Part shown: piece after piece, positions 1 through 64,000 of the stretch
Numbering within the stretch: position 1 is the first letter of the stretch
Layout: every line of letters begins with the position of its first letter
From: Alphaproteobacteria bacterium
Lineage (GTDB): Bacteria; Pseudomonadota; Alphaproteobacteria; MPNO01
Direction: 5' to 3'
Assembly (NCBI GenBank): GCA_965248835.1
Contig: CBDFLJ010000001.1
Coordinates: forward strand, 704,001 to 768,000
Length of the DNA stretch: 64,000 bases
The notes under the pieces: generated by a model
What the model was told of the DNA's origin: nothing
Databases searched by the model: none
Seen by the model: only the letters and a program-made list of their open reading frames with translations
Made by a program: the position numbers and the translations under genes

Positions 1-1051
1 TGCCCGAGACCTGGACCGAGAACTGCGAGGCGCCGACGACCGTCGCCCGGATGCCCTGGCCTGGATCGTAGACCGGATAGGGGATGCGCTTGTCGGTGAG
101 CGCGTGGTGGAGATGATGGGCAAGCGCCTTGCCGAGGTCGCCGTGGGGGGCGGCCTCGCGCTCATAGATATATTCCGAGACCCCGCCGGAGAAGGCGATG
201 ACCTCGGGCCTGATCCCGTTCTCCAGCGGCGGGGTGACCATGAGCGCACCGGCGAGATCGTCGGGCTCTTCCTGGCGGATGAAGCCGACCAGCACGTCGA
301 CCATGCGCAAGACCAGCGCACGCCGGTCCTGCGGGCTCAGCTTGCCGCCCGGCGCAAGCTCCAGACCCGCATCGCGCGCGACCTCGACCGCCGGGCCCTC
401 GATGCGCACCAACCTGTCATCGTCGTCGAACGCGACCAGGCGGCCGCCGATCGCGAACGCCGCCGTGGAGACGATCTCGCCGTTCCGGCACAGCGCGAGC
501 TTGGTCGTTCCGCCGCCGACATCGACGTTGAGGAAGACCTTGCCCTCGGACCGGGACAGCTTGACCGCGCCCGAGCCGTGGGCGGCCATCACGGCCTCCA
601 GGTTATGGCCGGCCGAGGCGCAGACGAACTTCCCGGTCTCCTCGGCAAACAGATCGGCTATCGCGCGCGCGTTGACCCGCTTGAGCGCCTCGCCGGTGAG
701 GATCACCGCGCCGCTGTCGATGTCGGCGGGCGTGAGCGCCGCCTTCTCGAAGGCATCGGCGAAAAAGCCCTTCAGCGCCCCGGCGTCGATGGTGTAGTCG
801 GGCCTGTAGGGCGTCAGCAGGATCGGCGAGCGCCACAGGATTTCCCGGTCGACCACCACGAAGCGGCTGGACAGCGCCTCGGACAACCGCTGCAGGTGGA
901 CCCGGGCGAACATCAGGTGCGAGGTCGAGGACCCGACATCGACGCCGACGGTGGTCAGCTCGACATTGTCGGCCCGCCAGATCGTGTCCCTGATGAACTC
1001 GGCCTCACGCTCCGAAGCCGGGTGAAAATGTGCGTAATCGAGCTCGTGCAT
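1..1051 (-). CDS. eutA: EutA-like ethanolamine ammonia-lyase reactivating factor family protein (ASKHA ATPase fold); 3' end runs off the window
   Basis: Not in the ORF track (no stop in window). Manual translation from ATG 1051: MHELDYAHF...ELTTVGVDVGSSTSHLMFARV (phosphate-1 motif) ... DPGQGIRATVVGASQFSVQVSG, matching the EutA IRATV[IV]GA motif. Confidence 0.8.
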   Translation of the reverse strand, partial: MHELDYAHFHPASEREAEFIRDTIWRADNVELTTVGVDVGSSTSHLMFARVHLQRLSEALSSRFVVVDREILWRSPILLTPYRPDYTIDAGALKGFFADAFEKAALTPADIDSGAVILTGEALKRVNARAIADLFAEETGKFVCASAGHNLEAVMAAHGSGAVKLSRSEGKVFLNVDVGGGTTKLALCRNGEIVSTAAFAIGGRLVAFDDDDRLVRIEGPAVEVARDAGLELAPGGKLSPQDRRALVLRMVDVLVGFIRQEEPDDLAGALMVTPPLENGIRPEVIAFSGGVSEYIYEREAAPHGDLGKALAHHLHHALTDKRIPYPVYDPGQGIRATVVGASQFSVQVSG

Positions 1052-1074
1052 CGACCTGATGGTTCTCTGCCGGC

Positions 1075-2199
1075 CTACTCGGCGGCCAGATACCGGGTTT
1101 CGTCGATCAGGTTGCCCATGCGCGACTCGACACCGTTCCTGGCAAGCGACTCGAGGAACAGCTTGTGGACCCTGGGGTCCTGGTCCTTGTATTCGATCTG
1201 GTCGCCGCCGTTCTTGACGTCGACATCGCCGCCGGCGAACAGACGCCGCTTGGACTCGGTCAGCGGATAGCGCAACGAGCCGAAGGCCACCGGGAAGTAC
1301 CGGGCCGGGCCGGCGGATGCGTTGAAATGCTGGTGGAACATCATATCGGCCGGCGCGAACACCACGCCGTGCTTCCACGGGTAGTGCATCATCTCCTCGT
1401 CGCCTTCCCACCAGCACAGCGAATAGCCCTCGCCGGTCACCCAGTAGACATGGAAGTCCGGTCCGTGGCGGTGCGCCTTCTTGTAGGTGCCGGCCGGCAT
1501 CTCCGAGCAGTGGGCGTGCATGGTGCCCTCGGCCAGGATGAACATGATGTTGGAGCTGCCCTCGCCGCGCTCGGGCCATTCGCGCAGCTCGAACTTGGAG
1601 ACGTCGGGGACGAAGTTGGTCTCCCACATGTGCTTGCCCGGCCGCTTGGCGACGAAATCGCCCTCGCCCGCGAAGTGGTTCGCTCCGCCCTCGCGCTCGG
1701 GGAAGCGGCACGGGTTGTCGAAGATGAACGCCTCGTTGTGGAAGCAGTTCATCATCAGCGGCGCCGACGTCGAGGCCGCGAGCTTGGCGTTCTCGGTGCC
1801 CGATCCGTTGAAGTGGCGGTACTTGCAGTTCAGCGGCAGGGCGAAGACGGACTTGGGCCCCCATTCGAAGCTGTGAGTCCGGCCGTCGGCGGTCTCCACC
1901 GTGGTGCTGCCGCGGCCCGACAGGACGTAGATGACCTCTTCGAACAGGTGCTGCTGCGGCTCGGTGGCCTGGCCTGGCAGGAGCTCGAGCAGGAACACCG
2001 ACATGAAGTCGCCGCGGCCCTTCAGGTGGACGAAGGCGGCGTTGCAGCCGTAGCGCGGCCACGGCGCGGTCGCGACATCGAAAAGGTCGACGCAGAACTC
2101 CTCGGCAATCGGCGGGCCTTCCTTCCCGCACCACAGAAGGTAGGTGTCCTCGAGGAACCCCTGGCCGGTGATGTCCCGGTCGTTCTCGTAGATCGCCAT
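1075..2199 (-). CDS. Bicupin (gentisate 1,2-dioxygenase-like) protein
   Basis: Two cupin motifs: QQHLFEEVIYVLSGRG and KAHRHGPDFHVYWVTGEG...FHQHFN. Start at ATG 2199, GGAGG 8 nt upstream. Confidence 0.75.
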   Translation of the reverse strand: MAIYENDRDITGQGFLEDTYLLWCGKEGPPIAEEFCVDLFDVATAPWPRYGCNAAFVHLKGRGDFMSVFLLELLPGQATEPQQHLFEEVIYVLSGRGSTTVETADGRTHSFEWGPKSVFALPLNCKYRHFNGSGTENAKLAASTSAPLMMNCFHNEAFIFDNPCRFPEREGGANHFAGEGDFVAKRPGKHMWETNFVPDVSKFELREWPERGEGSSNIMFILAEGTMHAHCSEMPAGTYKKAHRHGPDFHVYWVTGEGYSLCWWEGDEEMMHYPWKHGVVFAPADMMFHQHFNASAGPARYFPVAFGSLRYPLTESKRRLFAGGDVDVKNGGDQIEYKDQDPRVHKLFLESLARNGVESRMGNLIDETRYLAAE

Positions 2200-2430
2200 G
2201 CCGTCAGCCTCCATCATCGCCCGCGGCGGCACCGGCGGGCCACGCGCGAGTCTATCGCGGCGCCAGGCTGCCCCGAAGGATTTATTGCCGTTAAGTGGCA
2301 GAGCGGATTGCTATGGCAGCCGGGTCATCGCCGGGGCCGGCCGCAATCCTGGTCGCCGCCCACCCGTCGCGTCGCGCGGCGCCAGCGCCTAATATCGCGC
2401 TCAACGAGGCCGCATCTAAGGGGGTAAGGC

Positions 2431-4131
2431 GTGCGCTACGACTACATCATCGTCGGCGGCGGCTCGGCGGGCTGCGTGCTGGCCAATCGGCTGTCGTCGC
2501 GGCCGGGCAGGTCGGTGCTGCTGATCGAGGCCGGGATGGACACCCCGCCCGATCGGGTGCCCCAGGACATCCTGGATTCCTATCCGTTGGTCGCATATTT
2601 CAATCCCACATTCCAGTGGACCGACCTGCGGGTGCATTTGCACGCGATCTCCCACAACGCGCCGCGCACCGCGCCGGAACGGCGCTACGAGCAGGCCCGC
2701 GTGATGGGCGGCGGGTCCTCGATCAACGCCCAGCTCGCCAACCGCGGCGCGCCGGCCGACTACGACAACTGGGAGTCGATGGGTGCCACGGGCTGGAACT
2801 GGCAGGGCGTGCTGCCCTATTTCAGGAAGCTCGAGCGCGACATGGACTTCGACGGCCCGCTGCACGGCAAGGACGGACCGCTGCCGATCCGCCGTATCCT
2901 GCCCGATGTCTGGCCGGGCTATGCCGCCGCCGCCGCCAAGGCGTTCGCCGCGCAGGGCCATGCCTACCGCGAGGATCAGAACGGCCCCTTCGAGGACGGT
3001 TATTTCCCGATCACCATCTCCAATCTCTACGACCGCCGGGTCTCCGCCGCGATCGCCTATCTCGACAACGCGACGCGCGCGCGCGCCAACCTGCGCCTGC
3101 TTGCGGAGCGCCAGGTCCAGAAGGTGCTGTTCGAGGGAACCCAAGCGGTGGGCGTCCAGGTCTCCGCGCCCGACGGCAGCGCCGGCGAGCGGATCGAAGG
3201 CTCGGAGATCATCCTGAGCGCGGGTGCGATCCATTCCCCTGCAATGCTCATGCGCTCGGGCGTCGGGCCGGCCGCCCATCTGGCCGAGCACGGACTCGAC
3301 GTGGTCGCCGACGTCCCGGCGGTCGGCCAGAACCTGGGCGAGCACCCCGCGACCGGGGTGTCGGCCTATATCGACGAGGCGGCCCGGATGCCGGCAATCC
3401 AACGCCGGCACATCCATGTCGCGCTGCGCTACTCCTCGGGCTTCGAGGATTGTCCGCAGGGCGACATGTACATGGCTGCGGTCGGGAAATCCGCCTGGCA
3501 TCCGATCGGTTGGCGGCTGGGCTCGTTCCTGCTCTGGGTAAACCGGTCCTATTCGCGCGGCCAAGTGCGGCTCGCCTCCGCCGACTGGCGCGCCGAGCCG
3601 TATGTCGCGTTCAACCTCCTGTCCGACCGGCGCGACCTGGAGCGGCTGAAGATGGGGCTGCGCAAGATGGCGGGCCTGTTCGAGACCGGGCCCATGAAAG
3701 CCATCGCGCACGACCCCTTTCCGTCGAGCTACTCGGAGCGGGTGAGGAGTGTCGGCGTGGTCAACCGGGCGAACTACATCAAGACCGGAATCGCGGCCAG
3801 GCTGATGGATTCATCGGCGGTGATCCGCCGCTACATGATCCGCAACCTGCTGACCGACGGCGAGGATCTCGCCGCTCTGGCGGCCAGCGACGACGTGTTG
3901 GAGGACTATCTCCGCCGCGCGGTCCACGGCACATGGCATGCCTCCTGCACCGCGCGCATGGGCCGCGGCGAAGATCCGTCCGCGGCCACCGACCCGGCCG
4001 GCCGGGTCCGCGGCACCGCGAGCCTGCGGGTGGTCGACGCCTCGGTGATGCCGGCGACGCCGTGTGCCAACACCAACATCCCGACCATCATGATCGCCGA
4101 GAAGATGGCCGAGGCGATTCTGACGGTATAG
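2431..4131 (+). CDS. GMC-family FAD oxidoreductase, HmfH/HMF oxidase-like
   Basis: YDYIIVGGGSAG dinucleotide motif, GGGSSINAQLANRG, C-terminal TWHAS and NTNIPTIMIAEK. From recall, resembles Cupriavidus HmfH (DTPPDxVPxxILDSYP; WHxxGxRLG). Confidence 0.85.
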   Translation: MRYDYIIVGGGSAGCVLANRLSSRPGRSVLLIEAGMDTPPDRVPQDILDSYPLVAYFNPTFQWTDLRVHLHAISHNAPRTAPERRYEQARVMGGGSSINAQLANRGAPADYDNWESMGATGWNWQGVLPYFRKLERDMDFDGPLHGKDGPLPIRRILPDVWPGYAAAAAKAFAAQGHAYREDQNGPFEDGYFPITISNLYDRRVSAAIAYLDNATRARANLRLLAERQVQKVLFEGTQAVGVQVSAPDGSAGERIEGSEIILSAGAIHSPAMLMRSGVGPAAHLAEHGLDVVADVPAVGQNLGEHPATGVSAYIDEAARMPAIQRRHIHVALRYSSGFEDCPQGDMYMAAVGKSAWHPIGWRLGSFLLWVNRSYSRGQVRLASADWRAEPYVAFNLLSDRRDLERLKMGLRKMAGLFETGPMKAIAHDPFPSSYSERVRSVGVVNRANYIKTGIAARLMDSSAVIRRYMIRNLLTDGEDLAALAASDDVLEDYLRRAVHGTWHASCTARMGRGEDPSAATDPAGRVRGTASLRVVDASVMPATPCANTNIPTIMIAEKMAEAILTV

Positions 4132-4209
4132 AGAGCAGGGACGGCCGCTTGTGATCGGCGCGTCGCCGGTGCTACCGTCCGCGCCGCGCCGGTTGGATGG
4201 GGTCGGGTG

Positions 4210-5820
4210 ATGGCAGCCAATTTTCGGGATCTCCTCGAGGACCTTCGGGCCGCCGGGCAACTCGTCGAAGTGGCCCGCCCGGTGGACATCCGCCATATCG
4301 CGGCGCTGGTCGACCAATCCGACAAGGCCCTGCTGTTCACCAACGTGAACGGCTACGACATGCCGGTGGTCTCGGGCGTGATCAACGACCGCGACCGGCT
4401 GGCGATCGCGATGGGCTGCGATTTCGGGGCAATCGAGGGGCGGGTGCGCGACGGGCTCGACAGGCCGATCGCACCGCGCACGGTCAATTCGGGGCCGGCG
4501 CGCGAGGTGATGGTCGAGGGCGATGCGGTCGATCTCTACGGATTGCCGATCCCCCTGTTCTCCGTGCTCGACGGCGGGCCGATGATCACCGCGGGCGTGA
4601 CCCTGGCGCGCGATCCGGACGGCGAGCACGGGCTGAATGCCGGGGTCTACCGCTTCCTGGTCAAGGAGCGCGCGCTGACCGGCATCGACATCGTTACCCC
4701 CAACAACCTCAGGCGGTTCGCCGAGAAAGCGTTCGCGCGGGGCGCGCCGCTGCCGATCTCGATCAATATCGGCACCCACCCGATCGAGGTGATCGCGGCG
4801 ACCTACAAGGCGCCCATCGGCACCAGCGAGGTCGCGATCGCCGGCGGGATGCGGGGCGAGGGGCTGGCGTTGACCCCCTGCAAGACGGTCGACATCGACT
4901 GCATCGCCGATGCCGAGATCGTGCTCGAGGCGGAGATCCTGCCCACCGGCTGGACCCGGCCGGAAGGGCGGTTCGGCGAGTTCACCCGGCTGATGGGCGG
5001 GCTGCACTGGAACCCGCTGGTCCGCATCACCGCGATCTCGATGCGCAAGCAGGCGGTCTACTACGCGCTGCACATGCCGTGGGAGAACATCTGGCCGTCG
5101 GGGCCGATCTACGAGGCCGCGGTCAGGCGGGTGTGCCACGAGGCCGGCGTCCAAGTCACCGCTGTCAACATTACGCCCGGCGGATGCTGCCACTGGCACG
5201 CGGTGATCGCGATCAAGCCGCACCCGGGCGACGGCAAGAACACGATCGCCGCCGCGCTCTCGGTCGCCGACATGAAGCACGTCACCGTGGTCGAGGACGA
5301 TATCGACGTCTTCGATGCGGTGGACGTCGAATGGGCGGTGGCAACCCGCGTCCAGGCCGACCGGGACGTCCTGATCCTTTCCAACGCCCGCTCCAAGCCG
5401 CTCGATCCGAGCCTCCGGATCGAGCCCGGCAAGGTGCCGACCACCGCCAAGATGGGCATCGATGCGACGATCGCCGACGATGTGCCGCGCGAGCGGTTTC
5501 ACCGGATTTCCTACGCCTATGCCGATCAGGTGCGGATCGGCGATTACCTGGGCGGCGCCAACGGGGCCGAGGCGCCGGCGCTCCAGGCGATCGATCCGGC
5601 CGATCTCGGGGCGCGGATCAAGGCGGACATCGAGGCGGCGCCGGCCTATTTCGCCGAGCTCGCCGAGCGTTATGCCGCCCACGGATTCCAGGCCGTTGCC
5701 CGTGCGTTGGGCGATCTGCATGCGGCCGATGTCCTGTGGCAGGACGCCGAGGGCCGGCATTGCCTGAAGGACTCATCGTTTGCCGCCGTGCCGCCGGCAG
5801 CGAAACGGACGGGTTCGTGA
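4210..5820 (+). CDS. UbiD-family prFMN-dependent (de)carboxylase with C-terminal extension
   Basis: NAGVYR, EGRFGEF (catalytic R...E-x4-E), VEDDIDVFD, VEWAVATRVQADRD, LDPS, KMGIDAT. Confidence 0.9.
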   Translation: MAANFRDLLEDLRAAGQLVEVARPVDIRHIAALVDQSDKALLFTNVNGYDMPVVSGVINDRDRLAIAMGCDFGAIEGRVRDGLDRPIAPRTVNSGPAREVMVEGDAVDLYGLPIPLFSVLDGGPMITAGVTLARDPDGEHGLNAGVYRFLVKERALTGIDIVTPNNLRRFAEKAFARGAPLPISINIGTHPIEVIAATYKAPIGTSEVAIAGGMRGEGLALTPCKTVDIDCIADAEIVLEAEILPTGWTRPEGRFGEFTRLMGGLHWNPLVRITAISMRKQAVYYALHMPWENIWPSGPIYEAAVRRVCHEAGVQVTAVNITPGGCCHWHAVIAIKPHPGDGKNTIAAALSVADMKHVTVVEDDIDVFDAVDVEWAVATRVQADRDVLILSNARSKPLDPSLRIEPGKVPTTAKMGIDATIADDVPRERFHRISYAYADQVRIGDYLGGANGAEAPALQAIDPADLGARIKADIEAAPAYFAELAERYAAHGFQAVARALGDLHAADVLWQDAEGRHCLKDSSFAAVPPAAKRTGS

Positions 5821-5851
5821 GCCCGTCTGTCGCCGCGCCGGACCCGGCGGC

Positions 5852-6406
5852 TCAGGAGTCGTAGCGGATCAGCGTATCGACGGGCACGTCGAGCCGCCGT
5901 CGCCCGCCGAGGAAGGCGAGTTCGATGATGCAGGCCGCTCCTTGGACATCGGCGCCGACGCCGCGCAGGAGTTCGATTGCCGCCGCCATCGTGCCGCCGG
6001 TCGCCAGCAGGTCGTCGACGACCACGACACGCTGGCCGGGCGTGATCGCGTCGGCCTGGATCTCGACCGTATCGGTGCCGTATTCAAGGTCGTATTCATA
6101 GGCGATGGTCTCGCCCGGCAGCTTGTCCTTCTTGCGGACCATGGTGAAGCCGAGCCCGAGACGCAGCGCCAAGGGCGCCGCCACCAGGAAACCGCGGGAC
6201 TCGATTCCGATGAGCCGTTCGGGCCCGTGCCGGGCGACGGCGTCGGCCATTCCGGTGACCGCGCTCTGCCATGCCTGGGCGTGCTGCAAGAGCGTCGAGA
6301 TGTCGTAGAACAGGATGCCCGGCTTGGGAAAATCGGGGACCTGTCGGATATGCTGCTTCAAATCCACCGTGAATCCAGCGGTTGCCGGTCCCGTGTTCGT
6401 GGCCAT
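5852..6406 (-). CDS. apt: Adenine phosphoribosyltransferase
   Basis: [31 protein letters not shown] loop [11 protein letters not shown]. Confidence 0.95.
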
Positions 6407-6461
6407 CCTAGCCGCCGCGACCGCCTTGCGCTACCGATCGGCACGGGGTTCACTCGCCGGC

Positions 6462-7319
6462 ATGGCAACGGTCCTCCCCCTTTGGATCGCGGTGATGCTC
6501 CTCGGCAGCTCGGCAGCGGCCGCGGGATTCCGCGCGCCGGAGACCGTACCCGTCGCGGCCGGGCCCTATGTCGCGGGCTCGGACCGCGCGGAGCGCGAGG
6601 CCGCCTATCGGCTGGACGAGGAGGCCTACGGCCATTCGATCACCCGCCGCGACCGGTGGTACGAGAACGAGCCGGCGCGGCAGACCCGGACCCTCTCCGG
6701 TTTCCAGATCATGCGCACGCCGGTCACCAACGTCCAGTACGCGGTTTTCCTCGCCGAGACCGGACACCGCGCGCCCGACGTGGAAGCCGGGACCTGGGCG
6801 GGCTACCGGCTGATCCACCCCTATGCGCGCACCAGGCGCCACGCCTGGAAGAACGGACGCCCGCCGCCCGGGCGCGGCCGTCATCCGGTGGTGATGGTCT
6901 CCCACGGCGATGCGTCGGCCTATACCGCCTGGCTCGGCCGCAAGACCGGGATCGCCTGGCGCCTGCCCAGCGAGGCGCAATGGGAAAAGGCCGCGCGCGG
7001 CGCGGACGGCCGGATGTTCCCCTGGGGCGCAAGCTTCGATCCCGGCGTGCTCAACAGCGCCGATGCCGGCCCTTTCGATACCGTCCCGGTCGATCGGAAC
7101 GTCGCGGGGGCGAGCACCTACGGGATGCTGGACGCGGCAGGGCAGGTCTTCGAATGGACCGCCACGCCGGGCCGGTCCGGGCGGTTCGTCGTCAAGGGCG
7201 GGTCGTGGGACGACAAGGGTTGTGGCGTCTGCCGCCCGGCCGCCCGCCATACCTGCCCTGCTGCCATCAAGCACATCCTGATCGGCTTCCGCCTGGTAAG
7301 CGGCCCGGATGAGCAATAA
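6462..7319 (+). CDS. Secreted FGE-sulfatase (SUMF1/EgtB/PvdO) domain protein
   Basis: Signal-peptide-like N-terminus from ATG 6462; VTNVQY, HPVVMVS, RLPSEAQWEKAARG, GQVFEW, KGGSW, IGFR. Confidence 0.85.
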   Translation: MATVLPLWIAVMLLGSSAAAAGFRAPETVPVAAGPYVAGSDRAEREAAYRLDEEAYGHSITRRDRWYENEPARQTRTLSGFQIMRTPVTNVQYAVFLAETGHRAPDVEAGTWAGYRLIHPYARTRRHAWKNGRPPPGRGRHPVVMVSHGDASAYTAWLGRKTGIAWRLPSEAQWEKAARGADGRMFPWGASFDPGVLNSADAGPFDTVPVDRNVAGASTYGMLDAAGQVFEWTATPGRSGRFVVKGGSWDDKGCGVCRPAARHTCPAAIKHILIGFRLVSGPDEQ

Positions 7320-8031
7320 CCCGCCCAAGGCCTTCGTCCTGGTCCACGGCACATCCCATGGCGGCTGGTGCTGGGCCCGCGTCGCCCGCCTGCTGCGCGC
7401 GCAGGGCCACGACGTGTTCGCGCCGACCTTGACCGGTGTCGGCGAGCGGTCCCACCTTTTGCGCCCCGGGATCGATCTCGATACCCACATCACCGATGTG
7501 GTCAATGTCATCAGGTGGGAACGGCTCCAGGACGTGGTGCTGTGCGGCCATTCCTACGGCGGCTGGGTGATCTCGGGAGTCGTCGAGCAGGTGCCCGAGC
7601 GCATCGGATCGATCGTCTACGTCGATGCGTTCCTGCCCGAGGACGGCCAGCGCGGAATCGACCTGCAATCGCCGGAGAGCAGCGCCGAGGTGCTGGACGC
7701 CGCGGAAAAGGGCGAGACGGCGCGCCCGGCGCACTCGGCCGCGCGCTACGGGCTCAACCGGGCGGACCTTGCCTGGGTCGATCCGCTGCTTACGCCCCAG
7801 CCGGTCGGCGTGTCGCTGCAGCCCATCCGGCTTACCGGTGCGCGCGAGCGCGTGGCGAGGAAGGCTTACGTGCTCGCAACGGGCTATGCCGAAGCGAACC
7901 CCCGGTTCGCCGAGGCCTACAGGAGGCTCAAGCCCGACCCGACCTGGCGCCTGTTCGAGGCCCCCTGCGGCCACGAGGTGATGCTCGACATGCCGGATCT
8001 GGTGGCCGAGATCCTGCTGGACGTCGCCTGA
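7309..8031 (+). CDS. Alpha/beta hydrolase (methylesterase-like)
   Basis: FVLVHGTSHGGWCW, GHSYGG nucleophile, C-terminal GHEVM. Confidence 0.9.
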   Translation: MSNNPPKAFVLVHGTSHGGWCWARVARLLRAQGHDVFAPTLTGVGERSHLLRPGIDLDTHITDVVNVIRWERLQDVVLCGHSYGGWVISGVVEQVPERIGSIVYVDAFLPEDGQRGIDLQSPESSAEVLDAAEKGETARPAHSAARYGLNRADLAWVDPLLTPQPVGVSLQPIRLTGARERVARKAYVLATGYAEANPRFAEAYRRLKPDPTWRLFEAPCGHEVMLDMPDLVAEILLDVA

Positions 8032-8074
8032 CCGGGGTGCGGGCCGGACCGGACCGAGCCGGCTGGAACAGGCC

Positions 8075-8830
8075 TCAATGCATCGCCGCGCCGCCGTCTA
8101 CCACCAGGGTCTGGCCGGTGACGAAGTCGCTGTCGGGCGAGCACAGGTAGATCATCGCGCCCAGCAGGTCTTCGGGTACCTCCTCACGCTTGATCGCGCG
8201 GCTTGCGAGGTTGACCGCCTTGTTGCCCGCGAACTGATCGCTGGCCGCTATCGCTTCGCTCATCGTCAGGCCGGGCGCGATGCAGTTCACGCAGATTCCG
8301 TGATCGCCGACCTCGCGGGCGAGCGCGCGGGTGAGCGCGATGACCGCGCCCTTGGAGCTGACATAATGCAGCATCCGAGGCGTTCCCTTGAACACCGTGC
8401 CCGATGAGATGTTGACGATCTTGCCGTAGCCGGCCGCCCGCATATGCGGCACCACGGCCTTGGCGAAGGAGAACGTGCCGCGGGTGTTGACCCGCATCAC
8501 CGAATCCCATTCCGCCTCGTCGATGTCGAGGAACGAGCCGTGGTCGAAATCGACCACCCGGGCGGCGTTGTTGACCAGGATATCGATCCGCCCGAAGGCT
8601 TCCATGGTCGCGGCGACCGCGGCCGCGATCTGACCGGTATCGGTAACGTCGCACGCGAACCCCAACGCCCGCCCGCCGGCATCGGTGATCGATGCCACGG
8701 TGGCGGCGGTATCGAGCACATCGGCGGCGGCAACCGCCGCTCCTTCGCCAGCCAGCGCGTTTGCGTAGGCGGCACCCAGGCCGCGCCCCCCGCCGGTTAC
8801 GATCGCAACCCGTCCGTCCAGTCGACCCAT
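8075..8830 (-). CDS. Short-chain dehydrogenase/reductase
   Basis: TGGGRGLG, LVNNA, YVSSK, DFVTGQTLVVDGG. Confidence 0.9.
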   Translation of the reverse strand: MGRLDGRVAIVTGGGRGLGAAYANALAGEGAAVAAADVLDTAATVASITDAGGRALGFACDVTDTGQIAAAVAATMEAFGRIDILVNNAARVVDFDHGSFLDIDEAEWDSVMRVNTRGTFSFAKAVVPHMRAAGYGKIVNISSGTVFKGTPRMLHYVSSKGAVIALTRALAREVGDHGICVNCIAPGLTMSEAIAASDQFAGNKAVNLASRAIKREEVPEDLLGAMIYLCSPDSDFVTGQTLVVDGGAAMH

Positions 8831-8957
8831 CGCGCGCTTCCTCCGCTTGAGACCCGTTGGCCGGTGAGAATAGCCGGGCACCTGGATGCTTCTCAATGCC
8901 TGCGGTTTGGCGATACTGTGGGGCCGGACAGGATGCGACGTTCCGATGGAGGTCCAG

Positions 8958-9779
8958 ATGGCGGGCAGCCTGAGCGCGGCCGAAGTGGCCCATTTCCGCG
9001 ACCAGGGATATCTCTATCCCAAGCGCGCGATCCCGGGCGAGAAAGCCGACGAATACCGCCGCCTGCTCGATCACTACGAGACCGTGCTGGGGACCGAGCC
9101 GCAGACCTATCTGAAGATCAAGGCCCACGTGGCCGCGCCCTGGATCGTTGATCTGGCGTGCAGCGCAGCGATTCTGGATGCGGTCGAATCGCTGCTTGGG
9201 CCGGACATCCTGCTTTTCGGCACTTCGCTGTTCGCCAAGAAAGGCAACGATCCGCGCTTCGTTTCCTGGCACCAGGATTCGGCCTATTACGGGCTCGACC
9301 CGCACGAGGAGGTGACGGCGTGGGTGGCGTTGACCCCTTCGACGCGCGAGAACGGCTGCATGCGGGTGATGCCGGGCTCCCACAACGGCCCCGACCTGGT
9401 CCATGAGGAGACCTACGATCCCGAGAACCTGCTCGCCCGCGGCCAGTCGATCCACGGCCTGGACGACGACGAGGCGGTCTATATGGAGCTCCAGGCCGGC
9501 GAGTTCTCGATTCACCACGAGCGGACCGCGCACGGCTCGCTGGCCAACCAATCCGATCGGCCCCGCGTCGGCGTGGCCTATTTCTACATGCCGGCCCATG
9601 TGCGCTCGACGATCGGCCGGCGCAGCGCGCTCCTGGTCCGCGGCACCGACCGCCACGGCCACTGGGACCGAGACCCCCTGCCCAAGGAGGATCTCGACCC
9701 CGTCTGCATGGATTTCCTCAAGGACATGTGGGCCCGCTACCAGTCGCGCGACGTCGCCCAGGCCGCGGCGGACGATTAG
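8958..9779 (+). CDS. Phytanoyl-CoA dioxygenase (PhyH) family Fe(II)/2-oxoglutarate oxygenase
   Basis: WHQD (HxD) and distal HGS...R; GGAGG RBS before ATG 8958. Confidence 0.9.
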   Translation: MAGSLSAAEVAHFRDQGYLYPKRAIPGEKADEYRRLLDHYETVLGTEPQTYLKIKAHVAAPWIVDLACSAAILDAVESLLGPDILLFGTSLFAKKGNDPRFVSWHQDSAYYGLDPHEEVTAWVALTPSTRENGCMRVMPGSHNGPDLVHEETYDPENLLARGQSIHGLDDDEAVYMELQAGEFSIHHERTAHGSLANQSDRPRVGVAYFYMPAHVRSTIGRRSALLVRGTDRHGHWDRDPLPKEDLDPVCMDFLKDMWARYQSRDVAQAAADD

Positions 9780-9840
9780 CGACGGCTGATCTCCTGCAAG
9801 ATCCGGCCGCACAAGGCCGAAGTGCCGTCTTGGAGTCGCT

Positions 9841-11073
9841 ATGAGCACAGCCGCCGCACGCCGCCGCCGCGAGGCCTTGATCTCCTATATGAGGGTGCGG
9901 AATTTTCGTGCGCTGCGAGATGTCGAATTCAAGGACCTGACGCCGCTAACAGCGCTCCTCGGGCCGAACGGGAGCGGCAAGTCGACGGTAATCGACGTTT
10001 TTGCCTTTCTTTCGGAATGCTTTGAGCTCGGCTTGCGGCGTGCCTGGGACAAGCGCGGGAGAGCCAAGGAGCTGAAGACGCGGGGCGCGGACGGCCCCGT
10101 ATCGATCGAGATCAAATACCGGGAGAAAGATTATCCCCTGATCACCTACTACCTGGCCGTCGATGAGCACGAAGGATCGCCGGTGGTCGTCGAGGAGTGG
10201 CTGCGCTGGAAGCGGGGCAGCTACGGCCGACCGTTCAAATTTCTCGAATACCGCGAAGGCCGCGGTGAAACCATTAGCGGAGAGCTGCCGGATGCCGACG
10301 ACCGGCGTATGCAGGTCCCGCTGAAGTCCGCTGATCTGTTGGCGGTCAACGCCCTGGGGCAGTTTGCGGACCATCCTCGGGTGGCAGCGCTGCGCGAGTT
10401 CATTACGGGCTGGTACGTGTCGTATCTGTCGGCCGAAAGCGCACGCGGTCAGCCCGAAGCCGGCCCGCAGGAGCGGTTGACGAGGACCGGCGACAATCTT
10501 GCGAACGTGGTCCAATACCTCGCAGAGTCGCACCCGGATCGATTGAATCTCATGTTCGAGGTCCTGCGTCGGCGCGTGCCCCGCATCGAACGCGTGTTAG
10601 CGGACACCATGCCGGACGGTCGGCTTCTCCTGCAGATCAAAGACGCGCCGTTCAACCACCCGGTGCTGGCGCGGTTCGCCTCGGATGGAACGCTGAAAAT
10701 GCTCGCCTATCTCGTGCTGCTGCACGATCCCGAACCGCCGCGGTTCATCGGCATCGAAGAGCCCGAAAATTTCCTCCACCCGCGCTTGCTGCCGGAGCTG
10801 GCGGAAGAATGCCGGGCAGCGAGTAAGCGCACGCAATTTCTTGTGACCACGCACTCCCCGTTTTTTTTGAATGCGCTGCGCGCCAATGAGGTGCGTGTGC
10901 TTTGGCGCGATGAACGTGGCTACACACAGGCGACGCGCCCGAGCAACATCCCAGGCGTCGATGAATTTTTGCAGCATGGCGCGCTGCTCGGCGATTTGTG
11001 GATGGAGGGCCAACTCGGGGTTGGCGATCCATTGGTAAACCAAGGTGCCGCCTCGCAGCCGATGGTTCGCTGA
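9841..11073 (+). CDS. ABC-type ATPase, AAA_21/AAA_15-like (putative defence-system ATPase)
   Basis: Walker A GPNGSGKS, signature ASDGT, Walker B IGIEEPE, H-loop TTHSP; no TM segments; visibly more AT-rich than flanks. Confidence 0.9.
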
Positions 11074-11078
11074 GGGCG

Positions 11079-11696
11079 ATGCCGGCACATCACTTGGTGT
11101 TTCTGGTGGAAGATGCCTCGACGGAGGCTCTGCTGCGCGGCCTGTTGACGCGCTTGCTTCCGGAAGGCTGCACGTTCGAAGTTCATCCATTCCAGGGCAA
11201 GCCCGATCTTCTGCGAAAACTGGAAGACCGGCTCAGCGGCTATTCAAGCTGGCTGCCGGAGGACTGGCGCGTAATCGTTGTCATCGACCGGGACGACGAT
11301 GATTGTCGATCGCTCAAGGGACGGCTCGAGGCCATCGCCGCGCGCGCCGGGTTGCGGACGCGGGCGGTCGCGGACGGGCGCTGCTGGCAATTGGCCAACC
11401 GAATCGCCATCGAAGAGCTGGAGGCGTGGTATTTCGGGGACTGGCAAGCGGTCCGGAACGTCTACACGCGCGTTCCCCAATCGATCCCAAATCGGGCCAG
11501 ATTTCGCGACCCCGATGCCGTATCGGGCGGGACGTGGGAAGCGTTCGAAAAAATTCTCAACACAAGCCGCTATTTCACCACCGGCCTTCGAAAAGTGGAG
11601 GCGGCCCGTGCCATTGGGGCCGAACTGGACCCGGACCGCAGCCGGTCGCGCAGCTTTCGGTGTTTCTGCGAGGCGGTCGCCGAGGCGACCGGGTGA
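11079..11696 (+). CDS. DUF4276-family TOPRIM-like putative nuclease
   Basis: VFLVED, VVIDRD (DxD), IEELEAWYFGD, C-terminal SRSFR; starts 5 nt after the ATPase stop. Confidence 0.8.
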   Translation: MPAHHLVFLVEDASTEALLRGLLTRLLPEGCTFEVHPFQGKPDLLRKLEDRLSGYSSWLPEDWRVIVVIDRDDDDCRSLKGRLEAIAARAGLRTRAVADGRCWQLANRIAIEELEAWYFGDWQAVRNVYTRVPQSIPNRARFRDPDAVSGGTWEAFEKILNTSRYFTTGLRKVEAARAIGAELDPDRSRSRSFRCFCEAVAEATG

Positions 11697-11753
11697 GACG
11701 ATCGGGCTGCGCCGACGATGGAGGCCGGCGCGGCACCGACCGGGTCCGGGTCG

Positions 11754-12080
11754 CTATTCCCCGCCCTCGAGCTCGTCGATGATCATGCCGTTGAGGACGG
11801 CAAGCTTGGTGGCGTCGTCGTCCGGCGACAGGTCCTGCATGCGCTCCATGTACGCGCGGATCTTCGCCTTGAGCGCATCGGCCTCGGTCACGCTCAGAGG
11901 CCGCTCGAAATAATGCGCCGCGAAGCGCTGGGCGATCATGCCGAGCGCGAACAGGAACGCGGCGTGGTCGCGGTCGACCGCCGCGCGGTCGAGGCAGGCC
12001 CGGGCGAACTGCTCGTAGGCGCCGACGCCGGAGCCCGCCGCTTCCAGCGCCTCGAGCAAATCCAGATACATCGCGGACAT
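11754..12080 (-). CDS. Hypothetical helical protein (108 aa), last gene of the pyr cluster
   Basis: ATG 2 nt after the pyrE stop (TAAGGATG); typical codon usage. Confidence 0.7.
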   Translation of the reverse strand: MSAMYLDLLEALEAAGSGVGAYEQFARACLDRAAVDRDHAAFLFALGMIAQRFAAHYFERPLSVTEADALKAKIRAYMERMQDLSPDDDATKLAVLNGMIIDELEGGE

Positions 12081-12082
12081 CC

Positions 12083-12784
12083 TTACGGGTTCGGTGCGAT
12101 CTCGGCGGCGCCGCCATGGGCCGCCGACCACGCCACGGGATCGTTCATGAAACGCTCGACCTCATCGAGCGTCGCGCTGTCGAAATAGTCATTCTTCTTG
12201 CACACCGCCAGCACGTCCCACCAGGTCGCGAGCGAAAGCATGGTCATGTCCATGCGCGCCAGAAGCTCCTTGGTCTGCGGGAAGATGTCGTAGTGGAAGA
12301 TCACGAAGGTGTGCGAGACGATCGCGCCGGCATCGCGCAGCGCCTGGCAAAACTTGATCTTGCTCTGGCCGTCGGTGGTCAGGTCCTCGACCAGCAGGAT
12401 CCTGAGACCCGGGGCGAAATCACCCTCGATCTGGGCGTCGCGCCCGAAGCCCTTGGCGGCCTTGCGCACATACTGCATCGGCAGCATCAGCCGGTCGGCG
12501 AGCCAGGCGGCGAACGGGATGCCCGCGGTCTCGCCGCCGGCGATCGTATCGATGGTCTCGAAGCCGACCTCGCGGACGATCATCGAGGCGGCGAAATCCA
12601 TCAGCGTCTGGCGGACCCGGGGAAACGAGATCAGCCTGCGGCAATCGATATAGACCGGGCTCGCCCAGCCCGAGGTAAACCGGAAAGGCTCATCGGCGCG
12701 GAACCGGACCGCCTCGACCTCGATAAGCATGCGCGCGGTCATCTCCGAGACCAGCGCCTTGTCGGGAAAGGCCGTCGGCAGCAT
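12083..12784 (-). CDS. pyrE: Orotate phosphoribosyltransferase
   Basis: [32 protein letters not shown]. Confidence 0.95.
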
Positions 12785-12834
12785 TCAAACCTCCCAGGTC
12801 GTTGTCCCGCCCCTCGCGAACCCGACCCGTCGGG

Positions 12835-13887
12835 TCACCGCAGGCCCGAAGCCACCCGCCAGCGCGGCGCCGTCGGCGGGGCGAAGACGCGCACGACATC
12901 CTCGCCGACCGAAACCGTGTCGAGGGATCGGCCGGAGCCTACAGATTTTTCCAGCACGATGGAGTCCGAATTGCGCTGTTTTCCGTAGAAGGCTGCACCG
13001 GAAATCGACACGAAGGTCTCCAGCATGTCCAGCGCGCCGTCCTCTTCGAACACCTGGGCCACGCATTCCAAGGCATTGGGCGCATTGAAGATCCCGGCGC
13101 AGCCGCAGTCGGTCTCTTTGTCCGCGCGCGGGTGCGGCGCGGAATCGGTACCCAGGAAAAACCGCGAATCGCCCGAGGTCGCAGCCGCGCGCAGGGCCAG
13201 GCGGTGCTCCTCCCGCTTGGCGACCGGCAGGCAGTACATGTGCGGCCGCAGCCCGCCCTGGAACAGCGCATTGCGGTTGATCATCAGGTGGTGCGGCGTG
13301 ATGGTGGCCGCGAGCCCTTCGGCCGCGTCCTTGACGTAGTCGATGGCTTGGCGCGTGGTCGCGTGTTCCAGCACGACCCGCAGCCCCGGAAAGCGCCGCC
13401 GCACCGGCTCGAGCACGGTCTCGACATAGACGGCCTCGCGGTCGAACACGTCGACCGCAGGATCCACAACCTCGCCATGGACCAGGAGCGGCACGCCGAT
13501 CCGCTCCATGGTCTCGAGCACGGCGTGGACCTTCTCCATCGCGCTCACGCCGTGCTCGGAATTGGTGGTCGCGCCCGCCGGGTAGAGCTTCACGGCATGG
13601 AACAGCCCGGCGGCGAAGCCCTCGGCGATGTCGGCCGGATCCGCGCTGTCGGTGAGGTAGGCGGTCATCAGCGGCTCGAAGGGATGACCCTCGGGGAGGA
13701 CCGCGCGGATCCGCCCGAGATAGGCGCGGGCTTCGGCCGGCGTGCGCACGGGCGGGTCGAGGTTCGGCATCACGATCGCCCGTCCGTAGACGGCGGCGGA
13801 ATAGGGCAGGATCGCCCGCAGCATCGCGCCGTCGCGCAGATGCAGATGCCAGTCATCGGGTCGGATGAGGCTCAGGCGCTCGGTCAT
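12835..13887 (-). CDS. pyrC: Dihydroorotase (type II)
   Basis: PDDWHLHLRD, KLYPAGATTNS, YCLPVAK, GTDSAPH, CGCAGIF. Confidence 0.95.
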   Translation of the reverse strand: MTERLSLIRPDDWHLHLRDGAMLRAILPYSAAVYGRAIVMPNLDPPVRTPAEARAYLGRIRAVLPEGHPFEPLMTAYLTDSADPADIAEGFAAGLFHAVKLYPAGATTNSEHGVSAMEKVHAVLETMERIGVPLLVHGEVVDPAVDVFDREAVYVETVLEPVRRRFPGLRVVLEHATTRQAIDYVKDAAEGLAATITPHHLMINRNALFQGGLRPHMYCLPVAKREEHRLALRAAATSGDSRFFLGTDSAPHPRADKETDCGCAGIFNAPNALECVAQVFEEDGALDMLETFVSISGAAFYGKQRNSDSIVLEKSVGSGRSLDTVSVGEDVVRVFAPPTAPRWRVASGLR

Positions 13888-15131
13888 TGCGGCGGGTCCA
13901 TCAGCGTGTGATAGAGCAGGTCGCATCCCTTCATGAAGTCCTCGATATCCATCGCCTCGCGCGGGTTGTGCGAGCCGTTTTCGTTGCGGATGAAGATCAT
14001 CGCCGCCGGGATCCCGGCGGCGGCGAACAGCACCGCGTCATGTCCGGCGCCGCTGGCGACCGTCTGCGTCGGCAGGCCGAGCGCGCCCGAATGGCGCAGC
14101 AGGCACGCGGTCCAGGCCCGGTCCATTCGGGCCGGCGCGGAATCGATCCGCCGGTCGAAGGAGAACCCGACGCCGCGGTCCGCACCGATCCGCGCACATT
14201 CGTCATGGAGCAGCGCGTAGAAGGAGTCCAGTGTCTGTTCGCTCTGGCTCCTCGCCTCGAAACTGAATGAGACCTCGCCCGGGATGCGCGACATCGAATG
14301 GGCCTGTGCGTCGGTCTCGATGATGCCGGTGGTGACCACCAGATCCTCGCCGGCCTCCACGCGGCCGCGCCAGTGATCGTCCAGGGCGGTGATCAGCCGG
14401 GCGGCGGCGAAGACCGCATCGCGCCTCTGCTCGCGCGGCACCGCACCGGAATGCCCGGCCTCGCCGGTGCAGTCGATCCGCCGGTGGCGGATGTTGCCGC
14501 GGATGCCGGTGACCACCGCGGTCGGCGCGCCGGCGGCAACCAGCACCGGGCCCTGCTCGATGTGAAGCTCGATATAGCCGGCGACCTCGGCAGGGTCGAT
14601 CAGCGGCGTTCCGGTCTCGATCAGATCCATCCGCGCGCCGGCGCGGGCCATCGCCTGGCCCAGGGTGCCGGTGTCGTCGCGGTGCCGGGCGGCCAAATCT
14701 TCCGGCGCGAGCTTGCCGAAAAGCGCGCTGGAGCCGGCATAGGCTTTGCCGTACCAGGCGCTTTCCTCACCTCTGAGCGCGATGGTCTTGACGTTGCGCG
14801 CGGGCCGGACGCCTTCGGTCTGCATCCGGATCATTGCCGCCAGCCCGGCGACGACGCCCGCCGCACCGTCGTAGTTGCCGCCCTCGGGCACCGAGTCCAG
14901 GTGCGATCCGCAGGCGATATAGGGTCTATCCTCGGACCGGCCAGGCAACGAGACCACCAGGTTGGCCGCGCCATCGATCGCGGTCTCGAGCCCGTGACGG
15001 TGGGCGACCTCGCGCACCAGAGCGACCGCCTTGTCCTCGCCGCGGCCGTAACTCTCCCGCGTCACCCCGAGCCGGCCCCTGGTCGCGGTACGGAGATCGC
15101 GGAACAGCGCTTCGGCGATCCCGCGGATCAT
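13884..15131 (-). CDS. Zn-dependent N-carbamoyl-L-amino acid amidohydrolase (M20, AmaB/PydC family)
   Basis: GSHLDSVPEGGNYDGAAGV, GEES, ELHIEQGP, GHSG, SGAGHDA, GSHNPRE; 4-nt overlaps with pyrD and pyrC. Confidence 0.9.
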   Translation of the reverse strand: MIRGIAEALFRDLRTATRGRLGVTRESYGRGEDKAVALVREVAHRHGLETAIDGAANLVVSLPGRSEDRPYIACGSHLDSVPEGGNYDGAAGVVAGLAAMIRMQTEGVRPARNVKTIALRGEESAWYGKAYAGSSALFGKLAPEDLAARHRDDTGTLGQAMARAGARMDLIETGTPLIDPAEVAGYIELHIEQGPVLVAAGAPTAVVTGIRGNIRHRRIDCTGEAGHSGAVPREQRRDAVFAAARLITALDDHWRGRVEAGEDLVVTTGIIETDAQAHSMSRIPGEVSFSFEARSQSEQTLDSFYALLHDECARIGADRGVGFSFDRRIDSAPARMDRAWTACLLRHSGALGLPTQTVASGAGHDAVLFAAAGIPAAMIFIRNENGSHNPREAMDIEDFMKGCDLLYHTLMDPPQ

Positions 15132-16075
15132 CCCAGCGGGTCCACCCATTCCAGGTCGGACTCGTCGACCTCCTCGATCCGCAGATCCCCGACCAGATCG
15201 GCGATGCGGCCGACCTCGTGCCGGATGCAGTACTGCTCGATCCCTTCCAGCACGGAGACCATCGCGGTCGGATGCAGGAAGGTCGCCGTGCCCACCTGGA
15301 CCGCGCTCGCGCCGGCCAGGATGTATTCCAGGGCGTCCTCGGCGGTCACGATCCCGCCACAGCCGACAACCGGGATGCCGACCGCGCGGTAGCACTGATA
15401 GACCATGCGCACGATGACCGGGCGGATGGCCGGGCCTGAGAGCCCGCCGGTCACGCTGCCCAGCCGCGGCCGCCGCGCCTCGACGTCGACGGCCATCGCG
15501 AGGAAGGTATTGGCCACGACCAGCGCGTCGGCCCCGGCCCCCTCGGCCGCCTTGCCGATGTCGGCGACCGCAGCGGTATTCGGGCTGAGCTTGACCCACA
15601 AAGGCAGATCGGTCGCCTTGCGCATGGCCGCCACCGCGCGCTCGGTCGCATCGATCTCCATGGCGAACGCCCTGCCGTCCTCCTCGAGGTTGGGGCAGGA
15701 GATGTTCGCCTCGATGGCGGCGACGCCCGGCACGCTGACCTCCGCTGCGAGGCTGCCGAACGCCTCGACCGTGGGTGCGGAGATGCTGGCGACCAGGGGC
15801 GGGGAGAACCGAGCATAGGTCGGCACGGTCGTGCCATGAAAATACGCCAGCCCCTTGCACGGGATGCCGATCGAATTGAGCATGCCCTCGGGCGTCTCGC
15901 AGACCCGCGGGACCGGGTTGCCGATGCGCAGCTCGCGCGTGATGGTCTTGATCACCATCGCGCCCAGCCGGTCGAGATCGATCACTTTGTCCAGCCCCTC
16001 GGCGAAGCAGCCCGAGGCCGGCATCACCGGGTTGGCCAGCGCCAGCCCGCCGATATCGACCCGCAGATCTACCAC
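15128..16075 (-). CDS. pyrD: Dihydroorotate dehydrogenase class 1B, catalytic subunit
   Basis: NPVMPASG, GMLNSIG, NISCPN (class 1 catalytic Cys), VKLSPN, GGLSGPAI; GTG start overlapping the pyrK end. Confidence 0.9.
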   Translation of the reverse strand: MVDLRVDIGGLALANPVMPASGCFAEGLDKVIDLDRLGAMVIKTITRELRIGNPVPRVCETPEGMLNSIGIPCKGLAYFHGTTVPTYARFSPPLVASISAPTVEAFGSLAAEVSVPGVAAIEANISCPNLEEDGRAFAMEIDATERAVAAMRKATDLPLWVKLSPNTAAVADIGKAAEGAGADALVVANTFLAMAVDVEARRPRLGSVTGGLSGPAIRPVIVRMVYQCYRAVGIPVVGCGGIVTAEDALEYILAGASAVQVGTATFLHPTAMVSVLEGIEQYCIRHEVGRIADLVGDLRIEEVDESDLEWVDPLG

Positions 16076-16917
16076 GATACCGCTTCCTGCAGATCGAACA
16101 CCGGGCCGTCCCAGCACACCCGGCGATGGACCACCGCGCCGCGCACCCGGAACTCGCTCACGCAGCAGAAGCACATTCCCAGACCGCAGGCCATCTGCTG
16201 TTCCACCGCGACCTGTCCCGGGATGCCGTGCTCCTGGCCCAGCCGCTGCAGCAGCAGGAGCAGCCGGTTGGAGCCGCAGGTGAAGAAGGCATCAGCTTCG
16301 CCGCGGCCGATCAGCCCGCGGATCAGCCGCTCGATCCGGCCGGGCCCGCTGGTCCCTTCCGTATCGGTGACGCCGATCACCCGCGCGCCGATGGCTTCGA
16401 ACCGGTCGAGCGACATCAGCACCGCCGGCGTCCGGGCGCTCAGGATCGCAGTCACGCCGATGCCGTGGGCTGCCGCCAGCTCCGCCAGGGGTGCCAGGGT
16501 CGCAAGCCCGACGCCGCGGCCGAGGACGACGATGTTCCGCCATTGCGGATCCAACGTGAACCCGACGCCCAGCGGACCCAGCATGTCCAGCCGGTCACCG
16601 GCCTCCAGCGCGGCCAGGCCGCGCGTGCCGGCGCCATGGATCTTGTAGAGGAACTCGATCCGGCCCGCCGCCGCGTCGGTCCGGTAGACGCTCATCGGCC
16701 GGCGGAAGAACGGCGCGTTGGGGCCGCCGCCCGGACACAGGAGGTGGAAGAACTGGCCGGCTTCGACCGCGGTCTGTGCCGCGTCGGCCTCCAGCACGAT
16801 GTGCAGGTATTCGGCATTGACGGCGAGATTGGACAGCACCGCACAAGCCCGCTCGACGGCGGGCTTGCAGGGAACGGCATCGTCAGGGGCCCGGTGCGCC
16901 CCATCGGGCTCGATCAT
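16069..16917 (-). CDS. pyrK: Dihydroorotate dehydrogenase electron transfer subunit
   Basis: RRPMS FAD motif, GPLG, MACGLGMCFCC...VCWDGPVF [2Fe-2S] motif. Confidence 0.9.
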   Translation of the reverse strand: MIEPDGAHRAPDDAVPCKPAVERACAVLSNLAVNAEYLHIVLEADAAQTAVEAGQFFHLLCPGGGPNAPFFRRPMSVYRTDAAAGRIEFLYKIHGAGTRGLAALEAGDRLDMLGPLGVGFTLDPQWRNIVVLGRGVGLATLAPLAELAAAHGIGVTAILSARTPAVLMSLDRFEAIGARVIGVTDTEGTSGPGRIERLIRGLIGRGEADAFFTCGSNRLLLLLQRLGQEHGIPGQVAVEQQMACGLGMCFCCVSEFRVRGAVVHRRVCWDGPVFDLQEAVSW

Positions 16918-17039
16918 CGCTCTGGCTGCGCGGCCTCAAAGGGCGATGCTAGCCGGGCTCACCTTGCATCACAAGGCGTCAGGCGGGATTGCACCGGAGT
17001 GGACCGTCTGCTTTGTTCTGCCGGCAAGGGGGCCGCGCG

Positions 17040-17903
17040 ATGGACACGATCAAGCTGGGAGGGCTGGAGATCGCCCGCGTGCTGGAAGACGACAAGCCGA
17101 TCTTCTCGCCGTGGACGATGTATCCGGACTCGAGCCCGGCCGATCTTGAGCGCCAGCGCGATTGGCTGATGCCGCGGTTCTACGACGAGGACCAGGCGCT
17201 GCTCCGGACGAGCATGCACTCCTACGTCCTGCGCACCGACGACCACACCATCCTGATCGACACCTGCGTGGGCAACGACAAGCCGGACCGGCGGCGCGCG
17301 TATTGGCGCGAAGGCAACTGGCCCTATCTCGAGAACCTCGCCGCGGCCGGCTACGCGCCCGAGGATATCGACCTGGTGCTGCTCACCCATCTTCACGTCG
17401 ATCATGTGGGCTGGAACACGCGGCTGGTCGATGGACGCTGGGAGCCGACCTTTCCCAACGCGCGCTACGTGTTCAGCGAGATCGATCTGGGCTCGCTCAA
17501 GGCCAAGCACGCGTCCGGCGAGGGGCAATACGTCCACGTCTTCGAGGACAGCGTCAAGCCGATCCTCGATGCCGGGCTGGCCGATCCCGTCGGCACCGAC
17601 CACGTCGTCGAGGACGGCATCCGGTTCGAGCCGGCGCCGGGTCACACGCCGGGCCAGGTCAGCATCCGCATCGCGTCCAAGGGTGCGGAGGCCCTGGTGA
17701 CGGGCGATGTCTTCCACCACCCTGTCCAGGCGGCCTACCCGAGCTGGAACAGCGCGGCCTGCGAGCACCAGCCGACCGCCAAGCAGACCCGCAGGGCGGT
17801 CTTCGAGGGTGTTGCCGACCGCAACGTTCTGGTGCTGCCTGCCCATTTCGAGCCGTGCCGGCTGCGCCGGTCCGAGAACGGCTTCCGCTTCGCCTTCGAT
17901 TGA
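17040..17903 (+). CDS. MBL-fold metallo-hydrolase
   Basis: THLHVDHVG, GHTPG, GDVFHH, PAHF. Confidence 0.9.
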   Translation: MDTIKLGGLEIARVLEDDKPIFSPWTMYPDSSPADLERQRDWLMPRFYDEDQALLRTSMHSYVLRTDDHTILIDTCVGNDKPDRRRAYWREGNWPYLENLAAAGYAPEDIDLVLLTHLHVDHVGWNTRLVDGRWEPTFPNARYVFSEIDLGSLKAKHASGEGQYVHVFEDSVKPILDAGLADPVGTDHVVEDGIRFEPAPGHTPGQVSIRIASKGAEALVTGDVFHHPVQAAYPSWNSAACEHQPTAKQTRRAVFEGVADRNVLVLPAHFEPCRLRRSENGFRFAFD

Positions 17904-17925
17904 GTGTCACGGAGAGGCCCGCGCC

Positions 17926-18993
17926 ATGTCGCAGCCCAACGTGTTCGTCTTTGCCGTCCCCGACGAGTTCGGCCAGACCGGGCAAGTCTTCGAGAATGCC
18001 GGCTGCGCGCTCGCCTGGGGCGATGAGAGCTGGCTGCACCCGGGCTGCGTCTATGAGGACGACATGGCGGCGCTTGCGGCCGAATCCTCGGCGATGACCG
18101 GCACCTCGGTGCGCAACGCGCCGATCAACCGGCGCATCATGGAGGGCGCGCAACGCCTGCGCATCATCGCCAAATGCACCGTCGGCACCGATGATGTCGA
18201 TGTCGATGCGGCGACCGATCTGGGCATCCTGGTCACCCACGCCCCGACGCTGTCCAACTGGGGCGGCGTCGCCGAGGGTGCGATGGCGATGATGCTCGCG
18301 GTGCTCAAGAAGAACCGGGAGAAAGACGCGCTGGTCAAATCCGGCGTCTGGCGCCACGAGTCGATGATGGGCACCTATCTCGGCCGGCGCGATGAAGACG
18401 GCTATCCCGGGATCACCATCGGCATCGTCGGCCTGGGCCGCATCGGCAGCCGCATGGCCGAGCTGCTCGCGCCGTGGCATGTCCGCATCCTGGCCTGCGA
18501 TCCCTATATCGAGGACGAGAAATTCATCCGCTATGGCGTCGAGAAGGTCGACATGGCAACCCTCCTGGCGGAATCCGACGTGGTCAGCCTGCACACGACG
18601 CTGACCCGGGAGACCAGGAGCTTTTTCGGGACCGAGCAGTTCAGGGCGATGAAGCCGACGGCCCTGTTCATGAACACCGCCCGCGGCGCGCTGGTCGACC
18701 AGGCCGCACTCGCCGAGGCGCTGGCCAATGATGAGATCGCCCAGGCCGCGATCGATGCCTTCATCGACGAACCGCTCGACGCGGACTCCCCGCTGCGCGG
18801 CTTCGGCGACCGGGTGCTGCTGTCGGCGCACAACATCTCGCACAACCGGGGAAGCGGGCTGGGGCCGGGGATCGCCTGGGCCACGCAATGCGTGCTGGCA
18901 GCCTTGCGCGGTGAAGTGCCCGATCACATCTTCAACCCCGAAGCGGTTCCCAGGTGGCGGGACCGGTTCGGCGGCAACGCGCTGATCGGCTGA
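17926..18993 (+). CDS. D-isomer-specific 2-hydroxyacid dehydrogenase
   Basis: GIVGLGRIG, NTARGALVD, DAFIDEP, SAHN. Confidence 0.9.
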   Translation: MSQPNVFVFAVPDEFGQTGQVFENAGCALAWGDESWLHPGCVYEDDMAALAAESSAMTGTSVRNAPINRRIMEGAQRLRIIAKCTVGTDDVDVDAATDLGILVTHAPTLSNWGGVAEGAMAMMLAVLKKNREKDALVKSGVWRHESMMGTYLGRRDEDGYPGITIGIVGLGRIGSRMAELLAPWHVRILACDPYIEDEKFIRYGVEKVDMATLLAESDVVSLHTTLTRETRSFFGTEQFRAMKPTALFMNTARGALVDQAALAEALANDEIAQAAIDAFIDEPLDADSPLRGFGDRVLLSAHNISHNRGSGLGPGIAWATQCVLAALRGEVPDHIFNPEAVPRWRDRFGGNALIG

Positions 18994-19031
18994 TCCGCCG
19001 GCGTCCGGGCGGTCCAGGAGGGCGGCGAACG

Positions 19032-19838
19032 GTGCCGCGGTTCAGCGCCAATATTTCCATGCTGTTTGCCGAGCACGACCTGCTGGAGCGGCCCCGGCTT
19101 GCCCGCCAAGCCGGGTTCGGCGCCTTCGAGGTGCAGTTCCCCTACGACCTCCCCGCCGAGGTCTGGCGCGACGTCAAACACCGGGCCGGCCTGCCGATCG
19201 CGCTGTTCAACCTGCCGGCGGGCGACCTGGTCGACGGCGGGCAGGGGCTCGCCGGCGTGCCGGGCCGCGAAGGCGCCTTTCGCGAGGCGCTGGACCTTGC
19301 CGCGGCCTACGCCAAGCTTCTCAAACCGCGTGCGGTAAACGTCCTGGCCGGGACGCCCCGGGGTGAGCGCTCGCGCTGTTTGGAGATTTTCGCGGCGAAC
19401 CTGCGTCGCGCCGCGCAGGTGATGGAAGAGCTCGGCGTAGGCGTTGTAGTCGAGGCGATCAACGACCGCGACCGGCCGGGGTTCCTGGTCTCGACCATCG
19501 AAGAGGCCGTGGCCGCGATCGATCGGGCGGGCCATCCCAACCTGGCCGTCCAGGCGGACCTCTACCATATGCAGATCATGGAGGGAGACCTCACCCGTAC
19601 GCTCGAGCACCGCCTGGACCGCATCGGCCATATCCAGTTCGCCGACGTGCCGGCGCGCAACGAGCCGGGAACAGGAGAGATCAATTTCCCCTTCGTCTTC
19701 GCGGCCCTGGACCGGATCGGCTATGACGGCTGGGTCGGCGCGGAGTACCGGCCTTCGGGTCCGACCGAGACCACGCTCGGCTGGCTCGCGCCCTACCGCC
19801 GCAGCGGGACGCATTCGGTCGGATCCGAAAACGCTTAG
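19032..19838 (+). CDS. hyi: Hydroxypyruvate isomerase family protein
   Basis: PRFSANISMLF, VEAIN, DLYHMQIMEGD, HIQFADVPARNEPGTGEIN. Confidence 0.9.
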   Translation: MPRFSANISMLFAEHDLLERPRLARQAGFGAFEVQFPYDLPAEVWRDVKHRAGLPIALFNLPAGDLVDGGQGLAGVPGREGAFREALDLAAAYAKLLKPRAVNVLAGTPRGERSRCLEIFAANLRRAAQVMEELGVGVVVEAINDRDRPGFLVSTIEEAVAAIDRAGHPNLAVQADLYHMQIMEGDLTRTLEHRLDRIGHIQFADVPARNEPGTGEINFPFVFAALDRIGYDGWVGAEYRPSGPTETTLGWLAPYRRSGTHSVGSENA

Positions 19839-20896
19839 CCCGGCGGGGTGCGCACGCGCGGCATCGCGACGCCCATCCGGTCGGCGTCCTCCCGCAAACG
19901 GTCCCAGGTCCCCGCGGGCAGAGGAATGCCGTCGCGGCGGCGCTCGGCCAGAACCCGGTCGCCGCGTTCGCCGGGGACCAGGATCTCGTCATGGCCTTCC
20001 GCACGGAGCAAGGTTTTCAAGGCGGCGATCAGCGCATCGACATCCTTGCGGTATCGCGCGGGATCGGAAAACGCCGCGATGTCGATCGCCAGCGCCAGCG
20101 CATTCTGGCTGTGCGCGGTCTCCTTGGCGGGCCCGATCGCGGGTGCGATCAGCGGGTTCCCGACCAGCAGGCCGGTCAGGCACTCGAACATCAAGGACAG
20201 CCCGGCCCCTTTCGGCCCGCCCATCGGCATCGGCAGCACGCCCTGCGCCGGGTCGGTGGTCGGCGTTCCCGACCGGTCGAGCGCCCAGCCGGGCTCGAGC
20301 GCCCGGCCGGAATCGCGCGCGAACATGAGCTTGCCCACCGAGGCGACTGCGGTTGCCATGTCGAGCATCAGCGGCGCGTGGTCCATCCCGGGTGCCGCAA
20401 TCGCGATCGGGCTGGTCGCCACGCCTGCAGCCCGCGCGCCGTGATAGGCCATGTTGGGCCGCGAGGTGCCGATCACCACGCCCAGCATGTCGGCCGCCGC
20501 CGCGCGCAGCGCGTAATGGCCGATCGCCGCCATATGGGTGATCCGGCGGACGAACGCAGCGCCGATCCCGCACGCCCGAGCCTTGTCAATCGCGATGTCC
20601 ATGGCGCGCGTCATGCCGACCGGCCCATAGGCCTGATCGGCATCGATCACCGCCGCCGCCGGCATGTCGGCGACGACCCTAATTTCGGGACGCGGATTAA
20701 ACTCGCCGGTTCGGATCCGGCGCAGATAGCCGGGCACGCGCAGCGCGCCGTGCGAATCCACGCCGCGCAGGTTGGCCCAGACCAGCACCTCGGCAATCAG
20801 CCGCGCATCGTCCCGGCTGGTCCCGGCCGCGACGAAAACGGCGGTGATGAACGCCTCCAGATCGCCGGCATCGACCCGTCGCGCTGCGCCGTCCAT
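19835..20896 (-). CDS. Ldh_2-family oxidoreductase (ureidoglycolate/L-sulfolactate dehydrogenase-like)
   Basis: LRGVDSHG, LDMAT, GGPKGAGL, VPGE. Confidence 0.85.
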   Translation of the reverse strand: MDGAARRVDAGDLEAFITAVFVAAGTSRDDARLIAEVLVWANLRGVDSHGALRVPGYLRRIRTGEFNPRPEIRVVADMPAAAVIDADQAYGPVGMTRAMDIAIDKARACGIGAAFVRRITHMAAIGHYALRAAAADMLGVVIGTSRPNMAYHGARAAGVATSPIAIAAPGMDHAPLMLDMATAVASVGKLMFARDSGRALEPGWALDRSGTPTTDPAQGVLPMPMGGPKGAGLSLMFECLTGLLVGNPLIAPAIGPAKETAHSQNALALAIDIAAFSDPARYRKDVDALIAALKTLLRAEGHDEILVPGERGDRVLAERRRDGIPLPAGTWDRLREDADRMGVAMPRVRTPPG

Positions 20897-20909
20897 CGAG
20901 ACCCGGCGA

Positions 20910-22094
<1,185 letters not shown>

Positions 22095-22892
22095 TCAGCG
22101 CGCGGAAATGCCCTGGGCCTGCACCGCGCAAACCAGCCGCCAGAACGGCTCGGGGTCCTCGACGTGGGCGTTGTGACCGAGCCCCGGCAGGACGACCGCT
22201 TCGGGATCGAAGCCGCGCAGTTGCTCGACCGAGACCATCTGGTCGTGCTCGCCGCAGGACAGCACGATTCGCGCGCGTTGCTTGGCGATCGCGTAAATCT
22301 CCGGCATTTCGATCTCGGCGACAAGACCCGCCCGCATGTCGGCCGCCAGGCGAAACCGGCCGCCGTCCTCGGCGATCCCGCTCTCGGCAAGCGCCGAGCC
22401 GGGCGAGGCCAGCCCGGCCAGCCCCGAGACCTTGAGGAAACGCTCCGCGGCTTCGGCCCTGGTTTCGAACCAGCGCACCGGGGCCTTGATCACCCGCGCG
22501 ATCTGGTCGTGCTCGCCCTCGGCCCAGGCGGCCTTGACGCCCACGGTGACGACGTCGCTCACCGCGACGCCGAACCAGCCGGTCGCCAGCGTGATCCCGA
22601 CCAGCCCGCCCATCGAATGCCCGGCGACGATGACCCGGTCGGCATCGGCGACCAGGGCCGCCATGTCGGCGGCATGCACCGCGATGCCGTAGCGCGCGGC
22701 ATGGTCGGACCGCCCGTGGCCGCGCATGTCGGGGATGATCCAGTGCCCCGGCCAATCCCGCTCCAGATGCTCGCGCAGCCCATCCCAGACCGCGCCGGTG
22801 CCGGCCAGACCGTGGCACAGCAGCAGCGTCGGGCTTCCCGCGCCGCCCTCTTCGACATGAAGCGCGATGCCGCCCACGCGCCGCCGGCTCAT
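22095..22892 (-). CDS. Alpha/beta fold hydrolase
   Basis: LLCHG, DMRGHG, GHSMGG, GHNAHVE; 4-nt overlap with the upstream gene. Confidence 0.85.
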   Translation of the reverse strand: MSRRRVGGIALHVEEGGAGSPTLLLCHGLAGTGAVWDGLREHLERDWPGHWIIPDMRGHGRSDHAARYGIAVHAADMAALVADADRVIVAGHSMGGLVGITLATGWFGVAVSDVVTVGVKAAWAEGEHDQIARVIKAPVRWFETRAEAAERFLKVSGLAGLASPGSALAESGIAEDGGRFRLAADMRAGLVAEIEMPEIYAIAKQRARIVLSCGEHDQMVSVEQLRGFDPEAVVLPGLGHNAHVEDPEPFWRLVCAVQAQGISAR

Positions 22893-23746
22893 CGGCCCTT
22901 GAACGCCGGCTTGCGCTTCTCGCGAAACGCGGCATTGCCTTCCTTTGCGTCCTCGGTGGTGATCAGCACCGACTGGCCGAGCCGCTCGATCAGTCGGCCG
23001 GTCTCGGTATCGACGTTCTGGCAGGCATTGATGACGTGCTTGGCCATGCCCAGGGCGAGCGGGGCGCGCTCGGCGAGCACGCGCGCGAAGGCCAGCGTGC
23101 CCGCGCGCAGTTCGGCGGCCGGATAGACCCGGTTGACCAGCCCGATCCGGTGGCCTTCCTCGGCGGAGACCGGCTGGGCGGTCATCATCAGCTCCTTGAC
23201 CCGGCCGATGCCGATCATCTGGATCATCCGCGAGGCCGCGCCGGAAGCCGGGATGACGCCGATATTGTTCTCGGTCAGCACGAAATCCGCGTTCCGGGCG
23301 GCGATCCGAAAATCGCAGCTCGCCGCGATCTCGACCCCGCCGCCGGCGCAGACGCCGTTCACCATTGCGATCACCGGCTTCTCCAGCGCCTCCAGATCGT
23401 CGAGCATCTCGTGGTTGGCCCGCACATAGGCCCGGTACTGCGGCGAGGGCAAGGCGTTCTCGTAGGCGAGGCCGTGGATGTCCCGGCCCGAGCAAAACCC
23501 GCGCCCGGCACCGGTGATGATCAGGACGCGGACCGCCTCGTCGAAGGCGACATCCCACAGCACCTGGCGGATCTCGCGGATCATCTGCTCGTCGAACGCG
23601 TTCAGACGCTCGGGCCGGTCGAGCGTCAGGAGCGCGATCCCGGGTTCGGGCACCTCATAGCGCACCGTCGCGCTTTCGTCGGACCGGTCCAGGAACCCGG
23701 CCGGTCTGCCTTCGGGGGTAAGCCTGACAGTCGGTGCCTTCATCAT
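22889..23746 (-). CDS. Enoyl-CoA hydratase/isomerase family protein
   Basis: LDRPERLNA, GFCSGRD, GGGVE...CDFR, AFREKRKPAFKG. Confidence 0.9.
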   Translation of the reverse strand: MMKAPTVRLTPEGRPAGFLDRSDESATVRYEVPEPGIALLTLDRPERLNAFDEQMIREIRQVLWDVAFDEAVRVLIITGAGRGFCSGRDIHGLAYENALPSPQYRAYVRANHEMLDDLEALEKPVIAMVNGVCAGGGVEIAASCDFRIAARNADFVLTENNIGVIPASGAASRMIQMIGIGRVKELMMTAQPVSAEEGHRIGLVNRVYPAAELRAGTLAFARVLAERAPLALGMAKHVINACQNVDTETGRLIERLGQSVLITTEDAKEGNAAFREKRKPAFKGR

Positions 23747-23908
23747 CCCTCGCGCGCGGCTCGACGGCGGTCATTGTGCGGTTTATCGCCGAGCGAGAGC
23801 AATCCGCCCGGCGGCCTTTTCTTTTGACGCTCATCGGGATATGAGAGCCCATCGCATGCGGCGGCGGACGGGGCGCGACCCCGGGGGCAGGAGGAACGGA
23901 CAACCAGG

Positions 23909-24844
23909 ATGGCGATCGGTGGGATCGGTCCGGTCTGTGTGCGCGCGATGCTGGTCGTTGTGCTGTGCGCGCCGTTGTTCGCGGGTTGCGGCGAAAGTCC
24001 GAGCGAGATCCTCGCCCGCGAAAAGCTGCGCGTGGGCGCAAAGATCACCGGGCTGGGCGGGATGATCGACGCCGGCAGGCTGCCCAACACCCGGATCATC
24101 AAGACATATGCCGGCGTGATCGGCGCCGAACGGCCGCAGCTTGCCAAGCTGGTGGGCGAGCTGCGCAAGGAGGCGACGACCCAGGGCCTCAACTTCACCA
24201 ACCTCGGCACCAGGCTCAAGGCGGTCAAAGCCACGCCGCGCGGCAAGCAGGAGACCGACCGGGCGCTCGATGCGATCGTCCGCATCGAAGCCGCCGCCGA
24301 TCCGGTGGTGTTCAACGACTCCCTGGTCGATGTGCTCAACGTGCTGGCCGATCTGTCCGGCGGCAAGCTCGCCCGTATGGAGGGGGCCGCGCGCGAGAGG
24401 CCGGCCGCTCAAGGGGCCGGCAGCCATCTGGTAGGCAACCCGACCTATGGACGTTGGCAGCGCGACAACACCGGGCGCAGCTTCTGGGAATGGTACGGCG
24501 CCTACGCGCTGTTTCGCGATGTTTTCTGGCGGCCGGGGCGGTACCACTACAACGACTGGTACCCGCGCCGCGGCTGGAGCTATTACGGCGATGTCGGCCG
24601 CAACTATTACGGCACCCGGACCGACCAGCGCCGTTGGGGCGAGGCGACGCGGCGCCACCCCAACGTGCCGCGCAAGACCTACCGCAACCTGCGCAGCGAG
24701 CGGCGGCTTTCGACCTACGGCCGCTCCGATACCCGCACCGCCGCGAAGACCACGCGCCGCGCCTCGTCCTATTCGGGCTATGGCTCGTCGGTGCGCGGCA
24801 CCAGCTCCGGCGGGTCGCGCTTCGGCGGGCGGCGCGGCAAATGA
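23909..24844 (+). CDS. Putative lipoprotein with aromatic-rich and G/S/R-rich tail (DUF350/polyamine operon partner)
   Basis: Hydrophobic stretch with lipobox FAG-C; LVGNPTYGRW...SFWEWYG; low-complexity tail SSGGSRFGGRRGK. Start may be ATG 23948. Confidence 0.75.
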   Translation: MAIGGIGPVCVRAMLVVVLCAPLFAGCGESPSEILAREKLRVGAKITGLGGMIDAGRLPNTRIIKTYAGVIGAERPQLAKLVGELRKEATTQGLNFTNLGTRLKAVKATPRGKQETDRALDAIVRIEAAADPVVFNDSLVDVLNVLADLSGGKLARMEGAARERPAAQGAGSHLVGNPTYGRWQRDNTGRSFWEWYGAYALFRDVFWRPGRYHYNDWYPRRGWSYYGDVGRNYYGTRTDQRRWGEATRRHPNVPRKTYRNLRSERRLSTYGRSDTRTAAKTTRRASSYSGYGSSVRGTSSGGSRFGGRRGK

Positions 24845-24867
24845 TCCGATGAGGGGAGCGTCCTGAC

Positions 24868-25761
24868 ATGGTGAGCGCCGATTTCTCCGGGCCGACGCTG
24901 GTCATGCTGGCCTTGGGGGTGGTGATCGTCTTCGCGGTCCTGTTCAGCGTGCGGCTGCTCTATGGCGCGGCCGCCGGGCTCGATACCACCAGCGAGCTTG
25001 CCGGCAAGGACAATTTCGCCTTTGGCATCGGCCTTGCCGGGATGACGCTGGGCGTGGCGATCATGCTGACCGGGGTTGCCGAGGGCGGATATGCCGCCAG
25101 CATCGGCGAGGAAGTCTCGGCCCTGGTCATCTACGCCGCACTCGGGCTGGTGTTGATGTGGCTGACCCGGTTGATCTTCGACCGCGTGTCGATTCCCGCG
25201 TTCTCGGTCAAGGCCGAGATCCAGAACGGCAACGTCCCGATCGCGATCGTCGAAGCGGGCAACGTGCTGGCAACCGCGGTGATGGTCAGTGCCGTCATGC
25301 GGTGGTCCGAAGGATCGCTCGCCGCGGCCCTGACCGCGGTCTTGGCGGGCTATGTGGTCACCCAGGTGATCCTCACCGCCACCACCTATTACCGGGTCTG
25401 GCTGTTCGGGTTGCGCAACGCCGGCAAGCGGTTCCAGAACGTCGTCCAGGAGGGCAATACCGCACTGGCGCTCCGGTTCGCCGGCTTCCAGATGGGGGTG
25501 GCGCTGGCGGTGACCGCCGCGGCCCAGGTCGTCGTCTATGACCCGGCCGGCGATCCGATCGTCCAGGCGCTGATCTGGGGGGCGTGCTCTTTGGTCCTGG
25601 CTGCGGTCCTGATCGTGCTCAGCCTGCTCGCAGAGCGCTTCGTGCTGCGCAGCATCGACGTGTCCGAAGAGGTCGACCGCCAGAGCAATATCGGCGTCGC
25701 GCTGACCGAGGTCGCGGTCTATGCCGGGATCGGGCTGGTGTTCAACGGGCTGCTGGCCTGA
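24868..25761 (+). CDS. DUF350 (UPF0719) multi-pass membrane protein
   Basis: Four repeats of hairpin-TM units with N-x-x-x-[GA] motifs (KDNFAFG, NGNVPIA, EGNTALA, QSNIGVA). Confidence 0.8.
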   Translation: MVSADFSGPTLVMLALGVVIVFAVLFSVRLLYGAAAGLDTTSELAGKDNFAFGIGLAGMTLGVAIMLTGVAEGGYAASIGEEVSALVIYAALGLVLMWLTRLIFDRVSIPAFSVKAEIQNGNVPIAIVEAGNVLATAVMVSAVMRWSEGSLAAALTAVLAGYVVTQVILTATTYYRVWLFGLRNAGKRFQNVVQEGNTALALRFAGFQMGVALAVTAAAQVVVYDPAGDPIVQALIWGACSLVLAAVLIVLSLLAERFVLRSIDVSEEVDRQSNIGVALTEVAVYAGIGLVFNGLLA

Positions 25762-25784
25762 GCGCGCGCACCACCCGGGCGGCC

Positions 25785-27491
25785 GTGCGCAGCGCGGTCT
25801 TCGACGACATCGCGGTGATCGTGATGACCGGCGTTCTCGCCGGCTGCGGCCTGATCTACGAATACCTCCTGGCCAGCACCGCCGGGCGCATGCTGGGGGC
25901 GGTCGAAACGGTAATCTTCGCGATGATCGGGGTGATGATCGTCGCGATGGGGATCGGTGCGTTCCTGGCGCGGTTCGTGCCCGCGCCGTTCACCGGCTTC
26001 GCCTGGCTGGAGGCGATCATCGCGGTCTTCGGCGGCGCCTCGGTCCTGCTGCTGGGCGCGGTCACCGCCGCGGTCATCCTGCTGCCGCAGGCAATCGCGG
26101 CGACCTACGGCATGCCGCCCGACCTGGTCCCGCGCGGGTCCCTGGTCACGGTGCTGGATGCGGCAGCCGATATCGCGCCCTACGTCCTCGGAGCGCTGCT
26201 CGGCATCATGGTCGGCATGGAGATCCCGCTGCTCGCGCGGATCCGCCAGAGCTTCCACGCCGATGCGCTGATCCACAACACCGGCACGATCTACGGCGCG
26301 GATTATATCGGCGCCGGGATCGGGGCGGCGCTTTGGGTGGCGGTGATGCTGTCGATGGAGCCGGTGCGCGCGGCCTACCTCACCGCCGGCGTCAACCTCG
26401 TCGTCGGCGTCGGCTTTCTCGTCATCTACCGGCGGCGGGTCCGCCGGTTCGCGCTGGTGCTGCTGCTCCATGCGCTGGCCGGGGTGGGGCTGCTGGCGGT
26501 CGCCCAGGGCGGCACCGACTGGGCGCGGGCGATGGAGGACCTGCTCTACCGGGACACGGTGGTCTATTCCACCAACACCGGGCACCAGCGGATCGCGCTC
26601 ACCCGACGGGTGGTCCATGCCGGTACGCCGCCGGTCTGGAGCCTCTACCTCAACGGCCGGTTGCAGTTCGACTCCTCGGACGAGCACGTCTACCACGCCA
26701 TGCTGACCTATCCGGCGCTCGCCGCGGCGGCCCGGCGGCAGCGCATCCTGGTGATCGGCGGCGGCGACGGGCTTGCGGTGCGCGACATCCTGCGCTGGAA
26801 CCCGCGCGCGGTCGTCGTCCTCGACCTCGATCCCGACCTGGTCGACCTGTTCACCCGCCCGCGCTTCGTCGAAGGCGTATTCGTCAACCGCGCGCTGCTT
26901 GCGCTCAACGGCTTCGCCTTCCGCGATCCACGGGTCAGCGTCCGCTTCGGCGATGCCTTCATCGGCGTCGACGCCCTGCTGCGCGACGGCGAGAAATTCG
27001 ATTCGGTGATCGTCGATCTTCCCGATCCCAGCCACCCCGACCTCGCCCGGCTCTACAGCGTGCGCTTTTATCGGAAGCTCGGCCTGCTGCTGGCCGCCGA
27101 CGGGACGATGGCAATCCAGTCGACCTCGCCCTACTTCGCGCGCGCGGCCTTCCTCAGCATCGGCCGGACGGTCGAGGAAGCCGGCTTCGGCCAGGTCGAC
27201 CAGTATGGCCACAATGTCCCCAGCCTCGGCCAGTGGGGCTGGACGGTGGCAACCCGCCGGGGTCCGTCGGCGCGCGAACGGCTGCGCCGGCTCGATTCTC
27301 TTCCGGTCGATGACGGTTTCACCACCCGCGCGCTGCTGCTCGGGGCGTTCGCGTTTCCCAAGGGCTTTTTCGACGGAAGGGCGGACATCGCGCCGAGCCG
27401 GCTGGCCGATGCCGCGGTCTACCGCTATTACCGGCAAGGCTGGGAGCAGGCGACGGGCCTTTCCGCCGCGCCCGGCAAACAGAGGCCTTGA
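25785..27491 (+). CDS. speE: Membrane-bound polyamine aminopropyltransferase (spermidine synthase-like)
   Basis: N-terminal TM domain (CGLIYE, GMEIPL, DYIGA); C-terminal LNGRLQF, YH, IGGGDG, VDLPDP, QSTSP. Start codon uncertain. Confidence 0.85.
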   Translation: MRSAVFDDIAVIVMTGVLAGCGLIYEYLLASTAGRMLGAVETVIFAMIGVMIVAMGIGAFLARFVPAPFTGFAWLEAIIAVFGGASVLLLGAVTAAVILLPQAIAATYGMPPDLVPRGSLVTVLDAAADIAPYVLGALLGIMVGMEIPLLARIRQSFHADALIHNTGTIYGADYIGAGIGAALWVAVMLSMEPVRAAYLTAGVNLVVGVGFLVIYRRRVRRFALVLLLHALAGVGLLAVAQGGTDWARAMEDLLYRDTVVYSTNTGHQRIALTRRVVHAGTPPVWSLYLNGRLQFDSSDEHVYHAMLTYPALAAAARRQRILVIGGGDGLAVRDILRWNPRAVVVLDLDPDLVDLFTRPRFVEGVFVNRALLALNGFAFRDPRVSVRFGDAFIGVDALLRDGEKFDSVIVDLPDPSHPDLARLYSVRFYRKLGLLLAADGTMAIQSTSPYFARAAFLSIGRTVEEAGFGQVDQYGHNVPSLGQWGWTVATRRGPSARERLRRLDSLPVDDGFTTRALLLGAFAFPKGFFDGRADIAPSRLADAAVYRYYRQGWEQATGLSAAPGKQRP

Positions 27492-27514
27492 AACCGCGCG
27501 CGGACGCCCCATAT
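27487..27514 (+). promoter_or_regulatory. Sigma32 (RpoH)-type promoter
   Basis: CTTGAA (27487-27492) - 14 nt - CCCCATAT (27507-27514), matching the sigma32 consensus CTTGAA-N13-15-CCCCATnT. Confidence 0.7.
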
Positions 27515-27515
27515 T

Positions 27516-27540
27516 GTGACAAGTCACGAGTGACAGTCAC
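27516..27540. promoter_or_regulatory. Tandem palindromic operator candidate
   Basis: GTGAC-AA-GTCAC-GA-GTGAC-A-GTCAC: four alternating half-sites between the -10 element and the RBS. Confidence 0.7.
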
Positions 27541-27555
27541 GAAACGGAGGCTCTT

Positions 27556-28173
27556 TTGGCCGATGGACCGGCACGAAAGCCGCTCAGCCCCGCCGCCCGC
27601 AAACGCCGCCAGCGTGAGCGTCTGCAGGCCGCCGGGCTCGCCGCGGTCGAGGTCTGGGTGCCGCCGGAGCATCGCGGCGTCGTGCGCCGTTTCGAACGGT
27701 TGCTGCGGCTGGGCATCGTCCCGCCGATGCCGACCGTCCGCGACATTGACCCCAAAGGAGACCGGACCATGGATCTGAACCTGCTGCGTGAAACGCTGGA
27801 CGAGTACACATCGGAGAACGGTTACACGTTCCAGACCAGCACGCCGGATGGCGAGGCCGGCCTGGAGGTCATCGTCGAGGATCGCGACGAATTCCCGATC
27901 CTGCTGTCGGCCGATGAAGAGCAGACGCTGTGCCTGACCTATCTGTGGGACGAGGCCCAGGTGAAGCCCGAAAAGCGCACCGAACTCTTGACCACCTTGC
28001 TGGAGATGAACGTGCCGCTGCCGCTGTCGTCCTTCGGCAAGGTCGCCGACCGCTACGTGATCTTCGGTGCGCTGGCCGCGACCGCTTCGACCGAGGACCT
28101 GGTGACCGAGATCGAGACCCTGAGCGACAACACCCTCGAGGCGCTCGAGGTCGTCGCCCCTTACCTGAACTAG
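27556..28173 (+). CDS. yjfI: YjfI (DUF2170, CesT/T3SS-chaperone-like) protein with N-terminal basic putative DNA-binding module; second in-frame start at 27769
   Basis: LLEMNVPLPLSSFG...YVIFGAL...IETLSDN motif. TTG 27556 has GGAGG upstream; ATG 27769 has AAGGAG upstream. Confidence 0.85.
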   Translation: MADGPARKPLSPAARKRRQRERLQAAGLAAVEVWVPPEHRGVVRRFERLLRLGIVPPMPTVRDIDPKGDRTMDLNLLRETLDEYTSENGYTFQTSTPDGEAGLEVIVEDRDEFPILLSADEEQTLCLTYLWDEAQVKPEKRTELLTTLLEMNVPLPLSSFGKVADRYVIFGALAATASTEDLVTEIETLSDNTLEALEVVAPYLN

Positions 28174-28195
28174 CCCAAAGCGTGGAGGAAGAACG

Positions 28196-28888
28196 ATGGC
28201 GATTTTGGCAAAGCTTTTCACCGCGATGCGCGGTGCGGCGACCGAGACCGGCGAAGCGGTCGTCGACCACCAGGCGCTGCGGATTCTGGATCAGGAAATG
28301 CGCGACGCGGACAAGGAGCTGGGCGAGGCGAAATCCCAGCTCACCGAGGTGATGGCCCAGAAGCGCGGCGTCGAGCGCGAGGTCGAGAAGCTGCGCGGCC
28401 AGATCTCCGAGCACGAGGACTACGCGATGAAGGCGCTGGATAAGGGCGATGAGAGCCTGGCCGGTGACGTCGCCGAGCGCATCGCCCAGTTCGAGGAGGA
28501 GCTCAACCTGCAGGAGCAGGCGCTCGCCCAGTACGATGCCGGGGTCAACCAGCTCAAGCGCAGCATCAAGGCGACCGAGCGCAACATCGCCGCGATGCGC
28601 CGCCAGGTCAGCATGGTCAAGGCGACCGAGCGGGTCCAGAAGGCGAGCGCGGCCGCCGGCGCACGGTTCTCCGGCAGCAACACCGCGATCTCCTCGGCCA
28701 CCGAGTCGCTGGAGCGCATCAAGAAGCGCCAGCAGCACCGCTCCGATCGCATGGAGGCGGCCAGCCAGCTCACCGCCGACACCGAGGGCGCGGACCTCGA
28801 CAAGCGGCTGCGCGATGCCGGGATCGTCAGTGCCGGCAAGTCGGGCGCCGAGGCGCTCGCGCGGATCCGCGCCAAGCGGGGCGGATGA
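28196..28888 (+). CDS. pspA: PspA/IM30 family protein (YjfJ-like)
   Basis: N-terminal amphipathic helix MAILAKLFTAMRG, LDQEMRDA, long coiled coil, LDKRLRDAGI; GGAGG RBS. Confidence 0.9.
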   Translation: MAILAKLFTAMRGAATETGEAVVDHQALRILDQEMRDADKELGEAKSQLTEVMAQKRGVEREVEKLRGQISEHEDYAMKALDKGDESLAGDVAERIAQFEEELNLQEQALAQYDAGVNQLKRSIKATERNIAAMRRQVSMVKATERVQKASAAAGARFSGSNTAISSATESLERIKKRQQHRSDRMEAASQLTADTEGADLDKRLRDAGIVSAGKSGAEALARIRAKRGG

Positions 28889-29514
28889 TGTTCGGCCGGC
28901 TTTTCGGCGGGCGCGGCAAGGACGCGCCCGCGCCCGCCGCAAGCCATGCCTGCGACCTTGGCCCGGGCGGCTTCCTCAAGCTCGGTTTCGTCGCACCGGA
29001 GGGGCTCGCGCAAGCCGACCTCCAGGTCACCGGCGTCCATGCGGTGGACCTGGGCAGCGCGGTCCGCCGGGTGCTTGCGGTCGAAGCGATGACGCTCGGC
29101 CGTCTGGAGATGTGGCGCGGCGAGCGCGGCACCATCGCGCTTGCCAGACCGGTCGCGCGGCCGGATGTCGAGCGGCTGTTCGACCTCGATGCCTTCGCCC
29201 GGTTGTTCGACCCCGACGAGCCGGCGAACCTGGTGCTCGAGCGCATCGCCGAGCCCGCCGGCTTCGAGGGCTGGACCGCGCCGACCTACCGCCAGGAGGC
29301 CGCCCAGGAGGCCTATCTTCACGACGCCGACCCGGCGGCGGCCGCGATCGGCGCAACGCTCGAAGACGATGTCCGCACGTTCGATTTCTACCGGCTGGTC
29401 TCGGATCGGCGCGGCCACGCGCTGGAGGCCTGCGTCCATGACGGCGGGCGGACCGACGTGGCGCTGGTGGCGCTGTTGCCGGAGACGGTGGTCGAGGAGG
29501 TCTGGTCGGGCTAG
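28885..29514 (+). CDS. YjfK/DUF2491-like protein
   Basis: Amphipathic MFGRLFG start; VHAVDLG, FARLFD, GWTAPTYRQ; position directly after pspA as in yjfIJK. Confidence 0.65.
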   Translation: MMFGRLFGGRGKDAPAPAASHACDLGPGGFLKLGFVAPEGLAQADLQVTGVHAVDLGSAVRRVLAVEAMTLGRLEMWRGERGTIALARPVARPDVERLFDLDAFARLFDPDEPANLVLERIAEPAGFEGWTAPTYRQEAAQEAYLHDADPAAAAIGATLEDDVRTFDFYRLVSDRRGHALEACVHDGGRTDVALVALLPETVVEEVWSG

Positions 29515-29548
29515 AGTCCGGTCCCGACAAGCTGAACCGGCCGGCACG

Positions 29549-30670
29549 GTGTTCGGAGTCCTACTCCGCGTCTTCCGCCGCCGATTGGCGGCCTCGCGCG
29601 GCTCGGATCTCGTCCGGGCGCGGCGCAACCTGCGCGCGCTGGGCCTTTACCTGGCTGCGGTCGGCGTCCTTCACGTCGTGGCGATGATGGTCTTCGAGGG
29701 GTTGAGCCTGGGCGAGGCCGCGTGGCTGACCGCGACCACGGCGACGACCGTCGGCTACGGCGATGCGGCCGCGGCCACCGAAGGGGGGCGCTGGTCGACG
29801 GTAATCCTGATCTATCTCGGCGGGATCTTCGCGCTCGGCAAGGGAGCCGGCGACTATTTCGACTACCGGGCGAGCCGGCGGGCGCTCAAGGAGCGCGGCC
29901 AATGGAGGTGGAACTTGCAGGATCATGTCCTGTTCATCAACGCGCCCTCCGCGGGTGCGGAGACCTATTTCGAGACCCTGCTGCGGCAGTTCCGCGCGAC
30001 CGGCTGGGGTGAGGACCGCGCGGTGCTGATTCTCTCCCCGGCCTGGCCGACAGGCCTGCCGGCGAGCCTGAGCGCGCTGGGGGTGGTTCATGTCGACGGC
30101 CGCGCCGAGACCACGGGCAGGCTGGATGCGGCCGATGCCCGCAGCGCCGCCGCGGTGGTGATCCTGGCCGCCGACGAGAAGGACCCGATCTCCGACGGGG
30201 TCGGCTTCGACATCGTCCACCGCCTGGTCGAGATGGGCGTGCGGGGCCCGATCATCGCCGAATGCGTCGACGATTTGAACCGCGAGCGGTTGCGCAGCGC
30301 CGGCGCCAACACGGTGACCCGGCCGATGCGCGGCTATCCGGAGATGATGGTCCGTGCGCTGGTCGCGCCGGGCTCGGAAGCGATCATCGAGAACCTGTTC
30401 ACCCGCCATGGCGATGAATGTGTCCGCTACGAGATCCCGGTCGCGGGCGTCACCTGGGGCGGGCTGGCGATTGCGCTGCTGCTCGACGGCGCCGGGACGG
30501 CGATCGGCTATGCCCGCGCAGGCGACGGCGCCATCGTGACCAACCCGCTGCCCGAGGAACAGGTCGACGCCTCGGCGCTTTATGTGATCGTCAAGGAAAA
30601 GCACGAGCGGTCCGTTGAGACCATCGCGCGCCTGGTCGCCGCCGCGGTCTCGGCACGGGCCGCCTCGTGA
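29549..30670 (+). CDS. 2-TM potassium channel with RCK/TrkA-N domain
   Basis: Selectivity filter TATTVGYGD flanked by two TM helices, then a Rossmann-like RCK domain. Confidence 0.9.
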   Translation: MFGVLLRVFRRRLAASRGSDLVRARRNLRALGLYLAAVGVLHVVAMMVFEGLSLGEAAWLTATTATTVGYGDAAAATEGGRWSTVILIYLGGIFALGKGAGDYFDYRASRRALKERGQWRWNLQDHVLFINAPSAGAETYFETLLRQFRATGWGEDRAVLILSPAWPTGLPASLSALGVVHVDGRAETTGRLDAADARSAAAVVILAADEKDPISDGVGFDIVHRLVEMGVRGPIIAECVDDLNRERLRSAGANTVTRPMRGYPEMMVRALVAPGSEAIIENLFTRHGDECVRYEIPVAGVTWGGLAIALLLDGAGTAIGYARAGDGAIVTNPLPEEQVDASALYVIVKEKHERSVETIARLVAAAVSARAAS

Positions 30671-31539
30671 AGATCGTCGTCACCGGGGGCTCGGGCAAGC
30701 TCGGCCATTGGATCGTCCGCGAGCTGGTCTCGGACGCGGGCGGCCAGGCTGCGCACGAGGTCCTGAACTTCGACCGCGCGCCCGACCCGCTGGGCTCGGA
30801 CACCCGGCTGCTCCGCGGCGACATCACCGATCTCGGCCAGGTCGTGGGCGCGCTCGCCGGTGCGGATGCGGTCATCCACGCCGCCGGCATCCCCACTCAT
30901 TCGGTGGCGCCGAACGAGGTGATCTTCGCGACCAACGCCGTGGGAACCTTCAACGTCCACGAGGCGGCCTGGCGGCTCGGCGTCACCCGTGTCGTCACGC
31001 TGAGCAGCGAGGCGGTGCTGGGCTGGGCACCGGGCGCACGGTCGCGCGAGTTCCTGCCGTCCTACCTGCCGATCGACGAGGACCACCCTTGCGGCGCCCA
31101 GGATGCCTATGGCCTGTCGAAGATCGCGGCCGAGGCGGTCGCGCGGTCGTATACCGCCAAGTGCGGCATGGAGACGGTGCTGATCCGCCCGCCCTGGATC
31201 GCCTCGCGGGAGGAGCTGCTGGAAGTCCGCCGCTGTGGCGGGCGCACGGCCACCGAATTCGGCCCCTGCCACTACATCGAAGTCCGCGACCTTGCGGCGG
31301 CACTGCGCAAGGCCGTCGAGCGGCCGATCCAGGGATGCCAGACGATGTTCGTCGGGGCCGGCGAGAGCACCGTCGCCGAGCCGCTGTCGGAACTCTACCC
31401 CCGCCTGCTGCCCGACATCGGCGACATGGCGGCGGGCCTGACGGGCACCGCGGCCTGGGTCAGCACCGCCCGCGCCCGCCGTGTGCTCGACTGGGCGCCG
31501 CGGCGATCCTGGCGCAACGACCCGCAGACATGGGTCTAG
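30667..31539 (+). CDS. NAD-dependent epimerase/dehydratase
   Basis: VTGGSGKLG, VIHAAG, YGLSK; 4-nt overlap with the K+ channel gene. Confidence 0.9.
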   Translation: MKIVVTGGSGKLGHWIVRELVSDAGGQAAHEVLNFDRAPDPLGSDTRLLRGDITDLGQVVGALAGADAVIHAAGIPTHSVAPNEVIFATNAVGTFNVHEAAWRLGVTRVVTLSSEAVLGWAPGARSREFLPSYLPIDEDHPCGAQDAYGLSKIAAEAVARSYTAKCGMETVLIRPPWIASREELLEVRRCGGRTATEFGPCHYIEVRDLAAALRKAVERPIQGCQTMFVGAGESTVAEPLSELYPRLLPDIGDMAAGLTGTAAWVSTARARRVLDWAPRRSWRNDPQTWV

Positions 31540-31575
31540 GACGGGTTGCGATCGCGCCGGGCCGACCGGAATTCG

Positions 31576-31992
31576 CTATGCGCTTGCGGCGTCCGCCGCG
31601 CCCGCGTAGCTGGTCAGGTCGATGTATTCGAGCATCGTGCCGTCGGGGTCGCGGAAATACGCACGCGGGCCGTTGACCACACCGCCCTGGCGGTCCTCCT
31701 CGAAGGTGATCTCGACGCCGTTCGCCCGCAGGTGGTCAAGCGCCGCCCCGTAGGCCGACGAATCGACCATGAAGGAATGATGGACGCCTTCATGGGTGTC
31801 GAGCACCGAGTTGATCGGCCCCTCGCGAGCAACCAGGATCAGGCACACCCCGCCGGCATCGAGGAAACACAACGCGTTGTTGGGGATGGTGAACAGGTGC
31901 TTGCAGCCGACGATGTCGGTGTAGAACGCGCGGCTTCGGTCAATGTCGGTGACCGGGATACTGAAATGGGCGACGCCCAGGATCTCGACCAT
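31576..31992 (-). CDS. VOC (glyoxalase/bleomycin resistance/dioxygenase) family protein
   Basis: GVAHFSIPV, FYTDIVG, HHSF, YFRDPDGTMLE; GGAGGGAG RBS. Confidence 0.85.
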   Translation of the reverse strand: MVEILGVAHFSIPVTDIDRSRAFYTDIVGCKHLFTIPNNALCFLDAGGVCLILVAREGPINSVLDTHEGVHHSFMVDSSAYGAALDHLRANGVEITFEEDRQGGVVNGPRAYFRDPDGTMLEYIDLTSYAGAADAASA

Positions 31993-32009
31993 CCGCTCCC
32001 TCCCTGATT

Positions 32010-32165
32010 TCAGCCTTTGCTTCGCAACATCCGACGCACAAGGTAGACGCAAAGCCCCGCCAAACCAAGGATCAGCAGCCACTTGAGCGCGGCCAGGAGG
32101 CTCCAGAGCTGCCACAAGACGAACGCGGCAAGCACCAGGACGGCAATCAGGACGGTTGCGCTCAT
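32010..32165 (-). CDS. Small membrane protein (51 aa), not in ORF track
   Basis: MSATVLIAVLVLAAFVLWQLWSLLAALKWLLILGLAGLCVYLVRRMLRSKG*; ATG 3 nt after the upstream stop; fills the gap between two genes. Confidence 0.7.
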   Translation of the reverse strand: MSATVLIAVLVLAAFVLWQLWSLLAALKWLLILGLAGLCVYLVRRMLRSKG

Positions 32166-32168
32166 TGC

Positions 32169-32639
32169 TCAGAAGGGCACCGACAGGCCGTCCATGACAC
32201 TGTCGCAATTGACCAGATCGACTCGCTTCCAGCCGATCGCGAAGCCGCCGTCGCGCGCAACGAGCCCGTGCCGCAAGGTCCCGCCGAACAACCGCTGCTT
32301 GTCGCGGCGGTATTCGATCATCTGGAATTTCGAACGCACCACGATGCCGTCCCCACCCGGCTCCAGGCTCGCGTTGGCGATCATCCGCGAGGTTCGGGAC
32401 GGCGGCGCCTGGGCATGCGCGCCCGCACCCATCAGCCGGCGGACCCGGGTCTCCAGCAGCTTGCGGTCGTCGTAGATCAGCGAGACGGTGTCCAACGGGC
32501 TGGCCTGTTCCGGCTCGGACGGCACCCAGTACCAGGCGTCCGCGGTGAACAGGTCCAGCCAGTCGGCGTAGCGCGCCTCGTCCAGGAGCCGCGCCTCATG
32601 GACCATGAACGCCTCGATCGGGGCCATATCGACGCTCAT
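32169..32639 (-). CDS. Aromatic ring-hydroxylating dioxygenase beta subunit
   Basis: EARLLD..YADWLDLF..YWVP, KRVDLVNCD. Confidence 0.9.
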   Translation of the reverse strand: MSVDMAPIEAFMVHEARLLDEARYADWLDLFTADAWYWVPSEPEQASPLDTVSLIYDDRKLLETRVRRLMGAGAHAQAPPSRTSRMIANASLEPGGDGIVVRSKFQMIEYRRDKQRLFGGTLRHGLVARDGGFAIGWKRVDLVNCDSVMDGLSVPF

Positions 32640-33958
32640 GGTGCGGTCATCAGGTCGAGCCAAGCCTCGAACATGTTGCGGATGTAAACCTCGCTGGTCG
32701 AATTCAGACCGCGCCGCCCGCCGTGCTCGTCGGGCTGATCGGAGGTGTAGCCGCGGCCGATCTCCAGCCATTCGAGGCCTCGGCTGCGCAGCCCGGTGCC
32801 GATCCGGCCATAGGTCTCCAGATCATCGGTCAGCACCGGCGAGCCGGTGCCGTTGACGACGTTGGCGAAGCGGATCGTGTCCCGGAACATCGTCTCGGGC
32901 GCGCCGGCCATGCGGAAGCAGAACGTGTGGACCTCGGTCCGGTCGACCGCGACGGGATGGACCACGCGGAGCTGGCGGAACTGGCTCATGAACGAGCAGT
33001 TGGGATAGATGTTGGAGTTCCAGCGTCCGACTTCGAGGATCTCCTTGGCGCGCGCGACGCCCTGTTTCCGCTCGAGGAGGGCGACGTATTCCGCGAACGC
33101 GGGGTCGCGCTTGGCCGCGACCAGCCTCTCGTCGTCGTGGTAGTCGCCCAGATAGCTATGGCCGTTGGGGTAGGTCCAGATGCCGACCTCGTTCTCCCAG
33201 AAGGCGTAAGGCGCGCCGTTCTGGCGCATCTGGCGGACCGCGATCTCGCCGGCGCCATCGGTATTGACCGCGTCGTCCTGGGCGCGCGCGGCCTCGATCG
33301 AGGACTGGTGAACGAAGGTCGGGTGCGCGGCATCGCACAGGTTCTCGAGATAGAGCTTCCAGTTGCCGTCATAGGCGTGCTTATGCACCCCGCCGGCGAC
33401 GGTCAGCGCGCCGTCCGGCGCCCGGTCGATCATGTCGTCGAACGAGGTGGCCATATGGCCGAGAAACGCGGTCAGGCTCGGCCCGTCTCGGGCCATGCTG
33501 GCGAAGACGAACCCGCGGTAGCTCTCGACCCGGGCGAGCGCGGCCATGCCGAGCTTGTCGCCGGTCGCCTCGAAATGGTCTGGATAGCCGTGGTTGAGCG
33601 GCACCGACTTGATGCGGCCGTCGGTCTCGTAGGTCCAGCCGTGATAGCAGCAGACGAAAACCTCGGCGTTGCCGCGCTCGAGCCCGACCACCTGGGCGCC
33701 GCGATGGGCGCAGCGGTTGTAGAGGACGTGGACGGTTCCATCCTTGTGGCGCACCATGACCACCGGCTGGCGGCCGATCCGGGTGGTAAGGAAATCGCCC
33801 GGCTCGGGCACTTGGCTGTCGTGGCCGACATAGATCCAGGCCCGCCCGAAGATCCTTTCGAGCTCAAGCTCGAAGATCTCCGGATCGGTGTAGAGCCTGC
33901 GGTGGACCCGGCCGGGACGGACCAGGTCCCTGAACTCGATGTCGTTTGATGCTGCCAT
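32636..33958 (-). CDS. Aromatic ring-hydroxylating dioxygenase alpha subunit
   Basis: Rieske NRCAHRG...CCYHGW; NWKLYLENLCDAAHPTFVH (Fe ligands); DDLE. Confidence 0.9.
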   Translation of the reverse strand: MAASNDIEFRDLVRPGRVHRRLYTDPEIFELELERIFGRAWIYVGHDSQVPEPGDFLTTRIGRQPVVMVRHKDGTVHVLYNRCAHRGAQVVGLERGNAEVFVCCYHGWTYETDGRIKSVPLNHGYPDHFEATGDKLGMAALARVESYRGFVFASMARDGPSLTAFLGHMATSFDDMIDRAPDGALTVAGGVHKHAYDGNWKLYLENLCDAAHPTFVHQSSIEAARAQDDAVNTDGAGEIAVRQMRQNGAPYAFWENEVGIWTYPNGHSYLGDYHDDERLVAAKRDPAFAEYVALLERKQGVARAKEILEVGRWNSNIYPNCSFMSQFRQLRVVHPVAVDRTEVHTFCFRMAGAPETMFRDTIRFANVVNGTGSPVLTDDLETYGRIGTGLRSRGLEWLEIGRGYTSDQPDEHGGRRGLNSTSEVYIRNMFEAWLDLMTAP

Positions 33959-34128
33959 CGGCTTGCTTTCCGGCAAAAGTGAACACCTCGCGCACCGGGG
34001 ACAGGTCGCCGAGGGGATCTTTGCACCGCTTGGGATGCTCGGCAAGCCGGTCGGGCTTGTGCGCGACATGCCCGGTCGCGCCGATCAATCGGCAACGACG
34101 CGCCGCAGGCAGATTGCGGTCAGGCGGC

Positions 34129-35481
34129 TCAGCCCAACGCGGACTCGCTCAGCCAGCGGCCCAGGGCGACCAGGCGGTGGTCCTGGCGGTAGAAGCCCAG
34201 GGGCTGGATGCCCAGCGGCATGCCGTCGATCGCGAGCAGCGGCAGGTTGAGCGCGGGCACGCCGAGGACCGATGACGGCTCGCCGTAGACCACGTCGCCG
34301 ACCGGCATGCCGACCGGCGCCGGGTCGACCTGGTTGAGGGTGATGCAGCCATCGAAGCGCTCCGCGAGGCGGGCGTACCGGGCGCGGAAGGCGGCGCACC
34401 ATTCCAGGGCCTCGGCATAGTGCTCCGGTGTGATCGAGGCGAAGTCCGCCGCGCGCCCGTGCACCCGCTCGGACAGGAGCCCGGGGCAGCGCTCGGCGTA
34501 CATCGCAAGCGGGTAGCGCCCCTCATAGGTCAGCAACAGCGCGATCACCGTGCGAAGTTCGACCAGATCCTTCTCCACGGCCTCGATCTCGGGGTCGGTG
34601 CGGCGGTCGGCGATCTCGATCCGCTGATCGGTGAGCGTCGCAAGATAGGTCTCGAAGGCAGTTTTGACCGGCGCCTCGGTCGCGCTCCACCCGGCGGTGT
34701 CCAGGCGGGCCAACCGCTTGGGCTTCTCGGCCGGCGGCAGCCCGCGCGGCCCGGCGAGGCTCGGGTGCCCGGGATCGCCACCCGCGGCATGGGAGACCCA
34801 ATGGGACGTCGTCCAGCTATCGGCGAGCGTGCCGGCGAGGAAGCTAAGGTGGACGAGGCTGGGGGCGGACGGAAAGCCGCCCAGCGTGTTGATCGCCCCA
34901 TAGGAGGCCTTGACGACGAAGGCCCCGCAATAGGCCGCCGGGCGCAGCACCGAGCCGCGCACCTGAGTGCCGGTGGCGACCGGCACCATGCCGGCGCCGA
35001 CCGCGGCCCCGCTGCCGCTCGACGAGCCGCCGGGCGTGCGGGCGGCATCCCACGGGTTGCGCGCCGGTCCCGGCCGGGCAAAGGCGAACTCGGTGGTGAC
35101 GGTCTTGCCGATGATCGCCGCGCCGCCTTTGCGCAGCGCGTGGACCGCCGCCCCGTCCCAGCCGGTCCGGTTGCCGCGCAGCACCGGGCTGCCGGCCTCC
35201 ATCGGCATGTCCTCGGTGTCGTGGACATCCTTGATCGCGATCGGCAGCCCGTCGATGTCGGACGCCGGCCGGCCGGCGCGGTAGCGCTCCGAGGACGCGT
35301 CGGCCGCCTTGCGCGCGCCCTCGAAGTTCAGCGCGACAAACGCCTGAAGCTCCGACTCGCGGGCCTCGATGGCGGCGATGCAACGCTCCAGGAAAGCCCG
35401 CGGGGAATCCGTGCCGTCGACAAAGGCGGGCCGCACGGCCTGGAACGAGACCATCCCGGCGTTCTTCGGATCGTAGCCCAT
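34129..35481 (-). CDS. Amidase signature family protein
   Basis: IAIKD, GKTVTTEFA, TPGGSSSGSGAAV, GTQVRGSVLRPA. Confidence 0.9.
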   Translation of the reverse strand: MGYDPKNAGMVSFQAVRPAFVDGTDSPRAFLERCIAAIEARESELQAFVALNFEGARKAADASSERYRAGRPASDIDGLPIAIKDVHDTEDMPMEAGSPVLRGNRTGWDGAAVHALRKGGAAIIGKTVTTEFAFARPGPARNPWDAARTPGGSSSGSGAAVGAGMVPVATGTQVRGSVLRPAAYCGAFVVKASYGAINTLGGFPSAPSLVHLSFLAGTLADSWTTSHWVSHAAGGDPGHPSLAGPRGLPPAEKPKRLARLDTAGWSATEAPVKTAFETYLATLTDQRIEIADRRTDPEIEAVEKDLVELRTVIALLLTYEGRYPLAMYAERCPGLLSERVHGRAADFASITPEHYAEALEWCAAFRARYARLAERFDGCITLNQVDPAPVGMPVGDVVYGEPSSVLGVPALNLPLLAIDGMPLGIQPLGFYRQDHRLVALGRWLSESALG

Positions 35482-35619
35482 GTCCCCGCCTTTTGCTGTG
35501 CGGCGGCGAGGCTAGCATATCGGGCGGCGGGACGAGACCGCGCAGAGCGGGCTGGACCGGGCAAGGCCGACGCGATATTGGTCTGGCAACGATCCCGACG
35601 CGCCGCAGCGAGTCCGGCC

Positions 35620-36225
35620 ATGATATCGAGCAATTCGTCGCTCTTCGTTGCTCTTGCGCTCGCGGTCGGTGTCTGCGTGCCGCTCGCACGCGCCCAGACC
35701 GACCGGCCGGAAATTTCCGGCACGCTGACGGGCTTTTCGTGTGCGTCCTTGCCCGCCGCGCCGCGTGTCGCCGTCGAAGCGCAGGAAGACTCCGCGGCGT
35801 TCCGCCGCCTGAAGCAGGTCTTCATTTCCGGCTTGCGGCAGCGCAAGGCGGTCGTCGTCGACGCCGCGCCGCTGCGGGCCAGCCTTTATGTCGATTCCAT
35901 GCGTGAGAACAACGCCCCGTTGACCGGCCGGGTGCCGCACCCGGTGCGCAACCTCAATCCCCCCTCGCGGAGCGCTTTCATCGAGCTTTGGTCCAACAAG
36001 CGCACCAGCGTCTTCGGCGGCCGGCGGTCGCGTTCGCTCTCGGTCGACCAGATCCAGGTGTCGATCCTCATTCACGACAGCGCCAGCGGTCGCTGCGTCT
36101 GGCAGGGCGAGGCCGTCCATGCGATCGGCGACCACGACGAGCTCGACATCGCCGAGCAACTCGTCGCCGCTCTGTCCCGGCAGATCGGCGTCACGGTCAG
36201 GGCGAAACCGGTCAGGCTGCGGTGA
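35620..36225 (+). CDS. Hypothetical exported protein
   Basis: Signal peptide (LFVALALAVGVCVPLARA); C-terminal SGRCVWQGEA reminiscent of DUF4136-like proteins. Confidence 0.55.
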   Translation: MISSNSSLFVALALAVGVCVPLARAQTDRPEISGTLTGFSCASLPAAPRVAVEAQEDSAAFRRLKQVFISGLRQRKAVVVDAAPLRASLYVDSMRENNAPLTGRVPHPVRNLNPPSRSAFIELWSNKRTSVFGGRRSRSLSVDQIQVSILIHDSASGRCVWQGEAVHAIGDHDELDIAEQLVAALSRQIGVTVRAKPVRLR

Positions 36226-36233
36226 GGAACGCC

Positions 36234-36527
36234 GTGAACACGACGCTCCGCGCGGCCGAGGCGGCAGTGGTCGCGGGTTGCCTTTTGCTCGCGCCGGTCC
36301 CGACCGCCCAGGCCCAGCCGGGTCTGGAAGAGACCGAGCAAGCGATCAAGGAGGGCACCAGGCGGATCTTCCGGGCGCTGGAGGCCCTGATGAGGTCGAT
36401 CCCGCAATACCAGACGCCCGAAATCCTGGATAACGGCGATATCATCATCCGCCGGAAGCGGCCGGACCCGTCGGAGGCCGTGCCCGGCGCGCCCGGCATA
36501 CCTGGCGAGGACGAGACGGCGACCTGA
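36234..36527 (+). CDS. Small hypothetical exported protein
   Basis: GTG start after GAGGA; signal peptide ending AQA; YQTPEILDNGDIIIRRK motif. Confidence 0.6.
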   Translation: MNTTLRAAEAAVVAGCLLLAPVPTAQAQPGLEETEQAIKEGTRRIFRALEALMRSIPQYQTPEILDNGDIIIRRKRPDPSEAVPGAPGIPGEDETAT

Positions 36528-36549
36528 ACCCCGATCCGCGAAAGCGAAC

Positions 36550-37461
36550 ATGGAGGCGCCGATGGCGCAGGAGACAATTGCGATCTTGAGCCCCGGCGAC
36601 ATGGGCGGCGGCGTCGGAGCGGCGCTGATCGCGCACGGTCACAGTGTGATCACCTGCGTATCGGGCCGCAGCGCGGCGACCCAGGCGCGCGCCGACCGCC
36701 TCGGGTTCCGGTCGGTGCCCGATATGGACGCGCTGCTTGCCGAGGCCGATCTCGTGCTGTCGATCCTGCCGCCCGAGGCGGCGCCGGACCTCGCGCGCGC
36801 GGTCGCCGCAGCCATGCGGCGGTCGGGCCACGCCCCGCCCTATGCCGATTGCAACGCGGTCGCACCGGAAACCGCGCGCGCGATCGGCGCCCTGTTCGAG
36901 GGCACCGGCGCGCCCTTCATCGACGGCGGGATCATCGGCTGGGCGCCGCGCCCGGGTGACGCACCGACGCGGTTCTATGTCAGCGGCGAGGCGGCGGGGC
37001 TGATGGACGTGCTGGACGGCAAAGGCATCTCGGTGCGCCGCACCGGTCCGGAGATCGGCCGCGCCTCGGCGGTCAAGATGTGCTACGCCTCGATCTCCAA
37101 GGGCACCAATACGCTGCACACCGCGGCGATGACGGTCGCCGATGCGCTCGGCGTCGGAGAGGCCGTGCGCGCCGAGATCGGCGAAAGCGCGCCCGCCGTC
37201 ATGGAACGCATGCGCGCCAGCATCCCGCGCTTGCCGGCCGATGCCGGCCGCTGGATCGGCGAGATGGAAGAGATCGCCAAGACCTTCGATTCGGTCGGCG
37301 TCACGACCGGCTTCCACCAGGGCGCGGCGGAGATGTTCCGACTGCTCGACTCCACGCCTTACGGGCGGGAGACCCGTGAGACCATGGATACCGCGCGCAC
37401 CCTGGAAGAGACCATCGCCGCATGCGTGCGCAACCTTCCGGTGCGCGATGCCGCCGAGTGA
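36550..37461 (+). CDS. NAD(P)-dependent oxidoreductase, 6PGD/HIBADH-like with DUF1932
   Basis: ILSPGDMGGGVG, DCNAVAP, DGGIIG, ASAVKMCYA, RWIGEMEEIA. Confidence 0.85.
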   Translation: MEAPMAQETIAILSPGDMGGGVGAALIAHGHSVITCVSGRSAATQARADRLGFRSVPDMDALLAEADLVLSILPPEAAPDLARAVAAAMRRSGHAPPYADCNAVAPETARAIGALFEGTGAPFIDGGIIGWAPRPGDAPTRFYVSGEAAGLMDVLDGKGISVRRTGPEIGRASAVKMCYASISKGTNTLHTAAMTVADALGVGEAVRAEIGESAPAVMERMRASIPRLPADAGRWIGEMEEIAKTFDSVGVTTGFHQGAAEMFRLLDSTPYGRETRETMDTARTLEETIAACVRNLPVRDAAE

Positions 37462-37484
37462 GCGCCCGGAATCGGTCTCCGGGT

Positions 37485-38357
37485 TTACAGCGACATCATC
37501 GCGAGCATCGCCTTGAGGATAGGGCTTTCCGGGTCGTTGAAATGTCTGCGCAACGCGAAATGGTTGACGCCGTGCATCTCGAACGCCTCGACCGGCAGAC
37601 CGCGCGCGCGCCATGCGGCGGCGAAGTCGCGTGACTGGCGGCGGAATTCCTTGTGCTCTGCGCCGCCATAGCCGATGACCAGCGGACAGCCGTCATCGGG
37701 AATTTGCAGGATCGCGCTGTTGCGCCGGGCCGCCGCCTCATCGAGCTTGAGATATTCGTTTCGCGCGCTCAGCCGGACCGGCTCCAAATCGTACATTCCG
37801 CTGCACAGCAGCGCCCCCTTGATCAGGCTGCGCGGCAGACCGTGCAGGGAAGGCCAGTCGGTAACCACCATCATCCCGCCGACATGCCCGCCGGAGGAGT
37901 GGCCGGCGATATAGAGCCTGTCCGGATCGCCGTTGCAGGCGGCGGCGTTGCGGTAGGACCACACGACCGCCTCGCGCGCCTGGCGGATCAGCTCGTCCAG
38001 ACTGACCTTGGGGCAGAGCGAGAAGTTCACCGAAACGAAAGCCGCCCCGGCGGCGACGAAGGACTCGCCCATGAAGCTCTCGATCTCCTTGTCCGAGCGC
38101 GTCCAGGCCCCGCCGTGCATGTAGACCAGGATCGGCGCGCCGGGCGTGGCGGCCGGGAACAGGTCGAGCTTCTGGTCCTCGCCCGGCCCGTAGGCGACGT
38201 CGATCCGACAGTCGAGCGTCTCGCGGACTCGCGTGGACTCCGCCCGATCGGCGGCGATGTAATCCTCCGCATCGGGCACCAGGATGCGCTGGTTGTACTG
38301 GTCGTCGAGCTCTTTCTGGTCGTAGTCGAGATAGATTTTCGGGCCGCCCGCCATCAT
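37485..38357 (-). CDS. Alpha/beta hydrolase (arylformamidase-like)
   Basis: HGGAW oxyanion motif, GHSSGGH, SGMYDLEP, NHF. Confidence 0.85.
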   Translation of the reverse strand: MMAGGPKIYLDYDQKELDDQYNQRILVPDAEDYIAADRAESTRVRETLDCRIDVAYGPGEDQKLDLFPAATPGAPILVYMHGGAWTRSDKEIESFMGESFVAAGAAFVSVNFSLCPKVSLDELIRQAREAVVWSYRNAAACNGDPDRLYIAGHSSGGHVGGMMVVTDWPSLHGLPRSLIKGALLCSGMYDLEPVRLSARNEYLKLDEAAARRNSAILQIPDDGCPLVIGYGGAEHKEFRRQSRDFAAAWRARGLPVEAFEMHGVNHFALRRHFNDPESPILKAMLAMMSL

Positions 38358-38428
38358 CCCTGCCTTCGCTACCGCATCGTTCGGCCGATTCTACAGCCCG
38401 GGCCCGGCGCGCGCATCCATCAGGCGGC

Positions 38429-39313
38429 CTAACCCGGCCGGTCGCCCCTGACGGCGAGATAGAACACCGCGCTACAGATGATCAGCGCGCCGACCAGCGT
38501 CCAGAGGTCGGGGATTTCCGCGAAGACCAGGAAGCCGGCCAGGCTTGCCCAGACCAGCTTGGTGAAATCGGCCGGCAGGACCACCGTCACATCGGTCTCG
38601 CGGAACGCCTGGGCAAGCGTCAGGTGGGCGACACCGCCCAGCGCGCCGATCCCCGCCATGACGCCAAGCTGGTACGGGCTGGGCCATTGCCAGACGAACA
38701 GCGCGAAGAACGCGCTGAACGGGATCTGCAGGAGTGCGGCATAGACCGCGATCGTCAGACTCGATTCGGTCCGCGCAAGCACCTTGATGACCATCAGCGC
38801 ACACGCCCAGATCGCGCAGGAGGCGAGGATCAGCAACCCGCCCGACCCGACCTCGACGACACCGGGGCGCAGGACCACAAGCGCGCCGGCAAACCCCATC
38901 GCCAAGCCGAGGATGCGCACCCGCGTAACCCGCTCGCGCAGGACCAGGATCGCCAGCGCGCTTGCGAACAAAGGCGAGGTGAAGGCCAGCGCATTGACTT
39001 TGGCCAGCGGAATGGACAGCAGCCCGAAAAAAAAGAGATACATCGCGGTCACGTTCAGGACCGCGCGCACCGCGTGCATCCTCAGCTTCTTGGTATGAAA
39101 GGTCCGAAAGCCCGGGCCGAGGAGCCACGGCACCAGCACCAGGAAGCCGAACACGGTGCGGAAGAAGGCGATCTCCAGGATGTGGACATCATCGGCGATC
39201 AGCCGGATCAACACGTTCATCACGACCACCGAGACCGAGGCGATCAGCATCATCGCCACACCGCGGGCCGGCGGCGGCGCGGCGCGGAAGACGGCCACCG
39301 GTTGAAGGCGCAT
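38429..39313 (-). CDS. DMT/EamA family transporter
   Basis: About 10 TM helices; FTSPLF..LAILVLRE, VLRPG, FAEIPD. Confidence 0.85.
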   Translation of the reverse strand: MRLQPVAVFRAAPPPARGVAMMLIASVSVVVMNVLIRLIADDVHILEIAFFRTVFGFLVLVPWLLGPGFRTFHTKKLRMHAVRAVLNVTAMYLFFFGLLSIPLAKVNALAFTSPLFASALAILVLRERVTRVRILGLAMGFAGALVVLRPGVVEVGSGGLLILASCAIWACALMVIKVLARTESSLTIAVYAALLQIPFSAFFALFVWQWPSPYQLGVMAGIGALGGVAHLTLAQAFRETDVTVVLPADFTKLVWASLAGFLVFAEIPDLWTLVGALIICSAVFYLAVRGDRPG

Positions 39314-39435
39314 CGAAGATCCCCATCTCATCGGAAGGCCGCTGCATAGCACGGATCGACTAAGCGTGCAGACGGGCTGGCCAAAACCCGCCTCACCTGC
39401 CGATAATGCGCCGCATTTTCCGGGAGGATGGAATC

Positions 39436-39945
39436 TTGGACAGTTTACTGATCGCCTTTGCCATCGGCCTGGTCATATGGCTGATGATGCGCCGCATCGT
39501 CCAGCAGCGGGCGCGCCAGCGTATGGCCGCCCAGCAGGCGAGGGCCGAGGCCCCGGGTGAAGCGGAGGCGGCGCAGCGCAGCATGCCGCGCATCGGCGCG
39601 CCGGGGACCGTGAGCCGCGCCCAGATGGCCGAACTGCGCGGACACCACATCGAGCCGTCGCGGCAATGGAGCCGCGAGGAGGCGCAGCTCATCCTCGATG
39701 CCGTGTCCTATCTGCACGCGGTGATCGAAGACGAGACCGGAGACGCCGACCCGCCGATCGAGATCCAGAGCAAGGTCCTCGCGTTCATCCTGACCGAGGA
39801 GGCGCTGCGGGAGGCGGTCCTGGACTGGAGCCTCAACCGCACGCACGACGACGACGAGACGCCGGGAAGCCTGCCGCGGGACGAAACCTATGCCCGCATC
39901 GCCGAGTTCGTCACCGAATTGTGGGAAGCCGAGGCCGGCGACTAG
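39436..39945 (+). CDS. Hypothetical membrane-anchored protein
   Basis: Single N-terminal TM helix, basic stretch, then acidic domain; GGAGG before TTG 39436. Confidence 0.6.
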
Positions 39946-39956
39946 TGATCGGGGCG

Positions 39957-41000
39957 ATGCGGACGGATGCGTTCGACTTCGACCTGCCGGCCGAGCGCAT
40001 CGCCGAGCGGCCGGTGCGCCCGCGCGAGTCCGCCCGCCTGCTCGAGGTCGGCGCATGCCTGCGGGATCTGCGTATCGCCGATCTCCCGGACCTGCTGGCG
40101 CCGAACGATGCGCTGGTGATCAACGACACCAAGGTGATCCCCGCCCGCCTTTCCGGCCGGCGCGGCGCGGCACGGATCGAGACGACTCTGTTGCGGGCGG
40201 TCGGCGAGCCGCCGGAGTGCGAGTGGACCGCGCTCGCCCGCCCGGCGCGGCGGCTGCGGCCGGGCGACCGCATCGACTTCGCCGACGGCTTCTGCGCCGA
40301 GGTGACCGCGCGCGGCGAGGGCGGTGCGCTCAGGCTTCGCTTCCCGGCTGCGCTCGACCTGTTTGCTGCGCTCGAACGCTACGGCCGCGCCCCGCTGCCG
40401 CCCTATATCAAGCGCGCGGACGGACCCGATGCGCGCGATCGGGCCGATTACCAGACCATCTATGCGCGGGCGGCCGGCGCGGTCGCGGCGCCGACCGCCG
40501 GCCTTCACTTGAGCGAGGCGCTGATGGAGCGCATCGCCGCCAAGGGCGCGAAGATCGTCACGGTAACGCTCCACGTCGGCGCCGGCACTTTCCTGCCGGT
40601 CAAGGTGGAGACCGTTTCCGAGCACGTGATGCACGCCGAATGGGGGGCGGTCACCGAAGAGGCCGCCGCCGCGGTGTCCGCCGCGCGGGAAGCGGGCGGA
40701 CGGGTGGTCGCGGTGGGAACGACCTCGCTGAGGCTGCTCGAGTCCGCCGCAAGCGAGAACGGCGCGGTCGCGCCCTTTCGCGGCGACACCAGCCTGTTCA
40801 TCACCCCGGGCTACGGCTTTCGCATCACCGATGCGCTGCTGACCAATTTTCATCTGCCGCGCTCGACGCTGTTCATGCTGGTCGCCGCGTTCAGCGGGCT
40901 GGACCGGATGAAGGCCGCCTACGCGCATGCAAGCGATGCCGGCTACCGGTTCTATTCCTATGGCGATGGCACCTTCCTGCACCGCCTGGACACGGCGTGA
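39957..41000 (+). CDS. queA: S-adenosylmethionine:tRNA ribosyltransferase-isomerase
   Basis: [61 protein letters not shown]. Confidence 0.97.
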
Positions 41001-42124
41001 CGGCGGATGCGTTCGAGATCCAGGCGCGTGACGGCTCGGCAAGGCTCGGCCGGCTCGCGACGGCCCACGGCACGGTGCGGACACCGGCCTTCATGCCGGT
41101 CGGCACGGCCGCGACCGTAAAGGGCATGCAGCCCGAGGCGGTCGCCGCGGCGGGCGCGGAGATGATCCTGGCGAATACCTATCACCTGATGCTGCGGCCG
41201 GGCGCGCAGATCGTCGCCGCGCTGGGCGGACTGCAGAAGTTCATGAACTGGCCCGGCCCGATCCTGACCGATTCGGGCGGGTTCCAGGTGATGTCGCTTG
41301 CCGCGCGGCGGACCATCGGTGAGGACGGCGTGGTGTTCAGCTCCCATATCGACGGCAGCCGTCACGCGCTGAGCCCGGAGCGCGCGGTCGAAATCCAGCA
41401 TCTGCTGGGCAGCGACGTGGCCATGGTGCTCGACGAATGCACGGCCTTTCCGGCAACCGAGGACGAGGCCGCCGCCTCGATGCGCCGGTCGATGCGCTGG
41501 GCGGCACGGTCCAAGCGGGCCTTCGTGCCGGGTCCCGGCCGCCTGCTGTTCGGGATCGTCCAGGGCGGCGTCCATCGCAAGCTGCGCCGGGAGTGCGCAC
41601 CCGCTTTGATCGAGATCGGCTTCGACGGCTATGCCGTCGGCGGGCTGGCGATCGGCGAGGGGCAGGAGACCACCTTCGCGGTGCTGGATCAGACCGTCCC
41701 AGCGCTGCCCGACGGGGCGCCGCGCTACCTGATGGGGGCGGGCACGCCGTCGGATATCGTCGGGGCGGTCGCCCGCGGCATCGACATGTTCGACTGCGTG
41801 CTGCCAACCCGGTCCGGGCGGACCGGGCGCGGGTTCACCGGGCGTGGCACGATCAATATCCGCAACGCGCGACACGCCGAAGACCCGCGGCCGCTGGACG
41901 CGGACTGCCCGTGCCCGGTTTGCGCGCGCTATTCCAGGGCCTATTTGCACCACCTGTTCCGCGCCCAGGAGATGCTCGGCCCGATCCTGCTTACCACCCA
42001 CAACCTGCACCACTACCAGCAGTTGATGGAGGGCTTGCGGGAAGCGATCCGTGACCGGGTCCTGGCCGGATTTGCCGCCGCCCATGCCGCCCGCGCGGCC
42101 GAAGGCGATATCGCGCCCCTTTAA
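40997..42124 (+). CDS. tgt: tRNA-guanine transglycosylase
   Basis: [48 protein letters not shown] Zn site. Confidence 0.97.
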
Positions 42125-42176
42125 CACGCGCGGTCGGTGCCATACGATGACGCCAAATCGAACGTGAGGATCGTTC

Positions 42177-43286
42177 ATGCAGGAAGTCGATTACGGTTCC
42201 AGCGCTTATCCGGTGCGCGAGGATCTGGTCGCCGCCCAGCGCGCCGCGTGGCGGCGGCTTGGCGAGCCGGGGGCCTTTCTCGACGGCGCACGCCGGATCG
42301 CGGTCGCCTGCGAGGCGCGCAACGCGCCGTCCTGCGCGCTCTGCCGGCGCCGCAAGGACGCCCTGTCGCCCTTTGCCGTGGACGGCACCCATGACAGCCT
42401 CGGTGTCCTGGACGACACCGAGGTCGATGCCATTCACCGGATCGTCACCGATTCGGGCCGGCTCAGCCGCGAATGGGTCGACGGCCTGTTCGCCGACGGG
42501 CTGGACGACCGGGAATATATCGAGATCGTGAGCGTGATCTGCGTCGTGATGGTCAGCGATGCTTTTCGGCGCGCGCTCGACCTGCCGCCGTTCGGCTTGC
42601 CGGAGCCGGTCGTCGGCGCGCCGTCGGGCTACAGCGCTCCGGGCGCCAAGGACCATGACGGATGGATTCGCCTGGTCGTGCCCGAGGACGTCGTCCCCGG
42701 CGACGGCAAGCTCTATGGCGGAACCATGGTCGCGCCTGTCGTCAAGGCGCTGTCCCTGGTCCCCGATGCCAAGCGCCACTATTGGGAGATGGCCGAGACG
42801 CTGTATCTGCCCGGCGAACAGATGCCCAACTTCGCAACCGAAGTCCGCGCGATCGACCGCATGCAGATGGAGATCATCGCCACGAGAGTTTCAGCCCTCC
42901 ACCAATGCGTGTACTGAACCAGCTCCCATGCATTCATGCTCCGTGCGAGCATTCAACATTCCGGGACCGAGTTCGATTTGCACACCGCGATGGGCGCGAG
43001 TCGGGGCGACGGCGGCATCAGGAGCGGTCAGCACCTCGCCGACTTCGCCGAGGCGATCACCTTGCAGGACCGCGACCGCGTGGCCGCGCTGCGCGAGACG
43101 CTGGCGCACGAGCTTGGCGTTGCGGCCATGATCGATGCGGCGGCCGTAGCCTCGGCCTTCCACGGCTTCGTGCGGGTGGCCGATTCGACGGGCGCTCCGC
43201 CGGCCGGCGCATCGGGCGGCAAGGTGACCATGGAATTTCGTGAGTCGCTTGGGATCAACGACTTCTACGGCGCGGCCCACCACTAG
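42177..43286 (+). CDS. AhpD/CMD-like alkylhydroperoxidase-related selenoprotein (369 aa; Sec at TGA 42915-42917)
   Basis: ORFs 42177-42917 and 42936-43286 are in frame with no other stop: [31 protein letters not shown], i.e. the AhpD E..CxxC..H motif with Sec. Confidence 0.8.
42936..42952 (+). promoter_or_regulatory. Bacterial SECIS-like hairpin
   Basis: ATGCTC-CGTGC-GAGCAT stem-loop starting 18 nt after the in-frame TGA; GU in the loop. Confidence 0.65.
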
Positions 43287-43287
43287 G

Positions 43288-44403
43288 GTGGCCGACGGCA
43301 CGGCCGCGCGCACGCAAATCCGCGACCGTGCGCTTGCCCAGGGATTCGACGCGGTCGGATTCGCCGAGGCGGGGGCGCCGGAGACCGCCCGGCGCGACCT
43401 CGCCGCGTTCATCGCCAAGGGCTATCACGGTGACATGGGCTGGCTCGCAACGACTGCGGAGCGGCGCTGCGATCCGAAGGTCCTGTGGCCGCAGGCGCGC
43501 AGCGCCGTCGTGCTCGGGCTGAACTACGGCCCGGCCGGCGATCCGCTGGCCGCCCTCGCCCGGCCGGCGCACGGTGCAGTGTCGGTCTATGCCCAGGGGC
43601 GCGACTACCACGACGTGGTCGGCAAGCGGCTGCGCGCGCTCGCGCGCTGGATCCACGACCGCTTCGACTGCGAGGTCAAGCTGTTCGTCGACACCGCGCC
43701 GGTGATGGAGAAACCGCTCGCCCAGCGCGCCGGGCTGGGCTGGCAAGGCAAGCACACCAACCTGGTCTCGCGCGGCCACGGCTCCTGGCTGTTCCTGGGT
43801 GAAATCCTGACCACGCTGGCACTCGCCCCCGACGCCGCGGAGGACGATCACTGCGGCGTCTGCCGCCGGTGCCTGGACGTCTGCCCGACCGATGCGTTCC
43901 CCGCGCCCTACCGGCTCGATGCGCGGCGCTGCGTTTCGTATCTCACCATCGAGCACAAGGGACACATCGGGGTTGAATTCCGCACCGCGATCGGCAACCG
44001 GATTTATGGCTGCGACGACTGCCTGGCGGTCTGCCCGTGGAACAAGTTCGCGCGACGGGCCGCGGTGCCGGACTTGCAGCCGCGGATCGAGCTTGCCGCG
44101 CCGCGCCTGGCCGAGCTTGCCGGGCTCGACGATGCCGGCTTCCGTCGGGTGTTTTCGGGGTCGGCCATCAAGCGGCTCGGCCGTGACCGGTTCGTGCGCA
44201 ACGTGCTGATCGCGATCGGCAATTCGGGCGATGCGGCGCTCGCGCCCTGTGCCGAGCGCCTGCTGGGCGATGCCTCGCCCCTGGTCCGGGCGATGGCGGT
44301 CTGGGCGTTGTCGCGCTTGCTGCCGCCGGCTGCTTTCGACGGTCTGCGCGCGCGCTGCCTTGCCGGCGAATCCGATCCGGAAGTCCGCCGTGAGTGGTGC
44401 TAG
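43288..44403 (+). CDS. queG: tRNA epoxyqueuosine reductase
   Basis: [53 protein letters not shown]. Confidence 0.95.
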
Positions 44404-44413
44404 GGTGGCGGCC

Positions 44414-45412
44414 ATGTCGAGCTTAGGGAAGACGATCGACCGGCGGCTGTCGGTGGCGCCGATGATGGACCGGACCGACCGGCACGAGCGCTATCTGCTG
44501 CGGCTGATCGCAAGGCCGGTGCTGCTCTATACCGAGATGATTCCGACCGCTGCGATCCTGCGCGGCGACCGCCGGCGCTTTCTCGATTTCGATCCTTCCG
44601 AGCACCCCGTCGCGCTCCAGATCGGCGGCAGCGAGCCGGAAGCGCTCGGCGAATGCTGCCGGATCGCCGAGGACTGGGGCTATGACGAGGTGAACCTCAA
44701 TCTCGGCTGCCCGAGCGAGCGGGTGAGCCAGGCGCGCTTCGGCGCCTGCCTGATGGCCGAACCGGACCTGGTCGCACGCTGCACCGCGGCGATGCGCCGG
44801 GCCACCGCGCTTCCGGTCACGGTCAAGACGCGGATCGGCATCGACGAGACCGACGATTACCAACACCTGGCCCGGTTCGTGACAACCGTCGCCGCCAGCG
44901 GGATCGAGGTGTTCGTCGTCCACGCCCGCAAGGCGGTCCTGTCCGGTCTCAGCCCGAAGGAGAACCGGGAGGTCCCGCCGCTGCGCTACGATCTGGTCCA
45001 CCGGCTGAAGGTCGACAAGGCGGGTCTGACGGTGATCATCAACGGCGGCTTCCGCACCGCCCGGGCTGCACTCGAACAGCTCGGCCCGACCGACGGCGTC
45101 ATGCTCGGCCGGGCGGCCTATGAGAACCCCTATATCCTGGCCGAAATCGCACCGGTGTTGTGGCCGGACGCCCGGCCCCGGCCGCGCGAATCGGTGATCG
45201 AGGCCTACGCCGAGTATGTCGGTTGCCGGCTCGCCGAAGGCGTGCCGCTGTGGCGCATGACCCGCCATCTCTTGGGCCTCTACCAGGGCGTGCCCGGCGC
45301 GCGCGCCTGGCGCCGCGCGCTCGCCGACGGCGCGCACCGCCCCGGCGCCGGACCGGGCCTGATCCGTCAGGCCGCCCGGCTGATCACAGAGGCGGACCGC
45401 ATCGCCGCGTGA
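44414..45412 (+). CDS. dusA: tRNA dihydrouridine(20/20a) synthase
   Basis: SVAPMMDRTDRH, LYTEM, NLGCPSERV, GLSPKENREVPPLRY. Confidence 0.95.
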   Translation: MSSLGKTIDRRLSVAPMMDRTDRHERYLLRLIARPVLLYTEMIPTAAILRGDRRRFLDFDPSEHPVALQIGGSEPEALGECCRIAEDWGYDEVNLNLGCPSERVSQARFGACLMAEPDLVARCTAAMRRATALPVTVKTRIGIDETDDYQHLARFVTTVAASGIEVFVVHARKAVLSGLSPKENREVPPLRYDLVHRLKVDKAGLTVIINGGFRTARAALEQLGPTDGVMLGRAAYENPYILAEIAPVLWPDARPRPRESVIEAYAEYVGCRLAEGVPLWRMTRHLLGLYQGVPGARAWRRALADGAHRPGAGPGLIRQAARLITEADRIAA

Positions 45413-45434
45413 GCCGGCGCCGGATTGATTTGGC

Positions 45435-46715
45435 TCAGGGCGCGGACGGTTCCAGCGGGCGGTCGTAGAGGTCCTCGAGCGCGACGCGCCAGTCGCGGTC
45501 GTTGTCGAGGACGCGCTCGATGGCGCGGATACGGTAGTAGGTCGGGCGCACCGCCGGCGGGTCCTCGGTCAGGGCCTTGAGGTGGCGCAGCAGGATGCGC
45601 CTGGTCGCGATCACCGCAGCATCGGTGGTCCCCAGATGCTCCCTCGTGCGGTCGACGATCGGGCCCATGCTCTCCTGGACCGCATGGTCCTGGTTGTTGA
45701 TGCCGTCGATCCCGCTATAGGTCTCGCGCCGCTGCACGGTGCGGTCGATCATCCAGTCGACATCGCGGTTGCGCACCTTGCGGTGGTTGTCGCCGATCTC
45801 GCCCAGCGCGCGGCCGCGGCTCCACTCCAGCGCCTCGCGCTCCCGGTCTGCCAGCGCATCGGACCCGTACTTGGCGATCCAGTTGTAGACCATGGTGTTC
45901 TGGTCATCCATCGGCACGAACATGTGGCCGTTGATGATCGGCTGCAGGGTCTCCCCGTCATTGCCGAGCTCGAAGGGGAAGAAGGTGTGGCACGGCATCA
46001 CCCAGTGATAGACCTTCACCCACTTCCGGTCCGTGCCGAACGGCCGAATCGAGGCGTAGACGTGGCCGTAATCGGTCACCTCGACCTCATCGCGCAACGG
46101 CACGGGCACGGTCCACAGCCCGCTCAACCCGGCGCGCCCGGTCTCCGGCGTCAGCGTCGTGTGCAGCGTGGAGGCGTGCATGCTGTCGATGCCGCCCTCG
46201 AGCGCCTGAAGCCAGTTGCATTCCTGCCATGTCCTGGTGACCACCCGCTGGTCGGCGCGCAGCCGGGTCCACTCGAACAGCGGCGGGGCCGGCGGCTCGC
46301 CTTCGCCGAGATAGGCCCAGACCACGCCGCCGTGCTCGACGGTGCGGTAGGCGGCAAGCCGGATGCGCTGCTTGAAGTCGCTCTGTCGCGTCTCGGTCGG
46401 CATGTCGATGCAGCGCCCGTCGACATCGAACTTCCAGCCGTGATAGACGCAGCGCAGCCCGCTGTCCTCGTTGCGGCCGAGAAACAGCGACACCCCGCGA
46501 TGCGGGCAGAACTCTTCGACCAGCCCGACCCGGCCGCCGCTGTCGCGAAAGGCGACAAGCGACTCGCCCAGCAGCCTGACGCGGACCGGCGCCCCGTCCG
46601 GCTCGGCGATCTCCGATGACAACAGCGCCGGCATCCAGTAGCGGCGCATCAAGGCGCCGAGCGCCGTGCCGGGGCCGACGCGGGTGACCAGCTCGTTGTC
46701 TTCGCGCGACAGCAT
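45435..46715 (-). CDS. Rieske oxygenase, phthalate 4,5-dioxygenase-like (alpha-only type)
   Basis: VGPGT..G.LMRRYW, CPHRG...CVYHGW, CNWLQALEGGIDSMH..LH, QDHAVQESMG. Confidence 0.9.
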   Translation of the reverse strand: MLSREDNELVTRVGPGTALGALMRRYWMPALLSSEIAEPDGAPVRVRLLGESLVAFRDSGGRVGLVEEFCPHRGVSLFLGRNEDSGLRCVYHGWKFDVDGRCIDMPTETRQSDFKQRIRLAAYRTVEHGGVVWAYLGEGEPPAPPLFEWTRLRADQRVVTRTWQECNWLQALEGGIDSMHASTLHTTLTPETGRAGLSGLWTVPVPLRDEVEVTDYGHVYASIRPFGTDRKWVKVYHWVMPCHTFFPFELGNDGETLQPIINGHMFVPMDDQNTMVYNWIAKYGSDALADREREALEWSRGRALGEIGDNHRKVRNRDVDWMIDRTVQRRETYSGIDGINNQDHAVQESMGPIVDRTREHLGTTDAAVIATRRILLRHLKALTEDPPAVRPTYYRIRAIERVLDNDRDWRVALEDLYDRPLEPSAP

Positions 46716-46729
46716 GCCGGTCCGTCCGC

Positions 46730-47488
46730 TCAGTGTGCTTCCATCAGCCGGCCGAAGCCAGGCATCCGGTCGGCGATGTCGTTCTGGCGCAAGGCGTACC
46801 AGTAGGTCGCGGTCATCACCGCGATCACCGGCTTTGCGAGCCAGCGCTCGGCCTCGGCCGCGACATAGGCCATCGGCAGGTTGGCGCCGAACTGCACGAT
46901 CGCATCGACATCGGGGCCGTCGACCTTGCGGACCGCCTCGCGCAGGGCGTCCTCGGAGATGTGGGCGATGTTGACCGGGCTGTCGCAGGCCAGGCACTCG
47001 GTACGCACCAGCTCGAACCCGGTCTCCTCGGCAAACGCCTCCAGATGGCCTATGGCGACGGGGTAGTAGGGACACACGATCGCGATCCGCCTGATCTCCT
47101 CGCCGAAGGCTCGCAGTGCCGCGGGCAGGGCGTCCGCGGCCTGGGTGACGCCGATATCGGTCTCCGCGCGGTCCTTGATCCGCCGCTCGATCTTGCGGGC
47201 CGGCTCGAGCCCGCCGCCCCAGATGCTCTCGGCCGAGATGCCGAGGATCAGATGGTCCGGCCGGCAGGTCATCACCCGGTCGATCGATTCCTCCAGGGCC
47301 GCGTCGATCCGCCGGATCAGCTCGTCGAAATCCGCATCCGAGCCGATCGGATCGTCGGGGATATGCATGCGCGAGATGTGGTTGGTCACTCCCTTGGGCG
47401 CCATCGCGTCGTAATGCGGCTGGACGATCGTGTTGGTGGACGGGGTGACGACCCCGAATTTCATTCGCCAAGCCCAGGCGTCGACCAT
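46730..47488 (-). CDS. Maleate cis-trans isomerase / arylmalonate decarboxylase family protein
   Basis: GVVTPSTNTIVQ, IAIVCPY, VQFGANLP, GFGRL. The usual catalytic CT motifs are replaced (GIS, GAN). Confidence 0.8.
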   Translation of the reverse strand: MVDAWAWRMKFGVVTPSTNTIVQPHYDAMAPKGVTNHISRMHIPDDPIGSDADFDELIRRIDAALEESIDRVMTCRPDHLILGISAESIWGGGLEPARKIERRIKDRAETDIGVTQAADALPAALRAFGEEIRRIAIVCPYYPVAIGHLEAFAEETGFELVRTECLACDSPVNIAHISEDALREAVRKVDGPDVDAIVQFGANLPMAYVAAEAERWLAKPVIAVMTATYWYALRQNDIADRMPGFGRLMEAH

Positions 47489-47511
47489 TGTCGTGTCCCC
47501 TTTTCTGGTGG

Positions 47512-49104
47512 TCAGTCCGGACGAAGCCGGTAGCGTTGGATCTTGCCGGTCGCGGTCTTCGGCAGGTCGTCAACGATCTCGATCCAGCGCGGATACTTGA
47601 ACGGCGCCAAGCGCCCGCGCACGAAGGCGACGAGATCGTCGGCGATCGCTTCCCGGGCGGCGCCTGCGTCCTTGAGCACCACATAGGCCTTGGGCTTTAT
47701 CAGCCCGGCCTCGTCGGGCCAACCGACGACGGCGGCCTCCAGCACCGCGGGATGGGCGGCGAGCGCGGACTCGACCTCGAACGGGGCGACCCAGATGCCG
47801 CCCACCTTGAGCATGTCGTCCTCGCGTCCGCAGAAGAAGTAGTAACCGTCCTCGTCGCGGTAGCAGGTATCGCCGGTGAAGAACCAGCCGTCGCGCATCG
47901 CGCGCGCGGTCCGCTCGGGCTTGTTCCAGTAGCAGGTGGTGATGCTCTCGCCCTTGATCACGAATTCGCCGGCCTCGCCGTCGGCAAGCTCGGAGCCGTC
48001 CTCGCCGAGGATGCGGCCCTCGTAGCCCGGCACGATCGGCCCGCAAGAGCCCGGCTTGACGCTTCCCGGACGGTTGGCGGTGTAGAAGTGAAGCGCCTCG
48101 CTGGAGCCGATCGATTCGATGATCTCGCTGCCGGTGCGCGCCAGCCAGCCCTCGTAGACCGGAGCCGGCAGCGGCTCGCCGCCCGAGGCCGACCATCGGA
48201 TGCTGGTCAGATCGGCAGCCCGCCCGGCCTCGAGCGCGGCAAGCTGCATCGCATAGAGCGTGGGGACGCCGAAATAGACCGTCGGCTTGAACGCGGCGAT
48301 GGCATCGAGCGTGTTCTCCGCCGTCGGGCGGTCCTCCAGGTAGACGCAGCGCGCCCCGGTCCACAGCGGAAACGAGACCGCGTTGCCGAGCCCGTAGGCG
48401 AAGAACATCTTCGGCGGGGAGAACAGGACATCGTCCGGGCCGATGCCGGCGACCGCCTCGGCGTAGTAGAGCGCGGTATAGACCTGGTCCTTGTGCTGGT
48501 GGACCGACGCCTTGGGTGCGCCCGTCGAGCCGGAGGAATAGAGCCAGAAGCAGTCGGTCTCTGGTGTCGTCGCGGCCGGTGGGCAGACCGGGTCGGCGGC
48601 CGCCAGGAGGGTGTCGTGCGACAGCCAGCCGGACGGGGCGCCATCGACGCAGATCCGGTGCGCGACCGCCGCGCCCGCCTCGGCCAGGGCGGGCTCGACC
48701 TCCTCGAACATGTCGGCGTGGGCGATCACCGCGCGGGCACCGGAATCGGCCAGCATGTAGGCGTAGTCGGCTGCGCGCAGGAAATAGTTGACCGGGATCG
48801 CCACCGCGCCGATCCGCGCCGCGCCCAGGAAGCCGTCCCAAAATGCCGGTCCGTCCTTGCAGAACAGCATGATGCGCTCGCCCGGGACGATCCCCAACGC
48901 CTTGAGCGCGTTGGCGGCCCGGTTCACCCGCTCGGCCATCTGGGCAAAGCTGAAGGCGGCCCCGGCGGAGACCAGCGCGGTCCTGTCCCCGCGTCCCGCG
49001 TCCAGATGCCGGTCGAGGAAGGCGACCGAGACGTTGAACGTCTCGGCGAACCGCACCCCGTAAGGGGTCTTCGTGCGATCGACCTCGACCGTGTGGGGCT
49101 TCAT
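47512..49104 (-). CDS. Benzoate-CoA ligase family aryl-CoA ligase
   Basis: FWLYSSGSTGAPK, KMFFAYGLGN, IGSSE, GREDDMLKVGGIWV, LPKTATGKIQRY. Confidence 0.9.
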   Translation of the reverse strand: MKPHTVEVDRTKTPYGVRFAETFNVSVAFLDRHLDAGRGDRTALVSAGAAFSFAQMAERVNRAANALKALGIVPGERIMLFCKDGPAFWDGFLGAARIGAVAIPVNYFLRAADYAYMLADSGARAVIAHADMFEEVEPALAEAGAAVAHRICVDGAPSGWLSHDTLLAAADPVCPPAATTPETDCFWLYSSGSTGAPKASVHQHKDQVYTALYYAEAVAGIGPDDVLFSPPKMFFAYGLGNAVSFPLWTGARCVYLEDRPTAENTLDAIAAFKPTVYFGVPTLYAMQLAALEAGRAADLTSIRWSASGGEPLPAPVYEGWLARTGSEIIESIGSSEALHFYTANRPGSVKPGSCGPIVPGYEGRILGEDGSELADGEAGEFVIKGESITTCYWNKPERTARAMRDGWFFTGDTCYRDEDGYYFFCGREDDMLKVGGIWVAPFEVESALAAHPAVLEAAVVGWPDEAGLIKPKAYVVLKDAGAAREAIADDLVAFVRGRLAPFKYPRWIEIVDDLPKTATGKIQRYRLRPD

Positions 49105-49170
49105 GATCCTTGCCTCCCCGGCGACTATAGTAAGCCGTCCGGCCCCGATCCATGCCGAAGGAATGCCGCC

Positions 49171-49536
49171 ATGCACGCCGAGCACAGCGCGACCCAGATC
49201 GCCGCCCACGTCCTGGTCGGGGGCTACTTCCTGATCATGCTGTGGAAGAACCTCAGGCTCTACCGCTGGAATGTCGAGCGCATGGGTGCCAACGGCGTGC
49301 CGTTTCCGGAAGTCGTGCTGCCGGCGGGCTTCGTGGTCCAGTTCGTCGGCGCCGTGCTCGTGCTGATCGACTACCGGGCGGAGACCGGCGCGTCCCTTCT
49401 GCTGGTCTTCACCTTCGTTGCGACCGCGATCTTCCACCGCTACTGGCGCATGGACGATCCGGTACGGCGCAACTACCACATGCTCCTGGGGCTCAACAAT
49501 GTCGGGCTGACGGGCGGTCTGCTGCTGTTGTTCTGA
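49171..49536 (+). CDS. DoxX family membrane protein
   Basis: About 4 TM helices, FHRYW, NVGLTGGLL. Confidence 0.75.
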   Translation: MHAEHSATQIAAHVLVGGYFLIMLWKNLRLYRWNVERMGANGVPFPEVVLPAGFVVQFVGAVLVLIDYRAETGASLLLVFTFVATAIFHRYWRMDDPVRRNYHMLLGLNNVGLTGGLLLLF

Positions 49537-49607
49537 GAGGATCCGCAAGGCCGTTGACGCCTCTCGGCCCGAGGACAATCATGCGGGCCAGCCTTGAGGG
49601 GGGCCGC

Positions 49608-51947
49608 ATGAGCGACAAGGGGATCGGCGTGAGCGTCCTGCGCAAGGAGGACGGGCGCTTCATGACCGGGCGCGGCAGCTTCGTCGCCGATATCGCCGCG
49701 GCCAACATGGTCAATATCGCCTTCGTGCGCAGCCCTGTCGCCCACGCAAGGATCGTCGGGGTGACCAAGCCCGCCGGTGCCGAGGACCGGGTGCTGACGG
49801 TTGCCGACCTGACCGGCGTCGAGCCGATGCGCGCACCCTCGAAGCTGCCCGGCTACAAGGCCTCCGACTACCCGGCGCTGGCGACCGGCAAGGTGCGGTT
49901 CGTGGGCGAGCCGGTGGTTGCCTGCATCGCCGAGACCCGCGCCGAGGCCGAGGACCTCGCGGAGGCGGTCGAGGTCGCCTACGACGAGCTTCCCCCGGTC
50001 GTCGACATGCTGGAGGCGCGTGCACCGGACGCGCCGCTGGTGCATGAAGCCTGGGGCGACAACGTCGTCCTGGAGACCCGGATCGACGGCGACATGGACG
50101 AGGCGATCGCCGGCGCCGCGCATTCGGTGACCCGCGAAGTCCGGATGAGCCGCCAGGCGATGGTCCCGATGGAGGCCCGCGCGGTGATGGCCCAATGGGA
50201 CCACCGGATGGACCAGCTCGTGGTTTACACCTCCACCCAGGTACCGCACCTGATCCGCTCGGGGCTGGCGATCTTCCTGGGGCTCGAGCAGCGCCAGGTC
50301 CGGGTCATTGCGCCCGATGTCGGCGGCGGGTTCGGGCTGAAATGCTATGTCCAGCCCGAGGAGCTGGTGGCATCGTGGTGCGCGATCAACATGGGCCGGC
50401 CGGCGCGCTGGATCGAGGACCGGCGCGAGCATCTGATCGCCGATGCCAATTGCCGCGAGCACCACTACAGGATCACCGCGCACGCCGACGAGACCGGCAG
50501 GATCCTGGGGCTGGAGGGCGAAATCACCGTCGATGCCGGCGCGTACTCGATCTACCCCTTCACCAACTGCCTGGAAGCCGCCATGGCCGGCGGCAACCTC
50601 CTGGGGCCATATGCGATCGGCGCCTACCGGGCGAAGACCTACACGATGGCGACCAACAAGCCGCCGCTGGTGCCCTATCGCGGCGTGGCCCGGCCGGGCG
50701 TCGCCTTCGCGATGGAGACCCTGATCGACGCGGTGGCGCGGACCGTCGGGCGCGAGCCGCACGAGGTCCGCATCGACAACATGGTGCCGGCGTCCGCGAT
50801 GCCGTTCACCAACATCGCCCGCAAGACTTTCGACTCCGGCGATTACCCTCAGGCCGTCGGCAGGGTCGCGGACATGATCGATGTCGAAGCCGTCCGCGCG
50901 CGCCAGCGCAAAGGCGAGCCGGACGGGCGGCTGATCGGGCTCGGCTTCGGCAGCTATACCGAGCAGACCGCGCACGGCACTTCGGTGTTCGCGAGCTGGG
51001 GCGTCCAGATGGTCCCGGGCTACGAGCAGGCCGGCGCCAAGCTGACACCGGACGGCGGGCTCGAGCTCAAGGTCGGCGTCCAATCGCACGGCCAGGGGAT
51101 GGAGACCACGCTCGCCCAGATCGCCTGCGAGGTCCTGGGCATCGATCCAGCCAATGTCACGGTCATCCACGGCGATACCGGGCTGACGCCGTATTCGACC
51201 GGCACCTACGCATCGCGCTCGATCGTCATGGCCGGCGGCGCGGTCTCGCGCGCCTGCAAGGTCCTGGCCGGGCGGATGGCGGCGATCGGCGCCCACCTGA
51301 TGCAATGTGCGCGCGAGGAGGTGAACGTCGCCGGCGGCGTCGTGTCGGGGCCGGCCGGCGAGGTGCCGTTCTCCGAAATCGGCCGGGTCTGGTACATGAA
51401 CCCCGAGGAGCTTCCCGGCGATGTCGACATGGGCGGGGTCGAAGCGGTGATGGGCTACCGGCCCGACCCCGACCACGGGACGTTCTCCTATTCGACCCAC
51501 GCCGCGGTGATCGCGCTCGATCCCGATACCGGCGCGGTCGAGGTGCTGGATTACGCCGTCGTCGAGGATTGCGGCACGATGGTCAATCCGATGGTGGTCA
51601 GCGGACAGTGCTATGGCGGCGCCGCGCAGGGCATCGGCACGGCCCTGTTCGAGGAATCGCCGTTCGACGAGGCCGGCCAGCCCTTGGCCTCGACATTCGC
51701 CGACTACCACCTGCCCGGCGCCTCGGAAGTGCCGGCGATCCGCGTCGAGCACATGATCACCCCGTCTCCGCATACCGAATTCGGCCTGAAGGGCGTCGGC
51801 GAGGGCGGCACGATCCCGACGCCGGCGGTGATCGGCAACGCGGTCAACGACGCGCTGCGCGGGTTCGGCGCGGAAGTCAACCAGACGCCGATAACGCCGC
51901 GCCGGGTCCTGGCGGCGATCGCGGCGGCACGAGGAGAGGCGGCATGA
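49608..51947 (+). CDS. Xanthine dehydrogenase-family molybdopterin-binding large subunit (CoxL-like)
   Basis: RKEDGRF, STQVPH, DVGGGFG, active-site loop PYRGVAR, SHGQG, KGVGE. Confidence 0.9.
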   Translation: MSDKGIGVSVLRKEDGRFMTGRGSFVADIAAANMVNIAFVRSPVAHARIVGVTKPAGAEDRVLTVADLTGVEPMRAPSKLPGYKASDYPALATGKVRFVGEPVVACIAETRAEAEDLAEAVEVAYDELPPVVDMLEARAPDAPLVHEAWGDNVVLETRIDGDMDEAIAGAAHSVTREVRMSRQAMVPMEARAVMAQWDHRMDQLVVYTSTQVPHLIRSGLAIFLGLEQRQVRVIAPDVGGGFGLKCYVQPEELVASWCAINMGRPARWIEDRREHLIADANCREHHYRITAHADETGRILGLEGEITVDAGAYSIYPFTNCLEAAMAGGNLLGPYAIGAYRAKTYTMATNKPPLVPYRGVARPGVAFAMETLIDAVARTVGREPHEVRIDNMVPASAMPFTNIARKTFDSGDYPQAVGRVADMIDVEAVRARQRKGEPDGRLIGLGFGSYTEQTAHGTSVFASWGVQMVPGYEQAGAKLTPDGGLELKVGVQSHGQGMETTLAQIACEVLGIDPANVTVIHGDTGLTPYSTGTYASRSIVMAGGAVSRACKVLAGRMAAIGAHLMQCAREEVNVAGGVVSGPAGEVPFSEIGRVWYMNPEELPGDVDMGGVEAVMGYRPDPDHGTFSYSTHAAVIALDPDTGAVEVLDYAVVEDCGTMVNPMVVSGQCYGGAAQGIGTALFEESPFDEAGQPLASTFADYHLPGASEVPAIRVEHMITPSPHTEFGLKGVGEGGTIPTPAVIGNAVNDALRGFGAEVNQTPITPRRVLAAIAAARGEAA

Positions 51948-52774
51948 AACCGGCCAGGTTCGACTACGCGCGGGCGGGCGACGTCGGTGAGGCGGTGCGC
52001 CTGCTGGGCGCGACCGAGGGGTTCAACAAGCCGCTCGGCGGGGGTATGTCGCTCGGCCCGATGATGAACCTGAGGCTCGCACAGCCCGACCTCGTGGTCG
52101 AGGTCCGCGGGATCGAGGCGCTCCAACGCATCGAGGACCGTGGCGAGGCCCTGCTGGTCGGCGCCGGGACGACGCATGCGATGATCGAGGACGGCCGGAT
52201 CCCCGATGTCACCAACGGCATGATGCGCTTCGTCGCCGGCCAGATCGCCTACCGCGCGGTGCGCAACCGGGGCACGATCGGCGGCAGCATCGCTCACGCC
52301 GATCCGGCTGCGGACTGGCCGACGGCGCTGTTATGCCTGGGCGCCGATGCGGTGATCGCCGGACCGGGCGGCGAGCGATCGGTCGCGCTGGCCGATTTCC
52401 AGATCGGCGCCTTCACCGTCGCGCTGGAACCCGAGGAGATCCTCACCGGGCTGGTCGTGCCGAAACTCTCCAACCGGGCGAGATGGGGCTATTACAAGAT
52501 CTGCCGCAAGCCCGGCGAGTTCGCCGATTCGATCGGGGCGGTGGTCTTCGACCCGGCGCGCAGCTTCTGCCGGGTCGTGCTGGGCGCGACCGACGGCGCG
52601 CCGCTCCAGGTCCCCGAACTGGCCGAGCGGATCGCCGGGTCGGGCAGCGGCGAAGTCGAGATCGAGGATGCGAAGCAGGCGTTAGCCGGCCAGGGCGCCG
52701 TCTTTGACGATTACGGCACCCAGATCCACGCCGTCGCGCTCAGCCGGGCAATAAAGGGAGCGTTCGCGTCATGA
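51944..52774 (+). CDS. Mo-hydroxylase FAD-binding subunit (CoxM-like)
   Basis: MKPARFDY, GGMSLGPMMNLRLA, VRNRGTIGGSIAHADPAAD. Confidence 0.9.
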   Translation: MKPARFDYARAGDVGEAVRLLGATEGFNKPLGGGMSLGPMMNLRLAQPDLVVEVRGIEALQRIEDRGEALLVGAGTTHAMIEDGRIPDVTNGMMRFVAGQIAYRAVRNRGTIGGSIAHADPAADWPTALLCLGADAVIAGPGGERSVALADFQIGAFTVALEPEEILTGLVVPKLSNRARWGYYKICRKPGEFADSIGAVVFDPARSFCRVVLGATDGAPLQVPELAERIAGSGSGEVEIEDAKQALAGQGAVFDDYGTQIHAVALSRAIKGAFAS

Positions 52775-53241
52775 GCGAGGTCAGCCTCACCATCAACGGC
52801 CGCGCCGTCACCGCCAGCGTCGAGCCGCGCACCAGCCTGGCGGACTTCGTGCGCGAGAGCCAGCGCCTGACCGGCACCCATCTGGGCTGCGAGCACGGGG
52901 TGTGCGGGGCTTGCACGGTCCTGATCGACGGTGAGCCGATGCGCTCGTGCATCACCTTTGCGGTGAGCTGCGACGGGGTCGAGGTGACCACCATCGAGGG
53001 CTTCGACGAGGACGAGGTGATGGAGGATCTGCGCCAGGCCTTCACCGAGCACCACGGCCTGCAATGCGGCTACTGCACACCCGGCATGCTGGTGACCGCG
53101 CGCGACATCGTCACCCGACTGCCCGATGCCGACGAGAAGCGGGTCCGGCTGGAGCTGTCGGGCAATCTGTGCCGCTGCACCGGCTATGTCGGGATCGTCC
53201 GCGCCATCCTCGCGGTCCTCGACAAGCGCGCCAGGGCATAA
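52771..53241 (+). CDS. Mo-hydroxylase 2x[2Fe-2S] subunit (CoxS-like)
   Basis: GCEHGVCGAC, QCGYCTPG, NLCRCTGY. Confidence 0.95.
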   Translation: MSEVSLTINGRAVTASVEPRTSLADFVRESQRLTGTHLGCEHGVCGACTVLIDGEPMRSCITFAVSCDGVEVTTIEGFDEDEVMEDLRQAFTEHHGLQCGYCTPGMLVTARDIVTRLPDADEKRVRLELSGNLCRCTGYVGIVRAILAVLDKRARA

Positions 53242-53266
53242 GCCCGGCGCGGCGCCGGCCGACCGC

Positions 53267-54145
53267 TCAGGCGGAATAGGGCATCGCCCACGCCCGTTGC
53301 TCGTGGCCCGGCGCGTAGGCCATATTGGTTTGATCCGGGTTGCGGTTGACCAGCGGGCGGGCATAGAGCGGGTGGGTCATCGAGCGTATCTCGTGCTCGA
53401 GGGTGAACAGCACCTCGCCGCTGGTCTCATCGACGATGTCCTTGAACCGGTATTGGTGCTGGTTGTCTTCCTGGCTGATCAGCCCGCGTTCGCCGAGACG
53501 GTGATAGGGCCCCGAGAAGTCCGCGACATAGACCTGGATATGGTGGCCGTCATAGGGCGCGGCCGGCGTATCGGTCTCGCGGAACAGCAGCGACTGGGTG
53601 CCGCCGGCACCGACCCGCGCGGCCGGAGCGTCCTCGTCGTCCTCCACCGCTGCCGGTGCGCCGAAGACCGTCTCGTAGAACCGCGCGATCCCTGCAGCCG
53701 CTCCGGGCGGCACGTCGAGGCGGAGATAGGCCATGCCCAGCGTGGTGCGGTCGAACCTCTTGCCCGGGCCGTGCACCCGGAAGCGGTTGCCCCACGGACA
53801 GCTCACATCGACGTGGTCGTTGGCCGGGGTGAAGCCGAACGCCGTCTCGGCCAGCGGCTCGCGGACATCGTCCAGGCGCGTGACAAGGCCGTCGAGGTCC
53901 GGGCTGACCAGGCCGACCACGCCGCGCAGCCTCTGGGGCTCGCCCGTCGGCAGGTGAAACTGGCTGCGCCCGACATTGATCCACATGTTGGTCACCCCGG
54001 TCACCAGATAGGGATCGCGCGTGAGCCCGAGCCCGGTGACGTAGAACAGAGTCGCCAGCCGCTGGTCGGGCACGCACACATTGACATGCTCCAGCGCGAC
54101 GATGTTGCCGACATCTTCCGCCGTTCGATCGAATGTCTTCGCCAC
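53267..54145 (-). CDS. Hypothetical VOC-like (glyoxalase-fold) protein
   Basis: LEHVN...LFYVTGLG, QFHLP, RFYETVFG, GHHIQVY, LEHEIRS suggest repeated beta-alpha-beta-beta-beta units. Confidence 0.65.
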   Translation of the reverse strand: MAKTFDRTAEDVGNIVALEHVNVCVPDQRLATLFYVTGLGLTRDPYLVTGVTNMWINVGRSQFHLPTGEPQRLRGVVGLVSPDLDGLVTRLDDVREPLAETAFGFTPANDHVDVSCPWGNRFRVHGPGKRFDRTTLGMAYLRLDVPPGAAAGIARFYETVFGAPAAVEDDEDAPAARVGAGGTQSLLFRETDTPAAPYDGHHIQVYVADFSGPYHRLGERGLISQEDNQHQYRFKDIVDETSGEVLFTLEHEIRSMTHPLYARPLVNRNPDQTNMAYAPGHEQRAWAMPYSA

Positions 54146-54249
54146 GGTTCATCCCCCGGCTGAATTTGATCACGTCCCCGCGAGCCTAGCAGCGCCCGGC
54201 CGCCGGCGCATTATCCGATTAAGCGGATTCTGCCCGATTGGAACTCGCG

Positions 54250-54867
54250 CTAAGAGCCGGACTCCGCGCCGAGCTTGCCGAGAACCGCATCGACCTCCGG
54301 CCTGTCGCGGTGGTCGCGGGAGGAAAACCGGTGGCGGACGATGCCCTGGTCATCCAGCACGACGATCATCGGCGTGGCGAACCCGTACCACGGGCTGGTC
54401 GCAGGAACGCTCGGGTCGATCAGGTCGAAAGCCGAAATGATGCGCGAGCCCTTGTCCGAAAGCAGCGCGAACGCGATCCGGTCGCGTTTTGCGAACCCGG
54501 CGAGCTTGGGCATCGGATCGTAGGTGACCGCCGCCAGCCGGTAGCCCAGCTCAGTGACCTTATGGATCTGTCGGTTCCAGGCGACCGCCTGGGATTTGCA
54601 GTGGGGTCACCAATCGAAGGACCGGGAAAACATCAGGATCAGCCCGCGCTTGCCGCGCAGCGACCGGAAATCGCGGGTTGCGCCGATTTGATCCTTGGCG
54701 GCGACGGATACCGCAGCCGCCATGCCGATCTCCGGACCCTGGGTGAGCTGGTCGACGGCACCGGCCGCCAGGGCCTGCGGGCCGGCGAGCCCGCTGACCG
54801 TCAGGGCCGCCAGCGCGACCGCGACGGCGGTCGGGCGCAGCAACGTCCATGTCCGATTTGACCCCAT
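54250..54867 (-). CDS. Exported peroxiredoxin/AhpC-TSA-like selenoprotein (about 205 aa; Sec at TGA 54607-54609)
   Basis: Signal peptide, GPEIG...LILMFSRSFDW-U-PH-C-KSQ...AVTYD...FALLSD: thioredoxin-fold WCPxC with Sec; frame is open from the TGA to TAG 54250. Alternative start 54888. Confidence 0.85.
54577..54592 (-). promoter_or_regulatory. Bacterial SECIS-like hairpin
   Basis: CCAGGC-GGUC-GCCUGG; the loop starts at nt 21 after UGA, and the GGUC loop resembles E. coli fdhF SECIS. Confidence 0.75.
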
Positions 54868-54926
54868 CGATCTCTCCGCGTAGGACATGCCGCATTCACG
54901 GCCGGAGCATGCAGGACCGGTCGCGA

Positions 54927-54950
54927 TTTCACAATCAATTGATTGTGAAA
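54927..54950. repeat. Perfect 24-bp AT-rich palindrome (operator candidate)
   Basis: TTTCACAATCAATTGATTGTGAAA is its own reverse complement; it lies between divergent genes. Confidence 0.8.
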
Positions 54951-54981
54951 GGACCCGCACGGATCGAGCCGGCCGAGGGCG

Positions 54982-55707
54982 ATGACAGACGGCCCCGACA
55001 TTCTTGCTCGGCTGGACCGCTCGCTCGCGGCAACCGGCCTGCTCGTGCGCGGCGGATTTCATCCGGATCCGGCGGATCGCGTGCCCGAGCTCGCCGATGG
55101 ACGGTCGCCGCGCACCGCAGTGCTGATCGGCAATGCCGGCGGTGCGTTGTGGCGCGCCTTTGCCGCCGCGCGCGCCGAAGATCCCCGATCGTTCGACCCG
55201 CGCCACCCGCTGGACCGATGGCTTCGGCCGCGGATCGAGGCGGCCGCCGCCGCGGTCGGTGCCGAACCGGTCTTCCCCAACGACGGCCCGCCCTTCGTTC
55301 CGATCCTCGACTGGGCGCAGCGCGCCGAGCCGGTCTATCGCTCGCCGATCGGCATCATGATCCACCCCGAATTCGGGCTGTGGCATGTCTATCGCGCGGC
55401 GCTGCTGTTCGCCGGGCGGCTCGACATGCCGGCCCGCGCAGATCAACCGAGCCCGTGCGAGACCTGCGCCGGGCGGCCGTGCCTCAAGGTCTGCCCGGTC
55501 GATGCGTTCGAGCCCGACAGGTTCGCCGCCGAGCGCTGCGCCGGTCATGTCGAGTCCGCCGCGGGTACTCCGTGCCGCGAGCGCGGCTGCCTTGCGCGGC
55601 GGGCCTGTCCGGTGGCCGCGGACCTGCGCTATCCGCGGGACGCCCAGGCCTTCCACACCGCTGCCATGCTCGGTGCCGTCCGGCGCGGCTTCGGGGCCGC
55701 CCGATGA
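54982..55707 (+). CDS. 4Fe-4S protein with QueG/CblC-like region
   Basis: SPIGIMIHPEFGLWHVYRAA; CETC...CLKVCP; C...GCLARRACP. Confidence 0.75.
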   Translation: MTDGPDILARLDRSLAATGLLVRGGFHPDPADRVPELADGRSPRTAVLIGNAGGALWRAFAAARAEDPRSFDPRHPLDRWLRPRIEAAAAAVGAEPVFPNDGPPFVPILDWAQRAEPVYRSPIGIMIHPEFGLWHVYRAALLFAGRLDMPARADQPSPCETCAGRPCLKVCPVDAFEPDRFAAERCAGHVESAAGTPCRERGCLARRACPVAADLRYPRDAQAFHTAAMLGAVRRGFGAAR

Positions 55708-56726
55708 CCGGCCGGAATTTCCACAGCGACAACGTCGCCCCGGTGCATCCCGACGTGATGAGCGCGATCGCTTCGGCGAATGACGGCCCGGCGATGTCCT
55801 ACGGCGCCGATGCGATCTCGGCCCGGCTCGATGCCCTCCTGGGCGATGTCTTCGGTGCCGAGGTCCGGGTCGTTCCGGCGGCCAGCGGCACCGCGGCAAA
55901 TGCCTTGGCGCTTGCCGGGCTCGCCCGGCTCGGCACCCGGATCCTGTGCCACGAGTTGGCCCACATCCGGGTCGCCGAGGAAGGCGCGCCGGAATTCTAC
56001 GTCCCCGGGGCGGCGTGCGATCCGTTGCCCGGAGCGCACGCGATGATCGAGCCGGCAGCGCTGGCCCGCGCGCTGGACGCGCGAGGCGGGATCCTGAGCA
56101 TCACCCAGGCAACCGAGCAGGGGACCGTCTACCCGCCCGAGGCGGTCGCCGCGCTCACCGGCCCGGCGCGGGCGGCGGGCCTGGGCGTGCACATGGACGG
56201 GGCGCGGTTCGCCAACGCGGTCGCGAGCCTCGACTGCACGCCGGCGGCGATCACCGCCGCGGCCGGCATCGATGTGCTCGCCCTGGGGACGTCGAAGAAC
56301 GGCACGCTGAATGCCGAGGCAGTGGTCTTCTTCGACACGGCACTTGCCGAAGATCTTGGCCCGATGCGCAAGCGCTCCGGTCACTTCTATTCGAAGATGC
56401 GCTATCTCGGCGCCCAACTCGAGGCCTGGTTCGCGGGCGGGCTCTGGCTGCGCTTGGCGCGCCACGCCAATGCGATGGCACGCCGCCTGGCCGATGGGCT
56501 GAGTGCAGTGCCCGGCATCGCGCTCCTCGCCCCGGTCCATGCGAACCTGGTCTTCGTCGACATGCCCGTGCCGCTGATTTCCGCGCTGCAGGGCGAAGGC
56601 TATGTGCTCGAGGCAAGGGGCGGTGCCACGCGGGTCCGGCTGGTCCCCAGCCATGCGACGACCGAAGCCGACGTGGATTCGCTGATCGCCGCCGCGCGGC
56701 GGCTGGCCGATCCTCAATCCCGCTGA
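55704..56726 (+). CDS. ltaE: Low-specificity L-threonine aldolase
   Basis: NFHSDN, GTAANALAL, TQATEQGTVY, HMDGARFANA, GTSKNG (PLP Lys), SKMRY. Confidence 0.85.
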   Translation: MTGRNFHSDNVAPVHPDVMSAIASANDGPAMSYGADAISARLDALLGDVFGAEVRVVPAASGTAANALALAGLARLGTRILCHELAHIRVAEEGAPEFYVPGAACDPLPGAHAMIEPAALARALDARGGILSITQATEQGTVYPPEAVAALTGPARAAGLGVHMDGARFANAVASLDCTPAAITAAAGIDVLALGTSKNGTLNAEAVVFFDTALAEDLGPMRKRSGHFYSKMRYLGAQLEAWFAGGLWLRLARHANAMARRLADGLSAVPGIALLAPVHANLVFVDMPVPLISALQGEGYVLEARGGATRVRLVPSHATTEADVDSLIAAARRLADPQSR

Positions 56727-57703
56727 TCGTCGGCGATCCGCGCGCGTCTGCGGGTCATACGCAAGGCGAGGCGCGCCGCGGTGCCCGGCCGGCTCCATGG
56801 GCAGACCGCGATACAGATGCCGCAGCCTTGGGTGTCGTTGAAATAGGGGATGCACTTGTCGAAATCGACGTACCAGCGTTCGACCCCGCGGACCCACTGA
56901 CGCTCGCGGTGGATCGCATCGGGCGGGCACGCGGCGGTGCACACCTGGCAACTCACGCAGAAATCGTCGGCGCCGAAGACATCCGGCCGGTCGGCAACCA
57001 GCGGCAGATCGGTCAGCACGCCGGCCAGCCGGAACGAGGAACCGTATTCGCGGTTGATCATCGAGCCGTGCTTGCCGAGCTCGCCCAGCCCGGCCTCGAT
57101 CGCCGCCGGGATCAGGGTGACCGGGCCGGCGGTCGGCCCGCCGTGCGGGCGCGCGTCATAGCCCAGCCCCTGGATGAGGTTCGCCACCGCGCGCGCGGCG
57201 CGGGTGCCGCGGTTGTACTGCGCCATCACCTCGACCGCGGCCTCGATCTCGGGCGCCTTGGCAAGCGCCGCATGGTCCATCGCGACGCCGATCACGACGA
57301 TCCAGGGCTCCGGCGCGTCGTAGCCTTCGAAGATCCACTCCGGGTTCATCGCCGCGATCCCGACGAGGTCCGCCTCGTTGGCCAGCGCGTGCGCTTTGAC
57401 CTGCGCGGTCCATTCCTCGGGCGTGCCGGTGGATCGGGCGGTGGGCTTGGGCGGCGCCTGCTTCGCGCCGCGCCCACCGTATTTCAGGTGGAAGTCCTTG
57501 AGCGCCGGATAGGCCTCGAACTGCTCCATGTAGTAGTCTTGCAGCGCCCTGTGCGGGATGTCGGTGCCGTAGTGCCAGAAGACCGGGCGCGGCCGCCGGC
57601 GGGCGCGCTCGCCCTGGCCGTTGATCGTGTTGCCGGAGATCGGCGGGAACAGCCTGAGCTGGACCTCCGGCGGCTGGTAGGTCGGCTTGGCCCGTCTGGC
57701 CAT
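56714..57703 (-). CDS. Reductive dehalogenase/QueG-like cobalamin-2x[4Fe-4S] protein
   Basis: ADLVGI, AGLGELGKHG..I...YG..FRLAGVLTDLPL, FCVSCQVCTAACP, KC...GCGICIAVCPW; no Tat signal seen. Confidence 0.8.
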   Translation of the reverse strand: MARRAKPTYQPPEVQLRLFPPISGNTINGQGERARRRPRPVFWHYGTDIPHRALQDYYMEQFEAYPALKDFHLKYGGRGAKQAPPKPTARSTGTPEEWTAQVKAHALANEADLVGIAAMNPEWIFEGYDAPEPWIVVIGVAMDHAALAKAPEIEAAVEVMAQYNRGTRAARAVANLIQGLGYDARPHGGPTAGPVTLIPAAIEAGLGELGKHGSMINREYGSSFRLAGVLTDLPLVADRPDVFGADDFCVSCQVCTAACPPDAIHRERQWVRGVERWYVDFDKCIPYFNDTQGCGICIAVCPWSRPGTAARLALRMTRRRARIADDQRD

Positions 57704-57731
57704 CCTGGACGCTCCCTGGCTGGTCGCCGGC

Positions 57732-58472
57732 TCAGACTACCCCTTTCCGGATCAGGTTCGCACCGACGATGATCAAAAAGACGAACACGCCTTTCGAGAA
57801 GACCTCCTGGGAGAGATGCAGCCGGATCTTCTGCCCGAACCACATCCCGGCCAGGGCCGGGATCAGCGCCGCCGCACCGATCGCTGCGGTTCGCGGGTTC
57901 AGCGCCCCTTGGTCGATCAACGCGCCGGCCCAGAAGAACGAGGTGAGGAAGAACGACAGGCTGATCGCCTGGAGGAAGGTTTCGCGGGCGAGCGCGAGCG
58001 CCTGGAAGTAGATTGCGACCGGCACCCCGATCGAGCCGGTCAGCCCGGTCAGCACGCCGGACAAGAACCCAACGACCGGCGACAGCAGCCCTTCGCGCCC
58101 CGCCGGCAGCCGAATGTGGATGGCGAAGATGTTGATCAGCGAATAGAGGATCACCACCACGCCGAGCCCGGCGGCGACAAGGCCCTGGTCGATGACGAAC
58201 AGCAGAACCGTGCCGCCCCACACCCCGGCAGCAAGCATGAGGTTCAGCGACCAGAACCGCCGGAACAAGGCGCCCGGCGCGCCGCCTTGCAGCACCTGCC
58301 ACAGGTTGCTCACCATCACCGGGACGATGATCAGCGGCATCGCCTCGCGGATGCCGATCACCGTCGTCAGCACCGAGATCGCCGTCAGCGGCAAGCCAAG
58401 CCCGATCACCCCCTTGACGCAGCCGGCGAACAGGAAAGCGGCCGTCGCGGTGGCGATCAGGATCGGCTCCAT
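57732..58472 (-). CDS. Sulfite exporter TauE/SafE family protein
   Basis: AGCVKGVIGLG, SGVLTGLTG; about 8 TM helices. Confidence 0.85.
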   Translation of the reverse strand: MEPILIATATAAFLFAGCVKGVIGLGLPLTAISVLTTVIGIREAMPLIIVPVMVSNLWQVLQGGAPGALFRRFWSLNLMLAAGVWGGTVLLFVIDQGLVAAGLGVVVILYSLINIFAIHIRLPAGREGLLSPVVGFLSGVLTGLTGSIGVPVAIYFQALALARETFLQAISLSFFLTSFFWAGALIDQGALNPRTAAIGAAALIPALAGMWFGQKIRLHLSQEVFSKGVFVFLIIVGANLIRKGVV

Positions 58473-58522
58473 ATCCCTCTGCCCGATTTGCCCGGCGGCC
58501 GCGGTCTGGATAAGGTCGGCGC

Positions 58523-59332
58523 ATGGCACCCAGCCCACAACTCCATCGTCTGATCGAGACCGCCGCCCCGCTGTTTGCCGGCGAGGCGGAGGTGGTGCGC
58601 ACCTACTGGGATTCCCCGGTGCGCACCATCGAGACCGATCTCCGCTGGCTCGAACTCCAGGTCTTCAAGGAGTTCAAGGGCTCGGGCGTCGGCGATTTCG
58701 ACAACCGCGGCGTGATCGTCGGGCCGCTGACCGAGACGCTGGAGCTGTTGCCTCGGATGGATGTCGAGGCGGGCGTGACGCGGCACCGCGTCCGCGACCT
58801 TCTCGAAGGGCTCTACGAGGAGTTCACCCACCTGGTCGCGTTTGCCGACGCCTACGACGCGATCCGGCCTGCAGGCACGCCGCCGCTCGACCCCCATCGC
58901 TGCACCGGCTGGCCGGAGGACGACGATCTCACCCGGTTGCGCTACCGGACGCTGGAGCAAAACGGCGAGATCGGCCGGCGCGCGAGCAAGTTTTCCGAGG
59001 GTGGGTACTGCACGCTGTTCCGCGAGGGCATGGCGATCGCCGGCCGCGGCGGGCGCGATGCGCTGATCGCCGACGCCTGTGCCCGGGTCTACGAGGACGA
59101 GTTCGAGCACATGCTCGAAGGGATCGTCGGCCTCGACGACGCGGCGATGGCGGACGACGACTGGACGCGCATGGAGGCGCTGGTCGTGGCCCTCCTCAAG
59201 GCGCGGGTGCGGATGCGCAACGGCCAGTTCTCGACCCCGCTCAGCCCCGAGCGCATGGCCGAGATCGATGCCGGCCGGATCGAGCCGGTCGCGTTCGACT
59301 ATGCCAAGGCCGAGGCGCTGTTCAGCCACTGA
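58523..59332 (+). CDS. Ferritin-like di-iron carboxylate hypothetical protein
   Basis: Helical protein with KE...EEFTH...SEGG...EDEFEH, the E/ExxH/E/ExxH ligand pattern. Confidence 0.6.
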   Translation: MAPSPQLHRLIETAAPLFAGEAEVVRTYWDSPVRTIETDLRWLELQVFKEFKGSGVGDFDNRGVIVGPLTETLELLPRMDVEAGVTRHRVRDLLEGLYEEFTHLVAFADAYDAIRPAGTPPLDPHRCTGWPEDDDLTRLRYRTLEQNGEIGRRASKFSEGGYCTLFREGMAIAGRGGRDALIADACARVYEDEFEHMLEGIVGLDDAAMADDDWTRMEALVVALLKARVRMRNGQFSTPLSPERMAEIDAGRIEPVAFDYAKAEALFSH

Positions 59333-60266
59333 GCCCGTCGCCTATCTCGGCATTCTCCGAGACCAGCTCGTGGCCCGCGGCCTCGGCCGCGTGCTGCAGG
59401 ATGATCGAGAAATCGCACGCGGTATGGCCGTGGCCGACGACCGCCGAGACGATCTCGCGGGTGACCGCAGTCACCGGCATCGGCACGTCGAGCGCCTTGC
59501 CGAGCGCGAGGCCGAGGTCGAGGTCCTTGCGCAACAGCGGCGGGGTGAAGGTCGTGGTGTAGTCGAGGTTGACGAAGGACGGCGTCTTGTAGCGGGTAAA
59601 GGTCGAGCCCATCACCGAGGCGTTCATGAATTCCAGGAACGCCTGGCGCGAGACGCCGGCACGCTCGGCAAGAACGGTGATCTCGGCCATGCACTGGGTC
59701 ACTACGCCCAGCATCACATTGTGGCAGATCTTGCAGGTCCGGGCCAGATCGCCCTCGCCGACATAGGTCACGCCGCCAGGCGCGACGGCATCCAGCATCG
59801 GCCGCACCTCGTCGAAGACCGCTCGCGGGCCGGAGGCGACGATGGTCAGACGCCCGGCCTTGACCACCTTGCCGTTGCCGCTGACCGGCGCGGCCAGGAA
59901 CGCCGCCCCGCGCGCGGCAAGCGCACGGCGCACGTCGTCCGAGGCCGACTCGTCGACCGAGGAGCAGTCGACGACGATGCGCGGCGTCGCTCCAGCGTTC
60001 GACAGCAGCCCTTCCGGATCCATGATCACGCTGCGCAGGTCGTCGGGACCTGCGACCATGGTGAACACGACCGCGCGGTCGGCGAGCGCCGCGGGCGTAT
60101 CGACGATCTTGCCGCCGGATTCGGCCAGCGGCTCGGCCTTGGCGCGCGTGCGGTTGTAGATCCTCACGTCGTGTCCGGCCTTCAGCAGAAGCGCTGCCAT
60201 CGGAAACCCCATCCGCCCGGCTCCGATCCAGCCGATGGTCGCGGACTCGTTGGCGTTTCTGGTCAT
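59322..60266 (-). CDS. 3-hydroxyisobutyrate dehydrogenase-family oxidoreductase
   Basis: IGWIGAGRMG, YNRT, AAPVSG, KICHN, LRKDLDL. Confidence 0.9.
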   Translation of the reverse strand: MTRNANESATIGWIGAGRMGFPMAALLLKAGHDVRIYNRTRAKAEPLAESGGKIVDTPAALADRAVVFTMVAGPDDLRSVIMDPEGLLSNAGATPRIVVDCSSVDESASDDVRRALAARGAAFLAAPVSGNGKVVKAGRLTIVASGPRAVFDEVRPMLDAVAPGGVTYVGEGDLARTCKICHNVMLGVVTQCMAEITVLAERAGVSRQAFLEFMNASVMGSTFTRYKTPSFVNLDYTTTFTPPLLRKDLDLGLALGKALDVPMPVTAVTREIVSAVVGHGHTACDFSIILQHAAEAAGHELVSENAEIGDGLSG

Positions 60267-60322
60267 CTGGGCGGGTCTCCTCGTCGTCGCGGTGATCGGA
60301 CAGGGTGCACGGCCGGGCACGC

Positions 60323-61972
60323 TCACGCCAGACCGAATCCCGGCAGCTCGTCGGCGGTGAAATCGGGCGAGGTCGGGCCGAAGGGAATTTCCGCGCCCGG
60401 TGCCGGCGGCGGCGCAGGCGGCTTGGCGAGGACGACTTCGGCGCTCAGCATCATGCCGGCAACCGAAGCCGCGTTGCGCAGCGACGCGCGCACGACATCG
60501 AGCGGATCGGTGATGCCGGCCTCGACCATGTTCTTGACCACGCCGTCGCGCACATCGAAGCCGAGACCGGAATCCTCGCTCTGGGCGATCCCGGCGGCGA
60601 TGGCCCTGCCGGGCGCGCCGGCGTTGTCCGCGATCTGGCGCAACGGGGCCGCGAGCGCTGCGGCAAGGATCCGCGCGGCCGGATCATCGGCGGCAAGCGC
60701 GCGCGCGGCATGGAGCAGGGCCGCGCCGCCGCCCGGCACCACCCCGCCGACAAGCGCCGCCCGGGCTGCACGCGCGGCATCGCGCACGCGCTCGGAGTCG
60801 ATGGCGATCTCGGCTTCGGAGGCGCCGCCGACCCTCACCACGGCAACGCCGCCGGACAGGCGGGCCAGCCGGTCCTGCAGCAGGCTGCGGTCGTAGTCGA
60901 TCCTGGCCAGGCCCATGGCGATGCGGATCTCGGCCTGCCGATCCGCGATCAGGGCGGGATCGCCGTCGCCTTCGATGATCAACGTGTCGTCCTTGGAGAC
61001 CTGGATGCGGCGCGCGCCGCCCAAGACTTCCGAGCCGGCACTTGCAAGCGACAAGCCCTTGTCCTCGGCGACCACGTGCGCGCCGGTGAGCGTCGCCGCA
61101 TCCTCCAGCGCCGCGCGGCGGCGGTCGCCGAAATGGGGCGCGCGGGCCGCGACCAGGTGCAGTCCGCCGCGGATCTTGTTGGTGGTCAGCGTCTGGAGCG
61201 CCTCGTCCTGGATCGTCTCGGCGATCACGGCGAGCGGCCGGCGGGCGCGGACGGCGGCCTCGAGCAGCCGCAGCAGCGGCTCGTGCCGGTCGAGCTTGCC
61301 GTCGTAAAGCAGGATCAACGGGCGGTCGTATGCGCACAGCAGCGTGTCGGGATCGGTCATGAAATAGGGGCTCGCATAGCCCTGGTCGAAGCGGATGCCG
61401 CGGACGATCTCGCAGGCGGTCTCGCGCGCCTGACCCGGCTCGACCGAAACCACGCCGTCGACGCCCACCGCCTCGACGGCACGGGCGGCGATCGCGCCGA
61501 TCCGGGCATCGCCGGCGGCGGCGGCGGTGGCGAGGCGCGCCAGCGCGGGCCCGGGCTCGACCGGCCTCGCCGCGGCCTCGAGTGCGGCCAGCACGCTCAG
61601 CACCGCGCGGTCGAGCCCGGTCTTGAGCGCCAGCGGATCGATCCCGGCCGCGGCCAGGCTCAGCCCCTGGTCGAGGATCTCCGCGGCGAGCACGGCCGCG
61701 GTGGTCCGGCCGTCGCCCGCCTCCTCGGCGCTGTGCCGCGCGGCCTGGCGGATCAACCGCGCCCCCATGTCCGCGAAGCGGTCGGCGAGCTCGATCTCCT
61801 CGGCAATCCGCGCGCCGTCACGGGTCGCACGCGGCGCGCCCCCCGCGGCCTCGATCAGGACCGTCCGCCCCGCCGGCCCCAGGCTCACCCGCACCGCATC
61901 GGCCAGGACGCGGGCACCGGCCGCAAGCCGGAGCCGCGCCGGGCCGCCGAACGCCAGATGGGCAATCGCCAC
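60323..61972 (-). CDS. groEL: Divergent GroEL (Cpn60) paralogue
   Basis: LADAVRVSLGPAGR, TRDG, AGDGRTTA, GIRFDQGYASPYF, RLARLSGGVAVVRVG, GVVPGGG, GITDP; no GGM tail, no adjacent groES. Confidence 0.85.
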   Translation of the reverse strand: MAIAHLAFGGPARLRLAAGARVLADAVRVSLGPAGRTVLIEAAGGAPRATRDGARIAEEIELADRFADMGARLIRQAARHSAEEAGDGRTTAAVLAAEILDQGLSLAAAGIDPLALKTGLDRAVLSVLAALEAAARPVEPGPALARLATAAAAGDARIGAIAARAVEAVGVDGVVSVEPGQARETACEIVRGIRFDQGYASPYFMTDPDTLLCAYDRPLILLYDGKLDRHEPLLRLLEAAVRARRPLAVIAETIQDEALQTLTTNKIRGGLHLVAARAPHFGDRRRAALEDAATLTGAHVVAEDKGLSLASAGSEVLGGARRIQVSKDDTLIIEGDGDPALIADRQAEIRIAMGLARIDYDRSLLQDRLARLSGGVAVVRVGGASEAEIAIDSERVRDAARAARAALVGGVVPGGGAALLHAARALAADDPAARILAAALAAPLRQIADNAGAPGRAIAAGIAQSEDSGLGFDVRDGVVKNMVEAGITDPLDVVRASLRNAASVAGMMLSAEVVLAKPPAPPPAPGAEIPFGPTSPDFTADELPGFGLA

Positions 61973-61975
61973 CGG

Positions 61976-62140
61976 CTAGCGTCCCGCCTTCGCCGCGCGG
62001 CGGTAGCGGGGGAAACAGCGCCGGAGCATCCCGTTCATGCAGGATTCGAAGCCCGGCCCGAAGGCCGCGCGCATGAGCACGCCGAACCGCTTGCCGACGC
62101 CTTCGAGCGAGATCCGCGCATCGGAGCCGCCGCCGGTCAT
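61976..62140 (-). pseudogene. Possible remnant of an ABC transporter ATP-binding gene
   Basis: MTGGGSDARISLEGVGKRFG resembles the first beta strands of an ABC ATPase; no Walker A follows. Confidence 0.35.
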
Positions 62141-62154
62141 ATCGGCCGAGGCGA

Positions 62155-62673
62155 TCAGACCGGGAACACCAGGTTGTTGTCGATCATCACGGTATCGTAG
62201 ACGCACCTTCGGTCCTTGATCAGCAGCGTATCGCCGTTGCGGACCAGGACGTCATAATACTTGCCGACCTGCTGGATAGTGCTGGGTCCATCGACCAGGG
62301 TCTGGACCAGCATATAGCTCGCCTGCGCGGTGATGGTCGGCTCGTCGACGGCGAGGATGCGGGTGTTGGTGATGCGAAGCTGCAGGTAGCGCGGGGCGTA
62401 CATCTCGGTGTGGCGCAGCGCGAAGGCGCGGTCCTTCAGCATCGCCTTGCCTTCGCAATAGACCAGGCCGAGCGGCAGGCCGTGATCGTCGTTGTCGCGC
62501 GCGATCACCTTGTAGTTGGCGTCCTCGGTGAAGAACTCGGGCCAGCTCTCGATCTCGCCGCGCTCCAGCACCGCGGCATACTCGTAATAGAACTCCTCGA
62601 CCTCCATCCGCACCTCGCGGAGCGACGCGCGGCTCGTCGGCCCTTGGGCCTCGACCGGGACCCGGCTCGCCAT
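62155..62673 (-). CDS. Aromatic ring-hydroxylating oxygenase beta subunit (NagH/AndAd-like)
   Basis: WPEFFTEDANYKVIARDN...LPL..VYCEGKAMLKDR, VGKYYD, CVYD...LVFPV. Confidence 0.9.
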   Translation of the reverse strand: MASRVPVEAQGPTSRASLREVRMEVEEFYYEYAAVLERGEIESWPEFFTEDANYKVIARDNDDHGLPLGLVYCEGKAMLKDRAFALRHTEMYAPRYLQLRITNTRILAVDEPTITAQASYMLVQTLVDGPSTIQQVGKYYDVLVRNGDTLLIKDRRCVYDTVMIDNNLVFPV

Positions 62674-62834
62674 CGCTAAGTGGCCGCACTCGGCAGGCGC
62701 GTCATGCCTTCCCCGAGCCGGCATCGCTCGCGGGCGCGGCACCAAGGGTGCCGGCTCCGCGCGGCTTCGCCGCATGTCCGGGATGAGGGGCCGGGCCGCC
62801 GTGGTCGTCGCACCGGATCGCTCTCCGCCTGCGC

Positions 62835-64000
62835 CTACAACGCCATCACTTGCCGGTAATAGCGGTACATCGCCCGGATCGCGCGTTCGGTGATGATCGT
62901 CGCCGAGTTCTCGTCGTCGTCGCCGAGCATCGCAAGGCCGACCCGAGGCATCGAGCGGCGCAGGCCTTCCTGCAGGAACTTCAGCGCTTCGTTGTCCTCG
63001 ATACCGAGGAACCCGCCGGGCCCGAAGACGTTGTTCTGGCGCAAGCGGTGGCGGGTCATCTCCTCGTCGTCGGAGGCCCGGCCGAAGACGGCCCAGATCA
63101 TCATCAACTCGTTCGGCCCGCGCGGCACGATGATCCGCGTGTTCAGGATGTTGGTCTGGCGCAGCGCGCTGAGGTTGGGGAAGATCGTCATCGCCACGCC
63201 CGACCAGGGCGAATCGCCGAACTCCCGAACGAAATTGAGCACGCTGGGATCGTTCAGCTCATAGCCCTCGCGGAAGGCCTGCATGTTGGCCCGCTCTTCC
63301 TCGTCGACCTGCGGGGCGCCGTCGGGCCGGCGTGACTTGAGCGCGCTGTGACGCCCGCTCGGATCGACCAGGATGTCGGATTCGTTGCTGGTCACGAACA
63401 GGCCGAATGTCGTCAGGTAGGTGTGCAGCAGCGTCGCGTGATAGGGGTCCTTCAGGTTCTCCTGATAGAGCTTCCAGTTGCCGGGCAGGATGTTGCGGTG
63501 GAGGCCCAGCAGGCGCAGCTCCTCGCCCGGAAAGATCGAGTTGAATTGCTCCAGGATCTCCGGTCCGAGATAGTCCTCCAGCGGCACGGTCTCTGCCGAG
63601 GCGGTCACGAAAATCGTGCCGTGATGGGTCTGGACCTTGAATTTCCGCAGCCCGTGTTCGTCCATCTCGAAGGCGCGCGTCATGCCGCCTTTGCCCTTGA
63701 CCCCGCGGCGGAACGGGATCGCGACCAGATTGCCTTTCAGGTCGTAGGTCCAGTTGTGATAGGGGCAGATGAAGGTCTCGGTGTTGCCGCGGTACTCGCG
63801 GCAGTACTCGACCCCGCGGTGGGCGCAGCGGTTTTCGAAGACGTGGATCTCGCCGTCCATGTCCCTTGTGACCACCACCGGTATGTCACCGACGAAGGAG
63901 CGGAAATAGTCGCCCGGGTTCGGCGCCTCGCATTCCAGGCCGACGAAGTTCCAGTGCCTGCCAAGGAAGATCCGTTCCTGCTCCAGCGCATAGATGCGAG
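62835..64000 (-). CDS. Aromatic ring-hydroxylating oxygenase alpha subunit (NagG/salicylate 5-hydroxylase-like); 5' end outside the window
   Basis: EQERIFLGRHWNFVGLECE; ENRCAHRG...CPYHNW; NWKLYQENLKDPYHATLLH; GPGGFLGIED. Confidence 0.9.
   Translation of the reverse strand, partial: RIYALEQERIFLGRHWNFVGLECEAPNPGDYFRSFVGDIPVVVTRDMDGEIHVFENRCAHRGVEYCREYRGNTETFICPYHNWTYDLKGNLVAIPFRRGVKGKGGMTRAFEMDEHGLRKFKVQTHHGTIFVTASAETVPLEDYLGPEILEQFNSIFPGEELRLLGLHRNILPGNWKLYQENLKDPYHATLLHTYLTTFGLFVTSNESDILVDPSGRHSALKSRRPDGAPQVDEEERANMQAFREGYELNDPSVLNFVREFGDSPWSGVAMTIFPNLSALRQTNILNTRIIVPRGPNELMMIWAVFGRASDDEEMTRHRLRQNNVFGPGGFLGIEDNEALKFLQEGLRRSMPRVGLAMLGDDDENSATIITERAIRAMYRYYRQVMAL

Follow-up and report, generated by a model that had tools for sequence, protein, structure and literature searches.

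Does an alphaproteobacterial operon in which pyrimidine genes are joined to a carbamoylase-family hydrolase build UMP, break down orotate, or do both? The question arises at positions 11754-16917 of the window (the whole stretch of DNA that was analysed, 64,000 nucleotides), which the first-pass annotation had read as a reductive orotate catabolism operon with a putative ureidosuccinase. Six ORFs, all on the minus strand, are found there, the third of them an M20 hydrolase of the carbamoylase family:

16069..16917, minus strand: pyrK-like electron-transfer subunit, 282 aa, with a FAD/NAD-binding fold and a C-terminal 2Fe-2S domain
15128..16075, minus strand: catalytic subunit of a class 1B dihydroorotate dehydrogenase, pyrD1 (NF005574, TIGR01037, PF01180)
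13884..15131, minus strand: M20 hydantoinase/carbamoylase-family amidohydrolase, 415 aa (TIGR01879), candidate N-carbamoyl-L-aspartate amidohydrolase
12835..13887, minus strand: type II (dimeric) dihydroorotase pyrC, 350 aa (TIGR00856)
12083..12784, minus strand: orotate phosphoribosyltransferase pyrE, 233 aa (NF001729)
11754..12080, minus strand: conserved 108-aa protein that accompanies the module, function not assigned by family models

Profile models confirmed the identities given earlier for the five named ORFs, and the overlap claimed for the first four genes was verified on the sequence (7, 4 and 4 bases). These four genes are translationally coupled: pyrK and pyrD share 7 nt, with pyrD starting at a GTG at 16075, and the pyrD/hydrolase and hydrolase/pyrC junctions each consist of a common ATGA. 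A gap of about 47 nt, with GGGAGG inside it, separates pyrC from pyrE. For the small ORF the most likely start is the ATG at 12080, 2 nt past the pyrE stop, so that its product has 108 aa rather than 125. The operon is flanked by a divergent MBL-fold gene upstream and an HEC-01 pair downstream, and neither a transporter nor a regulator adjoins it in the window. As the first-pass annotation had stated, pyrB, carAB and pyrF are absent from the operon; pyrF is found elsewhere in this genome (G000:C1:1541098-1541754).

Three of the proteins pass curated cut-offs for orotate-pathway enzymes. PyrD1 scores 333.3 bits with NF005574 (cut-off 269), thereby passing the class 1B/PRK07259 model, 290.6 bits with TIGR01037 (cut-off 270) and 223.6 bits with PF01180; PyrC reaches 406.1 bits with TIGR00856 (pyrC_dimer; cut-off 292.95) and PyrE 389 bits with NF001729 (cut-off 245), the model that gives 202.7 to 405 for the pyrE genes that accompany the hydrolase in other taxa. 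The pyrK-like protein carries the PF10418 Fe-S domain (42.7 bits against a cut-off of 23.9) and four cysteines spaced CX4CX2CX15C; its PF00970 match is slightly below cut-off at 20.7 bits, and it reaches no NCBIfam PyrK cut-off, the best model giving 130.3 bits against 314. The 108-aa protein has no Pfam or NCBIfam match and falls in Atlas clusters labelled only "hypothetical protein". It is 81% identical in G002 and 60% in G005, and blastp relates it (E 1e-13 to 1e-6) to small ORFs adjoining the module in Rhizobiales and Burkholderiales, which in turn match the small ORF on the Klebsiella plasmid.

On balance we favour the reading that a widespread orotate-utilisation module is represented in this lineage by the operon, which here also serves UMP synthesis, the enzyme steps being assigned from context. 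PyrK/PyrD1 would reduce orotate to dihydroorotate with NADH, PyrC would open the ring to give N-carbamoyl-L-aspartate, and the M20 hydrolase would remove the carbamoyl group to yield L-aspartate, ammonia and CO2, the ureidosuccinase reaction (EC 3.5.1.7). PyrE would turn some of the orotate into OMP in a salvage branch.

The hydrolase is assigned to the hydantoinase/carbamoylase family by TIGR01879 (274.3 bits against a cut-off of 204) and falls below the more specific models NF009527 (411 against 461), NF006771 (380.7 against 399), NF058540 (281.4 against 520) and TIGR03176 (197.3 against 597.75). Membership in the allantoate amidohydrolase, ErtE or PRK12891 subfamilies was considered and rejected, as all of the curated cut-offs were missed. 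ErtE (NF058540), the N-carbamoyl-L-glutamate amidohydrolase of ergothioneine breakdown, is nevertheless the third best NCBIfam model and acts on the one-carbon-longer homologue of carbamoyl-aspartate, but the score is far under its cut-off and the gene context is unlike. The closest solved structure is the L-N-carbamoylase of Geobacillus stearothermophilus (3N5F, 170.5 bits), which shares the fold family. The metal and catalytic residues H77, D88, E122, E123, H190 and H388 do not vary among 18 hydrolase orthologues and align with those of 3N5F, and the general substrate residues Q193, H227, R236 and R294 are likewise conserved between the two. In contrast, the additional invariant arginines R120, R211 and R233, and also N213, stand where 3N5F has T, A, M and L, in an alignment of modest score. 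This set is a subfamily signature, present in 9 of the 9 members displayed and in none of 5 paralogues, and it would suit a substrate with a second carboxylate. The genes that accompany this hydrolase are pyrimidine genes rather than those of a hydantoinase and a racemase. Genomic context and the signature residues together make it a candidate ureidosuccinase.

The comparison with other genomes covered 94 loci (the window, 17 relatives and 76 of the best 80 of 584 genome_contigs relatives), which are the closest relatives and not independent of one another. At a distance of up to 5 kb from the hydrolase gene, these loci contain pyrE (77), pyrD (59), pyrK (57, with orthologues upstream of pyrD in 57 of the 94) and pyrC (35). 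A carboxylate transporter is present in 48; by type, an MFS transporter was counted in 34, TctC in 11 and TRAP DctM in 4. An XRE-type regulator is present in 31 and an aspartase/fumarase-type lyase in 6, the lyase gene being downstream of the hydrolase. Where the sequence extends 3 kb or more to both sides, 71 of 74 loci have a pyr gene and 43 a transporter. The conservation of the pyrK-pyrD-amidohydrolase linkage, which had been proposed as a check, was borne out overall (pyrD in 59 of 94 loci) and within the bacterium's own taxonomic order, where 13 of 18 loci have the pair beside the hydrolase, 14 have pyrC and all 18 have pyrE. That pyrE, rather than the reductase, is the hydrolase's most constant neighbour counts against the favoured reading. 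The module ranges over Alpha- and Betaproteobacteria, Desulfovibrionaceae, Acidobacteriota and Klebsiella plasmids, the last with MFS, pyrK, pyrD, hydrolase, pyrC and regulator genes, and eight relatives hold a class 2 pyrD together with a pyrKD-hydrolase cluster; both observations speak for an accessory role.

The linked transporter types generally carry carboxylates. In Maridesulfovibrio sp. FT414 (locus L085) the gene order is regulator, DctP, DctM, hydrolase, pyrC, pyrE, and the DctP protein matches PDB 4NN3 (E 7e-196), a TRAP solute-binding protein of Maridesulfovibrio salexigens. The 4NN3 structure was solved with its orotic acid ligand in place, and PMC11668362 states that it "was bound to orotic acid". 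A near relative of an orotate binder is encoded directly upstream of hydrolase-pyrC-pyrE in FT414, but the operon in the window has no transporter of this type, and the best DctP relative in its genome, 37.5% identical, is elsewhere.

PyrD1 is proposed to act as an NADH-dependent orotate reductase, and the presence of a separate dehydrogenase favours this reading. The first-pass annotation would have been refuted if this were the only pyrD and its linkage were not conserved; the linkage is conserved, and a second pyrK-pyrD pair lies at C1:1110699-1112428. In a quick tree PyrD1 clusters with other hydrolase-linked pyrD genes, PyrD2 makes a group of its own, and the unlinked conserved pair is separated from the hydrolase-linked genes by a branch with an SH-aLRT of 99. 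PyrD2 is far more conserved than the operon pair (92-93% identity across three genera, 79-82% across families), and PyrK2/PyrD2 is probably the biosynthetic dehydrogenase. The earlier remark that class 1B enzymes are atypical for proteobacteria needs a qualifier here, as a second class 1B pair is frequent in this order (5/5, 5/5 and 3/5 genomes in three comparisons).

The first-pass interpretation holds in part. For the gene family, orotate breakdown is well supported by context (linkage, transporters, the match to an orotate binder and the lyase), but three points do not fit a purely catabolic operon in this genome. A search for a separate class 2 pyrD found none in the genome; the sole pyrC and pyrE are co-transcribed with the hydrolase; and transporter and regulator are missing locally. 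The operon copy of pyrC is the single tblastn match for a type II enzyme, its pyrE is the only strong match, and no second copy of either was found. The nearest homologue of the regulator is on contig C2, where its neighbours are an MFS gene and a molybdenum hydroxylase; when the genome was searched by tblastn for relatives of the module's MFS transporter, none was found. Since these are the only pyrC and pyrE, and the operon lacks a dedicated transporter and regulator, the same transcript must also serve UMP synthesis, and in this genome the operon is probably dual-use.

The same facts can be turned into an argument for a biosynthetic pyrimidine operon, in which PyrK/PyrD1 would be an alternative dehydrogenase running toward orotate (for example at low oxygen) and the hydrolase either an overflow valve for carbamoyl-aspartate or an unrelated linked amidase. 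Besides the sole pyrC and pyrE, the translational coupling throughout and the locus without transporter or regulator, this explanation can claim that neither upp nor udk scored over the cut-off in the genome, so that UMP must go through the operon, and that class 2 pyrD is absent in the genus and in 12 genomes of genus g6; in the latter a class 1B enzyme must therefore run biosynthetically. Translation of the hydrolase is coupled to that of the sole type II pyrC in the genome, so that a carbamoyl-aspartate hydrolase would be produced along with the biosynthetic dihydroorotase; this looks futile and speaks against the catabolic reading. However, bacteria with the normal pathway have the hydrolase-pyrKD module as an additional copy, accompanied by transporters, a dedicated regulator and an aspartase-type lyase, and it also occurs on plasmids; a separate pyrKD pair with higher conservation could serve biosynthesis; and an unrelated amidase would not keep its linkage in 71 of 74 loci. 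We consider a purely biosynthetic operon unlikely.

Somewhat less likely still is a more radical proposal, that pyrimidine supply has been rewired around the operon. Searches of G000, G001, G002 and G005 turned up no canonical pyrB, and with class 2 pyrD, upp and udk also not found, every UMP would pass through the operon's pyrE. Orotate, dihydroorotate or carbamoyl-aspartate would then come from neighbours, with hydrolase and reductase balancing aspartate against nucleotides, or carbamoyl-aspartate would come from some other reaction.

The module might instead handle a different imported compound, such as carbamoyl-aspartate, dihydroorotate, an orotate analogue or a hydantoin carboxylate, from which the hydrolase would still free aspartate or an analogue. 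Some Bordetella loci consist of pyrE, hydrolase and TctC only, and with no reductase the module itself could not reduce orotate there; the transporter types differ (MFS, TRAP, TctC), and the regulator homologue in this genome adjoins the molybdenum hydroxylase cluster. These points are outweighed by PyrD, PyrC and PyrE, all over the curated cut-offs of true orotate-pathway enzymes, and by the only transporter with a solved relative, which matches the orotate binder 4NN3. We judge a different import to be improbable.

Two further schemes are very improbable. A disguised pathway of reductive uracil breakdown (uracil reductase, dihydropyrimidinase, beta-ureidopropionase and uracil phosphoribosyltransferase) would follow identical three-step logic and has homologous M20 beta-alanine synthases (1R3N, 116.8 bits; 8C46, 128.5 bits), but the pyr proteins exceed orotate-pathway equivalog cut-offs, the linked transporters are of carboxylate-carrying types, an aspartase-type lyase and no beta-alanine enzyme follows the hydrolase in the six loci that have one, and a PreA-like gene and a D-hydantoinase are encoded separately in the genome. 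Equally hard to credit is a hydrolase that makes carbamoyl-aspartate from another precursor, bypassing aspartate carbamoyltransferase and with all enzymes running toward OMP: the missing canonical pyrB and the constancy of pyrE as partner would suit it, but we know of no M20 carbamoylase-type enzyme that has a carbamoyl amino acid as its product, G000 retains a divergent ATCase-like ORF with most ATCase motifs, the aspartase linkage and orotate-binding transporter point the opposite way, and the hydrolase is among the operon's least conserved genes within the family.

The preferred reading, an orotate-utilisation module doubling in UMP synthesis, has several consequences. Ureidosuccinase is an activity from the 1950s for which our searches found no gene; the databases give the hydrolase no specific name, and a literature search found no paper assigning a gene to the enzyme, so this hydrolase subfamily is a concrete and directly testable candidate. 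Routine annotation as pyrimidine biosynthesis plus a "Zn-dependent hydrolase" leads metabolic models to read the module backwards. In addition, the module is merged here with the sole pyrC and pyrE, and the genome lacks canonical pyrB, which raises the testable question of the pyrimidine source of an uncultured wastewater-type alphaproteobacterium.

The closest parallel is the degradation of orotate by Clostridium (Zymobacterium) oroticum, which Lieberman and Kornberg reportedly worked out in the 1950s as a sequence of NADH-dependent orotate reductase, dihydroorotase and ureidosuccinase. The proposed chemistry is identical, from orotate through dihydroorotate and N-carbamoyl-aspartate to aspartate, NH3 and CO2, and the reductase there is likewise a flavoprotein of the class 1B type. 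Unlike the fermenting C. oroticum, carriers of the module are mostly aerobic or facultative Proteobacteria; pyrE and a small protein accompany the module, and the pyrC and pyrE of the window are also housekeeping copies. The class 1B dihydroorotate dehydrogenases (PyrDB/PyrK) known from Lactococcus and Bacillus resemble the operon pair in having two subunits, overlapping genes, a PyrD that passes the equivalog cut-off and a PyrK with an Fe-S domain, but the operon PyrK is below all PyrK cut-offs and the pair is hydrolase-linked and distinct from the genome's other pair, which is better conserved. Finally, reductive uracil and thymine catabolism uses PydA/PreTA, PydB and PydC, homologous enzyme families with the same logic of reducing the ring, opening it and removing the carbamoyl group; the module differs in a substrate that would bear a carboxylate, in a product that would be aspartate rather than beta-alanine, and in enzymes that are paralogues from the orotate pathway.

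The gene content and the overlaps described for the operon in the first-pass annotation are confirmed, the former by family scans and the latter by the junctions between the genes. Within the window, which is of high GC content (about 0.64-0.74), six minus-strand open reading frames (ORFs) lie between 11754 and 16917:

16069-16917, minus strand, pyrK-like gene (PF10418 Fe-S domain; under every NCBIfam PyrK cut-off)
15128-16075, minus strand, class 1B pyrD (NF005574, 333.3 bits against a cut-off of 269)
13884-15131, minus strand, M20 hydrolase gene (TIGR01879, 274.3 bits against a cut-off of 204; under the cut-offs of the allantoate, ErtE and PRK12891 models)
12835-13887, minus strand, type II pyrC (TIGR00856, 406.1 bits against a cut-off of 292.95)
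12083-12784, minus strand, pyrE (NF001729, 389 bits against a cut-off of 245)
11754-12080, minus strand, small ORF without a family match

The pyrK and pyrD genes overlap by 7 nt, an ATGA is common to pyrD and the hydrolase gene and another to the hydrolase gene and pyrC, and about 47 nt containing GGGAGG separate pyrC from pyrE. For the small ORF the most likely start is 2 nt past the pyrE stop, giving a product of 108 amino acids, and its matches in the protein Atlas are hypothetical clusters only. The operon junctions are those of tight coupling. A scan of the region returned no promoter-like sites and three terminator-like sites against 2.2 expected, and was uninformative. Directly downstream of the operon are genes for an AAA_21 ATPase (9841-11073, plus strand) and a DUF4276 protein (10998-11696, plus strand), which PADLOC matches to HEC-01, a candidate defence pair (525.2 and 267.1 bits); GC in the surrounding 10-12 kb falls to 0.637, its minimum for the window. 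An MBL-fold hydrolase gene (16989-17903, plus strand) diverges from the operon across a 71-nt spacer, matches AidB-type lactonases weakly (75.7 bits against a cut-off of 360), and keeps its position beside the operon only in close relatives (genera g1, g4 and g6).

The best explanation of the operon, which we hold with moderate confidence, is that it is an orotate-utilisation module. Orotate would first be reduced, the ring would then be opened, and the carbamoyl group would then be removed by the candidate hydrolase to yield aspartate, with part of the orotate being salvaged by pyrE. The linkage of pyrK and pyrD to the amidohydrolase gene, which the first-pass annotation had singled out, proves to be conserved. 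A search of 40 relatives detected hydrolase orthologues, 50-85% identical, in 30 of them, and at 18 loci of the order the genes beside the hydrolase gene include pyrE (18/18), pyrC (14/18) and pyrK-pyrD (13/18). The match between the presence of the hydrolase and that of class 1B pyrD is imperfect, with a 1B pyrD in three of five hydrolase-free genomes.

A profile search of genome_contigs with the alignment of the 18 orthologues returned 584 relatives, the best 80 of which are from Defluviicoccus, Roseomonas-type Acetobacteraceae, Bradyrhizobium, Xanthobacteraceae, Burkholderia, Pandoraea, Bordetella, Pusillimonas, Cupriavidus, Variovorax, Propionivibrio, Desulfovibrionaceae and Acidobacteriota. 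Neighbouring ORFs were grouped by clustering of all ORFs outside known genes. Among 94 distinct loci, which are the closest relatives and not mutually independent, the genes found up to 5 kb from the hydrolase gene were pyrE (77/94), pyrD (59/94), pyrK (57/94), pyrC (35/94), an MFS transporter (34/94), an XRE-type regulator (31/94), TctC (11/94), an aspartase/fumarase-type lyase (6/94) and TRAP DctM (4/94). Where at least 3 kb was available on both sides (n=74), a pyr gene was present at 71 loci and a transporter at 43. Three loci of Bordetella species (L083, L088 and L108) have a minimal module, in which a pyrE-like gene is followed by the hydrolase gene and then by two TctC (Bug) binding proteins, with neither pyrK-pyrD nor pyrC within 5 kb.

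The plasmids, the extra copies, a DctP match to PDB 4NN3 and the lyase point to an accessory module that probably handles orotate. Eight relatives have a class 2 pyrD together with the pyrKD-hydrolase cluster, and in Betaproteobacteria the pyrE that accompanies the hydrolase gene belongs to the NF001729 type of Alphaproteobacteria. The hydrolase occurs in 75 plasmid records, 53 of them from Klebsiella; in the single plasmid region viewed, from Klebsiella pneumoniae (NZ_CP050823.1, 56960-74183; locus L135), the order is MFS, pyrK-like, pyrD, hydrolase, pyrC, HTH regulator and small ORF. This module adjoins lacY-lacZ on an IncFIB plasmid, and the isolate came from milk. Orotic acid is abundant in cow's milk, and this origin may be no coincidence. 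Furthermore, the gene order in Maridesulfovibrio sp. FT414 is regulator, DctP, DctM, hydrolase, pyrC and pyrE, and its DctP matches 4NN3 (E 7e-196), a structure that, according to one paper (PMC11668362), was solved in complex with orotic acid. A gene for an aspartase/fumarase-family lyase lies 3' of the hydrolase gene in Pusillimonas-type loci and in one locus of the Desulfovibrionaceae, which fits aspartate as the product.

Orotate catabolism, as first proposed for this operon, is supported for the gene family by the conserved linkage, the orotate-binder match and the lyase, and for the source genome (G000; 4.89 Mb, two contigs, with the window at C1:704001-768000) it is only partly right. 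Against a purely catabolic role there, the operon locus has neither a transporter nor a regulator, and the genome holds no second copy of its type II pyrC or of its pyrE; the operon must therefore serve synthesis too. The sole homologue of the XRE-type regulator in G000, 51% identical to that of Maridesulfovibrio, is on the other contig (G000:C2:2085924-2090493; L134:6925-11494), flanked by genes for an MFS transporter and for the large subunit of a molybdopterin hydroxylase, with TRAP genes and an FAD monooxygenase nearby; this region looks like a separate N-heterocycle cluster.

The other pyrimidine genes of G000 are also unusual. The pyrF gene is outside the operon, upp was not found, and udk was not over its cut-off. 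Of 41 relatives, 36 have a canonical pyrB that passes its cut-off, as do 48 of 53 genomes in the order, but G000 and three related genomes (G001, G002 and G005) have none that passes; in G002 and G005, as in G000, none of canonical pyrB, class 2 pyrD, upp and udk was found. All UMP in G000 must pass through the pyrE of the operon, and the early pyrimidine pathway is unusual. G000 is not called ATCase-free, because a divergent ATCase-like ORF (C2:1144155-1145165; L120:1234-2244) keeps most ATCase motifs: STRT, KGE, HPTQ and R..Q are retained in the alignment, and APGP stands where relatives have HPLP. Pfam recognises the carbamoyl-phosphate half alone. The corresponding ORF of G002 is interrupted, and in G005 no counterpart was found. 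We considered whether this ORF is a decayed pyrB, but its flanks match G002 and resemble neither the G007 nor the G006 region around pyrB, leaving positional orthology unsupported.

A separate class 2 pyrD had been expected, and is present in 25 of 41 relatives; none was found in G000, its genus, genus g4 or 12 genomes of genus g6. PF01180 has five matches in G000. Four are over the cut-off, namely the operon pyrD, the pyrD of a second 1B pair, a weakly matching gene of class 1 type next to one like TauD, and a PreA-like gene; the fifth is weak and falls below the threshold. The PreA-like gene, of dihydropyrimidine-dehydrogenase type, adjoins a PRK07079-family M20 protein (694 bits) and an MFS transporter in the region G000:C2:1714302-1718627 (L008:6303-10628), and may belong to another ring-reduction module.

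The second pyrK-pyrD pair (G000:C1:1110699-1112428; L006:8640-10453) is 57% and 46% identical to that of the operon, and is surrounded by an ABC ATPase, a TPR protein, an MFS transporter and an isochorismatase-like hydrolase. Its pyrD shows 92-93% identity among three genera of the family and 79-82% between families of the order, and it occurs whether or not a genome has class 2 pyrD and whether or not it has the hydrolase; for the operon pyrD, identity is 74-93% in the family and 53-63% over the order. A quick maximum-likelihood tree, in which the outgroup branch is very long, splits 14 unlinked-pair from 59 hydrolase-linked sequences (99 SH-aLRT). The second pair is likely the housekeeping enzyme, and the operon pair would be the reductase of the module.

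Three observations stand against the orotate-utilisation reading. The hydrolase gene and the housekeeping pyrC are translationally coupled, a seemingly futile arrangement; the most constant partner of the hydrolase gene is pyrE and not the reductase; and there are minimal loci of pyrE, hydrolase and TctC that lack a reductase altogether. Our confidence in orotate utilisation goes no higher, and leaves room for rivals, because these features are unexplained by it.

The degradation of orotate is old biochemistry. In the literature outside most subscription journals we found no gene-level description of the pathway and no gene for ureidosuccinase (EC 3.5.1.7), and hydrolase names in the databases are generic. 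New here are the housekeeping role merged into the operon, the lineage's unusual set of pyrimidine genes, the finding of a second dehydrogenase pair that is conserved, and the conserved 108-residue companion protein. The closest solved relative of the hydrolase, our candidate ureidosuccinase, is the L-carbamoylase 3N5F (170.5 bits), and its metal and catalytic residues are all invariant across 18 orthologues. R120, R211, N213 and R233 are present in 9 of 9 displayed members of the pyr-linked subfamily, drawn from four phyla or classes, and the extra arginines are suggestive of a substrate that bears a second carboxylate. Other residues occupy these positions in five paralogues from the same genomes and in 3N5F.

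Follow-up and report, generated by a model that had tools for sequence, protein, structure and literature searches.

A candidate dual-start autorepressor upstream of pspA in an alphaproteobacterial spermidine-synthase-type gene cluster

PspA operons devoid of PspF, including the bac operon of Pseudomonas, have no established regulator. In this work, we asked how such an operon might be controlled in the yjfI-pspA cluster of an Alphaproteobacteria bacterium (MPNO01; assembly GCA_965248835.1). The sequence analysed, hereafter the window, is the 64,000-nt stretch at positions 704,001-768,000 of the forward strand of contig CBDFLJ010000001.1, and all coordinates below refer to it. The best PspF match in this genome reached 199 bits for a cut-off of 443.55, in line with the PspF independence put forward in the original prediction, and pspA at 28196 was the single match of a genome search for PspA. 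The yjfI gene is flanked by a spermidine-synthase-like gene and by pspA, which begins 22 nt after the yjfI stop codon (TAG, 28171-28173), and no toxin gene is adjacent. The features discussed are the following:

24868..25761, + strand: membrane protein with DUF350, YjfL family, belonging to this cluster (PF03994, E 2.1e-32)
25785..27491, + strand: membrane-fused spermidine-synthase-like gene, 5' of the promoter, start approximate (PF01564, E 2.2e-25)
27487..27492, + strand: -35 element CTTGAA, overlapping the TGA stop of the spermidine-synthase-like gene (sequence)
27507..27514, + strand: -10 element CCCCATAT (sequence; RpoH consensus in PMC4167512)
27516..27540, no strand: candidate operator, four GT(G/C)AC half-sites with a period of about 7 bp over the inferred transcription start (tandem site, co-occurrence)
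27546..27558, + strand: Shine-Dalgarno GGAGG (27546-27550) and TTG start (27556) of the long isoform (duplex -9.5 kcal/mol)
27556..28173, + strand: 205-aa long isoform, in which a linker joins the N-terminal module to the DUF2170 chaperone-fold domain (NF050185 alignment, homologues, model)
27577..27729, + strand: N-terminal module, residues 8-58 (model, dimer prediction, PF11455)
27754..27771, + strand: internal Shine-Dalgarno AAAGGAG (27754-27760) and ATG 27769, i.e. Met72 (duplex -8.9 kcal/mol)
27769..28173, + strand: short isoform, 134 aa, DUF2170/YjfI with CesT-like chaperone fold (PF09938, 100.3 bits)
28196..28888, + strand: pspA/IM30, YjfJ-type (PF04012, E 1.8e-42)
28885..29514, + strand: conserved gene of unknown function (homologues 3' of pspA in spermidine-synthase-type operons)
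29603..30670, + strand: potassium-channel-like gene, start not fixed (PF07885, E 3e-9)

The 28885 gene matched nine post-pspA genes from spermidine-synthase-type operons (phmmer E 2e-26 to 5e-9); a Pfam search gave no match for it or for the 23909 gene. Homologues of the potassium-channel-like gene were found at loci L068 and L051.

Tandem palindromes and N-extended YjfI homologues

The original prediction described CTTGAA-N14-CCCCATAT, tandem palindromes and two starts each with a ribosome-binding site, and all of their coordinates were confirmed: 14 nt separate CTTGAA from CCCCATAT, GTGAC-AA-GTCAC covers 27516-27527 and GTGAC-A-GTCAC covers 27530-27540. A lone copy of such a palindrome is unremarkable, because GTGAC-N1-GTCAC and GTGAC-N2-GTCAC occur as single sites nine and five times genome-wide for about 2.5 expected each. 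The generalised form TNAC-NN-GTNA was found at 99 sites in the 4.9-Mb genome, and the sole pair lying at most 30 nt apart is that of the window. No wider regulon emerged, since the genome held no further tandem site and none was located 5' of the 23909 gene.

In order to compare loci, we assembled 141 related ones (59 extended and 82 short forms) and considered the 200 nt upstream of each. TNAC-NN-GTNA was present in 47 of the 59 extended loci vs 4 of the 82 short ones, and strict GTGAC-N1/2-GTCAC in 19/59 vs 0/82, these counts spanning non-independent kin whose tree has only six extended/short changes. The palindromes thus track N-extended YjfI homologues, a check that the original prediction had itself proposed. 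Background for the generalised motif, evaluated with the first 37 extended loci, amounted to 7 of 1120 other windows and to 3.5 % of shuffles. This motif was framed after inspecting loci up to L126; among the loci added once it was fixed, 17 of 22 extended and none of three short ones carried it. Among Caulobacteraceae, the motif is absent where the module was lost (0/3 short loci). Of the 12 extended loci without the motif in the search zone, two have it displaced and several carry relaxed ACATGT copies; no clear motif was seen upstream of L113 and L157, both extended.

The arrangement of promoter and palindrome is present in all 20 close-clade loci, although in two of them (L020 and L021) it lies about 330 nt farther upstream, behind an insertion. 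In each lineage, the sites fall on the core promoter or the start site. Given this co-occurrence, 27516-27540 probably functions as an operator bound by the extended protein.

Short loci carry another palindrome, GACAT-N3-ATGTC, in 57/82 cases vs 0/59 among extended loci. This palindrome pairs with a separate small gene: in the 52 short loci having at least 3 kb downstream, and with a relaxed palindrome pattern, 42 had both, six neither, three the site only and one the gene only. The label of ribbon-helix-helix (RHH) regulator given to this free-standing protein rests on PMC11237479 and on inspection, because no useful Pfam match was obtained. It displayed no homology to the N-terminal module (hhalign, probability 0.1 %), and a profile of 12 such genes detected no separate RHH-type gene in this genome. 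A second copy of the module was likewise not found in the genome, and a weak search for free-standing copies yielded none among three candidates.

Two start codons and a predicted dimeric module

As originally predicted, yjfI has two in-frame starts, TTG 27556 giving 205 aa and ATG 27769 giving 134 aa. At the eight closest loci, the first start codon is TTG in seven and CTG in one. The linker ATG is in frame in 59/59 extended loci and persists in proteins that share as little as about 22-30 % identity. An internal Shine-Dalgarno of -5 kcal/mol or better precedes it in 55 of the 59 extended loci vs 14 of 176 control windows, and each of the 29 distant loci has a stronger site at the internal ATG than at its first start. 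In the window, it is spelled by AAA and GGA, which serve for 13 % of the Lys and 6 % of the Gly residues encoded in the genome. The extension itself appears coding-like (third-position GC 0.82) and displays residues invariant across families. Many databases list only the short form.

The likely Caulobacter orthologue is CCNA_02448 (223 aa), which is likewise the first gene before pspA. According to the legend of Fig. 2D in PMC4117421, it has two isoforms in the same frame, the internal start being verified by LC-MS, but the alternative-start table of that article does not list it. Locus L143 shares its 672-nt length and 23-nt gap and has the module; by analogy with L143, the internal start of CCNA_02448 would be Met72. 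CCNA_02448 differs in being annotated as conserved hypothetical, in its leaderless long start and in not being RpoH-dependent. An E. coli equivalent was considered and rejected, because yjfI of MG1655 has neither the extension nor the palindrome and is preceded by stop codons. The activating deletion of 1 nt located 80 bp upstream is therefore not a long-form frameshift.

The long isoform was modelled at pLDDT 91.8, with many full-length homologues. Its module is predicted to consist of a basic helix (12-25), an extended strand (28-36) and a helix (37-51), followed by a Pro-rich linker (52-72) devoid of any helix of four residues or more. The predicted homodimer forms an intermolecular antiparallel ribbon in which residues 28-36 of one copy pair with those of the other, residue 32 being at the centre (pLDDT 90, runs agreeing in at least 98 % of contacts). 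Its score of 0.75 vs 0.00 for the best control passes a mark reached by 20/30 solved pairs and 1/23 single chains, a pass that may stem from likeness to solved folds. The extension had been proposed as a DNA-binding module, and the model favours this view: it would be a dimeric domain of DNA-binding type, with the co-occurrence described above pointing to the palindromes as its target. The resemblance to DUF3018 is real but weak: at E<=0.05, PF11455 picks up 31 of the 61 aligned members, the best of them at 6.9e-7, and the 71-aa extension scores 20.4 bits for a cut-off of 22. PF09938 (YjfI/DUF2170) covers residues 73-204 far above its cut-off of 27 bits, and the short form superimposes on 8Q8O, a CesT/Tir-like chaperone fold (Z 17.9, rmsd 2.4, 134 aligned). 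The module was barely probed by fold searches, because their matches were filled by the chaperone domain. ESM Atlas gave a top score of 0.87, a lead only, and one MazE-like cluster at 0.83.

Relation to described systems

The window protein shares with Pseudomonas aeruginosa BacA (PA3732/PA14_16140) a two-part architecture, the position before pspA and the chaperone fold. Residues 11-204 align to positions 5-202 of the 206 of NF050185, the BacA equivalog profile, but with 76.3 bits for a cut-off of 300, far outside the equivalog, and the gene differs from bacA in being placed in a spermidine-synthase cluster. At locus L158 the long frame is 206 aa; 8Q8O, the BacA structure, is the short form and starts one residue past the internal Met of L158. 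A loose pattern revealed no consensus-like sigma54 site near L158. Genes that lie behind an inserted transposon can be transcribed from a promoter within the transposon itself. The accumulation of BacB-F (6.1- to 13.5-fold) in a bacA transposon mutant is therefore open to a second reading, besides that of BacA as negative controller of its own operon reported in PMC10948618 and PMC2587700. In the portions of these two articles considered here, BacA is taken as a 16-kDa form, its control is proposed to involve protein contacts and a sigma54 site, and no N-terminal module, operator or isoforms are mentioned.

The operon class is already known. The second CesT/Tir-PspA group of Ravi et al. 2024 (PMC11237479) has the same YjfI-PspA, membrane-fused spermidine synthase and DUF350, and is also described with a lipoprotein and a DUF4178 beta-rich protein. 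It sometimes ends in a separate ribbon-helix-helix gene, whereas the window has a module fused to YjfI, a different palindrome and a promoter internal to the cluster. The text of Popp 2022 (PMC9239133) did not contain the terms looked for. With MazE-like proteins (PF11455), whose N-termini are described as dimerising and operator-binding, the module shares a basic helix that leads into a GLxxVxVWVP strand, and the predicted ribbon dimer; it differs in the absence of a toxin neighbour, the sub-cut-off score and a chaperone domain where MazE has its toxin-binding tail. Its model also shares with ribbon-helix-helix repressors a ribbon dimer followed by a helix (37-51), but has no second helix, a basic helix preceding the strand instead. 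As in the classical PspF/sigma54 circuit, a PspA effector would be placed under a co-located regulator, though here with a sigma70-family promoter and probably by repression rather than activation.

Proposed control and alternative explanations

We propose, with a probability of about 0.72, that a single reading frame encodes both an autorepressor (long form) and a chaperone (short form). The dual-start autorepressor is well supported, and its binding to DNA is suggested by co-occurrence. Weak initiation at the first start, which is TTG in the window, apparently leaderless in Pseudomonas-type loci and listed as leaderless in Caulobacter, would yield a minor long form; its module would dimerise via the ribbon, bind TNAC-NN-GTNA sites over the promoter and hold down yjfI-pspA and the genes behind. 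The conserved internal ATG would give the chaperone-only form. The chaperone domain could relay the state of PspA or of the membrane to the operator.

The original prediction added that sigma32 mainly reads this promoter, heat or protein-folding stress driving the operon, a version that we take seriously while leaning against it. CTTGAA-N16-CCATAT does fit the alphaproteobacterial RpoH pattern cTTGaa-N16-CnATaT and the published consensus (cTTGaa-N16-CgATaT, rhizobial/alphaproteobacterial pattern; PMC4167512). In the same genome, which has an RpoH-box ORF, it resembles the upstream regions of lon (CTTGAA-N16-CCATTT) and of the small heat-shock gene ibpA (CTTGAA-N15-CCCAAAT). Of the 20 close loci, 16 have a spacer of 16 nt and the -35 core CTTGA is common to all 20, but its sixth base is A in six only, T in two and C in 12, CTTGAC being sigma70-like. 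Moreover, CCCCATA is also found 5' of tRNA-Lys, and RpoH and SigA motifs frequently overlap (PMC4167512). For the Caulobacter gene, the change is of equal size whether or not rpoH is present (+0.50 log2 upon DnaKJ depletion, +0.55 without rpoH); PA3732 decreases 2-fold on heat shock at 46 °C, PA3731 is unaffected by a shift from 37 to 50 °C, and Pseudomonas-type loci have TTGxxx-17-TAnnnT promoters. The RpoH match of the window promoter stood, whereas heat-shock drive as a general feature was not supported. The sigma factor is lineage-dependent; RpoH is plausible in this genome and some close kin only, with RpoD as the alternative.

It seems unlikely to us that only the long fusion functions, with the internal ATG and its Shine-Dalgarno left over from the joining of a small regulator gene to yjfI or acting as an interdomain pause site. 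Short-only yjfI genes do begin at the position matching the internal ATG, internal Shine-Dalgarno sites can act as ribosome pause sites and the alternative-start table lacks CCNA_02448, but it is the ATG itself, beyond the purine tract, that is kept in every extended locus, the internal site prevails in all distant loci and the Caulobacter legend mentions LC-MS verification. We also find it improbable that some other trans-acting factor recognises the palindromes or that they form a leader RNA hairpin, the module having some other role such as PspA binding. This would agree with a leader able to fold and with a long-form binding deduced from co-occurrence. However, shuffled sequences fold as well as the leader does (z -0.31), on which ground a hairpin role was rejected; Pseudomonas-type sites would escape transcription because they lie upstream of the -10; the tandem site and the module are each unique in the genome; and the motif disappeared along with the module in Caulobacteraceae. 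Least credible by far is a long form that activates, or a short form made alone with the extension as a chance open frame. Some Pseudomonas-type sites just 5' of the -35 and the short-form annotation of many databases would suit it, but further sites are placed within the spacer or on the start site, the operon is over-produced in the bacA mutant, and the invariant residues and GC content of the extension speak against chance.

Beyond the dual-start autorepressor, a more doubtful extension is that this chaperone-fused repressor senses the state of PspA (bacterial ESCRT-III). By means of its N-terminal dimer, the long form would read the operator, with its CesT-like domain engaged on PspA; the short form, being more abundant, would compete for PspA, or pair with the long form and weaken DNA binding, and the ratio of the two start codons would therefore set the threshold. 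On several occasions, lineages would have exchanged the built-in module for a free-standing regulator acting on another operator.

The control mechanism is apparently undescribed. BacA has been studied and crystallised as the short form, without the candidate DNA-binding module. Our analysis supplies a candidate DNA-binding domain, a candidate operator in several lineages and a second start codon; it makes family-wide mis-annotation of start sites likely and ties an unexplained two-isoform Caulobacter gene to a function. If true, this mechanism would explain how stress operons of a class for which no regulator is known are controlled.

Promoter region and candidate operator of yjfI

The elements out of which the original prediction had built an autoregulatory switch (a sigma32 promoter, a tandem palindromic operator and a dual-start yjfI) were all recovered in place by sequence check:

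27487-27492: CTTGAA, -35 element
27507-27514: CCCCATAT, downstream of CTTGAA
27516-27527 and 27530-27540: two palindromes
27556: TTG, start of the long form (205 aa), preceded by GGAGG
27769: ATG, internal start (short form, 134 aa), preceded by AAAGGAG
28171-28173: yjfI stop codon

Single palindromes are common in the genome (9 copies with spacer 1 and 5 with spacer 2, vs approximately 2.5 expected for each); the tandem pair is unique, forming one cluster among 99 TNAC-NN-GTNA sites. The adjacent pspA encodes the sole PspA found in the genome, and the predicted independence from PspF was borne out by a profile search of the genome. The nearest named relatives of the window are uncultured Alphaproteobacteria and Rhodospirillales bins. 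Gene order in 23909-30670 differs from that of some relatives. The promoter comes after the DUF350 and spermidine-synthase-like genes, and the small regulator gene that two related loci (L051 and L068) have between the conserved gene at 28885 and the channel gene is absent there. What we take to be a CsrA/RsmA-like site, ACGGA within 27543-27550, overlaps the first Shine-Dalgarno; PA3732, the Pseudomonas homologue, is reportedly mentioned in a paper on RsmA target prediction.

Related yjfI-pspA loci were compared after removal of 11 duplicates and two loci lacking upstream flank, i.e. 141 loci, classified as extended (59) or short (82) according to the presence of the N-terminal module (residues 8-58 of the long form) in frame with DUF2170. 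The palindrome tracks N-extended homologues, as the prediction would have it: the strict form occurs at most 200 nt upstream in 19/59 extended and 0/82 short loci. A generalised motif, TNAC-NN-GTNA, defined after inspection of loci up to L126, takes in the TCACATGTAA-type sites of Pseudomonas-type loci and the GTTACGCGTAAC-type sites of Caulobacter-type loci, and was present in 47/59 extended vs 4/82 short loci. Its background for the first 37 extended loci was 7/1120 other windows and 3.5 % of shuffles. Among loci fetched once the motif was fixed, it was found in 17 of 22 extended and none of three short loci, the latter sharing a family with extended Caulobacter-type loci. The 12 extended loci without it comprise two in which it is displaced by an insertion, several with relaxed ACATGT copies and two with nothing clear. 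The control element at the window's yjfI is real and conserved.

In the two displaced cases (L020 and L021), an insertion of approximately 330 nt, located between about 200 and 530 nt ahead of the chaperone domain, moves promoter and operator away and interrupts the opening codons of the long form (METTAKSDR separated from KPMSVAERK), leaving the short start intact. It looks like the end of an IS630-type transposase, but a Pfam search of the insertion gave no match. Three other loci (L025, L026, L029) carry three or four palindromes upstream and an extra one downstream, approximately +1455 from the chaperone domain, between genes labelled by eye as NfeD-like and band-7-like.

Short loci frequently present a second palindrome, GACAT-N3-ATGTC (57/82 short, 0/59 extended). 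With a relaxed pattern applied to the 52 short loci whose flank was long enough, site and separate small gene were both present in 42 and both absent in 6, with site only in 3 and gene only in 1. One site thus goes with the module and the other with the small gene, so that the two types of regulator have distinct sites. In many short loci (L031-L081 and L099-L123) the second palindrome usually occurs twice, once over the -35 and once over the start site, and the accompanying gene encodes 100-120 aa within the operon. All these associations are tempered by kinship, the tree requiring only 6 extended/short changes; in this tree the window's clade groups with short forms at a local support of 0.9.

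Concerning the sigma factor, the window promoter resembles sequences upstream of the genome's lon and a small heat-shock gene, which we take to be such from familiar protein motifs. The genome has two groEL genes, and approximately 0.5 kb ahead of one of them, at G000:C1:1369765, lies a putative CIRCE element with a TTGACA-type promoter. The window promoter also fits the RpoH pattern of PMC4167512, and TTG plus C at -37 are described as marks of RpoHI promoters (PMC3441632). Against this, CTTGAC was found in 12 of 20 close orthologues, the Caulobacter gene is reported to respond alike with and without rpoH (PMC5760092), and PA3732 to be lower on heat shock (PMC4957987). The proposed sigma32 control is possible in the window's organism, at somewhat less than even odds, and is not a family trait.

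Chaperone domain and N-terminal module

DUF2170 covers residues 73-204 of the 205-aa protein (100.3 bits) and has a CesT-like fold (match to PDB 8Q8O: Z 17.9, rmsd 2.4, 134 aligned). The possibility that the extension is a chance open frame was rejected. Most of the closest homologues have retained it, as have proteins with only 22-30 % identity; over 61 aligned sequences, R20 and G27 are invariant and W34 nearly so. The structure model from this alignment has a helix (12-25), an extended segment and a helix (37-51), with pLDDT 91.8. Two copies of residues 8-58 were predicted to dimerise (pLDDT 90, at least 98 % of contacts agreeing between runs), scoring 0.75 vs 0.00 for the best of three controls, a mark attained by 20/30 solved pairs and 1/23 single chains in a calibration that holds only roughly for our own alignment.

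In the predicted dimer, the closest contacts involve residues 28-36, antiparallel between copies. Ribbon-type repressors likewise pair strands antiparallel across copies, a feature of the module in the model only. The second helix is missing, and W34 is modelled in contact with L23 of the partner copy, so that DNA may be read by the basic helix. Dimerisation and operator binding are described for MazE N-termini (PMC8145246). The window protein fell outside the classic RHH, MazE antitoxin and BacA equivalog families; BacA model NF050185 aligns with residues 11-204 at a score far below its cut-off. The suggested resemblance to DUF3018 (PF11455) holds for half of the group (31/61 members match at E<=0.05), the window protein itself being below the cut-off. 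Two proteins (P0246, P0251) join the module to unrelated tails, and P0138 joins DUF2170 to a different basic N-terminal extension.

Two starts and two probable isoforms

An in-frame linker ATG occurs in all 59 extended loci, preceded in 55 by a Shine-Dalgarno at least as strong as -5 kcal/mol (control: 14/176 equal-sized windows inside the domain). Codons at the window's internal site are rare in the genome (AAA, 13 % of Lys; GGA, 6 % of Gly). The 8 closest loci use TTG or CTG as first start, and in all 29 distant loci the first start has a weaker site than the internal one. In the window the two Shine-Dalgarno sites are alike (-9.5 for the first vs -8.9 for the internal one), hence a minor long form would there depend on the TTG alone. 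In Pseudomonas-type loci (L085-L087, L093, L147-L169), a TAnnnT hexamer stands 6-8 nt before the long-form ATG in 22/22, on sequence grounds the geometry of leaderless mRNAs.

Caulobacter CCNA_02448 (672 nt, leaderless, first gene before pspA) is given by Schrader 2014 as an example of two in-frame isoforms, its internal start being verified by LC-MS (PMC4117421). Our Caulobacter-type locus L143 agrees with it in length and gap, and has the module. Against two isoforms, the alternative-start table of the same paper omits CCNA_02448 (PMC4117421).

Link to BacA and overall reading

Across the aligned stretch, the protein of the Pseudomonas-type locus L158 shows no difference from the 8Q8O chain. 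Its long frame has 206 aa, the first residue of 8Q8O is the one after its internal Met, and the -35 of its promoter (TTGAAA-17-TAGTGT) lies between two TTACATGTGA sites. Mace 2008 took PA3732 as a 16 kDa protein and reported that osmotic shock induces PA3731 whereas heat shock does not (PMC2587700); up-regulation of PA3728-PA3732 is also noted in PMC13637947. According to Wallart 2024, BacB-F are 6.1- to 13.5-fold higher in a bacA transposon mutant, and control via protein contacts and sigma54 is proposed; DNA-binding, palindrome, EMSA and isoform are all missing from its main text (PMC10948618). Direct autorepression by the long form would be a simple explanation of this overproduction. Alternatively, transcription reading out of the transposon could account for it.

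Ravi 2024 describes the operon class, with a separate RHH gene in some cases (PMC11237479), and Rychel 2025 ties E. coli yjfIJKL to heat tolerance (PMC12492005). The E. coli yjfI locus has neither extension nor palindrome, in contrast to that of the window. Our literature search, out of reach of most subscription journals, returned no paper on the module, this operator or the two-isoform link. The best reading is that of a dual-start gene yielding an autorepressor and a chaperone (probability approximately 0.7), whose product would combine the action of a ribbon-type antitoxin repressor with a fused CesT-like chaperone.

Follow-up and report, generated by a model that had tools for sequence, protein, structure and literature searches.

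Selenoproteins that combine a peroxiredoxin-type domain with a thioredoxin-like motif have been known since 2004. The class of Prx-like thiol:disulfide oxidoreductases (PF00578, UxxC or UxxU) was first predicted in work cited as Kryukov and Gladyshev 2004. Later papers use other names for it: the Sargasso Sea study writes 'Prx-like protein', and the GOS study writes 'Prx-like 1', listed in its Table 2 under pfam00578 and UxxC with 225 sequences (PMC2398784). The class is set by domain and motif (available text of PMC9312934), and its members are described as distant from true peroxiredoxins and as carrying a thioredoxin-like motif (parts available of PMC1088965; tables of PMC9312934 and PMC13188914). 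The hosts named in the accessible portion of PMC1794560 are anaerobic Deltaproteobacteria. As to export of the class, the terms 'signal peptide' and 'periplasm' have no occurrence in the available text of PMC2398784 and PMC13188914. Sec-containing peroxiredoxins (TxxU, PF00578), such as the Eubacterium acidaminophilum enzyme, are described separately, with Sec as the peroxidatic residue of PxxxTxxU (PMC13188914, available text).

The gene described here was found in a 64,000-nucleotide stretch of DNA (the window). It fits the class 'Prx-like thiol:disulfide oxidoreductase, PF00578, UxxC', an assignment made by domain and motif; the type member listed in the published tables is WP_010940744.1. 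With that class it shares PF00578, Sec as the first residue of UxxC (not TxxU or UGC) and the thioredoxin-like motif. It differs from the class as described in that its relatives form a cluster of their own, marked by FSRSFDW-U-P-x-C and a leader peptide. A further difference is that the window has oxygenase genes, the hosts named in the available text of PMC1794560 being anaerobes.

Gene structure

On the minus strand the DNA reads ...MFSRSFDW-TGA-PHCKSQAVAWN.... With TGA translated as U, the frame from ATG 54867 to TAG 54252..54250 encodes 205 residues, and the TGA at 54609..54607 is its sole internal stop (Table 1). The 87-aa ORF called with translation table 11 (54250..54513) is the tail of this 205-codon frame. 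An earlier interpretation of the letters and ORF list (the sequence-only reading) had claimed that the frame runs on past the TGA into the 87-aa ORF ending at 54250. This was borne out: the two parts are one gene, and PF00578 (AhpC/TSA) covers residues 52-179 across the TGA (E=1.4e-18, 67.5 bits, gathering cut-off 26). PF08534 also matched the read-through protein (E=6.9e-10). In the 150-nt flanks of the TGA, GC3 was 0.82 on the 5' side and 0.84 on the 3' side, and the 32 codons from the TGA to the first downstream ATG align with homologues. Support for the start codon comes from P0155, an ORF in the database, and from two orthologues with the N-terminus MGSNR or MRSNR, P0029 and P0161.

The description of the gene as hidden was likewise apt. 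It is absent from the annotation as one unit, gene callers having split it into two pieces, and the protein collection holds two ORFs of 86 and 87 aa; relatives are split in the same way. Very probably, 54867..54250 is a true gene whose product is a secreted redox protein of thioredoxin fold with an active-site Sec. A scan of 53900..55100 returned no promoter-like and no terminator-like sites. Just upstream of the gene lies a 24-bp palindrome (54927..54950), which is unique.

Table 1. Positions of the gene and its features in the window.
Feature	Position	Strand	Description and basis
Shine-Dalgarno-like GGAG	54874..54877	minus	6 nt 5' of ATG 54867; putative, from direct reading
Whole gene	54250..54867	minus	205 codons + TAG; exported AhpC/TSA-fold product (export predicted), motif W-U-P-H-C
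Signal-peptide-like N-terminus, codons 1-34	54766..54867	minus	Arg5, Arg11, hydrophobic core at about 13-24, A32-L33-A34, then AGAVD
In-frame TGA, codon 87, putatively read as selenocysteine	54607..54609	minus	Cys column in homologues and ends of orthologue ORFs
TGC, Cys90, second residue of UxxC	54598..54600	minus	Cys in 91/92 homologues; aligns with the peroxiredoxin peroxidatic Cys (phmmer against 2ywn)
Extended predicted structure	54550..54615	minus	9-bp outer helix pairing 54613..54605 (UGA region) with 54559..54551, hairpin inside; MFE and centroid agree
Upper hairpin of putative SECIS	54577..54592	minus	6-bp stem CCAGGC/GCCUGG, apical loop GGUC; +15..+30 after UGA
Pro166 codon, nearly invariant	54370..54372	minus	Pro in 89/92 homologues; just before strand 167-171 of the AlphaFold2 model

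Homologues and conservation of the stop

For the homologue alignment, 92 of 150 listed representative homologues were picked by eye for stand-alone length. These share the motif R-S-x-x-W-C-P-x-C-x-x-Q, and the column of the U holds Cys in 90/92 and Ser in the other two. The sequence-only reading had identified the TGA with the first Cys of the redoxin motif WCPxC, a placement that homologues lacking Cys there would contradict; the column agrees with it.

A search for shorter proteins gave 23 matches: the two halves of the gene itself, 15 N-terminal ORFs from other contigs and 6 C-terminal ORFs. All 15 other N-terminal ORFs (57-73% identical, on contigs of up to 5.3 Mb) end in ...FSRSFDW, making 16/16 with the window's own. 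One N-terminal part (P0161) and one C-terminal part (P0156) lie on a single contig of 3,868,867 bases. Because the 15 other proteins all end at this point, the stop is conserved among relatives, which counts against a pseudogene or a sequencing error. The identity of the stop codon is inferable as TGA for P0003 and P0004 only, the stops in 13 of the 15 orthologue N-terminal ORFs being known from the protein ends. P0003 and P0004 read the motif stretch in the -1 frame as (RL)VT, and TGA is therefore the only codon that the main frame would hold there.

Among database proteins, no full-length relative above 49% identity was found. A single-protein scan of genome contigs gave only 4 loci at 21-26% identity and no orthologue DNA, and tblastn against the plasmid collection gave no match. 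In a tree of 96 C-terminal columns, one 14-row group (SH-aLRT 90) contained 11/11 split, 2/3 odd-frame and 1/59 Cys rows.

Three database sequences count against the Sec reading. P0003 and P0004 leave the main frame for the UxxC region and return to it afterwards. P0002, a 154-aa protein with 60% identity encoded on a 511-base contig, has W-S-P-H-G in place of the motif and so neither Sec nor Cys. The two homologues with Ser in the U column point the same way. If the TGA were a true stop, of a pseudogene, a split gene or a faulty sequence, no full-length protein would be made, and the frame-disrupted P0003 and P0004 and the two ORFs obtained with table 11 would be as expected. The position of the stop speaks against this: it falls exactly on the catalytic Cys column, and 15 other, diverged sequences have a stop at that codon too. 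So do the coding-type GC3 on both sides and the 32 aligned codons ahead of the next ATG. Evidence from the hairpin and from a second gene is given below.

Hairpin downstream of the UGA

The hairpin CCAGGC-GGUC-GCCUGG that the sequence-only reading reported after the TGA is present at 54592..54577. The 66-nt segment 54615..54550 folds at -21.6 kcal/mol, compared with -15.7 +/- 2.5 kcal/mol for shuffled sequences (z = -2.3; 3 of 200 fold as well). For a base rate, a hairpin was counted as comparable if it had 6 or more Watson-Crick pairs and a 3-8 nt loop starting 14-37 nt downstream, one of the first two loop bases being G. Of the 1291 TGA triplets on the two strands of the window, in any frame, 88 (6.8%) are followed by such a hairpin. 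At this base rate and z, the hairpin by itself is not significant and counts as weak evidence. The exact form with 6 bp, GGTC and 6 bp occurs once in the window. The hairpin encodes Q-A-V-A-W; QAVAWN is found in 3/3 split-clade proteins where this part is visible and in 0/92 Cys homologues, which lends the hairpin indirect support.

The loop GGUC is a small loop containing G, a feature that the available text of PMC1088965 names as common to bacterial SECIS elements. At gathering thresholds, Rfam had 0 matches in the window, the hairpin included. The SECIS of E. coli fdhF has a four-base loop GGUC and a bulged U in the stem. The present element resembles it as a short hairpin soon after the UGA, with a GGUC loop and the UGA in a predicted lower helix. 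It differs in having no bulged U and in placing the loop G-U about 2 nt further from the UGA. What would support the term 'fdhF-like SECIS' is the shared GGUC loop.

Second Sec gene, Sec machinery and genetic code

The sequence-only reading also counted two Sec genes within 64 kb, which it took as a hint of a possible large selenoproteome. The second was identified at 42177-43286, some 11.7 kb away (P0176, 42168..43283 read through), with a TGA at 42915..42917 in C-V-Y-U-T. P0176 matched NF041238, the NCBIfam equivalog 'alkylhydroperoxidase-related (seleno)protein', over residues 16-367 and across its TGA (E=5.7e-125, 417 bits, cut-off 175). This TGA also has a 6-bp hairpin, with the loop CGUGC. 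A literature search for the motif 'CFYUT' gave no match.

The hairpin after the TGA argues further against a true stop in the gene at 54867..54250, and so does this second gene, which is laid out alike and is recognised by a curated model for selenoproteins. Genes for selA, selB, selD and tRNA-Sec were not found in the 64-kb window (Pfam on 61 frames, ARAGORN and Rfam), which is in keeping with termination; the second gene is indirect support for sel genes elsewhere in the genome. For Alphaproteobacteria, a selC nested in selB has been reported. On balance, termination at this TGA is considered very improbable.

Readthrough might also insert an ordinary amino acid and no selenium: Cys brought by a tRNA resembling tRNA-Sec, or Trp through near-cognate decoding. 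In some bacteria, tRNA-Sec-like tRNAs have been reported to recode Sec sites as Cys, and the window contains no selenium-specific genes (selA, selD), which would suit such a reading. It contains no such tRNA either, the SelB/SECIS route would still be needed, and the family of the AhpD-related gene is curated as selenoprotein. Of the readings weighed here this one was given the least credence, and it is extremely unlikely. Decoding of the UGA as Sec is the interpretation to which the Cys column and the conserved stop point.

Several other candidates in the window were rejected. A 97-nt ARAGORN 'tRNA-Thr(cgt)' (25940..26036) was considered as tRNA-Sec; it lies inside a coding frame and is without Rfam support. 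At two further in-frame TGAs with coding-like flanks, 24850 (+) and 32171 (-), two separately matched frames abut, and both were taken as ordinary stops. A reassigned genetic code was discarded because this genome uses TGA as a normal stop, at the end of 28 of the 51 listed high-GC3 frames.

Fold and active site

For the read-through protein, an AlphaFold2 model with a mean pLDDT of 89 and a pTM of 0.81 was obtained, in which residues 88-99 form a helix and residues 167-171 a strand. The best Foldseek matches in the PDB, among them Bcp4 (3hjp), BcpB (5epf), AhpE and PrxQ, were headed by 3hjp, 5epf, 5id2 and 2ywn, with E-values of 2.8e-12 to 4.6e-10 and target-normalised TM-scores of 0.79-0.87. 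By Foldseek, the protein has the peroxiredoxin fold of BCP/PrxQ, AhpC and AhpE. No NCBIfam model reached its cut-off on the full-length protein; the BCP equivalog NF006960 scored 32.3 bits (cut-off 140).

The active site is of another type. The PxxxT/SxxC signature is absent: counted from Cys90, which aligns with the peroxidatic Cys, position -3 is Sec or Cys and position -7 is Ser83. In the slot of the peroxiredoxin Arg stands Pro166, aligned with the Arg of ...AKRAVFVID in 2ywn, which is presumably the catalytic Arg; Pro166 is a candidate thioredoxin-type cis-Pro. Two other arginines are nearly invariant, R82 (91/92 homologues) and R189 (90/92). The earlier label 'peroxiredoxin-like' therefore holds for the BCP/PrxQ-like fold and fails for the active site, where Sec occupies the Thr slot instead of the peroxidatic Cys slot and Arg is replaced by Pro. 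Compared with Sec-containing peroxiredoxins, the protein has the same Pfam family, overall fold and use of selenium in a thiol-redox active site; in contrast to these enzymes, it has Sec in the Thr slot and Cys90 in the peroxidatic one, and it lacks both the Pro and the Arg of a peroxiredoxin site.

The same selenoprotein could act as an atypical periplasmic thiol peroxidase, reducing H2O2 or organic hydroperoxides and not protein disulfides, with Cys90 peroxidatic and Sec87 resolving or activating, or the reverse. The top PDB matches in Foldseek are all peroxiredoxins (Bcp4, BcpB, AhpE, PrxQ, AhpC), BCP-type proteins are the best sequence matches in both PDB and NCBIfam, the alignment pairs Cys90 with the peroxidatic Cys in 2ywn, and R82 or R189 could stand in for the missing catalytic Arg. 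Against peroxidase activity weigh the Pro in the Arg slot of 89/92 homologues and the motif W-C-P-x-C, which is of thioredoxin/TlpA type. The absence of PxxxTxxC does so as well (cf. 'PxxxTxxU' of Sec-peroxiredoxins in the available text of PMC13188914). A peroxidase is rated unlikely, though far from negligible. Function is ambiguous, with structural neighbours that are all peroxiredoxins and active-site residues that are thioredoxin-like.

With TlpA, ResA and CcmG, thioredoxin-like reductases of the periplasm, the protein shares an export signal (by inspection), a motif of the W-C-x-x-C type where a helix begins and a conserved Pro just ahead of a strand. ResA matches were weak (3c71, E=8.6e-4; NF002854, 19.2 bits); the nearest structures are peroxiredoxins and not ResA, and the score is far under the NF002854 cut-off of 170. 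No cytochrome-maturation or DsbD/CcdA gene was found nearby. SelL proper carries UxxU. To SelL and SelL-related proteins (NF040769) the product is similar in its Prx-like fold and in a Sec-bearing redox motif of the xxC/xxU kind; with 26.7 bits against a cut-off of 120 (residues 53-150, E=3.8e-6), it is not a member of NF040769.

Probable export signal

An N-terminal export signal had been claimed, and inspection of hydropathy and motif agreed, with a leader-like N-terminus in 16/16 orthologue N-termini. In the window's own protein, two Arg precede a hydrophobic stretch of 12 residues (mean Kyte-Doolittle 2.32), and A-L-A precedes AGAVD. By the -3/-1 rule, cleavage is predicted after Ala34. 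AlphaFold2 confidence was low for residues 1-40 (block means 54-69), as expected of a leader. The protein is probably exported, to judge from these features. A twin-arginine leader was considered and rejected: RR occurs in only 5/16 N-termini and is absent from the window's own.

Proposed mechanism and significance

The locus is likely to be a single gene, encoding a secreted 'Prx-like thiol:disulfide oxidoreductase' of thioredoxin fold with the active site Sec87-Pro-His-Cys90. For decoding, SelB with Sec-tRNA(Sec) would bind the GGUC-looped hairpin 15-30 nt past the UGA, and Sec would be inserted in place of termination. The leader would then route the chain through the Sec translocon and, after cleavage behind Ala34, leave a periplasmic protein of about 171 residues and about 18 kDa, expected to start with AGAVD. 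Sec87 would lie where helix 88-99 begins, as does the attacking Cys in thioredoxin, TlpA or ResA, and could react with a disulfide or a sulfenic acid of the substrate, or possibly with a peroxide. A selenenylsulfide with Cys90 may follow, and a DsbD/CcdA-type electron shuttle in the membrane would then reduce it again. Redox direction and partners are those suggested by this scheme.

More tentatively, the FSRSFDW-U-P-x-C group may be a distinct, leader-bearing selenoprotein subfamily outside the curated models, in oxygen-using high-GC bacteria (probably Pseudomonadota). Its periplasmic selenol might serve as nucleophile in an enzyme dedicated to reduction or to peroxide scavenging, perhaps co-regulated through the upstream palindrome. 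This wider proposal is a possibility in which we place distinctly less confidence than in the mechanism above. If it is true, Sec is used outside the cytoplasm by aerobes, which rarely keep selenoproteins according to the available text of a 2026 review (PMC13188914).

What is known of Sec decoding and of selenoprotein classes is unchanged by the gene. It adds a predicted secreted UxxC redoxin beside the AhpD-related selenoprotein, in what other genes suggest to be an aerobic bacterium. For annotation, the gene and at least 15 relatives are present in the protein collection only as truncated ORFs of about 75-105 aa; with a model built from the read-through sequence, annotation pipelines could retrieve the subfamily in full. 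The Sec forms found here and the Cys forms (e.g. P0005 and P0006) make a natural Sec/Cys pair for gauging the contribution of selenium in a periplasmic thioredoxin-fold site.

Reading frame and conserved stop codon

With TGA read as U, the main gene encodes ...LILMFSRSFDW-U-PHCKSQAVAWN... around codon 87 (Sec87, motif W-U-P-H-C, partner Cys90). Table-11 ORF finding recovered the 87-aa tail (54250..54513) alone. Pfam AhpC/TSA spans residues 52–179 of the read-through protein, across codon 87 (E=1.4e-18), Redoxin matches residues 59–196, and GC3 has coding-type values before (0.82) and after (0.84) the TGA; the sequence-only reading, by which the frame continues uninterrupted into the 87-aa ORF, is borne out. 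As judged from sequence, 54250..54867 is one gene, its TGA falling on the predicted catalytic Cys position. The finding is real, and the earlier interpretation was essentially right.

Features of the main gene, its neighbourhood and the second Sec gene
Feature	Position	Strand	Remark	Basis
Selenoprotein gene frame	54867 (ATG) to TAG 54252..54250	minus	205 codons	direct translation
GGAG	six bases 5' of ATG 54867	minus		read from sequence
TGA, sole in-frame interruption	54609..54607	minus		translation of 205-codon frame
Perfect hairpin CCAGGC-GGUC-GCCUGG	54592..54577	minus	fifteen bases 3' of TGA	
VOC/glyoxalase-like protein	53267..54145	same as main gene	downstream after 104-nt gap	Atlas feature score 0.98
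Perfect 24-bp palindrome TTTCACAATCAATTGATTGTGAAA	54927..54950		divergent intergenic region, main gene to 54982..55707	
Unassigned 241-aa protein with Cys-rich motifs	54982..55707	divergent from main gene	upstream	
Beta-eliminating-lyase/aldolase-like gene	next after 54982..55707			
Second, AhpD-related selenoprotein gene	42177..43286	plus		read-through match to NF041238
TGA of second gene	42915..42917	plus	motif C-V-Y-U-T	read from sequence
Second-gene hairpin ATGCTC-CGTGC-GAGCAT	42936..42952	plus	6-bp, loop CGUGC; starts 19 nt past TGA	

A search limited to shorter proteins returned 23 matches. Two were the gene's own halves on a 2,285,380-base contig, stored separately as 86- and 87-aa ORFs, and the gene had aptly been called hidden. 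The others were 15 N-terminal ORFs of other contigs (57–73% identical, several on contigs of 1.9–5.3 Mb) and six C-terminal ORFs. All 16 N-terminal ORFs, the window's own included, end in ...FSRSFDW, and an N-terminal and a C-terminal ORF (P0161 and P0156) share one 3,868,867-base contig. By these sequences, the position of the stop codon is conserved among close relatives. Neither a nonsense mutation nor a read error would turn up at the same codon fifteen times over in diverged sequences, which makes both very unlikely. No NCBIfam model reached its cut-off on the read-through protein (BCP 32.3/140, SelL-related 26.7/120, ResA 19.2/170 bits), which is probably why pipelines leave the gene split.

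Hairpin and probable Sec decoding

The hairpin reported after the TGA is present, and its exact 6bp-GGTC-6bp form occurs once in the window. The predicted fold of 54615..54550 (-21.6 kcal/mol, z = -2.3, equalled by 3 of 200 shuffles) includes an outer 9-bp helix pairing the UGA region with downstream sequence. Since a comparable hairpin follows 88 of the 1291 TGA triplets (6.8%) of this window of 68.6% G+C, the main-gene hairpin taken alone proves little; both candidate Sec codons carry one, against the 6.8% background. The hairpin encodes Q-A-V-A-W. QAVAWN was found in all three stored split-clade sequences showing that stretch in frame (P0001, P0002, P0128) and in none of the 92 Cys homologues, whose positions 94–97 vary. 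The -1 frame peptide PGGRLE is identical in P0003, P0004 and the window, and for these two relatives it would fix 11 of the hairpin's 16 bases. Conservation of both peptides would indirectly support an RNA constraint on the hairpin; close kinship could also account for both.

Two mutually independent database relatives of window 54560..54620, P0003 with 118 aa and P0004 with 197 aa, are in the -1 frame across the UxxC motif and the hairpin (VTLLQEPGGRLEP) and regain the main frame just past the latter. In P0004 there is another departure from the main frame farther upstream; the N-terminus of P0004 is otherwise near-identical to that of the normally terminated P0168. Both are suspected to be indel-bearing assemblies, near the G+C-rich hairpin, and could instead be real frame-disrupted copies. 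Their -1 frame reading (RL)VT would need a TGA in the main frame. A further relative, P0002 (154 aa, 511-base contig, 60% identical), has W-S-P-H-G in place of W-U-P-H-C and many scattered substitutions, and probably either represents an inactive form or comes from poor-quality sequence.

Two Sec genes in 64 kb had been proposed, and the second was located 11.7 kb from the main gene. Table-11 ORF calling splits it into 42177..42917 and a downstream frame. Read through, it matched the NCBIfam equivalog model NF041238, 'alkylhydroperoxidase-related (seleno)protein', over residues 16–367, across the TGA (E=5.7e-125, 417 bits, cut-off 175). The family is entered as CxxU in the table of a 2026 review (PMC13188914). 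Given this second TGA-containing gene, the organism very likely decodes Sec. A reassigned genetic code was rejected because TGA is otherwise the commonest stop in the window. Neither sel genes nor tRNA-Sec were found within the 64-kb window by Pfam scans of frames, ARAGORN and Rfam. An ARAGORN 'tRNA-Thr(cgt)' (97 nt, 25940..26036 (+), anticodon at position 37) was rejected as tRNA-Sec and is probably spurious, since it lies within coding frame 25542..27491 (spermidine-synthase-domain protein) and no Rfam tRNA model matches it.

Homologues, fold and proposed function

HMMER, run exhaustively over 1.84 billion representatives, returned 1292 relatives at E<=0.001. From 150 listed relatives, 92 were picked by eye for stand-alone length (about 150–250 aa) and aligned; the other 58 (fusions, fragments and P0002) were omitted. 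The family motif is R-S-x-x-W-C-P-x-C-x-x-Q. With the query row excluded, Cys occupies the U column in 90 of the 92 (Ser in two), as the sequence-only reading required of homologues, and position 90 in 91; R82, S83, W86, Q93, D138, G162, P166 and R189 are near-invariant. No full-length relative above 49% identity was found among the HMMER matches listed (best P0005) or in a near-length search.

A tree of the C-terminal 96 columns took in, besides the query, 10 split fragments, 3 odd rows and the leading 59 Cys rows of the homologue alignment, with 33 further Cys rows omitted; so short an alignment limits its resolution. All 11 split rows fell into one group (SH-aLRT 90), joined by two of the three odd rows and by just one Cys row, that of P0006. 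This protein (173 aa), the only full-length Cys form within the split (Sec) cluster, is stored without a leader, has the altered motif R-P-M-V-L-C-P-T-C and may be a Sec-to-Cys reversion.

An AlphaFold2 model from the 93-row alignment (mean pLDDT 89, pTM 0.81) had low confidence at residues 1–40 only. Its nearest solved structures are the BCP/PrxQ- and AhpE-type peroxiredoxins 3hjp, 5epf, 5id2 and 2ywn (target-normalised TM 0.79–0.87). 'Peroxiredoxin-like' thus holds for the fold but not for the active site: phmmer alignment to 2ywn placed the peroxidatic Cys at Cys90, the conserved Thr slot at Sec87, three residues earlier, and the Arg of ...AKRAVFVID, which we take to be catalytic, at Pro166. 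CxxC at a helix N-terminus with cis-Pro before a strand is the geometry of thioredoxin-like oxidoreductases. The modelled placement appears to match it, with Sec87 at the N-terminal end of helix 88–99 and Pro166 immediately before strand 167–171.

The protein is, by domain and motif, a member of the Prx-like selenoprotein class entered as Prx-like 1 (pfam00578, UxxC, 225 sequences) in Table 2 of PMC2398784 and under the name 'Prx-like thiol:disulfide oxidoreductase' (PF00578, UxxC/UxxU) in tables of PMC9312934 and PMC13188914. The class itself was already predicted two decades ago; new is the leader-bearing subgroup, which present annotation misses.

The claimed signal peptide was judged by inspection. 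The window N-terminus has Arg5, Arg11, a hydrophobic core and A-L-A ahead of AGAVD, and all 16 orthologue N-termini have signal-peptide-like features: basic residues, a run of hydrophobic ones (Kyte-Doolittle maxima over 12 residues of 2.26–3.35) and a small-x-small motif followed by (A/E/D)-(G/A/E/D)-(A/S)-V-D. As twin Arg is limited to 5 of the 16, Sec-type export is favoured, and the leader would be cleaved after Ala34. Exported bacterial selenoproteins have precedent in the leader-bearing SaoC and SaoB (bioRxiv 10.1101/2022.07.06.499078).

For the proposed mechanism, the GGUC hairpin would be recognised by SelB with Sec-tRNA(Sec), Sec inserted at codon 87, and the chain exported and its leader removed. 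The Sec87 selenolate would then attack an oxidised substrate in the periplasm and resolve with Cys90, and the resulting selenenylsulfide would be recycled by a membrane reductant. We lean slightly towards a role as disulfide/sulfenate reductase; a role as atypical peroxidase seems rather unlikely.

Genomic neighbourhood

Neighbouring genes gave no functional clue, and the VOC/glyoxalase-like protein had zero Pfam and NCBIfam matches. The palindrome is a candidate operator for some regulator; nothing else in the window matches its 20-bp core, even with 3 mismatches permitted (0 of 100 shuffles gave a match). A protein with two 4Fe-4S motifs (56714..57703 (-)) reached 128 bits against TIGR02486 'reductive dehalogenase', short of the 160 required, and 59 bits against QueG; 43240..44403 is a bona fide QueG-like gene. 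Enzymes that depend on oxygen or act on aromatic compounds abound in regions 45435..53241 and 62155..63998. Among them are Rieske oxygenases whose domains are LigXa-like or ring-hydroxylating, a three-subunit, CoxL/M/S-like molybdenum hydroxylase (49152..53241), an arylmalonate-decarboxylase-like gene and an AMP-dependent ligase. The oxygenase and aromatic gene content suggests that the host is an aerobic heterotroph.
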